64,000 bases of DNA from Octopus sinensis (Eukaryota), in NCBI RefSeq assembly GCF_006345805.1, contig NC_043019.1:930001-994000 (forward strand), read 5' to 3'. The position numbers and the translations under genes were made by a program. The notes under the pieces are model-generated. The model did not search any database, was not told the origin of the DNA, and worked only from the letters and a program-made list of their open reading frames with translations. Below are positions 1 to 64,000 of this stretch, in pieces. Positions within the stretch are counted from its first letter, which is position 1. Every line of letters begins with the position of its first letter.

Positions 1-560
1 GAATACATGAGGGCAGGCAACATTATCAGGATAGATATTAACCATATACATACGGTTATAATAAATGCTACCTTTGGTGTTCTGAGTGACATGGATTTTA
101 TTGGATGACAAACAGCAAAGTATCTATCAGCGCTCATAACTGTCAACGTAAAGACCCCAGTAAAAGAATTTATGGATACTAAAAGATAATAGAATTTACA
201 CATAAAGAATCCAAACATCCAAAATCCATTCTTAATTGTAACAATGAGTAAAGGAATACTGACTAAGAAGAGAACGTCAGCAATTGCAAGATTCAAGATA
301 TAGGTATTGGTAACAGTTTTCATTTTCGAGAACATCGTAACAACGTATATTACCAAACAATTGCCAAACAGTCCTGTAATACAGATCAGGGAGTTACTGA
401 TCATTACGGTTATATTAACAATTTCCATGAATACTCTTCTAATACTGTGTTCTGTGGCGTTTGAAAGAGAATTGTTCATGTCAGCGTATGTGTCGTTGAA
501 ATTCTCACCGAACAGGCTTTGTTCCGTGACGTGAACAGTCTCATTAAATAACGGTTCCAT
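1..560 (-). CDS. AstC-R: Class A neuropeptide GPCR, allatostatin-C / somatostatin receptor-like; N-terminus to TM4, continues beyond the left edge
   Basis: Manual minus-strand translation from ATG 560-558 is open for 186 codons: MEPLFNETVHVTEQSLFGENFNDTYADMNNSLSNATEHSIRRVFMEIVNITVMISNSLICITGLFGNCLVIYVVTMFSKMKTVTNTYILNLAIADVLFLVSIPLLIVTIKNGFWMFGFFMCKFYYLLVSINSFTGVFTLTVMSADRYFAVCHPIKSMSLRTPKVAFIITVCIWLISILIMLPALMY. It has TM1 GN, TM2 NLAIAD, W-x-FG-x-x-x-C, DRY and TM4 W/P motifs and five N-glycosylation sequons. GNxLVIYVV..FSKMxTVTNxYILNLA and MSADRY.AVCHPI are typical of AstC/SST receptors. GPCR call is very secure; the subfamily symbol is less so. Confidence 0.93.
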   Translation of the reverse strand, partial: MEPLFNETVHVTEQSLFGENFNDTYADMNNSLSNATEHSIRRVFMEIVNITVMISNSLICITGLFGNCLVIYVVTMFSKMKTVTNTYILNLAIADVLFLVSIPLLIVTIKNGFWMFGFFMCKFYYLLVSINSFTGVFTLTVMSADRYFAVCHPIKSMSLRTPKVAFIITVCIWLISILIMLPALMY

Positions 561-583
561 GTTGATATCTTATAGGAATATGT

Positions 584-607
584 CTTTGAAAAAAAAATAA
601 ACAAAAC
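584..607 (-). other. Candidate 3' splice acceptor for a 5'-UTR intron of the GPCR
   Basis: Minus strand reads ttttgtttatttttttttcaaAG|acatattcc, 23 nt upstream of the ATG. AAG is a weaker acceptor than YAG; no transcript evidence. Confidence 0.35.
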
Positions 608-1201
608 AGACTTGGTCAATAAACGTATATTTTTTTTTAAAATCTGAAGACGATGTATTTTATATATATATAAGTCTTATTTTGGCGTTTCGGGATAATC
701 GAATTTCTTTCAATTAATCATTTTTATTTCCCTTGCTGTTGTCATTTTATTTGGTAACATTGAAATATCAGTTGTAAAATATTGTTATTCGATATATATG
801 GTGTCATGTGCACGATCCTTTGAAATCAATACGAATATGTGTTTTATCCGTAAATATTTTCGATTTCGACTATTCGCCGAATTTTAGCTGTTTCTGCGTT
901 CTTCAGGGTGGATTAGAGGTTCTTTCAGTTACATTTCAACAACCTTTGAAAAAAAGAAAGAAAAAGAAAAACATAATTAGTTTTAATATCCATAATTTTT
1001 ATAATAAAATTATTTTTAAAAACATGTTCAATTTAGAAATAAAAAATATTTCATTGGCAAATTTCTCCCATTCTCTCTCACTTTTTTTTCTTCACCATCA
1101 TTATCACGACGACGACCATATTATCATCATCGACAGAATCATCATCGGCTTAATCGTCGTCGTTATTATCGTCGTCCTCTCCTGTTGATCCTCATTACTG
1201 T

Positions 1202-1584
1202 GTGGAAGCACTCCGTCGGTTACCACGACGAGGGTTCCGGTTGATCCGATCAACGAAACAGCCTGCTCGTGAAATTAACGTGTAAGTGGCTGAGCACTCC
1301 ACAGACACGTGTGCCCTTAACGTAGTTCTCGGGGATATTCAGCGTGACACAGAGAGTGACAAGGCCGGTCCTTTGAAATACAGGTACAACAGAAACAGGA
1401 AGTAAGAGTGAGAGAAAGTTGTGGTGAAAGAGTACAGCAGGGATCACCACCATCTCTGTCGGAGCGTCGTGGAGCTTTAGGTGTTTTCGCTCAATAAACA
1501 CTCACAACGCCCGGTCTGGGAATCGAAACCGCGATCCTACGACCGCGAGTCCGCTGCCCTAACCACTGGGCCATTGCGCCTCCA
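1202..1584 (-). mobile_element. tRNA-derived SINE family B, full length
   Basis: tRNA-like head GGAGGCGCAATGGCCCAGTGGTTAGGGCAGCGG...GGTTTCGATTCC; near-identical to 43428-43806; 11-bp TSD ctcattactgt at 1191-1201 and 1585-1595. Confidence 0.88.
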
Positions 1585-1683
1585 CTCATTACTGTAAATG
1601 GAAGAACATAGAGCATACACACATAGACACACAGTCATATAGGGGCGTATGTCCTTTACTGCCTCTATATATATATTTTTCAA

Positions 1684-1914
1684 GGCGGCGAGCTGGCAGA
1701 AACGTTAGCACGCCGGGAGAAATGCGTAGCCGTAGTTCGTCTGACGATACGTTCTGGGTTCAAATTCCGACGAAGTCGACTTTGCCTTTCATTCTTTCGG
1801 GGTCGATTAATTAAGTACCAGCTACGCACTGGGGTCGATGTAATCGACTTAATCCCTTTGTCTTTCCTTGTTTGTCCCCTCCGTGTTTAGCCCCTTGTGG
1901 GTAGTAAAGAAATA
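1684..1914 (+). mobile_element. tRNA-derived SINE family A monomer (central domain resembles the Meta/MESC SINE domain)
   Basis: A-box-like TGGCAGAAACGTTAG, B-box GTTCAAATTCC, central GACTTTGCCTTTCATyCTTTCGGGGTCGAT, tail GTAAAGAAATA; many copies in the window. The Meta/MESC label is from memory. Confidence 0.85.
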
Positions 1915-2092
1915 TATATGATATCAGTCTCCATATTATGTCATTCAGTTTTACACAAATTGAAATTCCGTAGCTGTGTTAGGCGTAACACACAACCAAC
2001 ATAAAACAGTTTCAATATAGTAACACGGCCATCCAGTCAAATATACCGCTGCGAATGAAGAAGCTTTTATTTCAAGCAACAGTAGTAATAAT

Positions 2093-2478
2093 GATGGCAT
2101 TCCGTCGGTTACGACGACGAGGGATCCAGTTGATGCGATCAACGGAACAGGCTGCTCGTGAAATTAACGTCTAAGTGGCTGAGCACTCCACAGACACGTG
2201 TACCCTTAACGTAGTTCTCGAGGGGATTCAGTGTGACACAGTGTGTGACAAGGCTGGCACCTTTGAAATACAGGTACAACAGAAACAGGAAGAAAGAGTG
2301 AGAGAAAGTTGTGGGGAAAGAGTACAGCAGGGATCACCACCATCCCCTTCCGGATCCTCGTAGAACTTTAGGTGTTTTCGCTCAATAAACACTCACAACG
2401 CCCAGTCTTGGAATCGAAACCGCGATCCTATGACCGCGAGTCCGCTGCCCTAAACACTGGGCCATTGTGCCTCCACAC
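2093..2478 (-). mobile_element. SINE family B, full length
   Basis: Same sequence as 1202-1584; 10-bp TSD tagtaataat at 2083-2092 and 2479-2488. Confidence 0.85.
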
Positions 2479-2603
2479 TAGTAATAATACACCACAAACA
2501 AAATGATAGACTGCTGAGGAATAGTATAAGAAATTATAACAAGGACATCGTAAGTAACTATAAACATCAAGATAACGTGAAACAATTCTTTTAGGAATAT
2601 CAC

Positions 2604-2909
2604 GTTGCGCAATGTCTCAATGGTTAGGGCAGCGGACTCGCGGTCGGAAGATCGCGGTTTCGATTCCCAGACCGGGTGCTGTGTATGTTTATTGAGCGAA
2701 TACACCTAAAAGCTCCACGAAGCTCCGGCAGCAGATGGTGGTGACCCCTGTTGTACCCTTTCGCCCCAACTTTCTCTCACTCTTTCTTCCTGTTTCTTGA
2801 GTAACGCTGTGATGGACTGGTGTCCTGTCCAGCTGGGGGAGGGGGACACATACGCTACAGAAACCAGGAAACCGGGCCCATGATCCTGGCTAGGCTTGAA
2901 AAGGGCGCA
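2604..2909 (+). mobile_element. SINE family B variant with an alternative 3' tail
   Basis: Shares head and body with family B, then ends AAACCGGGCCCATGA..CCTGGCTAGGCTTGAAAAGGGCGCA. Confidence 0.75.
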
Positions 2910-3452
2910 GAAGAAATGTTGGTTTGAAAAAAAAAACCTTTTGAGTAGCTAAATTCGAAGGCTACCTGTACGATTCATACCCCTATATCCCGCAACCCCA
3001 AATTTAAACGCTACTACTTAATGCCCTCTTTGCTTCGACATCTACTCTTCCTCCTCCTCTCCAAACAAAAAAGAGAACTATTCACGTTCTCTCGGATTTT
3101 ATAATTCTAATCACGTTAACAACACGCGACAATCTCTGTTAGTATAATGGTTCTAAAATGACTAAAAACAACAATTGTAGTATTGCATTAGTCCAGTGGT
3201 AAAGCGCCAATTATGTTTACACGATATGTGGCTTCGTGTACCCCCACGGGTATACGTCTAGCAAAGCAATACTTCGTTTATTCCAGCAACCGAGAGGTGA
3301 ATCATCAGCAACGAAAAAATTGTATAGAAAAAGTGAAAAAAAAATTCAGTAAAAGGTAATTTATGATATACGTACTGGGATTCATATTTTACGACCGAGC
3401 AAAATCGATTAAGACAATCAGATATGAACAAAGTTGACCTTTTTTACTTTCG

Positions 3453-3498
3453 AATATATATATATATATATATATATATAAGTATGTATGTATGTATG

Positions 3499-3581
<83 letters not shown>

Positions 3582-3600
3582 CATATACATATATATATAC

Positions 3601-3632
<32 letters not shown>

Positions 3633-3652
3633 GTATATACATATATACATAT
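3453..3652. repeat. (TA)n / (TATG)n microsatellite
   Basis: Directly visible; source of the YI-repeat ORFs. Confidence 0.95.
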
Positions 3653-4309
3653 AAAAATTAACTTAATGCAGTAAGATATTTTGCCAAGCTGGAAATTACA
3701 GTTCTTCATTTCGGCTTTACATTATACAGACAATACAACCGCTGAGATCGATTAAACCTGATTTATCCTTTTCTAATTTTTGTGACCGGGAGCTATCTAG
3801 GAGATGATTAGTGACAGCGTTGCAAAACGTATTAAAACTTCTTTGTTGTCTTTATCCATCTGAAATTTTATCCGACACACCGCCAATACTTCACCGTTAC
3901 GGCCCCGTTTTTCTGTTTTAAATGCCGTCTCTTGTTACAATTCTTTTCAAGGCTATGCCAAATTTTAACCACTGCCAAGAATTTCTACTCATTTTCCTGT
4001 CATGCTACATTTATCCCTTTTTTCCGACCACACTACCAATCCTTCGTATTCTCTAGCCCAAAGATTTATGGTTGCTGCCATCTGCTGTCACTATTTTGCT
4101 TTCCAATTTTCTCACCCAGAAAAAATTACGTAATGGTTTTTACGCTAATAATAAATAACACCATTAGTGTTTACTACCAGTTTTTTTTTAATTTGAAACA
4201 AAATTACTGAAGGAGGGAGAATAACTAGCGGGAGAAGAGAAAAAAGTAAATAACTGAATATTATTTAAAAAAAAATTTTTTGAGCTGTAAATAAATTGGA
4301 AATAAAATC

Positions 4310-4530
4310 TTTTATCTTCTACTTGTTTCCGTCATTTGACTGCGACCATGCTGGGACACAGACTTTATTTTTTTCCTTTATTTGAAGCCTGATACTTATT
4401 CTATCGAAATCTTTTGCCGAACCGCTAACTTACGGCCAGTTGTCAAGTAGAGGTGGGGGGACAAACCCAGACACAAAGACTTACACACACACGTACATAT
4501 ATACATATACATACATACATTTATAATATG
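4310..4530 (-). mobile_element. SINE family C, 3' part
   Basis: gtttccgtcatttgactgcgaccatgctgg...ttttgccgaaccgctaa matches the 3' half of family C. Confidence 0.6.
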
Positions 4531-5762
4531 GCCCACTAGGAAAAACATCCCTGGTCTAGTGGATTATATCGATCTCAGTGATTGACTGGTACATATTTAA
4601 TCGACCCCAAAAAGATGAAACAAATTTCGACTTTGGTGGCATTTCAACTCAGAACGTGAAGACGGACGGAATGCCGCTCATTTCTTTTGTCCAGCGTGCT
4701 AACGATTCTGCAAGCTCACCGCCTTTATCTACTAAATCATTATTGGGAACACTGCAAAGTCAGCACAAGTTCGTTGTCGCCTTTATCCATTTGAAATTTT
4801 TTCTGCACCAATAGTTTTTCTCGTGATTACATGCTACGATTTCCTTGGAAACCTTTGCATGTATTGCTAGCTTCCTTGGAATTTAACTTTAAGCTTATTA
4901 TTTCATGGATTAATAATTTTTATCTAATCTCTTACAGATTTTGCACCATAAAGTTTTATTTTTACACTACACAAGATTTGCTCTCAGCTCTTTTGCAGTC
5001 CGATTATTAGATTCTACCAAATTCTTTTTTCATTCATGTTGATAATTCCATAACTGAATATTATTTCATCTCTAACTCTGTCTCATCAATATTCTGTCAC
5101 ACTTTTATTATGACATTCTTTCCTTAGCACTTTCGTTTAAATACATCTATTCTTAATCCTTTAACCCATTTATATTAACCATACAGCATACGTATCAACG
5201 ACCAGGGTGGAGCTCTATGTTCTCACTCGACATTCTAGAAATTATCTCCAAGTTTCTCCTTCAAGTTACAATTTCCAGTCTATAATATAATATTAGCAAG
5301 AAATAATATTTCTACAGAGAAATAGATTATTTTAACACAAATATGTCTATTATAAAATTCAATATCATGCAATGTTCATTGAAGTAAACGAAGATACCAA
5401 CATCGATTCGTCTGCTGGCATTGCTAGCGAGAACCAAATTTTAAAAATGAGTCGACAAATACGTAAAAGATGATGCGGAAAAAAGGTACCAAAATAATTC
5501 TATTTTTACCTGTGAAATTTACTAGGGAGTCATTGAAAGATACAGTCACCCTACTCTGTCTTTGTATGGCAGAAAATCAATAAAACACACATTTAATGAT
5601 ACGCTCATGAAATTGTTTATACTATTTATACCTGTTTATACTATCTATACTTATACTATTTTTGTGATGTATTAATGTAATTATTAATCACATTTTTTTA
5701 ATTGAGTCTTATCAATCCGTATTATTATCAACTTCGTCCTCAAGGCTTCTTCCTATGCGGTT

Positions 5763-5993
5763 GACGGCGAGCTGGCAGAATCGTTAGCACGCCGGGCGAA
5801 ATGCTTAACGGTATTTAGATTGCCGCAACGTTCTGAGTTCAAATTCCGCCGAGGTCGACTTTGCCTTTCATCCTTTCGGGATCGATTAAATAAGTACCAG
5901 TTACGCACTGGGGTCGATACAATCGACTTAATCCGTTTGTATGTCCTTGTTTGTCCCCTCTATGTTTAGCCCCTTGTGGGCAATAAAGAAATA
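5763..5993 (+). mobile_element. SINE family A monomer
   Basis: Full head-to-tail match to the family A consensus. Confidence 0.85.
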
Positions 5994-6280
5994 GGTTATA
6001 ATTAGCCATTCAGTTTCATGTTCCAAGATCCAGTTTCTTAACCACAGCCACAGATCATACATCCAATATCTGCCATTTATTGCACGTTTATTATAGTCTT
6101 TTGTGACCGATATATCGACTAGGAGGCAACGTACTCTACGTTGAACCTTCAGGATAATATCTGCTGAATTAACCTTAATCTTCTGTGTGAATATTGGCTC
6201 ATCTCAGATTATAGCCACTTTGACATTCTCGAAGCATTTTTTCTTCTGTATACTGAAGCCAGTTCTCTTATATACGTTCA

Positions 6281-6444
6281 TCACGACCACGACCACCACC
6301 ACGACAACCACCACGACCCCCACCCCCCACCACGACCACCACCAACAACAAAAACAACATCAAGACCACCAGCACCATCCTTATCATCATTATAATCATC
6401 ATCATAATCATCATCGTTTTCATTATAATCCCTCCACATCTTCC

Positions 6445-6482
<38 letters not shown>
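6281..6482. repeat. Compound trinucleotide microsatellite (CAC/CAA/CAT, then TTA)
   Basis: Directly visible; the (TTA)n part is also the LINE tail. Confidence 0.9.
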
Positions 6483-6484
<2 letters not shown>

Positions 6485-7640
6485 TATACACACAACAGAT
6501 TAGACTGTTGGAAAAGAAAAAAAACAAGTAATCGCAGATGCCAAGAACCCTCCTAAGTGTCCTAGCTGTCCCTAAAAACACTGTTTTCTGGAGCTGTACT
6601 GAATTGGGTTTTATGACTATTTCCTCTATCCATCTGTTCAAATCTTTATACCTATTTCCTCTATTCATCCTTTCAAATACATCTGTTCAACTGTTTAGTT
6701 CCTAATGCAACTATAACTATCGGTATACATTTTACCACCACTTTCCATAGTCTCTGTAATTCAGTGTCTAGGTCCTGGTACTTTGCCATTTCTTCTATGC
6801 CCCTCATATTGGTTTGCTTCATCATTTGGGACTGAAAAGTCAATTATCTTGCCCTTTCTATTCTCTTTATCTACTACTATTAAGTCGGGTCTTCTGGTTT
6901 CTAATACTCTGTCAGTCTGAATGTTTAAGACACACGTCATCTTATGTTTTTTCAGTACCTACTAGGTTCATGCTCGTACCATTTATCAATATGTTCAAAT
7001 CCTGGCTTTCAACATGGCTACAAGTAAATTACTCTCCTTGGGTTGTCATGTCTTTTCTTGTATTCTTTCTGTGTCAGCATGCTATATTTACTTAATATAT
7101 GAGTAACGCTTTCCTGTTTTAATGTGCATAACCTACATACTTGTTTCTTTGTCTATCTTGGCTTTTATCCAATTAGTCCTTAAAGTTTGATCTTGTGCTG
7201 CTACTAACACACTTTCTGTCTCCTTTTTCAACCTTCCTTTCTGCAACCGTAACCAATGTCTCACTACTACAATTTGCTGCAACAATCGTTGGGAATCTAT
7301 CATGCAGCGCCTTCTCCTACCAGTCGGATAACTTTTGTTCTTATTTCCCGTTACTAAATTTGTTTCATTGTTTTTGCTTCCCTGTGTCTTGCTGTAATTC
7401 TAGCAGCTTTTTATAACTTTCTTCACTATTACCTACACAGGAATCTATATCTACTCCAGCTACCTCCATGCAGTCTTCTCCTGAGATTAACCCTCTTCCG
7501 GCTTCCTTTCTAGGTAAGTATAATCATGTCACTCCTGCCTTTGGGTGAAGTCTTCCATTCATATTGAATTCCTTCCTAGTCATTCTGTCTAGCTTTGCTA
7601 ATTCAGTTTTTGTACTATCTGCAAAAGCTATTCAATAAAA
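6445..7640 (-). mobile_element. Decayed, 5'-truncated non-LTR retrotransposon with restriction-like endonuclease (R4/Dong-like)
   Basis: Minus-strand remnants with stops and frameshifts: LDRMTRKEFNMNGRLHPKAGVT*LYLPRKEAGRGL, KKETESVLVAAQDQTLRTNWIKAKID, RPDLIVVDKENRKGKIIDFSVP (PD-(D/E)xK), LQKTVFLGTARTLRRVLG; ends in an (AAT)n tail. Confidence 0.85.
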
Positions 7641-9651
7641 ATTGTTTAAGGATGTTGAATGAAACACCCATGTTTCCAGAGTTGAGTTATTCAAATCCCC
7701 AAAGAATTCCTCTCAATACATGTGTATGATACTCCCCCAACTACTTCTGCTGGTGATCAGAGATGCACATACTGTCAGCCACAAAAGGACATGCTATACT
7801 GGTTAAGATCAAACAACTGACATGCAAATCTGTGGTATTAAGCAGAAAATTTGCTACACCAAGGCAAAATATTTACGCGATAACACATCAAATCAGTTAC
7901 GATTTGAAGCATTTATAGCCACTGTTGTTTGGTAGAATCGTTAGTACATCGAGCGGAATGCTTAGCAGCATATCGTATGTCTCTTTAGGTTTTAAGTTCA
8001 GATATTTTCAAGGTCGGTGTTGGCTTTCATCTTCCTGGTTCGCGAAGTATCAGTTAAGATTAGGGGTTGACGTAATTGACTAACAATCTGCTACTCTCCC
8101 ACCCACCCACCACAAAAACATTCAGGCCTTGTGCCAAAATTTGAAGACTGCTGGTCTTCCGTAAACACAACTCTAGATTGTGCGTTCGCTGGTGAGGCGG
8201 CTTTCGCCCAGACTTGTACTCCGGAGGGAACCTCTTAGGTGCATCCATGGTCATTCGTGACCGTTAGAGTCAATATATGTATATTGACCTTAACCTTATA
8301 TGTTTAATTATCCCCGCTTAGCGCACTACCCCCGTAATATGTATGCAGGTATATCGATACAAACACGATGCAATGGTTAAATTTCCGTCATTCTACAATT
8401 TTAATCTCCTGCATGCGTATTCTCTTGCTCGTTTTTGATTTGTCGACTACACAGTATGGTTGGGTCAGTTGGGTACCGTTTGTGAGAAAAACAGCATCAT
8501 GATGCAATTCACTCAGCCAGAAATTTGAAAGGATTATTATTATTCTAGTTGTATAAAATATGTTGGTTTCAACTTTTCGTGTCAAGGCTAAGAACTTTGG
8601 GACGTGGGGAGGTAAGTCGATTACTTGAAACCCTGTGTTCAACTGCCTCGTATTTTATTGACAGAGAAAGGATGACAGTCAAATGTCGATCTCGGCATAA
8701 TTTGAACTCAAAATATAAAACCGGTCGAAAAGCCGCTGAACGTTTTGCCCGCTGTGCTAGCGACTCTGCCGCCATAATAGTCTTAAATATATTGCCTGCT
8801 TACACTCTGCAACCCATTTTAACTCTGTACCTTAAGTACATTCAGTGATTTTTTGTTGCGCTTGGCATTTTTTTTTTTCTGCTATCAATTTTATGGGAAA
8901 TTCTATAGCAGCGTTGTCCAACATTCTACGGATCCAAGCAATCCACTGTTACTTGAAAGAAAAAAGTAATCAAATGGAAAATAATAGAAAATATAATTAT
9001 GGAACGAGGAAAAAAGTTGCTAAACATACAGCTAAAAATAACCCTATTCTTCAAACGATAATTGAGCTATTATGGATAATTTGGGAAAAGATAGCAGCAA
9101 AAACATCATAGGACAACTTAGAAATAATTATACAGAACTAGCAGTTATCTACAAATAAAACAGATATATCTTCAAACCTCACATATAGTAACATCCACAT
9201 TCTCAAATATGGCAACACATTCTGTCGTATACCGGAACATAGCAAATTCCAAAACAATTTCTATCTCGGTTCTGAAATGGCTTGTGCTCAATTTTTGAAT
9301 AACAGCAATTAATTATGGAAAACATACAAAAGTTTACTGAAATATTACATAAAGAAGTGAGTAAAAGAACATTTGAAAGACTACGTGTACATAAAATGGA
9401 AATGAAAACGCTGCAAATGTGAATACGGTAACGTTTTTATGGAGATGAAAAAAATCCACTTCGTAATGCATAATTTATTAAGAAATAAAAGGTACCAAAA
9501 TATTAAACAAATCTTATCGTGTACGAAATTCAGAGATGTTCTTTACGTGCAGCTTAAGTAACAAACAAGTTTTTTTATGTCGTGGTCTGCATTGCGTAGC
9601 TAAGAAATTTAAGAAATATCATCATGAGTATCAAAGTAACTTGTCGAGCTA

Positions 9652-9849
9652 ATATACTTAACAAAAGGAGGCCCAATAGATATACTTAACATAAAGAGTC
9701 CAATCGATATACTTAACATAAAGAGGCCCAATAGATATACTTAATATAAAGTGGCCCAATAGATATACTTAACATAAAGAGGCCCAATAGATATACTTAA
9801 TATAAAGTGGCCCAATAGATATACTTAACATAAAGAGGCCCAGTAGATG
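9652..9849. repeat. 28-bp minisatellite, about 7 copies
   Basis: Unit GAGGCCCAATAGATATACTTAACATAAA repeated head-to-tail without spacers. Confidence 0.9.
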
Positions 9850-10122
9850 AAATTACATCCAAATCTCCGTCAACTCCAACTCTACTGTATTAAATAATGT
9901 AATCAGACTTAAACTATATCGTAGATTTCCCCATAACTATGGAATGACAGTAGCTGGAAGGCCTTTAATATCTTTAATATCTCAAAACGTCACGCAACAT
10001 GCACACACGCGTAAACATCTTGCTAATAATTAACGTCATTCCATATGGCCTGTGGTCTTTTGTGAAAAGGAAGAATACGTAATCACTACCGTCTTGGATT
10101 ATCAAAAGAATATTGTTGTATC

Positions 10123-10561
10123 GGATCTTTTCGGTTTGAACGACAGGTTTTAACATAATTTCTAGGTAACTAAAAAAATTTTAAACTTAGTATACTGGTA
10201 GAATGTGTTTATAAAAAAAAATTTTCTCTTGGATTTATTGAGAAAATTCTATAGTTTGTAAGATATTTATTGTTGTTTTTTTCTTCAATTTCTGCAATTT
10301 CAACCAATCAATGACGTCTATTGAGGTAAAAAAAACATTCTGTGCCGTATGAATATGTCCCTCGTTTAAGAAACAGATTGGGTTTCTTTACATTTGTGAA
10401 GAAAAAAAAGATACCCTTCCACCACCCCTAACCCTAACCCTAACTAACCCTAACCCTAAATGAGATTGAAATGCAATAGATCGATACGAGGGTCATAATT
10501 ATGGGTGACAATTTCATATGACACCACAAGAAAAAAACTGCCGTTCAAACCGAAAAGATCC
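10123..10561. mobile_element. MITE / non-autonomous DNA transposon with ~24-bp TIRs and internal (CCCTAA)n
   Basis: GGATCTTTTCGGTTTGAACGACAG at 10123 and CTGCCGTTCAAACCGAAAAGATCC ending at 10561; no clear TSD. Confidence 0.8.
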
Positions 10562-10845
10562 GCTGTAACTAATGAAAATAGATACAAATATTCTAGCGTT
10601 CCTTATATCAATTCGCTGAAAGTTATTGGTTAGTATTCCATACAGATTGACACGAGGTATAAAGAAGAAACGTACCACTAGCGATGGTTTAAGTTAGCAA
10701 CATCTTTCAATAAAGTTTGAAAATGTCTCTAAATTTAAGTTCTGAGTAATTCCATAAACATTTCGAAAATCTTTTTTTATTCCGGTTGAAGTACTTCACT
10801 TGAAAATGTGCTTCAAACTTATTCAATACAGCAGTGCTTCGGAAT

Positions 10846-10893
10846 ATACATACATACATACATACATACATACATACATACTACATACATACA

Positions 10894-10959
<66 letters not shown>

Positions 10960-11040
10960 TTATATATATATATATATTTATATATATATGTGTGTATTTA
11001 TATATGTATATATATATGTATATTATATATATATACATAT

Positions 11041-11096
<56 letters not shown>

Positions 11097-11186
11097 TATA
11101 TATATAAATATACATATATATATATATATATAAATACATATATATATATATAAATATACATATATATATATAAATATACATATATA

Positions 11187-11225
<39 letters not shown>

Positions 11226-11258
11226 TATATGTGTGTATATATACATGTGTGTGTGTAT
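10846..11258. repeat. (TACA)n then (TA)n microsatellite
   Basis: Directly visible. Confidence 0.95.
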
Positions 11259-11576
11259 AGGTATGTTTAGAAATGTTAGTTTTAGATCATATAGTAACTT
11301 ACCTATTCAAACAGAATTTCTGAATACAAACATAGGATCTATTAATACGATTTTAGTCGATATTATATGACTAGAAATCGAGTAGACTCACCAGCAATCT
11401 ATTGGAGATGTCAAGATCGTTGTCTCTGCGCAGAAAAGGAATTTATTGATACTTCTGCATTTTATTAAATTGAATTCGCCAGACGAATTCGCTGCCTAAT
11501 GAAAGGGAAGAAAAATGTGTCTTAGACGTCGGTTGTAGTTTACGACGAACGACAGACGTCATTGTTTCATTTTCTT

Positions 11577-11614
<38 letters not shown>

Positions 11615-11916
11615 ATACTACTACAACTACTATTACTACAACTACTACTACTACTACTACTACTACTGCTGCTACTACTACTACTACTACTACTACTAAT
11701 AATAATAATAATAATTATAATACAACTCCGATAACTACTACAACTACTACTACTATTACTTCTACTACTACAACTATTACTAAACTAGTACTACTATTAC
11801 TACTACTAAGCTACTACTACTACTAGAGATTGCAATAATACTACTATACTACTATTACTGCTACTACTACTAAGCTGCTGCTATTACTACTACTACTACT
11901 ACTAAACTACTACTAT

Positions 11917-11953
<37 letters not shown>
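11577..11953. repeat. Imperfect (CTA)n microsatellite
   Basis: Directly visible. Confidence 0.95.
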
Positions 11954-11954
<1 letters not shown>

Positions 11955-12158
11955 GTGGTAGTAGTAGAATGACGAATGCTCGCACCTAAAACTGTTAATG
12001 TTTTGCGTCTAATATTTTATGTTAAAAGAATACTTGATTTTCCCCTTACGTGTAATTTCGTCCTTGCGAAAGGGTCATCTGCTTTGGTCCCTGGCCAACC
12101 AAATACATGCATGTGAATTTTGAAAGGAGCCCGTCATACCATACACACAGATACAACC

Positions 12159-12190
<32 letters not shown>

Positions 12191-12508
12191 GCACACACGC
12201 ACGCACATATAGTGAAGGTACATGACTCAGTGGTGAGGATGTGTGTTCGATTACGGGACAAGGCTGTGTGTTGTGTTCTTGAGCAAGACACTTTATTTCA
12301 CATTACTCCAGTTCACCCAACTGTAGGAATGAGTTACGAATTCACTGATGCCAAGATTTATCGGCCTTTGTCTTTCTCAGCCCTGTAAGGTTAGGGTTCA
12401 AACGAAGCTTTTCACGTTACAATTAAAGCCAGGTATGTCTCAGCACCTCTTCGTACATATCTAACCAAAAGATCCCAATTCAATATAATTGTTCCAAATT
12501 TGGCACAA

Positions 12509-12682
12509 GGCGCAGGAGTGGCTGTGTGGTAAGTAGCTTGTTTACCATCCACATGGTTCCGGGTTCAGTCCCACTGCGTGGCACCTTGGGCAAGTGTCTT
12601 CTACTATAGCATTGGGCCAACCAAACCCTTGTGAGAGGATTTGGTAGGCGGAAACTGAAAGAAGCCCGTCGTATATATATAT

Positions 12683-12717
<35 letters not shown>

Positions 12718-12910
12718 GCGTGTGTTTGTGTGTTTGTCCCGATGCTGGTGTGTTTGTGACCCCGTTAATTAGCGGTTCGGCACAAGAGAGCGATTGAATA
12801 AGTACTGGGCTTACAAAAGAATAAGTCCTGGGGTCGAGTTGCTCGATTAAAGGCGGTGCTCCAGCATGGCCGCAGTCAAATGACTGAAACAAGTAAATGA
12901 ATAAAAGAGT
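12509..12910 (+). mobile_element. SINE family C (tRNA-like head, CORE-like block, internal TA/TG microsatellite, GTAAAAGA-type tail)
   Basis: GGAGTGGCTGTGTGGTAAG...GGGTTCAGTCCC head; CCTTGGGCAAGTGTCTT block; many copies in the window. Confidence 0.85.
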
Positions 12911-13079
12911 AAGGTCAACAAATTCTGAAGGAGAGGGGTCAGTCGATTACGACGATCCCAACATTTGACCAGTACGTTATTTTATGTATATAGAGATCAT
13001 AGAACGGTAAGTTAACCTCGGCAGTTTTCTTTTACTCAGAGAATAATGAGAAGAAAGAATATATCACTGAGCTAACATG

Positions 13080-13479
13080 ATCATCATTGTTCGACTGTGG
13101 TCGAGACAATGGAATTTACTATGCTACGCCAGACTTCACGGTCCATCATAGCATTACGGAGGTCCTGTTGCTGGATGCCTGTATCCCTGGAGATTACATC
13201 AGGGTAGGAGAGTGTGCGCCCTCTGGTATCGCGAGCTGATGGCTTCCAGAGGAGAAGAGTAGAACTTACCTCGTTTTCAGCCCTACAACAATGTCCAGCA
13301 AACTGGATTCTTCTACCTTTCACAAGAGATGATACAGGTGGTGATTTCCCATATATTTGTACTTTGGTTGGATGACGCTTCCACGAGAGATTTTGAGCTC
13401 TCATAAGGAGGCGAGAGTAAGTTCCATTCAACCGCCTCTCAAGCTTCTTTGATAACGTCCAGGTTTCTGAGCCATATTT
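13080..13479 (-). mobile_element. 5'-truncated RTE-clade LINE (ORF C-terminus) nested in an old SINE-A copy
   Basis: KYGSETWTLSKKLERRLNGTYSRLLMRAQNLSWKRHPTK...RRIQFAGHCCRA...WKP...DREVWRSIV, with a TGA-repeat-like tail. SINE-A head at 13480-13525 and SINE-A remainder at ~12930-13075 flank it in the same orientation. Confidence 0.85.
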
Positions 13480-13750
13480 CTGAGCAATCTATCCGACGTG
13501 CTAAAAACTCTGCCAGCTCGCCGTCTTCCGAAAGGAACACAGCGTAGGGCTAAAATGTAGCTATACGTCAGGGTTATTAATGTAGTGGTTTAGATGGATT
13601 TGTACGTTGCAGCTAGCAAGCTGTAAAATGTAGCTGTCATTCGATTGTGGCAAAATAATAGGTAACACTACGATGACTGTTGAAGTTATAATGAACAACT
13701 TTGTAACGCGTAAACGTGGCAAAAAGAAACATCGAAAAGAAAGGAATATT

Positions 13751-13776
13751 ATTTGCATGTTTATAATAGCGGGGCG
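13751..13776 (-). promoter_or_regulatory. Candidate core promoter cluster: GC-box-like, TATAAA, octamer
   Basis: Minus strand CGCCCCGC-tat-TATAAA-c-ATGCAAAT in unique sequence, oriented toward the GPCR ATG; motif match only. Confidence 0.3.
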
Positions 13777-14074
13777 AGTGGTTAGTAGTTAGTAAAACAG
13801 CAGTAAGTGTACATAGTGTACATGACAAAGGGTTCGCTCGGTAGTGTGGAAGTTACGTTCTGCTGTTAGAGAGAGAGAGAGTGCGTAAGGATAACACTCC
13901 ACTGAGAGAAAAAAGGGAAGGTGAGTCTGTCCCTTCTTGAGTTCGGCCGATAGTTGCTCTTCTTTTGCCGACGAGATGTCGAAGATAAGTGTTAGTCTTG
14001 GTCCGCTATAGACCGAAGAGTGAAAGAGAGACAGAAAGAGACAGAGAGAGAGAGAGACATAGAGACAGTGAGAC

Positions 14075-14111
<37 letters not shown>

Positions 14112-14917
14112 AAGGAAATATTCTCTTGTTATATGGACTATGGTTGGATGTAGGAAAAATCCGAAACGAAGGGCTGACCTTTAAGTGACCACGTAAAAAG
14201 CTCTTAGGTCAAGCGTTTTCCATTCACCATCCAGTGTGGAGATGCAAATACACAGAGATTTGAGAAGTGGTTGACAAGCAACAAGCGAGTGGATTCAGTT
14301 TCGAATCACAGGCAAATTCAAGCGACGTCTTTACAACAGTAAACTACCGGAGCAATCAGCTAAACAAGCTGTATAATTTACGTGCTGTCACTGACATATA
14401 TGAAAGTAGAGCTAGACGGACATTTTGAAACCATGATATGACGACTTAGTTAAAAATCGGTTGCACTACCACGTAAAACAAAGCACACATAAGGGTTTCG
14501 TGGACCAAAAAAATCTAGCAAATACTTAGAAATCAATGAAAAATATCGAAAATCTAATAAACACGCAAGACAACCAGTTAAATAATATATTGGACGTGAG
14601 ATAAACATTGAATATTTCTTTGTAGTGTAAATAATTTCAATGAAAATAACACCAGCAACAATAACGATACGACTACTGATACATGGCTGGTCATCAAAAC
14701 ATGATTATAAATAGAACAGGAAATTAAAAACAATCGTTACTGGACAACGAAAACAAGATTACTTTCTAATAACGACAATGAAAGATGAAGTACTGAAAGT
14801 GGAAATGTGTCATTGGATGTTGTCTACAGCAACGTTTGCTAGCAATAGATGTTCCGTATGACGGTCTCTCAATTATGCTAAACCACAAAAGTTATATTGA
14901 CTGGATATTATGGCTTT

Positions 14918-15650
14918 GTAAGATGAGGACAACGCAAGTCCTAACATCTCCGAGCTGGCAGAAACGTTAGCACGCCGGGCGAAATGCGTAGCCGTATTCC
15001 GTCTGCCGTTACGTTCTGAGTTCAAATTCCGCTGAGGTCGACTTTGCCTTTGTAAGATGAGGACAGCGTAAGTCCTAACATCTCCGAGCTGGCAGAAACG
15101 TTAGCACGCCGGGCGAAATGCGTAGCCGTATTCCGTCTGCCGTTACGTTCTGAGTTCAAATTCCGCTGAGGTCGACTTTGCCTTTGTAGATGAGGACAGT
15201 AAGTCCTAACATCTCCGAGCTGGCAGAAACGTTAGCACGCCGGGCGAAATGCGTAGCCGTATTTCGTCTGCCGTTACGTTCTGAGTTCAAATTCCGCCGA
15301 GGTCGTCTTTGCCTTTCATCCTTTCGGGGTCGATAAATTAAGTACCAGTTACGCACTGGGGTCGATGTAATCGACTTAATACATCTGTCATTGTTTGTCC
15401 CCTATATGTTTAGCCCCTTGTGGGCAATAAAGAAATAAGAAACGTTAGCGCGCCGGGCGAAATGCTTAGCGGTATTTCGTCTGCCGTTACGTTCTGAGTT
15501 CAAACTCCGCTGAGGTCGACTTTACCTTTCTTCCTCTCGGGGTCGATAAATTAAGTACCTGTTGCACACTGGGGTCGATGTAATCGACTTAATCCGTTTG
15601 TCTGTCCTTGTTTGTCCCCTCTGTGTTTGGCCCCTTGAGGGTAGTAATGA
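14918..15650 (+). mobile_element. SINE-A cluster: 134-bp flank+head unit triplicated, completed by a full copy and a second tandem copy
   Basis: Units start at 14918, 15052 and 15186; tail-to-head junction AAAGAAATAAGAAACGTTAGCG at 15430-15450. Confidence 0.88.
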
Positions 15651-17990
15651 AAAAGGGTATACTGGCAATTCTACTTTCTCGACCGTGGTAGAATATAAGA
15701 CAGATTCGATACTGGAACAATTTGAATTGAATTCACAAATTGTGACACACAGCATTCTGATAGACGTTCTCCCGCTTTAAGTATTTTAGGGTAGCTTCAC
15801 AAAACAATATTTATAATAGAGAACATACGACCAGAACAAGGTGTAATTACCCCTGTATAAAAGTTCAACTGAAGATCATTACATTAATGGACATACCTCT
15901 CCTGGAAATTGCTGGCCTTGTGCCGAAATTTGAAACCATTATATCTTCTTCATCATGGCTTTCTGGTATTAAGTGGCAACAACAAAACGGATCTGAGAAC
16001 TATCGACAGGTTAATATACGTTATTCAAAGGCCCTGTTGAGTTATATTTCCAGAAAATAAGTAGTGAAGGAGAATTATGAATATCATCATTGTTATCCCT
16101 TATTTTCCATTATTTATTTCTTGCTTCGTTTCCGTGTGGGTATCCGCCATTGAATGTTGCATTCATTGACAGAGCTCTGTGAAAGAATGTGTATAGCAGC
16201 AGATATTAAATTTTTTTTTACAATTTGTTGAACTGTTTTTTTCGCCCCAAACAAACATTTTCCATATAAATGAAGTTAATTTTTGTACTATTTTGATTGA
16301 TAATTTCAGTTATTAGAGCACTCTTAGCTACTTCAGATTTCGAAGAGCATATTTGAAATTGTACGAAGAGAAATGATGATGTCACTGATGGTCGTTTATC
16401 TTTATCCATCATCTCTCCACTTAAATAGACTCCATCCGTTTCGAAGTTGTGCTTTGTCCTACAGAGAACGTCTAATGATATATCATTTAAAAGTCTTTTT
16501 GAAATTGATGTGCTTTGGGTATTTAATTGTTGCTTTTAGCAAGTCTTTCTTGTTGGTTTTGTTTCAAAGTGGCTGCCGTGCCCTCGGTGGCAGCAGTGGC
16601 AACTTGTTGTCAGGTATTGCATCAGCCAAAAAGCTGCTGGGGAAGCATGAAGCAAGAAGAATAGCAGATGTATACACGCAACTGACGAGACGGCGGTGAA
16701 CAATGCTAGAATACAATTATGATGACAGATAAAACTTTTCACTACAGGAATTTTAAGCGAATATATGCATCGACACGCAAAGCATGAAGTGATGACAATC
16801 AATCTCTTTTCATGACCTCATCATGTTCCATTTGTTAATATGGTTAGAGAAATGCTCCTGAGCAGAGGCGAGGTGCTATGTTGTAAGGTGTACGATGTGT
16901 AACAAAAGTCTTTTTTTTTTTACTTAATTAAACGAAGTACGGAATGTGGCGTTAGATTTTAATGAAGTTCGATTTTTGCTGAATAACCTTTTGAATTTTC
17001 ATTGTCAGATACTGGCTGAATTTTGAATATGACACATAACATTGGTTCATAAATTTTAAATTTGATGCTACGTTAATTAGTCACATTTCAGCGTCTGAGG
17101 GCCTATCTGTTACAGAAGCATATTTTAGCATCTTAATATTCTTGTATAATAGGTATTAGCGGAAGATATTTTCCGGCTAATAATAGAGGTGATTGCTGTT
17201 GCTAAATTGCCCAAGGATATATTTGTACAAGCTCTACAAAGTCTTGTGAAGTGGAAGAGGCGAATAAATAAACAAGTGTGTGAATGATGCTAATATGAAA
17301 ACAACCATTAAACAGTGAGTAGTTTCATGGTCAGGATAGAAATTAAATTAATTTTTAATTAAGATTTCAGTGTGGTACTAACGTAGGAAACCAAAGCTGA
17401 CAAGACTTTAAGAAATAAAGATAATCGGATTTTTATAATGAATTCGAGATCGAAAAAATAAATATGAATAATTTAGAATCTTACGTATTAAGACACGATA
17501 GAAATAATATGCTTAATATAATTGACTCTTCGGGCAGTTCTACAGTTCTATTTTAGATTGTGTTGCACATTACATTGTTTTGTATCATATTAGCAAAGAT
17601 TGATCTTCTTCTTTTAATGCTGGGATCCTCAATTGTGATGTAATTCTAGAGAATAAAATGCTAATTGTAATTTTTATCCTTAAGCCAGTTATTCCTACCG
17701 ACTTGATGTCAGTGTGTTACGAGTTATGGTCATCTCGTTGTTTGGAAGATTCAGACAACGTGTCATTCTCCATCCCTTTTTTGGCAAAATATAATAGTGA
17801 CGAAAGATTTGGAGCTAATTTGTTTCGTAATTTTAGGCAGTCGTGGGAAAGTGGAGAAACAAAGAGACTGGCATACGTGCTTAGCCTTAAGAACGTTGCG
17901 ATCGAGTATATATAGATTTAAAAGCGCTCCGACCATGATTGTCGCAGCTGTGAGTGTTATGTAATGAATTATTCCATTTTACGTTTGTAT

Positions 17991-18197
17991 TACTCTCTTT
18001 TACTCTTTTACCTGTTTCAGTCATTTGACTGCGGCCATGCTGGAGCACCGCCTTAAGTCGAGCAAATCGACCCCAAGACTTATTATTTGTAAGCCTAGCA
18101 CTTATTCTATCAGTCTCTTTTGCCGAACCGCTAAGTTACGGGGACATAATCACACCAGCATCGGTTGTCAAGTGATGTTGGGGGGGGACCAACACAG

Positions 18198-18228
<31 letters not shown>

Positions 18229-18397
18229 CATATATACGACAGGCTTCTTTCAGTTTCTGTCTACCAAATCCACTCACAAGGCTTTTGTCCGTCCCGAGGC
18301 TATATAGCAGAAAACACTTGCCCAAGTTGCCACGCAGGGGGACTGAACCCGGAATCATGTGGTTGGTAAGCAAACTACTTACCAAATAGCCACTCTT
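17991..18397 (-). mobile_element. SINE family C, full length
   Basis: Reverse complement of the family C consensus, with internal (CA)n/(TA)n. Confidence 0.85.
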
Positions 18398-18889
18398 GTA
18401 TAATGTGATTCGAAGTAAAAGAGTGATTATGTAGAGGTTCGTTAAAATAAAATTTTTATGAAAGACTGAAAAAGTTGGAGAGTAATATTGGTTTCAAATT
18501 TTGGCACCAAGCCAGCAATTTCGGGTTTTAGGAGGAGGAGTCGATTATATCAAACCCTGTGTTTAACTGGCACTTATTTTATTGACTCCGCAGTACAAAA
18601 GGCAAAGGACACACTGGCGGTATAGGAACTCAAAACATAAAGTTGGAAGAAATGTAGTAAGGCTAGTAATTTCTGGGAGCCTGTAAGTGGTCTACACCGA
18701 TCCCAGGAGTCGAAAGGTTCTTATTTTATCGACCGAAAAAAAATAAATAAAGAAGAAGAAATGAAAGGTAAAGTCGACCTCGGTGGTACGTTTACAGTAG
18801 AATATTACCATTTCTTTATTTCCGAAGCAATTACTATATTTATCAAAACAATTATGCTTCTCAAGATATGTGTTTGCTATTTCATTTAA

Positions 18890-19120
18890 GGCGGTGAGCT
18901 GGCAGAAACGTTAGCACGCCGGGCGAAATGCTTTGCGGTATTTCGCCTGCCGTTACGTTCTGAGTTAAAATTCCGCCGAGGTCGACTTTGCCTTTCATCC
19001 TTTCGAGGTCGATAAATTAAGTACCAGTTACGCACTAGGGTCAATATAATCGACTTAATCCGTTTGTCTGTCCTTGTTTGTCCTCCCTATGTTTGGCCCC
19101 TTGTGGGTAGTAAAGAAATA
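18890..19120 (+). mobile_element. SINE family A monomer
   Basis: Full match to the consensus. Confidence 0.85.
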
Positions 19121-20969
19121 AGAGGTGGGTCCTGAGATCCTCCTTCAGCACTAGATACATCGACGTTCGGATCATTTTTGGTGTGGCAGACTGTTTTTCT
19201 GGGGGAACGATCAGGATTTCTGTTCTGTTGAACTTTTAATAAACTGAGGGGTCTGCACACTTCTTTTTCGGTCAACATTTAGTCTTTACAATAATGTTCC
19301 GATTACTGGAGGTGTTCTCAACGGATGACACCCTCCTTTAGCAACTATAATCCTTCTTTTTTATGAATATTACAACCCCGGAAAAAGCAGGCCTATGATT
19401 AGATAATTCTTATTATGATCATCTTATATTTTGAATATCGTTTGATAAGCCACGAGTAAGTTATACAGTGTCTCCTCTTTCTAGATCGTTGAGTGTGATA
19501 TGTGAGCGATTATGGAGTTATTAGCTACTAGTTCTAGCAAGTCATGTGTCCAGTTCCTCATTGTCTCAGTCAAACATTAAAATGTACTAAAGGATAATTC
19601 GCTTTTGTACTAGCCCTGTCCATAATTGCTTGTAATACAGTTCTATATATTTTTTAATAAAAATGAAATTTTTGTTTTTAGTTAATTTCACATCTTAGAT
19701 TAGAATAGTGAAATAATTTCTAAGAGGAAGGAAATATTAAGAAACTTTAATTACGCAATTGGTAATAGATGATGTAGTGATTATTATCATGTTGATGAAT
19801 TCTAATCATGAGTGGCAGAGAACAAAAAAACTAGTTCTGGATATTAAGTATTAAAGATTAAAATTAAAAATAAGTCACGGTGGAAAGTTAGTCCTATATT
19901 GGTAGCATGGGAATGTGTTCGGCGATCTTTCGATCATATTACATTTCGCCACACTGTAAATTGTAAATAAACCGAATAAACCGATATCTTTACGTCACTG
20001 GAAAAAGGACATATATTTGCAAAAGGGAACCTACTTTTCATCGACAACTGTGATTGTTAGAAGCTTATGACGGATCAATACCCAGAAACTCGAGTCCGCG
20101 TGTATCATAGGTTGAAGACGGGAAGGATGGCTTCCCTTTGCAAATACTGATAGGACACAGAAAGAGTGTCAATAGCCAGCTGGTGTCCTCCTGGGGCTAC
20201 AAGCTACAGTAGCATCCACCCTTAGGGGTTAGCCTTATTTAAATGGCCAATATACTTCACGATGTGTTGCAGCAACTGTTTATAACTCGCTCTGAGATTT
20301 ATTATTGCTTGTTTACACAAACCGAATTTTCATAATAGAATATATTCCAATGGGTGTATATTCATAATATTCAGTATAATAAAGAACAGAAAAAATGGTG
20401 ACAAACCTATTACATTCTTGATATAATGCTTATGTTTAGTACACTCGACGAATAACATTGTGACACATATAAAGACCAGATATAAACTATGCTTGATTCT
20501 ACTTATTATCGTTGCTGCTGTTTAACCCTAAAGTCTAAGGGGATTAACTCCTTAAAGCGTTTCAGCAATGAAGAGGACAACCGTTGCTTTCTTTTAAAAC
20601 ATGTTCATAAATTCATTATCAAATGTTGCCTTGTGTCTTTTAAACAGTAGGGTGTATTGATTATGATAGCATGATGATCGATCAACTAAGGAATCCCTCT
20701 TTGCCTTGCAGGATACTGTCAATAACTGCTTCTAATTTAGGCAAAACGGCACCGATTTCCAAGGGTGATTGTAATTAAATTACTTTGAACACTAGTAATT
20801 CACTGATACATTGTTTTATTCACTCGTGTAGGAAGAAATGTTAAGTAAATTGAGCTGGATTTTGAGCTTACTTCAGGGAGATCACGGAAGTTGTAAGTGG
20901 CACTGGTACCTCAGGCAAATGTCAAATCTTGTCTTGTATCTTTTAAACGGTAGGTTCATGATAGAATAC

Positions 20970-21183
20970 GGCGGCGAGCTGGCAGAATAGTTAGCACGTC
21001 GGGCGAAATGCTTAGCGGTATTTCGTCTGCCGTTACATTCTGAGGTCGACTTTGCCTTTCATCCTTTCGGGGTCGATAAATTAAGTATCAGTTACGCACT
21101 GGGGTCGATGTAATAGACTTAATCCGTTTGTCTGTCTTTGTTAGACCCTCTGTGTTTGGCACCTTGTGGGCAGTAAAGAAATA
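20970..21183 (+). mobile_element. SINE family A monomer with the B-box deleted
   Basis: Matches the consensus except for a deletion between ttctgag and gtcgac. Confidence 0.8.
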
Positions 21184-21691
21184 GGAAGGAGCATACACGA
21201 CGATGGGCATTTCGTTGGAATTTCTCGATCCGCTAGAAATAGCAGATAATATACCATGATACATGAATAAATCCAAACATGCATATATACATACATACAT
21301 GCATACATAAATGCACACATGCATATAGACATATATAATATATATATATATATATATATAATATATAAATGTATGTAGATATATATGTACTTATGCATAC
21401 GTGTATATTTATATACACGTACATACATACATTCACATATACATACTCATGGTTCTTTTGTATGTAGTGTATCGAGTATTCTATGATTAAGTTGCACATC
21501 CATTTTTAATTTATTAAATTGTGTGTTGGACGAGGTTCCCGGGTAATGTCTTTGTTTGAAATATTTATTTGCCCTAATAAAAGGAATGTCAGCATTTGCT
21601 CTGTTTTCAACTATTCCCATAAATAAATAATCACGGGCAATATATTTTTCATCTCTCTCTCTCTCTCTTTATATATATATATATGTGTGTG

Positions 21692-21722
<31 letters not shown>

Positions 21723-21913
21723 CTATATCTATCTATCTATATATATATATACATATATATATTTATATATATATATAAACCTATATATACCTCTGAATTT
21801 TATATTTACGTATTAGAATTCGACGTTTGTGATCACCCCTCTGAAGGAGAATAACACGTTTGTTTGTTGAATAAATGTATGTGAGAGTATACATACATAC
21901 AGAGAGACAGGCA

Positions 21914-21950
<37 letters not shown>

Positions 21951-22610
21951 ACACTCACACACGCATAATGATAATAATAATATGTTGTTTAGCATAATTT
22001 CAATTTTAACTTTACTATTTCTAGCCGATATTTACATATTAGCACCAAACTTGAATTTTTAATACGGATAACAATTTCAAACTTTGCTGCCATTCAGAAC
22101 AATTTTTATATGTATTTGTTTTAAATATACAGTGACGTGTATCTTAAGCGAAAATTCTAAAAGAAATTGAAAAACGAATTATACGGAAGAATTTTAATTT
22201 TTCCAAGAAAATTAATCTGCTCTATAAAATACAAAAATGAAATTTGTTATTTATATTGATAATTCAAGTTTACATATTTTACAGGAAATATTATTCTCTA
22301 TAAAACAAAATAGTATTCAAATATTTTCAATTCCCACTACTTAATATAACCATAGTATCGATTTTCTCTGTTCTTATGGAGTCTGCCAAGTTACACACAA
22401 ACAAATACACAATATACATGTGTGTGGACGTGTCTGTGTGCGATTGTATGTATGTATGAAGGAATATACGATACATATATATAGTTATAAGTTATACGTT
22501 AAAACAAATTATATATTATATATATATATTGGTTGTTTATGTATTGGTTTATGTCTATCCCTGTTTGAATTGCATAATAGTGGTTTTATCTCTAATTTAT
22601 ATTATATTAT

Positions 22611-22801
22611 AGGAGTGGCTGTGTGGTAAGTAGCTTGCTAACCAGCCACATGGTTCCGGGTTAAGTCCCACTGCGTGACACCTTGGGTGAGTGTCTTCTA
22701 TTATATCCGCGGGTCGACCAAAGCCTTGTGAGTGGATTTGGTAGACAGAAACTGAAAGAATCCGTCGTATATATGTATATATATATACCTATATATATAT
22801 A

Positions 22802-22891
<90 letters not shown>

Positions 22892-23108
22892 CGTGTATGT
22901 TTGTGTGTCTGTGTTTGTCTCCCTAGCATTGCTTGACAACCAATGCTGGTGTGTTTATGTCCCCGTAACTTAGCGGTTCGGCAAAAGAGACCGATAGAAT
23001 AAGTACTGGGCTTACAAAGAATAAGTCCTGGGGCCGAGATGCTCGATTAGAGGTGGTGCTCCAGCGTAGCCGCAGTCAAATGACTGAAACAAGTAAAAGA
23101 GTAAAAGA
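22611..23108 (+). mobile_element. SINE family C, full length
   Basis: Consensus match with an expanded internal (TA)n(TG)n and a GTAAAAGA tail. Confidence 0.85.
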
Positions 23109-23130
23109 TATATATATATATTTATATAAT

Positions 23131-23237
23131 AAATATTATTAGAGACAAAACCACTATTTTGCAAAACAAACAAGGAAAGACTTTAAGTCTTTCCTTGTTT
23201 GTTTTGCAAAATAGTGGTTTTGTCTCTAATAATATTT
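23131..23237. repeat. Perfect 107-bp palindrome (53-bp arms, 1-nt centre)
   Basis: aaatattattagagacaaaaccactattttgcaaaacaaacaaggaaagactt-t-aagtctttccttgtttgttttgcaaaatagtggttttgtctctaataatattt. Confidence 0.95.
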
Positions 23238-23323
23238 TATAATATTTTACTATAAAATTGGATTTAATCCTAAATCTGATTTTTTTCCCTGTAAATTTGG
23301 ATTTATTCCCTAATATTTATTAT

Positions 23324-23385
<62 letters not shown>

Positions 23386-24250
23386 GTGTATGTGTGTGTG
23401 AGTGTGTAAGTATCAGTATACAATATACGTCTATCTGTGTATGTGCATATGCATATAATAGTAGTTGTTATAACCCACAGATTAAGCAAACCAATGAGGT
23501 ATTAAAGATCTCAATAGATGCATTTCTGGAATCAATAAGTCTCCTTTATTTCTTTCATAACGTTTGTAGTAATACTTAATATTCCAGATCCACAAGTTTC
23601 TCCCGAAATTCTTTTATTTGGCTAAAGGGACTAACTTCTAAAGGAAAAAAAAATTCTAAATAAACAAATAAAAAAAAATTAACTGTATGAGTCCATTAGA
23701 CCAAAAAAGTATCTTTTATTGATACACTTTTGTTTCGTCGCATCGATTGATATTACTTTTCGAAAGCAGAAAACCAAAATCGTTATTATCAAAATCTATT
23801 AAGTTTCATCTAAAGAAGAACTCTTAGAGCGAACTGAGTTCTCTGATGTGTATTGACGTAGTAGCGAAATTACATAATAATTTTACAAGCGATTTATAAA
23901 ACATAACGACAAGATCATTATCAACGTAAAGGAAATAAGCAAAATGGGATATTTTTTTGTCTGGTAAACAGTAGTTTATGAAGCCAAGCGTGAACCTAGC
24001 TTTCACTATATCTAAACATCAGCATATGTTATAAAAGTTTAAAAGATATGTTGCCATTGCATAACATTCAGTACACATCAATCTCCGCATATGCAATCAT
24101 ATGTTATTTTATTATGTTCCATTTCAATATATTACGTTACATTATTATATCATATCATATCATATACTACGCTATATTATATTATGCAGCATCTTATTAT
24201 CTTATAAAAGAAAGTTTAGTATCTACAGAGTGTAACGGTGGTATGAGACT

Positions 24251-24465
24251 TACTCTTTTACACTTTTACTTGTTTCAGTCATTTGACTGCGGCCATGCTG
24301 GATCACCGCCTTTAGTCGAGCAACTCGACCCCGGGACTTATTCTTTTTGTAAGCCCAGTACTTATTCTATCGGTCTCTTTTTGCCGAACCGCTAAGTACG
24401 GGGACGTAAATACACACCAGCATCGGTTGTCAAGCAATGCTAGGGGAACAAACACAGACACACAA

Positions 24466-24496
<31 letters not shown>

Positions 24497-24666
24497 CGAC
24501 AGGCTTCTTTCAGTTTCCGTCTACCAAATCTACTCACAAGGCATTGGTCGACCCGGGGCTATAGTAGAAGACACTTGCCCAAGATGCCACGCAGTGGGAC
24601 TGAACCCGGAACCCGGAACCATATGGTTGGTTAGCAAGCTACTTACCATACAGCCACTCCTGCGCC
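24251..24666 (-). mobile_element. SINE family C, full length
   Basis: Reverse complement of the consensus. Confidence 0.85.
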
Positions 24667-24790
24667 TTACATATTTTAAAAATATTTTTTAACCATCTTC
24701 CAAGATTCAAGATAATTGCTAGTGTGAATTTTAAGACTACACACACACGCACGCAAAAACCCGCAGAAAAACACAAGCATACGTATGTAT

Positions 24791-24846
<56 letters not shown>

Positions 24847-25309
24847 ACATGCATGTATTCGTATTTATTAAATATGTACAAACACAGACAAGTTCATGTA
24901 ACTTAACTAGTTAGGGTTAATTAGAAATTTAATTATGCTATACATTGTCAATAATAGTAAAAATCATATTTGTGTGATCAAATCACAAGACACTTTCCCT
25001 ACTAAATTATGTACCGGTTAATTCATTGAATATATATGAAACTACTCTTTGATTCGATGATCTTATATCAATGTTAGTTAACTGTCACAAGAAAACTAAA
25101 CTTAGACATGCCGTCATACTCGCGTGCGCGCACACAGAAACAAAAATGAGGAAAAATTGACACTAGAAAATAATGAAGGTAAAATCTCATATTTAAAATT
25201 ATTAGCTTGAGACTCTGAGACATGAAGTGAGTTAATTATGAGTTACACAAATTAACCTCCTTTAGGATATGATGAGGTGTGGATAGAATAAGGGTGAAAG
25301 GATGGATAC

Positions 25310-25345
25310 ATACGAGGCATTGCGGAAAAGTTCCTGGCTTTAAGG
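25310..25345 (+). mobile_element. Mariner-type TIR remnant
   Basis: TACGAGGCATTGCGGAAAAGTTCCTGG resembles TACGAGGG...AAAAGTT mariner ends; no partner TIR found. Confidence 0.35.
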
Positions 25346-26864
25346 GTATCGCTAAAGGCCTGGTTAGAGAATCAATTTGTAGTTCGTTTACAGGGTTCAG
25401 AAAAACCTGGAAGACCGCTACAATTTACGTTCGGACACCACGACAAACCACAGTTTATACCCAAGGCACATGTGTCTTGTCTTGGTACAAAAGATGGTCT
25501 ACAGCAAATATTCTGCTGAATACTAAAAATTTACTTGTTAGTTGTTTGACCATAGCCAGTTGCGTATGTCTCTTGCTGTGTATCTTAGATCAAGTGCAAA
25601 AATAGTGGAGGGGTATCATAGCCATTTGTGGAGAGGAGTTCTTTGGAAATGATGGTGTTTCGTTCAATATCCTTCTTAAAAATAAACAAATAATGACAAT
25701 GAACTAGAATACAGTTTTCCTTACTCGGAATCATTCTACAAGTTTATACGTTATAATTGGTTCAAAGTCTGCCACCAGGCTTTCAGTTTGATTCGCTTAC
25801 CGCCACCCTAGTATTCAACGTATTTTATCGACCCTAAAAGGACGAAAGGCAACGTCAACATTCACGAAATGTGAACTCAGAACGTAAAGTAGAGAAATAA
25901 TTGTCGCACTTTTGTTTTGCTCGTTAACGACTGTAACTGTTCACCGCCTTACGGCTATAGTAAATAATAATTTGAAATGTTGGCACATTTTAAGGGAGGG
26001 GAAAATTCGTTTACATTGTACTTTATATCACCCCGAAATGGTTAATACAAAGACGACATTGGCGGCGTGGCGTATGAACTCAAAGCGTAAATCCCATTTA
26101 AAAGCCGCCATGCATTTTGTCTGGTGTGCTGACGATTCTGTCAGCTCAACGCTTTGATTATACATAATAATGACAGCTTAACCATTCTATTTCGCTTTAG
26201 CTGTTTGTTCCTTTGAACAAATAAAGCTTAAATCCGTTTGTTTGTACAATAATTAAGTAGCTTAACCAAGTTACATGAATTATTTGCTATCTCTGAATAT
26301 TGTCAATAACCATAATTATCTATTTTTAAGATAATGAACTATTTTAAAGTCACATGCTTATTTCTGTTTCACTTATAAATATGACAGGTTTTCGTTTGTT
26401 CGATTTACACATATTCATTCACCCCTAAACGCTTATTTATTTTTTGATAAATCATTTATTGATCTCATTTATTCTGGCACGATATTTAATCCTAGTGATA
26501 TGCCTGGAAATGTGTAAGCGTTGTGAGGAAGCTGCATTAAGTCACAATGTATGAAATGGAATTTATTAGTGATAAACTATTTCTTAGATAGAAATGCGAC
26601 CGCTCGTCCTCCTAGAAATAGCAATCAAAGCTCGCACAAAATACAGCCTGCGGTCTTAAGAAAAGACAGATTGAAACGTGTTGGCATAAATTAAAAAAAA
26701 AAAACATAGGAGAAAAGGGCAGGGATGCCACGTATATAATGGGAGGTACGTTCTGTAAAGCCCAACTGAAGTTAAACAGAAACAACAACAAATTTATGGC
26801 TACCAATTCAATTATTACACAGTGCTTTCGGCGAACACATTGGGAATATTAGTAATGAGATTAA

Positions 26865-26928
<64 letters not shown>

Positions 26929-27009
26929 ATATATATATATGTGACCTCGTGAGCACCGCCAGCAATTTCTTTTCCTGTCTTCCCTTCTCGGGATCTTTCC
27001 TTCTCCTTT

Positions 27010-27044
27010 GTTTCCGACGAAGAGCTCCGCTCGAAACGTTAGAC
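27010..27044 (+). ncRNA. Minimal hammerhead-like motif (variant core), probably in a Penelope-like terminal repeat
   Basis: GUUU-CCGACGA-A-GAGC-UCC-GCUC-GAAAC-GUU|AGAC: stem I GUUU/AGAC, 4-bp stem II, palindromic AACGUU stem III; U4-to-C change and an extra A. Confidence 0.5.
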
Positions 27045-27138
27045 CCTCCATCTTCCCTTCTTTCCTGAGCGTCCAATAATACTATATTTGTTCCACGTCC
27101 TCGCGTTGCTGTGTTCTTTTGTGTTTTCTTGTTTGGAT

Positions 27139-27217
<79 letters not shown>

Positions 27218-27468
27218 GAAAGTTTGTTTGTGAAAGCACGTGGGTGAATATATAAGAAAATAGTAAAGAGTGAAAAAACGACAGAAGGCTTAAATGTTAA
27301 AGAATATATATATATTTGCGTCAATATGTCTGGAGAATATTGGAAAAATATATAGTATATAAGTATATAGTTAGGATTTACAAAAAAAAAACGAACAAAC
27401 AAAACAAAAGACGAGGGTGTAAACACCAAAGAGATGCATTAGTTTAACGCTTGGAAAGAGAGAAAGTA

Positions 27469-27502
27469 TTTTATGTTTCGAGCCTTCGCTCTTCAACAGA
27501 AA
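27469..27502 (-). ncRNA. Decayed minimal hammerhead-like motif
   Basis: UUU-CUGUUGA-A-GAGC-GAAG-GCUC-GAAAC-AUA|AAA: same architecture as 27010-27044 but A6-to-U and a mismatch in stem III. Confidence 0.4.
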
Positions 27503-27779
27503 GGACCACAGAAATAAGCAGAGAGAAAAAATAATAATAAAAAGGTTTCGTGGCTAGCGAACAATCATGGCGAATATATATAGATAAGTATATAGATACA
27601 TACATACGTACACACATTGATTGATAAATAGAGAGAAACAGATATGTATGTAAACATTAATGCAAATGTATATATATTATATATATATATACATAGATAG
27701 ACACGTGTGGGTGTGCGTATGTGTTGTGTATGTGATTGTGTGTGTTAGTGTGTGTTTGTGTTTGGTTTGGTATGAATCA

Positions 27780-28200
27780 TGTGATACGGCAAATATTCTG
27801 CTCAATACCGCAGAATGCTTGTCAGTTGGGCGACCATAACAACTTGAGCGTGTCTCTTAGTGGCGGAAGATATGTGCATCTTTGACCACGGGCAGGAGTC
27901 ATGGGGACGCATCATAGCTAAATGTCGAGAGGGATTCATCATCATTCAGGCAACTATTGAGAGGTTTTGACTATTCGACCTGAAGAATACTCTGACTGGA
28001 TCCCACCTGCAAAGTCATACGCGGTTTAATTTGATATGTATTAACCGTGTCGCACATATATGGTTGTTATGCATGTGACTAGTATACTCTTATCAGACGG
28101 GGTGGTCATGAGGGTTATATTGGGCTTCGTATTTTTTAGCTCTGCATCACTTTGATGGCATGCACTTCTCTCTCAATCAACAACAAAAACAAAAACAACG
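27780..28200 (+). mobile_element. Dispersed repeat family D (probable SINE/LINE 3' part with AAC/AAT tail)
   Basis: GCAAATATTCTGCT...GTCAGTTG..GACC segment recurs at ~25460-25630 (+) and ~7680-7870 (-). Confidence 0.5.
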
Positions 28201-28408
28201 ACAATGATAATAACAGTGAACCCTTCTCCTATTGGGACAAGGCCTGAAATTTGAGGGAAAGGGTCTAGTCGATTACATCGACCACAGTTCGTAACTGGTA
28301 CTTAATTTATCGAGTGGGAAAGAATGAAAGGCAAAGTCGACCTTTGCGGAATTTGAACCCAAAAGGTAAAGAAGGACAAAATGTGGCTAAGAATTAAGCC
28401 TTGCGTGC

Positions 28409-28427
28409 AATAATAATAATAATAATA

Positions 28428-28459
<32 letters not shown>

Positions 28460-28537
28460 AAGAATGATAATGATAATAATAATAATGATAATAATAATAA
28501 TGATGATAATAATAATGATGATAATAATAATAATAAT

Positions 28538-28580
<43 letters not shown>

Positions 28581-28625
28581 TTAATAATATTAATAAATAA
28601 ATAAATAAATAAATAAATAAATATA
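28409..28625. repeat. (AAT)n/(GAT)n then (AAAT)n microsatellite
   Basis: Directly visible. Confidence 0.95.
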
Positions 28626-29409
28626 TATATATAAATAACCACGAGCGCGTGAATAAGTAGTCTGTTCAAGTAAATATTTACATCACCCGTCTGCTCATGA
28701 AGAGAGGTTTGGGATATAGATTGAGCAAGAGAGTCCCAAATTGAAAGAGATGGTTATCACCGAATTTGCTGGCCAACTATGATCTAATTGCAATTAAGAG
28801 TGTCTGTGTGTCGACGCGTATGTTTTATGGTTATCTACGTGTGCATGGCGTTCATGATAAATATAAGAGAGGGGGAAAATAAATTAAATTAATATTAGTC
28901 GACTCTAATAATAACCTAACGAAAAATAACGAAACTATTTCAGTTAATAACAAATTTAAGCTATGTCCATGGCTAACAAATTTGACATGAAACAAAAAGT
29001 TGCAGTACTACAAGGAATAGTTCAAAGTAATTATTTCTATATGATATAATTTGAACGTAAACAAATCACTCGTGATAATGATTAATTTAATGAACTAATT
29101 TAGTTACGTCCCGTTTACTCGAGCATATTGAATCAGAAAAGTAAATAAAACCGGTAATAATCGTGCTCTCTACTATAGGTACAAACCCTGAAATTTTGGG
29201 AAAGGCGTCTAACAGTAGTCATCGATGTGATCAACTTCAGTGCTAACAGCAACAGCAGCCGTGCAAAGATTTGGACCTGGAGATCTCCATTTCCAGCGAC
29301 TTCGAGGGCCACCTCCCTGTGGTGTCGGGCGCCAACGAATAGCCCTCGACTACAACAAGACGACCAAAGTTGTTTTTTCCAAGGTCTGGGGTCTCCCACC
29401 CCAAAGCCC

Positions 29410-29637
29410 TATTTCTTTACTACCCACAAGGGGCTATACACAGAGAGGACAAACAAGGACGGATAAACGGATTAAGTCGATTACATCGTCCCCAGTGCAT
29501 AACTGGTACTTAAGTTATCGACCCCGAAAGGTTGAAAGGCAAAGTCGACCTCGGCGGAATTTGAACTCCGAACGTAACGGCCGACGAAATACGGCTACCC
29601 ATTTCGCCCGGTGTGCTAACGTTTCTGCCAGCTCGCC
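29410..29637 (-). mobile_element. SINE family A monomer
   Basis: Consensus match; imperfect TSD accccaaagccc / accctaagccc. Confidence 0.85.
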
Positions 29638-30222
29638 AACCCTAAGCCCCAGACCATCACCTAATCACCCTTACCCGTCTTGTTACTTAACAACAACAAC
29701 AACAACAGTAACAGCAACAACACCAACACCAGTTCTTGACTGTTACTCTTTTGTTGGCATCGAAACGATGAAAGGCAAAGTCGAACTCGCCGGAATATTG
29801 TAGAAAATGAACATTAGAACAATACCTATTTTCATAGGTGCTCTTAGAATGATTGCAAAATGGGCTGGCTCTTACTTATCTTATATTCCAAGGCATACAT
29901 AGATAAAAGAAATTCAAAATATAGTACTCACGAGAATTGTACAAATCCTAAGGAAAATACTGTTTGAATAATTCAAAAACCATTTTAACGTGGGAACATA
30001 TCAAAAGTTCTTATAAAATTTTTTGTCGCTAGTTTCAGCCAAGCTAATGCACCGCCGTTTAAAAAATTAAAGGAATGTTTTATACTATAGGGGATACTAA
30101 ACAATAACAAACGACATACATTGTCATCATCAGATCACACAATAATCTTATTACCAAACTACTTTCAAAACAAAATTTTAATTCTTTTGTTTTATCAGAT
30201 TTAAAACTGATGTTCTTTAGAA

Positions 30223-30465
30223 AATCCGTTTGCCTGTCCTTGTTTGTTCCCTCTGTGTTTAGCTCCTTGTGGACAGTAAAGAAATAGGTATTTCTTCTGC
30301 CGTTACGTTTTGAGTTCAAATTCTGCCAAGGTCGACTTTGCCTTTCATCCTTTTGGGGTCGATTAAATAAGTATCAGTTACGTACTGGGATCGTTGTAAT
30401 CGACTTAATCCCTTTGTGTGTCCCCTCTATGTTTAGCCCCATGTGGGCAATAAAGAAATAAGAAA
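30223..30465 (+). mobile_element. 5'-truncated SINE-A dimer
   Basis: Tail of unit 1 joined to unit 2 by GTAAAGAAATAGGTATTTC at ~30277-30294. Confidence 0.8.
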
Positions 30466-31406
30466 TTGATTATGATAATATCTTTTATAAGAAATGGTCT
30501 TGACGTTTTTTTTACTTTACATAGAATATTCTTTGCATTCTACTTTTGTTTTATTGCCATTTCTTTACGAGTATTATAAATTTTATAAGTAAAATATTTT
30601 TTCTGGGAACGGATTACGTTTTATAACATTGCTACTATGGGAAAAATACAACTCTGATCGACGAGTTTTTCGCTTTACGAGCGGTCTCCGGGCAAAATTT
30701 AACTCGTATATCGAGGCATTATCGTACAAACATACACACACACACACACATGCACAAGCACACACACACAGACACACACACACACATATGTATATTTAAC
30801 AGAATATAATGCACTGTCTGCATAATCGATTCGTCAGTGAGGAGATAAAATCAGAAAGTAATCTTTTGGGGGAACATGTTAATCCATTTTTGCACATCTT
30901 TCGTTTGCGTAAATTAAATTTGTGTAACTGAATTTTCGTGTCAGTGAGGTTATTTTCACTAATTAGTGTTTTACCTTATAGACATTTCATCGATTTTTGC
31001 CACGTTGTTCTGTGCAAATGGTACTCATATATCACGATTATTTGCAGAAGTCTCTTTTTACATATACTACTGTTGTATTTACTTGCTAAGCCGTAGGTTT
31101 TATTTATTTATTTATTTGTTTGTTTGTTAACTAATAATATAGGCAACGCTTGTCACATTATTAGGCTCTTCTTGATGAAAGGTTTGGAGGAAGAGAGGCA
31201 GTCAAATTCTTCCAGGAACTTCATTCGAATAATTACAAAAAGGTTAGATGCAGATAAACTCTGTCAAAGGCAAAATTAAACGAGCTACACTGTGAAGGCA
31301 TTCCAAATGTCAGCATCAGTCAAATATCATTCACAAAGATTTGGTGGATTCGAGGTTATTAGTGGATACACAGTACATTGATTGTTTAATATTTTATCTA
31401 GTATAA

Positions 31407-32210
31407 GGCGGTGAGCTGGCTGAAACGTTAGCACGCCGGGCGAAATGCTTATTGGTATTTCAACTGCCGTTACGTTCTGAGTTAAAATTCCGCCGAGGTC
31501 AACTTTGCCTTTCATCCTTTCGGAGTCGATAAATTAAGTACCAGTTACGCATTGGGTTCGATATAATCGACTTAATCCGTTTGTCTGTCCTTGTTTGTCC
31601 CCTCTATGTTTAGCCCCTTGTGAGCAAGAAAGAAATAAGAAACGTTAGCGCGCCGGTTGAAGTGCTTGTCGGTATTTCGCCTATCTTTAAATTCTGAGAT
31701 CAAATTTCGCCAAGGTCTGCTTTGCCTTTCATCCTTTCGGGGTCGATAAATTAAGTACCAGTTATGTACTGGGTTCGATCTAATCGACTGGCCCCCACCC
31801 CCAGAATTTCAGACTTGTGTCTGGAGTAGAAAAGAATATTTTTGTCTAGTATAAGGCGGGGATCTGGCAGAAACGTTAGCGTGCCGGTCGAAGTGCTTAT
31901 CAGTATTTCGTTTGTCTTTATATTCCGAGTTCAAATTTCGCCGAGGTTCACTTTGCCTTTTATCCCTTCGGGGTCGATAAATTAAGTACTAGTTGCGTAC
32001 TGGGGTCGACCTAATCAACTGGCTACTTCCCCCAAAATTTCGGGCCTTGTGCCTAAAGTAGAAAAGAATATTTTATCTAGTATTTCGCGGAGGTCGACTT
32101 CGCCTTTTATTCTTTTGAGTCCGATGATATAAGTAGAAGTTGCACATCGGGGTTGATGTAATCGATTTAACGCCCTCCCCAAAATTGCTGGCCGTATACC
32201 AAAATTTCAA
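31407..32210 (+). mobile_element. SINE-A cluster (dimer plus monomer with alternative tail, plus inverted fragment)
   Basis: Three plus-strand units; flank AATATTTTATCTAGTAT repeated at ~31388, ~31836 and ~32067. Confidence 0.8.
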
Positions 32211-33362
32211 ACCAATACTTAGTGTCGTAATAGTATTATCAAATATGTATTGTCGAATAACAACGACTGGGCTGCTTGTCACCATTATAATGACCGCGCT
32301 AATATGAGTAATAGCTCTCATGCATTTTTATGAACTTGGAAAAGTTATTTGCATACTACAACGGTTGAATAAATAGAGCGGCAAGAAATAACGAATGGGC
32401 GAAGTACAGTTTTTCAGTGCAAAACACTAATTAGTAAAGGAAAGACAGCTCATAATTATGTAGAATAAATTAAGTATAGACAGTGAGAAAGATACAAAAA
32501 CAACGAGAATGACATATTTCAAAATTCCCTGATATAGCTTTGAGCAGCAACTTAGGGTGTTGGGAAAGAAAATGGAGAAGAGGATGGAAAAGCACCTCGG
32601 GGAGAGGAGCAAAAAATTCTTTGTTGAATTATGGATGACTTTGCCTGAGTTTGAATTCTTCAGCAATCAATAACCCATAGGGAATTTCTAGAAAGTTCGA
32701 GCAGGGCATTTGAAGGGAAAATCCAACAAGGTTGGTTACACACGAGCTGATCTGATTGGACAAGATATGTTTGTGTAATTATTGTCCTGGGCGAATTGTT
32801 AGCTCGTCGAGAATAATGCTTTGTGGAATTTTATCTCTCTTTATGTACTGAGTTCAAATTTCACCGAGGTGGACTTCGCCTTTCATTGCTTCGGTGTCTA
32901 TAAAATGCGTATCAGTTGAATACCGGGGTCAATATAATCGATTAGCCGCCACCATTTAACTTCCTGGCCTTGCGACAAAATTTCTAGTGACAAAATGTTC
33001 GCATAAATGCCTTTGATCAACATAGCAGTTTGATAGGCCATGGTTCTGAACTGGGGAAACTGGAAACTTACTGTTAAAAAATCTGCAGAAGCTTCGTCAC
33101 TAATTTTTGAGCTTTAGTTAAGAAAAGGTCGATTGGCGAAATCGGCTAAATATCCAAAATCATTTCTCACAGTGTTTGGCCACAAAGCATTTTATGTTCG
33201 AAGTCCAAAAACAACTGTTCTTCGTCTGTAATACCGTCCAAATTATAACTATTTTCCTAGCAAATATTGGTATGACTCAATTTAGAGTGTATTCCATTGC
33301 TTTGTCAGTATATTCAGTAGTATACAATATAAACATACACACACATACACACTCCCCCCATA

Positions 33363-33393
<31 letters not shown>

Positions 33394-33818
33394 ATATATA
33401 CGTATATTTGCCATTTGAATATGGCTAACCCCTAAGGGTCGATGCTACTGTTGTTGTTAAGGTGGTGAGCAGGCATGTCGTTCGTCCATGCGTTCTGAGT
33501 TCAAATTCCGCCGAAGTCGACATTGCCGTTCATTATTTTGATACCAATAAATTGAGTACGTGTTGCGTATTGAAGTCGATCCCCCCCCCACAATTTCCGA
33601 CCTTGTTTCTATAATAGAAAGAATTCTTATTATTATTATTGTTATGTACAATTTAGTAAACTTTCACTACACTGATCTTTAATCAATAACATTATAATCA
33701 AAACTTCTCACGTTATTTGTTTCAAACGTGATGCATGCTTTTGACTTGTAGATTATTGCCTGTTAATTCCAGGACCTTATTGCCAAAAAATATTAAAAAC
33801 ATATATATTTTGGTAGAA

Positions 33819-33925
33819 TAACGACACGTGTTTCGTGGCTATATTTAAGAAACGATTATAGTAAAAAATTAATTAATAGTAGTAGTAAAACCACTTCGAT
33901 ATAAATATAGCTACTCATCAGGTTA
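33819..33925 (-). ncRNA. Type I hammerhead ribozyme with intact core
   Basis: Minus strand UAAC-CUGAUGA-GUAGCUAUAUUUA-(AT-rich loop)-UAAAUAUAGCCAC-GAAAC-ACGU-GUC|GUUA. Stem I UAAC/GUUA, long stem II with one mismatch, palindromic ACACGUGU stem III; predicted cleavage after GUC, between 33823 and 33822. Confidence 0.75.
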
Positions 33926-33976
33926 AAAATAAACTAGAATAATAAAATAATTAATTAATAAATATACTTTAATATA

Positions 33977-34036
<60 letters not shown>

Positions 34037-34217
34037 TATATATAAATTTAAATATATAAATATACAATAAGTGAAAACTAAAGACAATACTTAAATTATT
34101 CAATACTTTAAAATTAATTAATATACACACTGCTAGTTCAAGCCATTAATATTGTAATCAAAATAAGAAATAGTTCAAATATAGACAAACTCATTAAATA
34201 AGCTAACTATATAATTA

Positions 34218-34602
34218 ACTAGCAGTATCGCCCGGCGTTGCTCAGGTTTGTAAGAGAAATAACTATAAAGCATTTTTAGAGAGTTATAGCCAAATAATAG
34301 CAAAAACATGGGAAAAAAATGATGGTAAATTTTTTTTTTAGTTAAAAAGGTCGAGTTGCGTCCCCTAGACAGTCTGTGGTTTGTGTTTCTGATTCTCGAC
34401 CCCATGTCGAATTTATCGATTTTTTTCAGAACTGGGGGAACTTTTCAAAATTTTCGCTGCGTTAGTTTTGAATTATGACATTGGGCTATGTGTGTGTCAA
34501 GTTTCATCAGAATCAGTTGAAAGCCGTGGTCAGGGTGAGGGTACAACCTAACAGACACACAGACACGCACACAGACAAACTGCCGTTTATATAGAGAGAG
34601 AT
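34218..34602 (+). mobile_element. Non-autonomous Helitron/Helentron-like element (Lep1/HINE-like layout)
   Basis: Starts ACTAGCAGTATCGCCCGGCGTTGC; ends with a (GACA/CA)-rich tract and CTGCCGTTTATATAGAG; no TIR or TSD. Confidence 0.6.
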
Positions 34603-35743
34603 ATATTTGTGTAGTATCTATAGATTTAATATATCACTCTATAATATAATTGACTAAATATCAATTAATATAATACCTAATTATCTTAAATTTAATACTG
34701 CTTAATAAATTTACCACCTAATAATTAAATAATATATTGTCCAACAAAATTAATTCTCAAATTAAATTAAATGTAATACGTTAGATCCTTTTATAGAAAC
34801 GCGTTCAGTAACATATCAAAACAGTTACGTAAGGTTTGTAGAACATTATGCAGTTATGTATGCACATCATCAGTATCCTGCTATAAGTACAAAGAGTCAT
34901 CTTAAAATTCAGAAAACGTACATTTTATCCGATTCGTAAGTAATCAGTATATTCGCATATCACATACAATAATAGGAACAGAGAAAACTCATTTTACAGG
35001 ATGTCGTCTTAAAAATCTGTTTTCTGTTTATGTTATTTTATCTCTCCCCCACGTCTCTCTCTCTCTCTCTCTCTCTCTGTATATATATATATATATGCGT
35101 GTGTGTGTGTGTGTGTGTGCACCTACGTGCGCGTGTGTATGACAATCAATCTATCCTCAATCTATCTATCTAGCTATCTACCTATGCTTATGTGTGTGTG
35201 TGTGTGTGTGTGTATATTATGTATGTATGTATGTATGTATTGTACGGTATAACAGAAGTGACGTCAATGAATTTTTGTAATATTCCTCAAAAACAAAAAA
35301 GCAAAATAATCTATAGAAGCAAGGTTACGAGAAAATACAACATAATTTCCTCGTTTGATGTTATTATATACTTCTATAACTACGTATCCCAATTGATTTA
35401 GAGTTATTCTTATATTATGTGCAATGTCTTCTTTGATCTGAAGTGAGATAAGAAAAAAAAAAACAAACAAATCATTTAGCGAGGCAGAAATAGTAACAAT
35501 TTGAATAAAATTTTATCCTGGTATCTAGGAATAAAATAAAAATGTATATACGTCTGCTCTTTCCCTGTCAGTATCACGAAACACACTGATCCGCTGGGAT
35601 TCACTTGTCTGAACAACTTTTGGAGTAGGCCTTCTGTTTCTAACACGGGGAAGTGGAATAAGTTCTGCACACATATTATACTTCAACTACATAAAAATCC
35701 TATATTGAAATGGAAACGTTCATTTTATATTATCATACGCATA

Positions 35744-35960
35744 GGCGTAGGAGTAGCTGTGGGGTAAGTAGCTTGCTTACCAACCACATGGTTCTAGATT
35801 CAGTCCCACTGCGTGGCATCTTGGGCAAGTGTCTTCTCCGAATAAAGAAATATCTATTGTTTAATAAAGAAATATGTACTATAGCCTCGGGCCGACCAAA
35901 GCCTTGTGAGTGGATTTGGTAGACGGAAACTGAAAGAAGCCCGTCGTATATATGTATATA

Positions 35961-35996
<36 letters not shown>

Positions 35997-36380
35997 TACG
36001 TGTGTATGGGTTTGTGTGTCTGTGTTTACGTCCCCGTAACTTAGCGTTTCGGCAAAATATACCGATACAATAAGTACTAAAGTACTAGGTTTACAAATAA
36101 TAAGTCCTGGGGTAGATTTTCTCGACTAAAGAAGGTGCTCCAGCATGGCCATAGTCAAATGACTGAAACGAGTAAAAGAGTAACCGAGTATAGGTGCAGA
36201 TGTAGCTGAGTAGTTAGATGCTTGTATCTCAACTACATGTGTCCGGGTTCAATCTACTATAGCCTAGAGCTTATACTATAGCCTCGGCCCGACCAAAGCT
36301 TTGTGACTGAATTTGGTAGACGGAAACTGAAAGAACCCCTTTGTATATGCGCACACACACACACGTGTGTGTGTGTGTGC

Positions 36381-36412
<32 letters not shown>

Positions 36413-36642
36413 GAGTGTGTGTGTGTCTGTGTGTGTGTGTGCGAGTGTGTGTTTGTCCCCTACCACCGCTTGATAACCGGTACTGCTGTGTGTACCTGCC
36501 CGTAACTTAGCGGTTCGGCGAAAGAACTAATAGAATAAGTAGCATGTTTATAAAAAGTATTGGGGTCAGTACATTCGGTTGAAAGTTCTTCAAGGCTTTG
36601 CCTCACCATGGCTGCTATCTAATGACTGAAGCAAGTAAAAGG
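35744..36642 (+). mobile_element. Two tandem SINE family C copies (second one decayed)
   Basis: Two consecutive head/microsatellite/tail modules. Confidence 0.75.
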
Positions 36643-37429
36643 TAAGAGACACCTTTAAAAAATTTCCTCAGCTTCCTTGAGCAAATTTCAGGAAAATGTT
36701 CCCGAATATTCTCATACAAATAATAAACTGAAATCTCCATATCTGATGTTGACCCACGAACAGATGCTCTTGTCTTCATTCGTTTACAAAGAAGCAATTA
36801 AGCAAATAACACTTATCTTGTAAAATTTCTTCTAACAATTAGAAGTAGTTTAAATATTCAGCAGATTACAGGTTTCCGATTTGTTAAAATTAGGTAAGTT
36901 GAAACGCTGGAAAATTCTTTATTATTACATAATTCTTTCTTAATTTATTAGAGAAAAGTAAATGAGATCTTCAACAACAGTTTGCGAAACTGCTTCAAAA
37001 CTACACGTTTCGAAAGTAATTTGGTGACGACTTGAAATAATTTCAAGGAGTTTGGAGAAATTTAACATAATTGAGTTACTCTCAATCACTGAATTCCCTT
37101 CGTCCAATTCAACACACAAAAAAAAAAAATGGACACAATTTTGTAAAATGCTTATGAACAAGGAAGAAAATAAATAAATAAATAAATAAAGCAATTAATT
37201 AATCAATAAGTAGAAGCAAATCACTTCACTTTTGTTACAGCACATTCTCTTCATTTCTCAACCTGACCACTTCCACGGCAACCAAATCGAAACTGTTTAA
37301 CCATCAACACCATCGTCTGCGCTTCCCGGATCGTCTTCAGCATCTACTGATGCTACATCCAATCTTAGTACCATACGCATCACCAAGTATAAGACTTCGC
37401 CACCTCAATCCCACACTATATCTGCTACC

Positions 37430-38397
37430 TATTTCTTTACTACCCACAAGGGGCTAAACATAGAGGGGACAAACAAGGACAGACACACGAATTAAGTCGA
37501 TTACATCGACCACAGTGCGTAACTGGTACTTATTTAATCGACCCCGAAAGGATGAAAGGCAAAGTCGACCTCGGCGGAATTTGAACTCAGAACGTAGCGG
37601 CAGACGAAATATACATATTCCTCTACTACCCACAAGGGGCTAAACATAGATGGGACAAACAAGGACAGACACACGGATTAAGTCGATTACATCGACCCCA
37701 GTGCGTAACTGGTACTTATTTAATCGACCCCGAAAGGATGAAAGGCAAAGTCAACCTCGGCGGAATTTGAACTCAGAACGTAATGGCAGATAAAATACCT
37801 ATTTCTTTACAACCCACAAGGGGCTAAACATAGAGGGGAAAAACAAGGACAGACACACGAATTACGTCGATTACATCGACCACAGTGCGTAACTGGTACT
37901 TATTTAATCGACCCCGAAAGGATGAAAGGCAAAGTCAACCTCGGCGGAATTTGAACTCAGAACGTAATGGCAGATAAAATACCTATTTCTTACAACCCAC
38001 AAGGGGCTAAACATAGAGGGGAAAAACAAGGACAGACACACGAATTACGTCGATTACATCGACCACAGTGCGTAACTGGTACTTATTTAATCGACCCCGA
38101 AAGGATGAAAGGCAAAGTCAACCTCGGCGGAATTTGAACTCAGAACGTAATGGCAGATAAAATACCTATTTCTTTACAACCCACAAGGGGCTAAACATAG
38201 AGGGGAAAAACAAGGACAGACACACGAATTACGTCGATTACATCGACCACAGTGCGTAACTGGTACTTACTTAATCGACCCCGAAAAGATGAAAGGCAAG
38301 GTCGACCTCGGCGGAATTTGAACGCAGAACATAACGGCAGAAATTATACGGCTACGCATTTAGCCCGGCGCACTAACGTTTCTGCCAGCTCGCCGCC
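37430..38397 (-). mobile_element. SINE-A pentamer inside a single ~21-bp TSD
   Basis: Five ~184-bp units, only the first (38397 end) with the head; TSD tcccacact(a/t)tatctgctacc at 37409-37429 and 38399-38419. Confidence 0.9.
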
Positions 38398-39139
38398 TTC
38401 CCACACTTTATCTGCTACCATCGCGATCCCACTCAATGTTTTTAGAAGGGGATCCATGGTGTCACTCCTAACCTGTAATCACTCTTATCTCCCCGACAAC
38501 ACTACTCGAATCTCTTATTTCAGGAACATGAATAAATACGCAATGTCCATCTCAGATGGAAAACTGTAACCCCAAAAGCTGCCACTATTCCCTACAATTG
38601 TTAGCATGCTTAGAGTATAACTCTTCCTCTGTTGACCACCCATGAACTAGACATATAAACATGAATCATACGTCTATCTTTTACCACAGTACTGCTTTGC
38701 TGTATGATGGTACATCACAAATCCTGATATAATTAATTTGTTCGGGATTAATTATAATTAATAACATGAATAGGATTAAAATTAAATTCAATATTACTTT
38801 TAATTCTAAGATATCAAATCTGAAGATCTTGAAATCAAGAATTCAATAATATATTTTATTATTCAATCAACAGTATCAACTATAATTATTATAGAAAAAT
38901 GACATTACTATTTATCCTCTCCACAACTACATTAGCACTGTCGAAGCCGCTCATTATTCTAAGAGCATAAATAGCATTAACCGAAGTCACGTCATCCCTT
39001 GTTACAGCACAGCTGATCCGTTTCCTTCCCAGAAGATCGGAACCAAAATAAGATTCTAGTGAAAAACTCATGACCACATCATACAGAGTACTTGCGACCA
39101 CAATGACAGCAGGTGCCAAATGACCACTACCGAACAATG

Positions 39140-39541
39140 CACTTCTTTATCCATACTCGTCGAGCGCTACAGATCTTCCAGGACGATGCTCGTTGTAGTC
39201 TCCGGTTCGGAATTCCTGGAACCACCGTTGATACTGGATTAAGCTTATTGTCCGAGTCCTATATACTGTATTAATACTCCCCGCATTTTCTGTTGCCTTG
39301 TTGCCTTTATTGAACCCATAAAGCAACATACGCCGAATATCTTCCTTTGTCACTTACATTATTGCTTTGAAAAAATAGGTGTTAACATCGAACTGCACTC
39401 TTCAAAACTTGCACTAAGAACAAGTGGAGGGTAAATTTGCTATCTGCTTTTATAGCAAATTCATGCAAGTAGTTTATCTCGTCCACCTCTGACTTTTAGT
39501 TCGTGCAATTGAAGAAACCGCATTATCTATGCGATGGCATA
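39140..39541 (-). mobile_element. Mariner (Mos1/SETMAR-like) transposon 5' relic with N-terminal HTH
   Basis: KEDIRRMLLYGFNKGNKATENAGSINTVY...QRWFQEFRTGD...RPGR matches the mariner transposase HTH; TIR-like GATAATGCGGTTT near 39515-39540. Confidence 0.8.
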
Positions 39542-39542
39542 C

Positions 39543-39590
<48 letters not shown>

Positions 39591-40427
39591 GAAGTATCCA
39601 TATGAATTACATCAGACTGGGATGATTCAAATTGCATCACTACTTCTCTCCACTTGTCCTTGAAGAAGATTGTGCGAATCGTTAGCCTTCCCACTCACCA
39701 CGGCTAGTTATCTATTCCGTTTGTTTGTTTGTACCAGGTAATTTAATTAATAGGAAGATAATGTTAATTAAAGACAAAATAGAATCATTAAAATATTCAA
39801 TGTGTAGAAAATTAAACAAAGATTACATTGATTAAATATTGAAATATTCTATTGAATTTCGATTTCAATATCTTTAGATTTGATGTTTTATTAGTAGCAA
39901 TAAACCATTCAATGTAATTCTAATGCTTTTCATATTATTAATTATAATTAATTACGAGCAAATTATATCATGATGGAGCACGAACAGAAAAGTTTTGAAG
40001 AACATTTGTCATATTTTGTGAATGAACGTTAACCAAATTCATTTCGATTTTTTTCTTTAGCTTCTACTCAAAGCGCTTGTCGCAGTACGTGTCGGAACTT
40101 TAGTTTGTATTGTGAAAGTAATAATTGGTGTCAGACAGTGAGTACAGCTGGAATAGTTCCATGAAAGCATGCTCTTATGTTGTTTAAACGTTTGATTCTC
40201 CCACCCACGTTGGTTTGTGAAAAGAGTTTAGCACTTGCCGTACACTGACTCTGTTTTGTTTTACACAGTTATCTTAATCGTATGTCAAAATCATAATCGC
40301 AGAAAAGCGGTTCGTGTGTGCATCTATTAAGCCGTTTTATGTGTATATCACTAAATTACATACGTACATACACAGGCATTCACACATTGCAATCACAGAC
40401 ACATGCACACACACACGTATATATATA

Positions 40428-41304
40428 TACAAGTTGCAGTGAATAAACTGTGGTCTAAATTAAGCAAAATTATTCCAACAGATATATTTACCAAAATTAC
40501 GTAATAATATCTTGAAATACTAAAGATTAAATTTATTCAATAAAATCGCTATTCGCTTATACCACGGCTTCCAGACGACTTCGGAATCTCCTTAATACCC
40601 TTCTGGACGGTCTCTATGTTTAATTTGCTGAATACTGCCATTACCTTTGCCTTCAGTTCATCTATGGGGTTACAAGGAGTTTTGTTGGTTTCTCGCTCAA
40701 CTGCGCCCCACATATAATAATCAAGGGGTTTGCAGTCTGGTGAGTAAGGTGGACAGATGTAAGGGGTAATGTGGTTGCAGAAATTCTCTGACAGTCATAA
40801 CTGGGTTCTCCTGCTTGTGTGGCATGGTGCAGAGCCCTGCTACCAGACATAGAGTCTTCCAGCAGCCACCCTCTGGAGCAGCACCCAGAGCAGCATTACC
40901 TCATCCAGGTACTTGATCTAGGCCTCCGCGTTGAGTCTGAGGCCGTGTGGGAAAATGGATGGTGACATAACGTCGCCATCACTAGTGGTCCCTGCAACCA
41001 CCATGATGTTGACTAGATGTTTGACTGTTTTCAGTCTCGGTACGTGTCGTCAGATTGCACTGTCCTCAGATTCGCAGCAAGACATTCTGAAGTGTTCGTG
41101 TTGGAGCTTCCGGTGCAAATACCAAGCAGCGCATGTCGTTTCCAAATTTCTGGCAAAGTGAATAGTGTCATGATGCTGCGTTTCTCACAGACGGTGTCCA
41201 ACAGACCCTACTGTACTGTGTAGTCGATAGAATCGAAAACAAGCAATGTGCACGCACGAAATTAAAAATATAATATGGTGACAGTTTACCCATCACAGCA
41301 GGTA
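40428..41304 (-). mobile_element. Internally deleted Tc1/mariner-superfamily transposon (maT/DD37D-like)
   Basis: N-terminus MTLFTLPEIWKRHA..., then directly KHLVNIMVVAGTTSDGDVMSPSIFPHGLRLNAE...VW*QGSAPCHTS...PPYSPDCKPLDYYMWGAVERETN...RFRSRLEAVV; degenerate TIR-like ends sharing TAAACTGT. Confidence 0.8.
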
Positions 41305-41781
41305 TGTATTTTTAAATTTTAGCTCAAGGACAGTAATCTTGGGATCGGAAGTAAATCAATTAATTCGACTCCAGTACTCAAATGGCATCTATGTTATTGA
41401 TCCCGAAGGAATGAAAGGCTAAGTCAATCTCGGCGGAATTTGGACTAAGAACGTAAAAAGAGAAGAAATGGGGCAAAATATTTTACTCGACGCATTAATG
41501 ATACTGTCTACTTGCCGCCTTTGACACAGATATCTTACTAATATTTCGTAGATGTAAAGTAGCGATCTGGTAGAATCGTTAGCAGGTTGGTTAAAATGCA
41601 TTATGGCATTTCGTTCTTCTTCAGTACTGAGTTCAAATTCCACTATGAGTTCGTTGTGTTCCACTCGACCGTACCCCTGCCATACTTGGAATTTTGCCTA
41701 AATTTGAATTTGTAGATGTATACATTCGTACATATGTACACCTTGAAATGGAATATACATATATAATATATGCATGTGTAT

Positions 41782-41832
<51 letters not shown>

Positions 41833-41842
41833 ATATACTCAT

Positions 41843-41885
<43 letters not shown>

Positions 41886-42552
41886 TATACAAATATAAAA
41901 TGCGAAAATTAGGAGAGAAGAGAGAAAGATAAGACGAGGGACGAGTGAGAATGTTGAACACGAAGGATGATTTGTTTTGATGCTACTACATGAAACATAT
42001 ACGTTCTATTGTCTTTGATGACAGTTCTGCGAGAAATAAAAGGAACTAAGGCTGTACTGACATATGTCAATACGTAAACAATATCTCTTCTGGATAGTAA
42101 ACATCAAAACATTGCATGCTTTGAAGACGTAGATATATATAGTCATTGATATAATATAACTTCGTATACAAATTTATTCTATCATCGTGTGATAAAACAT
42201 GGTGTATTTGCTGCGTATCTAATCTGAGAAGTTTAAACATACATCACCGACGCGACTTATGAACAAAATGGCTGTGCTATGGAATATATCCAATGCACAA
42301 TATATAATGTTGTATCTTTTTATATGATATCTTTGGAGACAGGATATATTGCTAATGAGAACTATGGATGGTCACGAGAGAATATGAACATTATTATATA
42401 TGTAAGTTTTTATATTTTTTCTTGCGTCTATCCTACGTGTACATTTTGTAGCATTAATGCATTTTTTATTTATTGACATATACATATGCACACACTCACG
42501 CATATGTCTGCACAGGCTCACATATTCATAAATGTGTGTGTGTATATATATG

Positions 42553-42603
<51 letters not shown>

Positions 42604-42805
42604 GTGTGTGTGTGTGTATATATACATATGTACATGCATATTTATATATGTATACACATATATATATATGTATATGTATACATATATTTACATATATATA
42701 CATGTACATATATATATACCTTCATACACATATATGTATATGTATACAATATATTATTTTAATAGATCTCTATCTTTCTCTCTCTTTCCCTCTCTCTCTC
42801 TCCAT

Positions 42806-42853
<48 letters not shown>

Positions 42854-42859
42854 ATATAT

Positions 42860-43137
42860 GGAGGCGCAATGGCCTAATGGTTAGGGCAGAGGACTCGCGG
42901 TCTCGATTCCCAGACCGGGCGTTGTGTGTGTTTATTGAGCGAAAACACATGAAGCTCCACGAGGCACTGGCAGGGGTTGGTGGCGGTACTCTTTCGCCAG
43001 AACTTTCTCTCACACTTTCTTCTGTTGGCCTGCTCACTTAGCCAGCGGGGTGGCGTCATTTGAAGGCTAAAAACAATGCAAAGCGCATTGTGACCAGCGA
43101 TATGTAGCAACATCTGATAGTCTGGTCGGGCACGGTG
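42860..43137 (+). mobile_element. SINE family B variant with a third type of 3' tail
   Basis: Family B head and body, then GGCCTGCTCACTTAGCCAGCGGGGTGGCGTC...CTGGTCGG. Confidence 0.75.
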
Positions 43138-43427
43138 AAATATATATATATATATACATAATGTATTCAATATATATTAATATATTAATACAATATCTTA
43201 TTGTATTTTACTATACACTTTTACCGTTTCCAATTTTAGCGCTCCCTTTTCAATATTTGTTTTCTCATAAACTAATGCGTGTGAAGGTTTCTCTTTAACC
43301 CGGAGTAATTGTGGAAATATCTGATGAGAAACAAGTTTATATTGATCAAATTTCGAAATCATGTGATGAGTGTTTACCGAACAACTTCGTCCTCTGAGTT
43401 TATCTCGCCATAAATACAAGTTGTTGT

Positions 43428-43806
43428 GGAGGCGCAATGGCCCAGTGGTTAGGGCAGCGGACTTGCGGTCGTAGGATCGCGGTTTCGATTCCCAGACCGG
43501 GCGTTGTGAGTGTTTATTGAGCGAAAACACCTAAAACTCAACGAGGCTCCGGCAGGGGATGGTGGTGATCCCTGCTGTACTCTTTCACCACAACTTTTTC
43601 TCACTCTTACTTCCTGTTTCTGTTGTACCTGTATTTCAAAGGGGCCGGCCTTGTCACTCTCTGTGTCACGCTGAATATCCCCGAGATAAGGGTACACGTG
43701 TCTGTGGAGTGCTCAGCCACTTACACGTTAATTTCACGAGCAGGCTGTTCCGTTGATCGGATCAACCGGAACCCTCGTCGTCGGAACCGACGGAGTGCTT
43801 CCATCC
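43428..43806 (+). mobile_element. SINE family B, full length
   Basis: Consensus match; TSD acaagttgt at 43416-43424 and 43807-43815. Confidence 0.88.
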
Positions 43807-44615
43807 ACAAGTTGTGGCTTGCTGCTCACTGACTCGAATATTTCACCTGTTTAGTGATTTTCTGAGTTCAATTTTAGCTCTCATTTCTAAAACTTGCCGG
43901 TGCCGTTTTGCTCCCTCTTTTCTCTTTTTCTCGTTCCCATCTCTCACATTTCTTGGCCTTCTTCTTTAATCTACCTGCTTTCCCTCCTCATTTATCTCCC
44001 TTGTACCTTTCTCTATGTCACTTTGATTTCCTCTCTTTCACGTTCTTCCCATGATTCTTCAATCCCTCTGCACCCTACCACTCTCCTTTCCTTTCACGTG
44101 ACCGGTGTTCGGCCAAGCATGATCTTACTATCTGGGTTCGACTACCGACCGCGAAGTATCTCTTACATTCCTGTCTCATGACTTTCCTCTCTTATGTTCA
44201 TCTCCTATGGTCCTGCCTCATAACTTTGACTCTACACTCGCCATCTCAACTTAATTCGTCCTTGGTGGTCAAACGACACCTGCTGTTATGTTCTTGCTAT
44301 TTATATTTCTAAATGTGTAACATTTTATCCGTTTTTTTTGTCTTTGTTGTCGTACACATTCGCTTGCATTCTCCCCAAAATTGTAAAGCTCATAGCTTAG
44401 ATTTTTGGTGCCAGCCAGATTTGAGCAGTATGAAATGTAATGGGCCGAAACTGTTATGATTGTGTGGATACTTGACTGATGAGAGGTTGCTGCGAATGAC
44501 CCGTCCCTATTTTTTTTCCTCTCTGACTTATAATTGATATTCCTATCCGTCTTGTTATCGTCTGTCCAGATGTTTCGTTGTCATCTTTTGCGTTAGTGTT
44601 CCATTTTAAAGATTG

Positions 44616-44647
<32 letters not shown>

Positions 44648-46824
44648 TGCTTTTTTCAGCCATTATTAGCCTGCGGCTATGGTGGGGCACAACCTTGAAG
44701 CGTTTTTAGTAAGATGATTCGACCCAGGTATAATTTTCTAAGCCCAGTACTCTTTTGCTGGACGGGACGCAAAGAAAACAGCCCCGGCCATCAAGCGGCG
44801 TTGGAGTGCCAAATAAACGCCTTGTTCCTGAAGCTGCAAACTTTTAACGCGTAAACAGTGCATAATAAAAATACAATGAACTATGTGAAATAACTGAAAG
44901 TGACCCAATATCAGGAATTTTGATAATTAGTTTAAGATTTTGAGGCACGGCATACCACGCGAAAAAAACTGTGAAGCCATAAAATTACAAAAAAAATTTC
45001 TTCTTCAGTTGGACAGAAGAAAGAAACGAATATCACTCATGATAAATCTCTCAAAGAACGGAGGAGATAATATCATGAAATTAAGAATTCATCTGCCTTC
45101 GTATGTGTGTGTGCTTAACGAAATTGATGTCTCAACTTCCAGGATACAAATGCAATTGCATTTTCATCTAGTGGGTGAAAGGAATTCCAGACTTTCCTTC
45201 CCCTAAGCATGAAGCATGTAATCTAACTTTGGGAAGTCAATTAATTTATAGTAATTGTTTCCTCATTGAGAGTTTCTAAGAACTGCCGCTAGGTTTTGGT
45301 CTTTGTTCTCTAATTAAGAGCCTAATTTAAATTAATTAATTATATCTTGCGTTCAGCATTGACATTTCGTACGTACTTCCCACGTTTCTTTATCGAGTCT
45401 TATTACAGTTACTGTCAGTATTGGTGGTATGCCACTTTGTATCTACTTTATCCTCTTAAACTTCCGAGTTCAAATCATGCCAATGGGCCTAATTATTTTT
45501 CAGTTTTCTATAAGAGGCAAATTAAACTACCAGACAAATACGTTCATTTATCAAACTGACGTTGTCTTTCTCCAACATGTGATGCTTTGTACTTATGATA
45601 GAATTTAGTACTACTTTTAATTGGTAGTGAACTAATTCAAACATTAGTGTTTCGTACAAAATTTCGCGAAATTAATTACAGCTCTTTTATGTCTTTAGTT
45701 CAATTCCTCACTAAATTCAAATTTGCTATTCATCACTTTGTGGCCCACGATAGAAAATTCTTGTAAAGGACCAGATCAGTTTAATCAACTATCTCTCCTT
45801 CACAAAACGTTTTGGTCTGATCTACCAGGAAGGCACGTAACAAGCAGCCAATAACAAACAGCTCATTAAAATCAATAGTACGCTAACTTATATAAAATAC
45901 TTTCCTGGGATCGATTTGGTCGACTAAAGGCGGTGCTCCAGCATGGCTGCAGTCAAATGACTGAAAGAAGTAAAAGAGTAACTACACGAACTGAAACACA
46001 CTTGGAATTAGAAAATCAATCTCCATCACTGAATATACACCTGTACTAGATATCAACAAAAACAACATTATACAGATTCCCCCACAAAAAAAAAACTATC
46101 ATGTAATATTCAAAAACATGAAGCAAAAAATAACCTTAAATAAGAAGAGGTCGGAAGATTTCTGGTTCAATTGCTGGACCGGATGGTGCGTTGTGTTCTT
46201 CAGTAAAACGTTGCATTTCACGTTGACTTCACCTTTCATCCTTTCAGGATCGATAAAATAAATACCAGTTGAATACTGGTGTCGACGTAATTGTCATAGC
46301 CTTTCCCCGAGATTTCTGGTCTTCCGCCAGAATTTGAAATCAATATTGAAGCAGTCTACGTAACATTACATGATACAGTACCGATAGAGGAATTTCATAA
46401 TGCCAAGCTGATATCTGAAATTTTAATCGAAGTACAATTACGATGGTTCCGTCATTTAGTGCAGAGAGAAAAAAAATCGATATTTTCCAGTCAAGGATTC
46501 AATGAAAAAAAAATCAATATTATACAATCATGAATCATGTTTTGGGAAATACCGGATGACCAAGCTGGAAATACCAAAATTGTATCGATCCGCTTCATGG
46601 TAAATTTCAAGCAGCTGTTTCCGCAAAAGCCGAAGTGTATCAAGTGCCGGAACGCAAACCATAACACGAGGAAATATTTACATGATAACTCGATATGCCT
46701 GAAGCAGCAGCCAACCCACCATGAAATCACATATTTTCACATAGCGTTCAATTATAAAACGTTCCAATTTGACGAGCTGACAAAAAGATTAAGGCAAATG
46801 TTATTAAAAAAAATTACAATAAAG

Positions 46825-47130
46825 TTACGCTAAACTGATACAGTTTATTTCATTTGTTTGACATCCTTTAAATGGCGGCCTCTAATCCTGATATACTGCT
46901 GAAATCGATTTCTTGAGTTTTCTATCATCGAGGTGTCATTTCCGACACTATGTATGAGCTTTGTTGATGTATAGCAGTCTGCAAATCATCAAGGGTTATC
47001 GGTCGATATTTGTAGACCTTAAATTACTGGTTCCAAGAACCGAATCACAAGGAGCGAGATCAAGCAAAGTAGATGTTCCAAACACCAGAATTAGCAACAG
47101 TGCACCACTAATAACGCGTTCGCTGTTTAC
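46825..47130 (-). pseudogene. Tc1/mariner transposase C-terminal relic
   Basis: Frameshifted DLAPCD...KVYKYRPITLDDLQTAIH...RFQQYIRIRGRHLKD, the SPDL-P-D region and C-terminus. Confidence 0.7.
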
Positions 47131-47178
47131 AAGTCTTTCGGGAAGCTGTTTAAGATTATATTGCCACCAGTAGCAAAT

Positions 47179-47283
47179 GGAGGTGCAATGGCCTAATGGT
47201 TAGGGCAGCGGACGCGCGGCCGGAGGATCGCGGTTTCGATTCCCAGACCGGGCGTTGTGTGTGTTTATTGAGCGAAAACACCT
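47179..47283 (+). mobile_element. SINE family B head only
   Basis: tRNA-like head ending at GAGCGAAAACACCT. Confidence 0.75.
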
Positions 47284-47994
47284 GATTTTAAAAATCCTCT
47301 TATAGAACTATTTCATCAAAAAGTATAGAACTATATTATCACCCTTAAATTTGAGAAACAAACACCCATAACTTTTTTCTTTTAAAACTTAATTGCATGA
47401 AATTTATACCATGAAATTCCTCAAATCGAGCTCTGTCATTTAAGCTGAATTAAAGTATAGTTTGTTTTTGAAATAAAAAAAAGTTAATAACACTTAAATC
47501 TAGTATTTTTACTTACTTATATATTTTTCATAATATTTTACCTCACAACGTCGTTGATACAAATTTCTGTTGCATGGGAACAAAACTATGAAATCCTTCA
47601 TGCTTTCTGCTATCATTGTAGCTAAGATAAATATATTTTGCTATTAAAATAAGTTATTTAGATCTAAACTTAATTGCGTTTCTTATCTTCTTATAACGTT
47701 GCAAAACATTTTGATGTAAACTTTTTCTACAGGGTCAAATCTCATTTTCTTAATGCCAAAATATAGCTAGGGACCAATCCTCTTCAAAAATGTTAACAGT
47801 TTTCATTTGGTTAAGAACTGAATTAGTGATAAACCCTGCTGCATGAGGGCAAATAGTGGCCTTAAGTATATTATTCAACTTTTACCATAGTTCAATGATA
47901 TTGTAAGTATAATTCTTTGTAAACGTGAGAGGAAGTTAAAAGGGATCTATGAAATTATTCACGAAATAATATAGAGCTACTATAGTTTTAGCAT

Positions 47995-48331
47995 GAAGGC
48001 GCGTGGCTCAGTGGTTAGAGCGTCGAGCTACGATTGCGAGGTTGTGAGCTTGAATCCCGGACCGGGCTGCGTGTTGAGTTCTTGAGCAAGACACTTTATT
48101 TCACGTTGCTCCGGTTCACTCAGCTGTAGAAGTGAGTTGCGACGTCACAGGTGCGAAGCTGTATCGGACTTTGCCTTTCCCTTGGACAACATCGGTGACG
48201 TGGAGAGGGGAGGCCGGTATGCATGGGCGACTCCTGGTCTTCCATAAAAAAACAACCTTGCCCAGACTTGTGCCTCAGAGGGTAACTCTCTAGGTGCAAA
48301 CCCATGGTCAGTGTCTGACCGAAGGGGGTCA
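47995..48331 (+). mobile_element. tRNA-derived CORE-like SINE
   Basis: Head GGCGCGTGGCTCAGTGGTTAGAGC; block TTCTTGAGCAAGACACTTTATTTCACGTTGCTCC; related pieces at ~12220-12400 and ~8145-8265. Confidence 0.75.
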
Positions 48332-49307
48332 CCACCACCATAGTTTTAGTAAATAGTATAATGTACATATATTTGTTAGAATAAAGTATATAGGAAAAAT
48401 ACTTGTAAAATATCTTATAGGTCAGTTGCTCCATATTATATTATGAATATTCAATCTAGTTTTTAGAATATATTTTGAGGACATGAAGGAGAGAGTATGT
48501 AGGTAATATAGTTTATAGAATAAACTCTTCGTTACACAGCATGCCTTCAGGTGTCAGCGACCACGGATCTCAACACCATTCTTTAAAACTACCTTGTGAA
48601 GACAACGAATACCTATTCTCTTTGATTTAACCATGGTCGTCTTTCTTCCACTTTTTCAATAGACAATAACTGATCAGCACTTTTTTGCCTCTCATTTGAT
48701 GTCCATTGAATATAGTGCTGTCTCTCAGTGTGTTGAGAAAACACCGATTGTTTCTGATTATCTAAGGACTTCAGCGAATGATGTTCTATCTGTATATATC
48801 TCCACCATTCATGAAACAAACTTATCTCTAAGGCATTTACTTCTAAGAATTTAAGATCACACAGCTATATATAAATATATTGGCATTTCATTCTTACTCA
48901 TAACCTTATATTTGGCATTAAATGTTTGATCACATCAAAAGCAGCCTTGATCTGTCCAATAATTGACTTTGATGTATTTTCCCCTTCCTATACTCTTACA
49001 CCTCACATATGCTTAAAATTATGGACTTGTTTCAATGCATTGTTCAATAAATTGTATTAATTTGCATGTTTGCAAGCATCACAGTGTTAACATTGAACGA
49101 CACTTTCTCATAATGAAATATTTTCTGTCCCTGTAATCTTATTCAGTGTGTTCGATGGTGAACTGGTCATTTCACAGCGTTTTGCTTCCCGACTGCATTG
49201 TACCGTGTTCAGTCTAACTGTGTGGAACATAGGGCTGTGTGTTTTTCGCTATATTTTCAAAGACCTGGGAATGGAATTGCTACACGGAAACTGAAAGAAG
49301 CTGTCAT

Positions 49308-49338
<31 letters not shown>

Positions 49339-49434
49339 TATACTGTAAAATTAGATTTAATCCTAAATCTAATTTTCCCCTGTAAGTTTAGATTTACTCC
49401 CTAATATATATATATCTATATATATATATATATA

Positions 49435-49485
<51 letters not shown>

Positions 49486-49509
49486 GAGTGTATTTTACCT
49501 TGTTAATAT

Positions 49510-50590
49510 TAACACGGATAAATAAATAAATAGTTACCAGGGCAGCAATATAAAATTTTCTACATTGATTCTGCTCAGTCTAATTGTAAATTCAATAATG
49601 TAGATAAGATTTCTAGTCGTAAAAGAATTATTGATAACAAACATAACTTACGCACCGATACAAAGCGAATGAAGGCAGATAACCCTTATTTATTCCCATA
49701 TTACCGATCTAAAAGTAAATATAACACCTTCAAAAGTAATTACGCTATGAATACTAGTAAAAATATTTGGTTAATAATTCCTTACGGGAGACAAATTAAA
49801 TCTAATCTCCCACTGCTGTTTCGTCAACCCTCTAGAAATATTAATAACAAGGTTATTGTATCTGAAGTCAATTCCAATAGAATTAAATTTATGTCAAGTA
49901 ACTCCAAGATTAAAAATTGTGTATAATCAGTACTCGTAATAAAGTACGATTTTACATTGGAAGCACATCGTTAGAGTTATCTAAAAGAATTTCTATCCAT
50001 TTACTCAACATTTAGGGATAGAAATAAACGGAATAGTACCGGTCTCAGCAAACTGATTTGGGATTTAAAAGACCACAATGAACAATTTCATTTAGAATGG
50101 TTGATCCTCTCAATTTCGATACCATATGACAAAGGCAAGAATTCTGTCTTCTCTGCAATTCTGAGCTATTTTTCATTATTTTTTCTAAAAATACTCTAGT
50201 AAACACGGTTATAGAACGAGCATACAGATGTAAGCATTGGCAGAAACATACTTTTAGTGCATATAAGTAGTCTCTATCATTATATATAGTTTAAACTTTA
50301 ATTTCCTTTATATTTACATTCACTATTAATATCCCTACTCTTTCTGTTAGCTACTTATGACGTTATATCATATAACGTTTTTTTAAACAATATTAATAGC
50401 GTTTTGTCTATCGCTATACGAATCCATCATTTTTTGCTAAAATGTCGTATTGACGAGTTTCGTTTTTTCACCTTCCCGAAGAGAAGATTGCATTGTTTAT
50501 ACCTTTTATTCTTTTGAATAGTATCAGTGGAATTTTCGAAACACATGTAGAAAGTAAAAATACTTGTTTAAACCTGCGTTAACTCCATTT
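49510..50590 (+). mobile_element. Penelope-like element 3' fragment: decayed GIY-YIG endonuclease plus terminal repeat with hammerhead
   Basis: KNIWLIIPYGRQIKSNL...KVRFYIGSTSLELSKRISIH..TFRDRNKRNSTGLSKLIWDLKDHNEQFHLEW...CLLCNSE...N...RCKHWQK (frameshifted), the GIY-YIG with CCHH-type motif seen in Penelope-like elements. Confidence 0.85.
50471..50554 (+). ncRNA. Type I hammerhead ribozyme variant (U4-to-C) in the Penelope-like 3' region
   Basis: CCUUC-CCGAAGA-GAAGAUUGCA-(loop)-UGGAAUUUUC-GAAAC-ACAU-GUA|GAAAG; stem II 9 of 10 pairs, palindromic ACAUGU in stem III. Confidence 0.65.
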
Positions 50591-50619
50591 TTTATTCATA
50601 TATATATATATATAGGACG

Positions 50620-51130
50620 CTGGAAAGGTTGTAACTGCTGATTCTACTGAAGAGATCTTCCGTGCTCACACATATATCCAGGAGCATTTCAATCAGTGGC
50701 CGTAACACCTGTAATAGGACAGCCTGTAACTGCCCCATAACAGAGTTTACGTAAGGTTTATCGTCGTTACGTAACCTGCATAATGTAGGAACATCGTTGT
50801 TGAATGCTTGAAAAGTTTGTGCTGTCTGTTTCTCGGGTTGGAGTACGTTGCATCCCATTCCCATATATCTATTGACACGTTTTTCCAGTCTTTCATGTTC
50901 TTGTGGTGCAACTTCTCTCACGCTACTGATGTTTGTTGCATGGCCTGGATATAGTTCTGGTCTGGACATAATTCTGTACGCTGTCAATCGACAGTATGCC
51001 TTACTTGTCCGTAGGGAAGCACCCTAATTCCTTGTTCCTAATTGCTGTGTCAGCCTTTGTAGGAGTTTGGCAACAGATGACTTGAGTTGGTGGGTTTCCC
51101 CCTCATTACGTCTTTTCGTGGTTTTGTTAT
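50620..51130 (-). mobile_element. Penelope-like reverse transcriptase N-terminal fragment (decayed)
   Basis: NKELGCFPTDK*GILSIDSVQNYV, then after a frameshift PTLCRLRNDDKP...LLQVLRPLIEMLLDICVSTEDLFSRI; resembles PTDKSG..., LYGLRKDHK and L.PL.....STED motifs of Penelope-like RT. Confidence 0.65.
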
Positions 51131-51269
51131 AGCGGCCTAAGTTATGTCGGAATATATTATTGGCCAAGGAAACCTTTGTCTCTGTGTCACTGTCTCACAT
51201 TTAGTCTGTAGGGTAGATCCTCGTATTGTCGTATGATTTGTTGTTGGGGTAATACGAAACAGAGCGTAT

Positions 51270-51515
51270 GGTGCTAGTGGTGTTACTATCGCTATGGTTG
51301 TTGTTACGGTTGCCGGCATTGTTGTTGCTGGTGGTGGTGGTCGTCGTCGTAGTGCTTGCATTGTGTTCATTGTTGTTATTGTTGTTACTGTTATTAGAGG
51401 TGGTATTGGTGACAGTGGTGGTGTGGATGTTGTGGTTGGTATTGTCTGTGTGTGAGGTGTTACGGTAATTGTTGTTATTACCATTGTTTTTGTTGTTATT
51501 ATCCTCACTTTTGAT
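51270..51515. repeat. Imperfect (GTT/GGT)n microsatellite
   Basis: Directly visible; source of the Thr/Val-rich ORFs. Confidence 0.9.
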
Positions 51516-52011
51516 GTTGTTATATATATTATAATTGTTGTAGTTTTCGTTTCGTATGTTTGTGTTGTTTTCGCTGTATTGTCTTAAACTCCACCTTATT
51601 TCTAAGAACGTTTTTCAATCACAGATAGATAATCAATTGGATCCAACAGTCAGACAAACACATGAGTACGTCCTCATGAATGAAACATCCACAGTACTAA
51701 ATAGGAGATATACATAGAAGGCAGTGATACCCCAATACCCGCAGCTTTTACGCAGTTAGATGTTATAATAAGCTGCGATGTATACTATATATATATATAT
51801 ATATATATAATAAGTGTTGGTAATTGGCAGTTTTACATCATAAAGTCAGAGATATATACGTCACTACAGTGAACAAGGGTACAAATCAACAACGGTATTG
51901 CTAGAAATTAGAGCCAAAGCAACTCAGAAGCAACAACAAGCACTATCTGAATGAGTTGACGCGTGAGACAAGCCCCCTACGTTTACAGAGAGCTAGAACA
52001 GCGATGCTTTG

Positions 52012-52063
<52 letters not shown>

Positions 52064-53110
52064 GTATATGCATGCGTTAATATTTGATGAAAGTTTAATC
52101 AGGTTGTAGGAACCCATGGTATGTCACGCATAATGTGTAGCAGCATTTTTTCCGTTTTTGCTCTCGGACTTCGTATTCCACGAACGTGTATTCTGGCCTT
52201 CATCATTTCACGCTTGATAAAATGAGTACCAGTTAAGCCCTGGGATTGATGTAATCGATATCCCCACATCTCGAACTTGCTGGCGTTTTGCCAAAAGCTG
52301 GAATCTATATCTGATGAATGTAAGTGTATTCAGTAAGGAAATTACGCAAAGAAGGAGCGTATGCAATAAGACATATATTGCACACTTTACATGGTACTCT
52401 AATATCCAATATCATAAACATTTTTTATGAGTTTCAGATAATATTTTCCAAATGAATGATGTTACGTAACGATATTGGGATGACTTATAAAATTCAAAAC
52501 GTTGGCGAAGAAGCGAGCAAATCTCATAAAATGTGCTGCCCAGTGAGGAGAATGCGGATGCATTAAGCGTAATAGAAACACCCATTTCTTGTAAAAACGC
52601 AAATTCAAAAAATAAGAAATGAAGGAAAACTGCTTAAGTTGAATAATTTTATGTTTTCCTGTATTCAATTTGGATTTAAGAGTTTGCTTTCTGCAAAAAT
52701 ATTCTTTATACTGTTTCATTTTGTTACTTTTCTGAGCTCCCGAGTTTTTACGCTATATTATGATTTCATAATCCCATCATTAAGTTGATGTATTCCAACA
52801 ACTTTATATAGGATTCCCTGTTCTCCTTTCATCTGTATCATAGCCTATTTTTCAAGTCATAAACCCCGCTGATATTGGTAACAAATATTTTCACTGTTTG
52901 CAATAAGGAGTCGAGTTCATCTTTGCATTTGTCATAAAATATTTAAATCTCTCCATAATTACATGATTCATTTAAAAAATTTTTCTTTTCATTTTGGGTA
53001 TCTTTTCTTACCTTTCTTTCGAGTAACCAAGGATTGGATCAATGCAATTGCGAGCAAGACGGGAGAGAGAATCTCCTCTAGAAATTTATCTATTTTGATC
53101 TGAATATCTA

Positions 53111-53490
53111 TTTTACTCTTTTACTTATTTCACTCATTTGACTGTAGCCATGCAGGAGCACCGCCTTTAGTCAAGCAAATCGACCCCGGGACTTATTCTT
53201 GGGAAGCCTAGTACTTATTCTATCTGTCTCTTTTGCCGAACTGCTAAGTTACGGGGACGTAACATACCACCATCTGTTGTGATGTTGAAGGGTCAAACAC
53301 AGACACAAACATATACACACATATACATATATATACATACACATATAATCGACGGGCTTCTTTCAGTTTCCGTCTACCAAATCCACTCACAAGGATTTAG
53401 TAGACCTGAGGCTATAGTAGAATACACTTGACCAAGGTGCCACGCAGTGGGACTGAACTCAGAACCATGTGGTTGGTAAGCAAGCTACTT
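53111..53490 (-). mobile_element. SINE family C
   Basis: Reverse complement of the consensus. Confidence 0.85.
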
Positions 53491-54463
53491 GATGACACCG
53501 CTTCTTTTCAGTAATTTCATATGTCTTGTCACTGGCATCAAAACACTTTGAGATTTAGAAACGATCCATGCATCACTTGATCCACCAGTTCAGAGGTGAA
53601 ATCAAAATTATCGGCTTTCCCCTCCCCTCAAAATAGCTGGTCCAGAGCCAAAAATTGGAAACAATTTGAATTTCATCCTCCGGGGACCATTATATATACA
53701 TTGCCGCAATAATTCAGTTTACCGTTCATTTTACATTTGTTGACATATGGTTATGTAAGGAAAAATTGTTCATAAACTATCTTTTTCCTTTGTCTCATTA
53801 AGATGCTCTTTGCGTTGCTAATATTCTTTAATTAGATGCTTAATATCCTAGTCTATATTTTTAATAATATGGCGTGCATCACTTATGTCACACTTTAGAT
53901 CACAATCTGAAATTTAATTAAGAGACCATAGTATTTGATTTAACCTGAGTACCTTGTATGACCGAATTCTTGTTTTGTAATATCTGCTATAATTGTTTAA
54001 TTTTATTGTCCACCACCTACAATTAATTAATTTATACTCATCTGCTGCTAAAAGCTCAACTCTGTAGGTCTTTCATCTTCACATATTTTAATTGCTCTCA
54101 ACATGCGTTTATTGCGTTTTAAACATGAGGTAAAAAAACAATAACTTTTTGTCAGAACAAAGACTTTGATATTGTTATTAAAACAGTCAAACTTTCGACA
54201 TCGACATTTTATGATTGCTATTTAATTTTAATTAGAAAATAAGTACAGATAATACGGCTTTAAAGACTATTACAAGCATATTGTAATAAAACTGTCACTA
54301 CAATATTTTAATAAATGGCAGTAAATATTAGCTGAATATTTCAGAGATTAATGTATTTGGCTCTCCATGTTCTAGACAAATTTATTTTCCGAAACCCTTC
54401 GAGAGACTATTTAAGTAGAATATTTGATATTCGCTTCGTTTGAAGGAATGGTATGCTGTCGTA

Positions 54464-54689
54464 CGAGCTGGCAGAAACGTTAGCACGCTGGGCGAAATGC
54501 GTACCCGTATTTCGTCTGTCGTTACGTTCTGAGTTCAAATTCCGCCGAGGTCGACTTTGCCTTTCATCCTTTCGGGGTCGATAAATTAAGTACCAGTTAC
54601 GCACTGGGGTCGATGTAATCGACTTAATACCTATGTCTGTCCTTGTTTGTCCCCTCTGTCTTTAGCCCCTTGTGGGTAATAAAGAAATA
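54464..54689 (+). mobile_element. SINE-A monomer with perfect 17-bp TSD
   Basis: TSD GGTATGCTGTCGTACGA at 54450-54466 and 54690-54706. Confidence 0.9.
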
Positions 54690-55343
54690 GGTATGCTGTC
54701 GTACGAAGAAAGTGGGACAGAGAAAAATAATTTAGAAACCAAAACTTTCACATAGAAATAGATGTACGTAACGGTTCCTGTGGTGCTTGTGGAACGGACA
54801 AAATTGGTTGTCAAGGGAACGAGAAATGAGCGAGTCGTGAGTGCGCAAAGTAAAGCAGGCTCAACACAAGTCAGTTCCGGGGAAGAGACCCTTGTAATAT
54901 TACTAGAAAATGTAAATGCATGGTGAGAGAAAGTGAAGTTGGAAGAAGAAGAAAAGCAGCCCTCTGACCCAAGGACTAAGCAGTGAATCACCACTTTGTT
55001 CGATGAGATCCAGGACAGCTGTGAGTATAGTATCATCACTATCGTCGATGTAGGATTAGCACTCCAGTATGTATTACAGCCTTTTTATTTTGTTCAACTT
55101 AGAAATGTATATCTATTTATTTACAAGGGGTTAAACACAGGGGACAAACAAGGACAGACAAAGGGATTAAGTCGATTACATCGATCCCAGTGCGTAACTG
55201 GTACTTATTTAATCCAGGTTTATAATTTTCATAAAGAAGAAGGATTATACTTGCTAAATGAATGTATCATTCGTTGAGAACACCTCCAGTAATCGGAACA
55301 TTATTGTAAAGGCTAAATGTTGACGAAATAGCAAACACAAACC

Positions 55344-55573
55344 TATTTTTTACTAACCACAAGGGGCTAAACACAGCGAGGACAAACAAGGACAGACAAA
55401 CGGATTAAGTTGAGTATATCGACCCCAGTGTGTAACTGGTACTTAATTTATCGACCCCGAAAGGATGAAAGGCAAAGTCGACCTCGGCGGAATTTTAACT
55501 CACAACGTAACGGCAGACGAAATACCGCTAAGAGTTTCGCCCGGCGTGCTAACGTTTCTGCAAGCTCGCCGCC
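55344..55573 (-). mobile_element. SINE family A monomer
   Basis: Consensus match; a further partial copy at ~55110-55213. Confidence 0.85.
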
Positions 55574-56633
55574 TTTTAGATAAGGATATGTCAGAGGTTA
55601 TTTTCAGTTATCCAAGGTAGCGATCCTCATGGATAAGGGAACAAAACGTTGTGCTGCTCGAAAAAGAATAGATCTTAAAAAGTTCAGCAAAGCTGGCTAA
55701 TAGAAAGTGAGGTGTTTTATAGTTCGTAGATGTCTAGGCAGCGTGGCCAAATGTAGTAATTGGATGCTATTATAGGTGCAGATACGGTGATTTTTTTTTT
55801 TTAGAGTTTGATTCTGGTGCTGAAAACGAGTTCAAAGTGTTTTGGTCGAGCATGTCTGCCTAACGGACGACATCTATTCAATGTGAGGGTTCAGGTCGCA
55901 AAATATCCTTGCACTGGCGGCATTTATGTATGATGTTAAGAACTGTGACTTGTAAGCGGGTAGTTCTGGATTTGATACAAAATGCGTAGAACTTTGAACC
56001 AATCTCTCTCTCTCTCTCTCTCTATCTCTCTGTCTATCTATCTATCTATATATATATGTAGATAGGTAGATAAATGTAAATATGAATTTACTAATATGTG
56101 ATCATAGTAACGTTACAAAATACTGTCAGTAATAAGGTTTCACTAACATCACTAACAGCAATTTATCCTATAAAAATGTAAGGTTGTATTATACATATTA
56201 TATGCCCTGGATATTGTGACTTTTACATTAGTTGTAACATTACCAGTTACAATTTTTCTTCACAAGAAAACGTATCTATCATTATTATCTGCTATTACTG
56301 TATTAACATATCTGTAAGTCACTTCTTATCAGACTTGTTATGTTTACCCGAAGTTTTCTCGGTTACAATCAATAAAATGCCAAGCAAAATATAGCAAAAT
56401 ATATTGCCTGTTTTAATCACATTTTGTTTTCTTAACTTCTGCTTTCACGATTCGCCGATATCGATCTTAGCATTTATTATTTCATGGTGATTAAAATAAT
56501 TCCCAAATATTATTTTTGATTTTGTTACTTTCAGGCCCGGACGAACCTCTGTGCGATAAAATTATGGTAAAATGTGTTACGGCTATGAATGCCACTAGCT
56601 TTCCATATATGCAGCTATAATATCGAATTTGAA

Positions 56634-57047
56634 GGCGGCGAGTTGGCAGAAACGTTAGCACGCCGGGCAAAATGCATAGCGGTATTTCGTCTGCCATTAC
56701 GTTCTGAGTTCAAATTACGCCGAGGACGACTTTGCCTTTCATCCTTTCGGGGTCGATTAAATAAGTACCAGTTTCGCACTGGGGTTGATGTAACCGACTT
56801 AATCCGTTTGTCTGTCCTTGTTTGTCCTCTCTGTGTTTAGCCCCTTGTGGGTAGTAAAGAAATAAGTATTTCGTCTGCCGTTACGTTCTGAGTTCAAATT
56901 CCGCCGAGGTCGACTTTGCTTTTCATCCTTTCGGGGTCGATATATTAAGTACCAGTTTCGCACTGGGGTCGACGTAATCGACTTAATCCGTTTGTCTGTC
57001 TTTGTTTGCCCCTCTATGTTTATCCCCTTGTGGGCAATAAAGAAATA
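56634..57047 (+). mobile_element. SINE-A dimer
   Basis: Junction GTAAAGAAATAAGTATTTCG at ~56854-56873. Confidence 0.88.
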
Positions 57048-57608
57048 TATAATATCGAATTCGGTTGTTTTCTTAGGGAAACAAGCTATAACATGTTATA
57101 GATTTGGTTACCATTTCCAATAGGTATATGAGCTATGTACGTTCTCACTCACCGACACCTATATTATCAATCGATTAGATCAATGTAATTAACGATATGT
57201 CATTTTTGTTATGTATGTGTCTGTGTCAGCGTGTGAAAACTTCATTATTTTGATTAGCAAGGTGATGAATCAATCCAATCAATATAATCGATATATTTAT
57301 ATGTGTATATTATCTATGATATTATGCTTCAGAGAAGAGTTCGTATTAGTACATCAAACGGTATAGTCAATCGAAGAAACAAACTTTCACATGAAGAAAA
57401 TATTATGTCAATATATGAATATGATCAATATAATCCGAAAATCAATATTTACGGAGTTTTGTTATGATCATGAACATTTTAAGTTCATTTCTGTTTAGCA
57501 TAAGTTCGCTTTTTTTATCGATTTCCTCATGTAAAAAAAAAATATACGAAAATTGAATATAACATTCTACCATAGGACATCCATAGATTTAAATTAATAA
57601 ATAATAAA

Positions 57609-57843
57609 TGCGTCCTTTTAAAGCCTAGCCAAGTTCATGGGCCCGGTTTCCCGGTTTCAATGGCGTATGTTTTCTCCAGCCAGTCCATCCCAGCGTTACT
57701 CATTTTTGCCAGCTGAGTGGACTGGAGCAACGTGAAATGAAGTGTTTTGCTCAAGAACACAACTCGTCACCCGGTCCAGGAATCGAAACCACAATCGTAC
57801 GATCATGATGCTGACACCCTAACCACTAAGCCATGAGCCTCCA
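57609..57843 (-). mobile_element. CORE-like SINE carrying the same 3' tail as the family B variant at 2604-2909
   Basis: Minus-strand head GGAGGCTCATGGCTTAGTGGTTAGGGTG; CORE-like TTCTTGAGCAAAACACTTC; tail AAACCGGGCCCATGA..TTGGCTAGGCTTTAAAAGGACGCA. Confidence 0.75.
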
Positions 57844-58194
57844 TATAGATTTGAATTGGTAGTACATTTTATGTTACTTGAATTTCAGAAGTTATAAACT
57901 GTTTGACTACAAATATAAGAATATTTAGTTTCGTCATTCTAACTGCTCTAATCGTAATTCCACCGAAGTTTGATTTGCATTCCCGTTCTTTAGATTGTTT
58001 ATAAATATCTCTCTATTGCTCTGGAGTCGTCTCAGGAAATATTAGAAAACCACTACTATTTAATCGATTAACTTTTTCTTTTTCTTATAAAACCTATGAA
58101 CTGTATGAACGTAATAAATTCGTATTATATGGCAATCATTCTATAGTAAAATGATATTGAGGAACACTTGCCATTGTGATCTTTCTTTGCGGAT

Positions 58195-59890
58195 CGAGCT
58201 GGTAGAAACATTAGCACGACGGGGGAAATGCGTAAGGGTATTTCGTCTGCCCTTACGTTCTGAGTTCAAATTACGCCGATGTCGACTTTACCTTTCATCC
58301 TTTCGGGGTCGATAAAATTAAGTACCAGTTACGCACTGGGGTCGATGTAATCGACTTAATCCGTTTGTCTGTCTTTGTTTGTCCCCTCTATGTTTAGCCC
58401 CTTGTGGGTAGTAAAGAAATAGGTATTTCGTCTGCCGTTACGTTCTGAGTTCAAATTACGCCGATGTCGACTTTACCTTTCATCTTTCGGGGTCGATAAA
58501 TTAAGTACCAGTTACGCACTGGGGTCGATGTAATCGACTTAATCCGTTTGTCTGTCTTTGTTTGTCCCCTCTATGTTTAGCCCCTTGTGGGTAGTAAAGA
58601 AATAGGTATTTCGTCTGCCGTTACGTTCTGAGTTCAAATTACGCCGATGTCGACTTTACCTTTCATCCTTTCGGGGTCGATAAAATTAAGTACCAGTTAC
58701 GCACTGGGGTCGATGTAATCGACTTAATCCGTTTGTCTGTCTTTGTTTGTCCCCTCTATGTTTAGCCCCTTGTGGGTAGTAAAGAAATAGGTATTTCGTC
58801 TGCCGTTACGTTCTGAGTTCAAATTACGCCGATGTCGACTTTACCTTTCATCCTTTCGGGGTCGATAAATTAAGTACCAGTTACGCACTGGGGTCGATGT
58901 AATCGACTTAATCCGTTTGTCTGTCTTTGTTTGTCCCCTCTATGTTTAGCCCCTTGTGGGTAGTAAAGAAATAGGTATTTCGTCTGCCGTTACGTTCTGA
59001 GTTCAATTACGCCGATGTCGACTTTACCTTTCATCCTTTCGGGGTCGATAAAATTAAGTAACAGTTACGCACTGGGGTCGATGTAATCGACTTAATCCGT
59101 TTGTCTGTCTTTGTTTGTCCCCTCTATGTTTAGCCCCTTGTGGGTAGTAAAGAAATAGGTATTTCGTCTGCCGTTACGTTCTGAGATCAAATTACGCCGA
59201 GGTCGACTTTACCTTTCATCCTTTCGGGGTCGATAAATTAAGTACCAGTTTTGCACTGAGGTCGATATAATCGACTTAATGCGTTTTTCTGTCCGTGTTT
59301 GTCTTCTCTGTGTTGAGCCCCTTGTGGGTAGTAAAGAAATAGGTATTTCGTCTACCGCTACGTTCTGAGTTCAATTTACGCCGAGGTCGACTTTGCCTTT
59401 TATCATTTCGGGGTCGATCAATTAAGTACCAGTTACGCACTGGGGTTGATGTAATGGACTTAATCCATTTGTCTCTCCTTGTTTGTCTTCTCTGTGTTTG
59501 GCCCCTTGTGGGTAGTAAAGAAATAGGTATTTCGTCTGTCGTTACGTCCTGAGTTCAAATTCCACCGAGGTCGACTTTGCTTTTTATCCTTTTGGGGTCG
59601 ATAAATTAAGTACCAGTTACGCACTGGGGTCGATGTAGTCGACTTAATCCGTTTGTCTGTCCTTGTTTGTCCTCTCTTTTTGGCCCCTTGTGGGTAGTAA
59701 AGAAATAGGTATTTCGTCTGTCGCTACGTCCTGAGTTCAAATTCCACCGAGGTCGACTTTGCCTTTTATCCTTTCGGGGTCTATCAATTAAGTACCAGTT
59801 ACGCACTGGGGTCGATGTAGTCGACTTAATCCGTTTGTCTGTCTTTGTGTTTCCCCTCTGTGTTTAACCCCTTGTGGGTAGTAAAGAAAT
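58195..59890 (+). repeat. Tandem array of nine ~184-bp SINE-A units
   Basis: Units start at ~58237, 58422, 58605, 58790, 58974, 59158, 59342, 59526 and 59708; only the first has the A-box head. Confidence 0.95.
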
Positions 59891-60274
59891 TGATATCGAT
59901 GGTAAAATCTATAATCGGAACAGACGTCATATGTGCTTTACGTCATAGCATCAGGCAAATATGCATATTGTGGAAACAAACAGAAATTGACAGACTGCAC
60001 TATGATTGTTTTAGAAAATAAGACAACGTCATCATATTTATTGTTGGGAATAAAAAAGTGAGTTGCAAGATTCAATAACTTCCAATGCAAAATTTCTTGT
60101 AATGTTTTCTAATTAACGTGAAGTTAGTATCTCAGTTTTGATCGTACTAATACTACCAAAACAACGGAGCCAAATATAATTTTTCTAATTATAATTGCTC
60201 CTTCGTTGTTCCTTGAAGCTCTCAGAAAATGTTTCTCTCTCTCTCTCTCTCATTCCTCTCTTTCTCACTCTCTT

Positions 60275-60284
<10 letters not shown>

Positions 60285-60309
<25 letters not shown>

Positions 60310-60368
60310 ATATATATATGTATGTATACATATCTATATTATATACATATAAATATAAACATATATAT

Positions 60369-60423
<55 letters not shown>

Positions 60424-60764
60424 CATCTATATATAAATATATATATATATATACATATATATATAAATATATATATATATATACATATATATATAAATTA
60501 TATATACATATATTAAATATATATATACATATATATATAAATATATATATAATCATATATATATAAATATATATATAAATATATATAATATATATATACA
60601 TATATATATAAATATAATATATATACCATATATATAAATATATATATATATACATATATATATAAATATATATATATATACATATATATATAATATATAT
60701 ATATATAAATATATATATAAATATATATATATATACATATATATATAAATATATATATATATAC

Positions 60765-60810
<46 letters not shown>

Positions 60811-60821
60811 CATATATATAC

Positions 60822-60878
<57 letters not shown>

Positions 60879-61567
60879 TATAATATGTATATATATGTGA
60901 TATAACATATATATGTATATATATATGTATATATATATATATATAACATATATATATAAATAATATATATATATACATATATATAATACATATAATATAT
61001 ATATATACATATATATATACAATATATATATATATATACATATAATATAATATACATATATATATACATATATATATAATATACATATTATATACATATA
61101 TATATATAAATTATATTATATATAATATATATATATATATTACATATATATATAAATATTATATATATATTACATATAATATAAATATATATATAGATAT
61201 TACATATATATATAAATATATATATAATATATATATACATATATATATATAAATATATATATATATACATATATATATAAATATATATAATATATATTAT
61301 AAACATATATATATACCACACAACACATATATATATATATTATACATATATATATATATACATATATATAAAATCCTATATATATATATACAGATATTAA
61401 ATATATTTACAATATATATAAATATATATAATAATAATACATATATATATAAATGTATATAATATATATACATATATATAAATATATATATACATATATA
61501 TAAATATATATAACATATATATATAAATATATTAATATACATATTATATAAAATATATATAATATAC

Positions 61568-61604
<37 letters not shown>

Positions 61605-62308
61605 AATCTATATATATATACATATATATATAAATTATTATATATACATATATATAAATATATATGTACATTATATATAAATATATATATATACATATAT
61701 ATATAAATAATATATATATATACATATATATAAATAATATATATATAACATTATAATATAAATATATATATATAATATATATATAATATATATATATATA
61801 CATATATATATAAATATAATTATATATACATATATATAAATATATATATATACATATATATATAAATATATATATATATACATATATATATAAATATATA
61901 TTATATACATATATATATAAATATATATATATATATACATAATATATATATACATATATATATACATATATATATATATACATATATATATAAATATATA
62001 TTATATACATATATATATAAATCTATATATATATATACATATATATATTAAATATATATATATATATATATACAATTATCTATACATATATATATATATA
62101 ACATATATATATATACTATATATACATATATATATAAATATATATATATTATACATATATATACAAATATATTATATATACATATATATATAAATATATA
62201 TATATATATACATATATATTATAAATATATAGATATATATATAATATATATAAAATATATATATTATATATAAACATATATATAGCTATATACATATACA
62301 CACCACAC

Positions 62309-62350
<42 letters not shown>
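60285..62350. repeat. ~2-kb (TA)n-derived satellite with CA and AA interruptions
   Basis: Directly visible; recurring TATATACATATATATATAAA-type sub-units. Confidence 0.95.
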
Positions 62351-62353
<3 letters not shown>

Positions 62354-63199
62354 GAGCGCCATACTAATACAATTGTCCGTTTGTATTCCACCTGCCTTCG
62401 TCTTTTGTTTTTTTCATAAGCTTCCCGTTATATATATGTGTGTGTGTGTGTGTACATACATACATACATACATACATACACAAGATTCTGTATTTCTATG
62501 TATATATTTCTCTATATATATACTATTCTTTGTTTTTGGCTTTGTTTTTCCTTTATTTTCGCATCAACAGAGCAACTGTCAGCTTGTATATCAAAACAGA
62601 AATCAGTTTAAAGAAATTCTGTCAATGCTAATGAAACTAGAAGTTGAAGTCGTAGATTGAATCTATCACTATTCCTAGTTTCTCGCATTTTTAATGGGTT
62701 TTTTTTTTTCATATCTTCATATTGATTTAGGAAAACGCAATTTCTCGCAGATTTAGCAGCAGCAGAAAAGTCATACACCTAACCTGTAATGTCAAAATTG
62801 AGAAGATTTCATTTCGGGCATTGACCCCTACGATCTCCCTTGATGCTACTAATTCGCTTATCTTTTACTTTTTACAGTTATTGAAGTGCGGTGTTGCTGC
62901 GGCACCACCTTCAAGGGATTTCGTCGAACAAGTCGAAAGGATATTTATTTTTTTAACTTGGTACTTGTATGGTACGCTTTTGCGAAACCCACTAAGTTAT
63001 GGGGACGTACATAAACAAGTACTGGATATCAACGCGTGGTAGGAGTCATAACACACACACACACATATTTACCTAGATAGATATATAATATGCATATATA
63101 CATTATAGACATAGACACAAACATATATATATATAGATATATATATAATATATATAATATATATATATATAATATGTGTTTGTGTGTGTGTGTGTGTGT

Positions 63200-63420
63200 G
63201 TTTATGAGCGAAACACCTAAGCTCCACGCGGTTCCCACAGAAGGTAATAGCGAACTCTCTGGACTCTTTCGCCACAAATTTCTCTCAATCTTTCCTCCTA
63301 CATCTTGCAGCTCACCTGTGACGGACCAGCGTCCCGTCCAGGTGGGAAACATACACGCCAAGAAACTGGGGAAACCGGTCCTTATGAGCCAGGCGAGGTT
63401 CGAGAAGGAACCAACAACAA
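63200..63420 (+). mobile_element. Headless SINE family B variant
   Basis: GTTTATGAGCGAAACACCTAAGCTCCAC body; tail related to 2604-2909; ends in (AAC)n. Confidence 0.6.
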
Positions 63421-64000
63421 CAATATATATATATATTATATATATACATATATATATATAATATACATATATATATTATATATATATATATATATATTAT
63501 ATATATGTATATGTTTTTGTGTATGTGTGTCATGTTTAGGACTCCATGCAGATTATTTTATTGCAGATTGCTCCAGTATCGCGGTTAGGTAACTACTATA
63601 TGTAGTATCATTAGTGGTTCTGAAATACAGACCACATGTAAGAGAAATTAATATAAATATAAGCTATTATTATTATTATTAATTATTTCCTACGAATGTT
63701 TTCCAGTTATGGCTGTTTTGAACCCGACATTTGGTGTTCCATGTCCCTCTAGAGGCTAAACCCAATTTAAATTAAAATAAAGTATAAGGGTCACTAACCT
63801 TAATGGTTTAATACAGATATAAATACTTGCTGTGGGGCGAACATATAAAATATAACAGCAAAATATAATGCCCTTTAATTAATTGAATATTTAGTTATCA
63901 AAAATATCGTGTACCCCCACAGACACGCGTTCCCTTAACGAAATTCACTGATACCTTCAGCATGACAAACAAAGAATGCGACAAAGCTGGCTCATTTTGA

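What the first reader, a model, noticed from the sequence alone, without database searches (positions are those of the whole stretch)
1..560. GPCR missed by the ORF track: allatostatin-C/somatostatin-type receptor
Seen: an uninterrupted 186-codon minus-strand frame with canonical class A TM1-TM4 motifs and five N-glycosylation sequons; the track shows only its antisense shadow (307..534). Known: AstC receptors are the protostome relatives of somatostatin/opioid-branch receptors. Inference: this is a cephalopod AstC receptor paralogue with no intron up to TM4, and the 63 kb of repeats is its regulatory or 5'-intron territory.
Basis: partly seen in the sequence, partly recalled or inferred. Interest (0 to 1): 0.7.

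Follow-up and report, generated by a model that had tools for sequence, protein, structure and literature searches.

The report
Octopus allatostatin-C receptor 1 gene start
The left edge of the window holds the first 186 codons of the Octopus sinensis allatostatin-C receptor 1 gene, a real and intact neuropeptide receptor that is already annotated and whose identical O. vulgaris protein has already been cloned and matched to its peptide, so it is correct but not new.

Summary
Window 560..3 (minus strand) is an open 186-codon frame starting at an ATG, with a stop four codons upstream. It carries five N-X-S/T sequons and the class A motifs N1.50, D2.50, C3.25, DRY and W4.50 (Pfam 7tm_1, E = 1.1e-35). 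The ORF list misses it only because the frame runs off the window edge.

- The window is Octopus sinensis CM016881.1:930001-994000.
- The frame continues to the left as a single-exon 1233-bp CDS encoding 410 aa.
- That protein is identical to O. vulgaris OvAstCR1 (GenBank PV164564). In a 2026 preprint OvAstCR1 was placed in the AstC-receptor clade, found to have an intronless CDS, detected in all tissues tested, and activated by cyclic OvAstC with EC50 28 nM.
- My own tree groups it with protostome AstC receptors and excludes somatostatin (SSTR), opioid and NPBWR1 receptors: 99/100 bootstraps on the full 7TM region, 90/100 on TM1-TM4 alone.
- Position 3.32 is Val. It is Asp in every SSTR, opioid and NPBWR1 sequence sampled.
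- dN/dS among octopus orthologues is about 0.1, so it is not a pseudogene.

The claim that the 63 kb of repeats is regulatory or 5'-intron territory remains untested.

Verdict: already known, low interest.

The parts
1..560 (-). Codons 1-186 (plus 2 bases of codon 187) of the single-exon allatostatin-C receptor 1 (AstCR1) CDS: extracellular N-terminus, TM1-TM4 and the start of ECL2. The remaining 224 codons lie to the left of the window.
   Evidence: 186/186 aa identical to OvAstCR1. The full 410-aa ORF is in L003 10001-11233, whose bases 1-10560 are the exact reverse complement of window 1-10560.
558..560 (-). Start codon ATG
   Evidence: Same start as the O. vulgaris transcript ORF and as the gene calls in four genomes.
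570..572 (-). In-frame stop codon four codons upstream of the ATG. It fixes the ATG at 560 as the first possible start in this exon.
412..545 (-). Stretch holding the five N-X-S/T sequons (N6, N22, N29, N34, N49) of the extracellular N-terminus
   Evidence: regex on the translation. Actual glycosylation is inferred, not shown.
360..362 (-). N67 = N1.50 (GN motif of TM1)
276..278 (-). D95 = D2.50 (LAIAD motif of TM2)
198..200 (-). C121 = C3.25, the TM3 partner of the ECL2 disulfide
   Evidence: The ECL2 partner C199 lies outside the window, in L003.
177..179 (-). V128 at position 3.32. It is not Asp, unlike SSTR, opioid and NPBWR1 receptors.
   Evidence: Asp in 26/26 SSTR, opioid, NPBWR1 and invertebrate-deuterostome SSTR-like sequences; V, T, F or Y in 33/33 protostome AstC-receptor-type sequences.
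120..128 (-). D145-R146-Y147, the DRY motif at the cytoplasmic end of TM3
42..44 (-). W173 = W4.50 of TM4
561..1207 (-). Unique, non-repeated sequence just upstream of the ATG; presumed 5' UTR and proximal promoter (inference only)
   Evidence: No second copy inside the window. Collinear with O. bimaculoides at 78-96% per 100 nt, not clearly above the local background of 83-94%. No conservation with Argonauta.
307..534 (+). Antisense shadow ORF (75 aa, TTG start); not a gene
   Evidence: No Pfam family. It lies wholly inside the conserved minus-strand CDS.

Best explanation
Window 1-560 (minus strand) is the 5' part of the Octopus sinensis allatostatin-C receptor 1 gene (AstCR1), a class A, somatostatin/opioid-branch neuropeptide GPCR. 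NCBI's automatic name for it is 'somatostatin receptor type 2-like'. The window encodes the glycosylatable extracellular N-terminus and TM1-TM4. The same exon continues leftwards through TM5-TM7 to a stop codon, giving 410 aa in total.

The protein is identical to O. vulgaris OvAstCR1. OvAstCR1 responds to the disulfide-cyclised 14-mer OvAstC (AVITACYFQAVSCY) at nanomolar concentration. It is about 100-fold more sensitive than its paralogue OvAstCR2.

Shown: sequence identity, an intact single-exon CDS, clade membership, purifying selection, and (published) ligand activation and detection in every tissue tested.

Inferred: native Gi/o coupling (the assay used a chimeric Gqi protein), N-glycosylation, and a promoter/5' UTR in the unique 561-1207 stretch.
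For: The frame is open and Pfam 7tm_1 matches at E = 1.1e-35. The full-length protein from L003 matches 7tm_1 over positions 1-260 of 260, E = 1.1e-61.

All 186 residues, and 382 of 385 CDS bases, match O. vulgaris c22802_g3_i1 / PV164564; none of the three differences changes the protein. PV164564 is OvAstCR1: 410 aa, intronless CDS, in the AstC-receptor clade of a 197-sequence IQ-TREE phylogeny. Its EC50 for cyclic OvAstC is 2.8e-8 M, against 3.5e-6 M for OvAstCR2. RT-PCR gave bands in all tissues tested.

The window equals O. sinensis CM016881.1 with 0 mismatches over 10,560 nt, and the gene there translates to the 410-aa protein P0289. Orthologous single-exon ORFs exist in O. vulgaris, O. 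bimaculoides (96% aa), a further unnamed Octopus-like species (Logan contigs) and Argonauta hians (84% aa). dN/dS is 0.10-0.14 in the comparisons between distinct octopus species.

In my NJ tree the protein groups with receptors named AstC-R from insects and crustaceans and with an Aplysia receptor, excluding vertebrate SSTR, opioid and NPBWR1 in 99/100 bootstraps (full 7TM) and 90/100 (TM1-TM4 only). It is sister to the cephalopod AstCR2 clade in 90/100. Position 3.32 is Val, as in AstC-receptor-type sequences, not Asp.
Against: The ligand assay was done on the O. vulgaris clone, not on O. sinensis material, although the proteins are identical. It comes from a preprint and used a promiscuous chimeric G protein in HEK cells.

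Automated database names call the gene 'somatostatin receptor type 2-like', and the best solved-structure matches are SSTR2 and the mu-opioid receptor. That partly reflects the absence of any AstC-receptor structure among the matches listed.

My tree is a distance tree with few outgroups. The Aplysia anchor P0179 carries the same NCBI name as the deorphanised receptor, but the tool did not show its accession.
Confidence: 0.95

Rival explanations
1. It is a true somatostatin-type or opioid-type receptor (as the automatic NCBI name implies) whose natural ligand is a somatostatin-like peptide, not AstC.
For: The best PDB matches are SSTR2 (2e-38), the mu-opioid receptor, and SSTR5 and SSTR1. Sources name the relatives 'somatostatin receptor type 2-like'.
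Against: In the tree the protein is separated from vertebrate SSTR, opioid and NPBWR1 and from invertebrate-deuterostome SSTR-like sequences in 99/100 bootstraps. It lacks Asp3.32, which is present in all 26 sampled sequences of those groups. It is activated by octopus AstC at 28 nM. The published phylogeny places it among AstC receptors.
Confidence: 0.03
2. It is a truncated or decaying copy (pseudogene) whose TM5-TM7 are missing or broken beyond the window edge.
For: The window alone cannot show TM5-TM7.
Against: L003 continues the exact window sequence and carries an uninterrupted 410-codon ORF ending in one stop. It matches the full 7tm_1 profile, 1-260 of 260. dN/dS is 0.10-0.14 between distinct octopus species. 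Transcripts were amplified and sequenced in O. vulgaris.
Confidence: 0.01
3. It is the other cephalopod paralogue (AstCR2, the low-potency receptor) rather than AstCR1.
For: Both paralogues share the TM1-TM4 motifs. The earlier paper labelled this sequence 'AstCR X2', which invites confusion.
Against: The window protein is 100% identical to PV164564, which is OvAstCR1, and only 50% identical to OvAstCR2. The two fall in separate cephalopod subclades.
Confidence: 0.01

Closest known systems
Octopus vulgaris OvAstCR1 (GenBank PV164564; gene model OctVul6B022141P1), Pieroni et al. 2026 (PMC12919962 and bioRxiv 10.64898/2026.02.18.706622)
   Same: The protein is identical over all 410 aa: P0289 is encoded in both the O. 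sinensis and O. vulgaris assemblies. The window part matches 186/186 aa. Both have a single-exon CDS of 1233 bp.
   Different: The species differs (O. sinensis here). 3 of the first 385 CDS bases differ from the O. vulgaris transcript, without changing the protein. Upstream non-coding DNA is 92-97% identical.
Octopus vulgaris OvAstCR2 (PV164563), the paralogue
   Same: Same clade. It shares Val at 3.32, the KKKS/RVT motif in ICL3 and an intronless CDS.
   Different: Only 50% identical. It is 443 aa long, on another chromosome, and about 100-fold less sensitive to OvAstC.
Aplysia californica AstC-R (XP_005095139.1; Jiang et al. 2022, PMC8786951) and arthropod AstC receptors
   Same: Same protostome clade in my tree. 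No Asp at 3.32. Activated by a disulfide-bridged AstC with six residues between the cysteines.
   Different: About 51% identity to the Aplysia-type sequence P0179 and 43-49% to arthropod ones. Residue 3.32 is F, Y or T in those groups and V in cephalopods. Drosophila AstC receptors have introns (paper's statement).
Vertebrate somatostatin receptors (SSTR1-5) and opioid receptors
   Same: Closest solved structures. They share the class A motifs, and the paper reports SSTR-like ICL3 phosphorylation motifs (KKKS, xxVT) in the octopus receptors. Most human SSTR genes are also intronless (paper's statement).
   Different: They form separate clades. Asp3.32 is present in them and absent here. Their ligands differ.

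Membership tests
Class A (rhodopsin-like) GPCR, Pfam PF00001 7tm_1 | Significant match to the 7tm_1 profile above its gathering score | tested here: met
   Window fragment: 123.9 bits against a cut-off of 30.5, E = 1.1e-35, profile positions 1-123. Full protein from L003: 209 bits, profile positions 1-260 of 260.
Class A (rhodopsin-like) GPCR, Pfam PF00001 7tm_1 | Landmark residues N1.50, D2.50, C3.25, DRY and W4.50 within TM1-TM4 | tested here: met
   N67, D95, C121, D145-R146-Y147 and W173.
Class A (rhodopsin-like) GPCR, Pfam PF00001 7tm_1 | Intact TM5-TM7 with the CWxP and NPxxY motifs | tested here: met
   These lie outside the window but on the same exon in L003. P0289 contains CWLPY and NPLLY, and the ORF has a single terminal stop.
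Allatostatin-C receptor (protostome AstC-R) family | Phylogenetic grouping with characterised or named AstC receptors, excluding SSTR, opioid, NPBWR and KISS1R-type receptors | tested here: met
   NJ tree of 69 sequences rooted on an amphioxus KISS1R-like sequence: 99/100 bootstraps (full 7TM) and 90/100 (TM1-TM4 only). The published IQ-TREE analysis of the identical protein agrees. Galanin/AstA and MCH receptors were not in my own sample.
Allatostatin-C receptor (protostome AstC-R) family | Absence of the Asp3.32 that marks SSTR, opioid and NPBWR receptors (an empirical discriminator derived here, not a curated rule) | tested here: met
   Val128. Asp in 0 of 33 protostome AstC-receptor-type sequences and in 26 of 26 sequences of the SSTR, opioid, NPBWR1 and deuterostome SSTR-like groups.
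Allatostatin-C receptor (protostome AstC-R) family | Activation by the species' own disulfide-bridged AstC peptide | not testable with these tools
   Reported for the identical O. vulgaris protein: EC50 2.8e-8 M with cyclic peptide and 1.6e-7 M with linear peptide, in HEK293G5A cells with a chimeric Gqi protein.
Vertebrate-type somatostatin receptor (SSTR) | Grouping inside the SSTR clade and Asp3.32 in TM3 | tested here: not met
   Excluded from the SSTR clade in 99/100 bootstraps. Val instead of Asp at 3.32.

The most novel reading that the evidence does not exclude
The receptor's transcript may start at one or more non-coding 5' exons somewhere in the repeat-rich 63 kb upstream, making that stretch a long 5' intron. 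In that case the SINE insertions 0.65-3 kb upstream of the ATG, which postdate the split from O. bimaculoides, could have changed AstCR1 regulation in the O. vulgaris/O. sinensis lineage. The evidence here neither shows nor excludes this.
Probability: 0.2. Interest if true: 0.2.

Novelty: already known. Interest (0 to 1): 0.1.

Why it matters
It matters little as a discovery. The gene is called in the public O. sinensis, O. vulgaris and O. bimaculoides assemblies. The identical O. vulgaris protein has been cloned, placed phylogenetically, profiled by RT-PCR across tissues and matched to its peptide.

The result is useful for the scan in three ways. First, the first-stage reader can recognise a GPCR subfamily correctly from raw sequence. 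Second, the ORF track drops genes cut by a window edge. Third, automatic 'somatostatin receptor type 2-like' names in molluscs stand for AstC receptors.

The one small new point is that Val/Thr/Phe/Tyr versus Asp at position 3.32 cleanly separates the protostome AstC-receptor-type sequences from the SSTR/opioid/NPBWR1 sequences sampled here.

Tried and rejected
1. The first homologue search with the 186-aa fragment gave no octopus hit, only relatives up to 64% identical and mammalian NPBWR1 names. This was a word-index limitation. An alignment query then found the 96% and 84% orthologues.

2. Cluster look-ups of the ten best 50%-identity cluster representatives gave almost no names.

3. The first 385 nt of the Trinity transcript printed in the paper's table do not map to the window. 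They are the reverse-complemented 3' UTR plus C-terminus, so they say nothing about the 5' UTR. The table truncates the transcript before its 5' end.

4. Two candidate splice acceptors upstream of the ATG were considered: AG at 585-584 and CAG at 646-644. Neither AG is conserved in O. bimaculoides, which has AAAC and TCAC, so I rejected them as evidence for a 5' intron.

5. The Logan contigs L005-L008 are collinear with the genome and break at microsatellites at both ends. I could not tell whether they derive from RNA or DNA, so they give no evidence on splicing or expression.

6. Footprinting against Argonauta found only the CDS and dispersed repeats, with no conserved upstream block.

7. Ten of the longest non-repetitive ORFs elsewhere in the window gave no significant Pfam match. 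No Rfam family and no tRNA were found.

8. The bacterial promoter/terminator scan was not used, because it does not apply to an animal genome.

Full report
**Observation.** On the minus strand, window 560..3 is an uninterrupted 186-codon frame beginning with ATG (MEPLFNETVH...). A stop lies four codons upstream at 572-570, so this ATG is the first possible start in the exon. The frame is open to the window edge.
- N-X-S/T sequons are at residues 6, 22, 29, 34 and 49.
- The class A landmarks are N67, D95, C121, D145-R146-Y147 and W173.
- Pfam 7tm_1 matches residues 66-186 to the first 123 of 260 profile positions, E = 1.1e-35.
- The ORF tool lists only the plus-strand 75-aa ORF 307..534, because by its own description it omits ORFs that run off an end. 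That shadow ORF matches no family.

**Identity.** A full-text search of supplementary tables found the exact peptide. All 186 residues equal the start of 'AstCR X2', transcript c22802_g3_i1, GenBank PV164564, in Table S2 of Pieroni et al. 2026 (PMC12919962). The first 385 CDS bases differ at three positions, none of which changes the protein.

A 2026 preprint by the same group (bioRxiv 10.64898/2026.02.18.706622) renames PV164564 as OvAstCR1 and reports the following:
- It is 410 aa long and corresponds to gene model OctVul6B022141P1.
- It sits in the AstC-receptor clade of a 197-sequence IQ-TREE phylogeny.
- Its CDS is intronless, on chromosome 23; the figure legend says 24.
- RT-PCR gave bands in all tissues tested, low and variable in the anterior salivary gland.
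- The cyclic peptide AVITACYFQAVSCY activates it with EC50 2.8e-8 M, about 100-fold more potently than it activates the paralogue OvAstCR2.

**Source of the window and the missing half.** An alignment-based homologue search returned P0175 (96% identity, O. bimaculoides) and P0191 (84%, Argonauta hians). The cluster of P0175 also holds P0289, which is identical to OvAstCR1. P0289 is encoded in both O. sinensis GCA_006345805.1 (CM016881.1) and O. vulgaris GCA_951406725.2 (OX597836.1).

The O. sinensis locus L003 equals the reverse complement of window 1-10560 with zero mismatches. The window is therefore CM016881.1:930001-994000. In L003 the CDS runs on without interruption to a stop (1233 bp, 410 aa) and matches the full 7tm_1 profile, E = 1.1e-61.

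The orthologues in O. vulgaris, O. bimaculoides, a further unnamed Octopus-like species (Logan contigs) and Argonauta are likewise single ORFs of 409-410 codons. dN/dS is 0.10-0.14 between distinct octopus species, which indicates purifying selection.

**Independent subfamily test.** I built a neighbour-joining tree from 69 sequences taken from the searches. Anchors were named by their sources:
- AstC receptor 2 of Arctopsyche, Procambarus and Musca, and an Aplysia 'SSTR2-like' protein;
- Dipodomys SSTR4, catfish mu-opioid receptor and mammalian NPBWR1;
- hemichordate and amphioxus SSTR-like sequences, with an amphioxus KISS1R-like sequence as root.

The octopus protein falls with the protostome AstC-receptor set, excluding vertebrate SSTR, opioid and NPBWR1, in 99/100 bootstraps on the full 7TM region. 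Using only the columns the window encodes, support is 90/100. It is sister to the cephalopod AstCR2 clade in 90/100.

A residue inside the window also discriminates. Position 3.32 is Val128 (window 177-179). It is Asp in all 26 SSTR, opioid, NPBWR1 and deuterostome SSTR-like sequences sampled, and never Asp in the 33 protostome AstC-receptor-type sequences.

The best solved structures are SSTR2, the mu-opioid receptor and SSTR5/1, as expected for the sister families. No structure named as an AstC receptor appears among the 60 matches listed.

**Mechanism.**
- Shown: a class A GPCR with an intact single exon, under purifying selection, and identical to a protein that responds to cyclic AstC at nanomolar concentration.
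- Inferred: native Gi/o coupling (the assay used a chimeric Gqi protein; SSTR and insect AstC receptors are Gi-coupled by established knowledge), N-glycosylation of the N-terminus, and a neuromodulatory role.

**The 63 kb upstream.** No other gene is called within 10 kb on either side in the O. sinensis, O. vulgaris, O. bimaculoides or Argonauta loci. The upstream 15 kb is collinear with O. bimaculoides.

The stretch 561-1207 is unique within the window. Its conservation, 78-96% per 100 nt, is not clearly above background. It is not conserved in Argonauta.

Beyond it lie SINE-like blocks that are absent from O. bimaculoides, tandem arrays of a 184-nt unit, and long microsatellites including about 2 kb of (AT)n. 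In all, 34% of the window has a second copy inside the window. Ten of the longest non-repetitive ORFs gave no significant Pfam match, and there is no Rfam family or tRNA.

The two AG dinucleotides near the ATG that might be splice acceptors are not conserved in O. bimaculoides. Whether distal 5' exons exist cannot be decided without transcript data.

**Verdict.** Novelty: already known. Interest: low.

Noticed in passing
window 1208-1585, 1686-1914, 2097-2476, about 2560-3020: SINE-like repeat blocks 0.65-3 kb upstream of the AstCR1 start codon are gaps in the orthologous O. bimaculoides region but present in O. vulgaris. They were therefore inserted after the split from O. bimaculoides. Further copies lie elsewhere in the window, e.g. 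43425-43803.
   Followed up: partly
window 58237-59890, 37426-38341, 56682-57047, 14914-15652, 31638-32083: A unit of about 184 nt (134-231 nt in other arrays) forms head-to-tail arrays of up to 9 copies at 94% identity. It contains a tRNA B-box-like GAGTTCAAATTCCGC; that resemblance is judged from memory. ARAGORN and Rfam report nothing there.
   Followed up: partly
window 60305-62353: About 2 kb of degenerate (AT)n microsatellite. It brings G+C to 0.097 in the 60-62 kb bin and produces long spurious Tyr/Ile ORFs.
   Followed up: no
window 13087-13488 (-) and 40552-40794 (-): Two ORFs look, from memory only, like the C-terminal tail of a LINE ORF2 and the C-terminal end of a Tc1/mariner transposase. 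Pfam gave no match, so this is a lead, not a result.
   Followed up: partly
window 11577-11953, 28409-28596, 9652-9848, 3454-3653, 10844-11243: Further simple repeats: (TAC)n about 125 copies, (AAT)n about 63 copies, a 28-nt minisatellite of 7 copies, and two (AT)n tracts.
   Followed up: no
L001 10001-10492 (ENA ERZ26052494, unknown animal): An AstC-receptor-like relative (P0001, 64% identity to the window protein) stops matching right after AVCHPV. It has no TM4-TM7 within 3.3 kb downstream, which suggests an intron at the TM3/ICL2 boundary in that species, unlike the intronless cephalopod genes.
   Followed up: partly
bioRxiv 10.64898/2026.02.18.706622 and PMC12919962 Table S2: Naming is inconsistent in the literature. 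PV164564 is 'AstCR X2', c22802_g3_i1, in the Biology Open table but 'OvAstCR1', c220802_g3_i1, in the preprint. The preprint's text and its figure legend swap chromosomes 23 and 24.
   Followed up: yes
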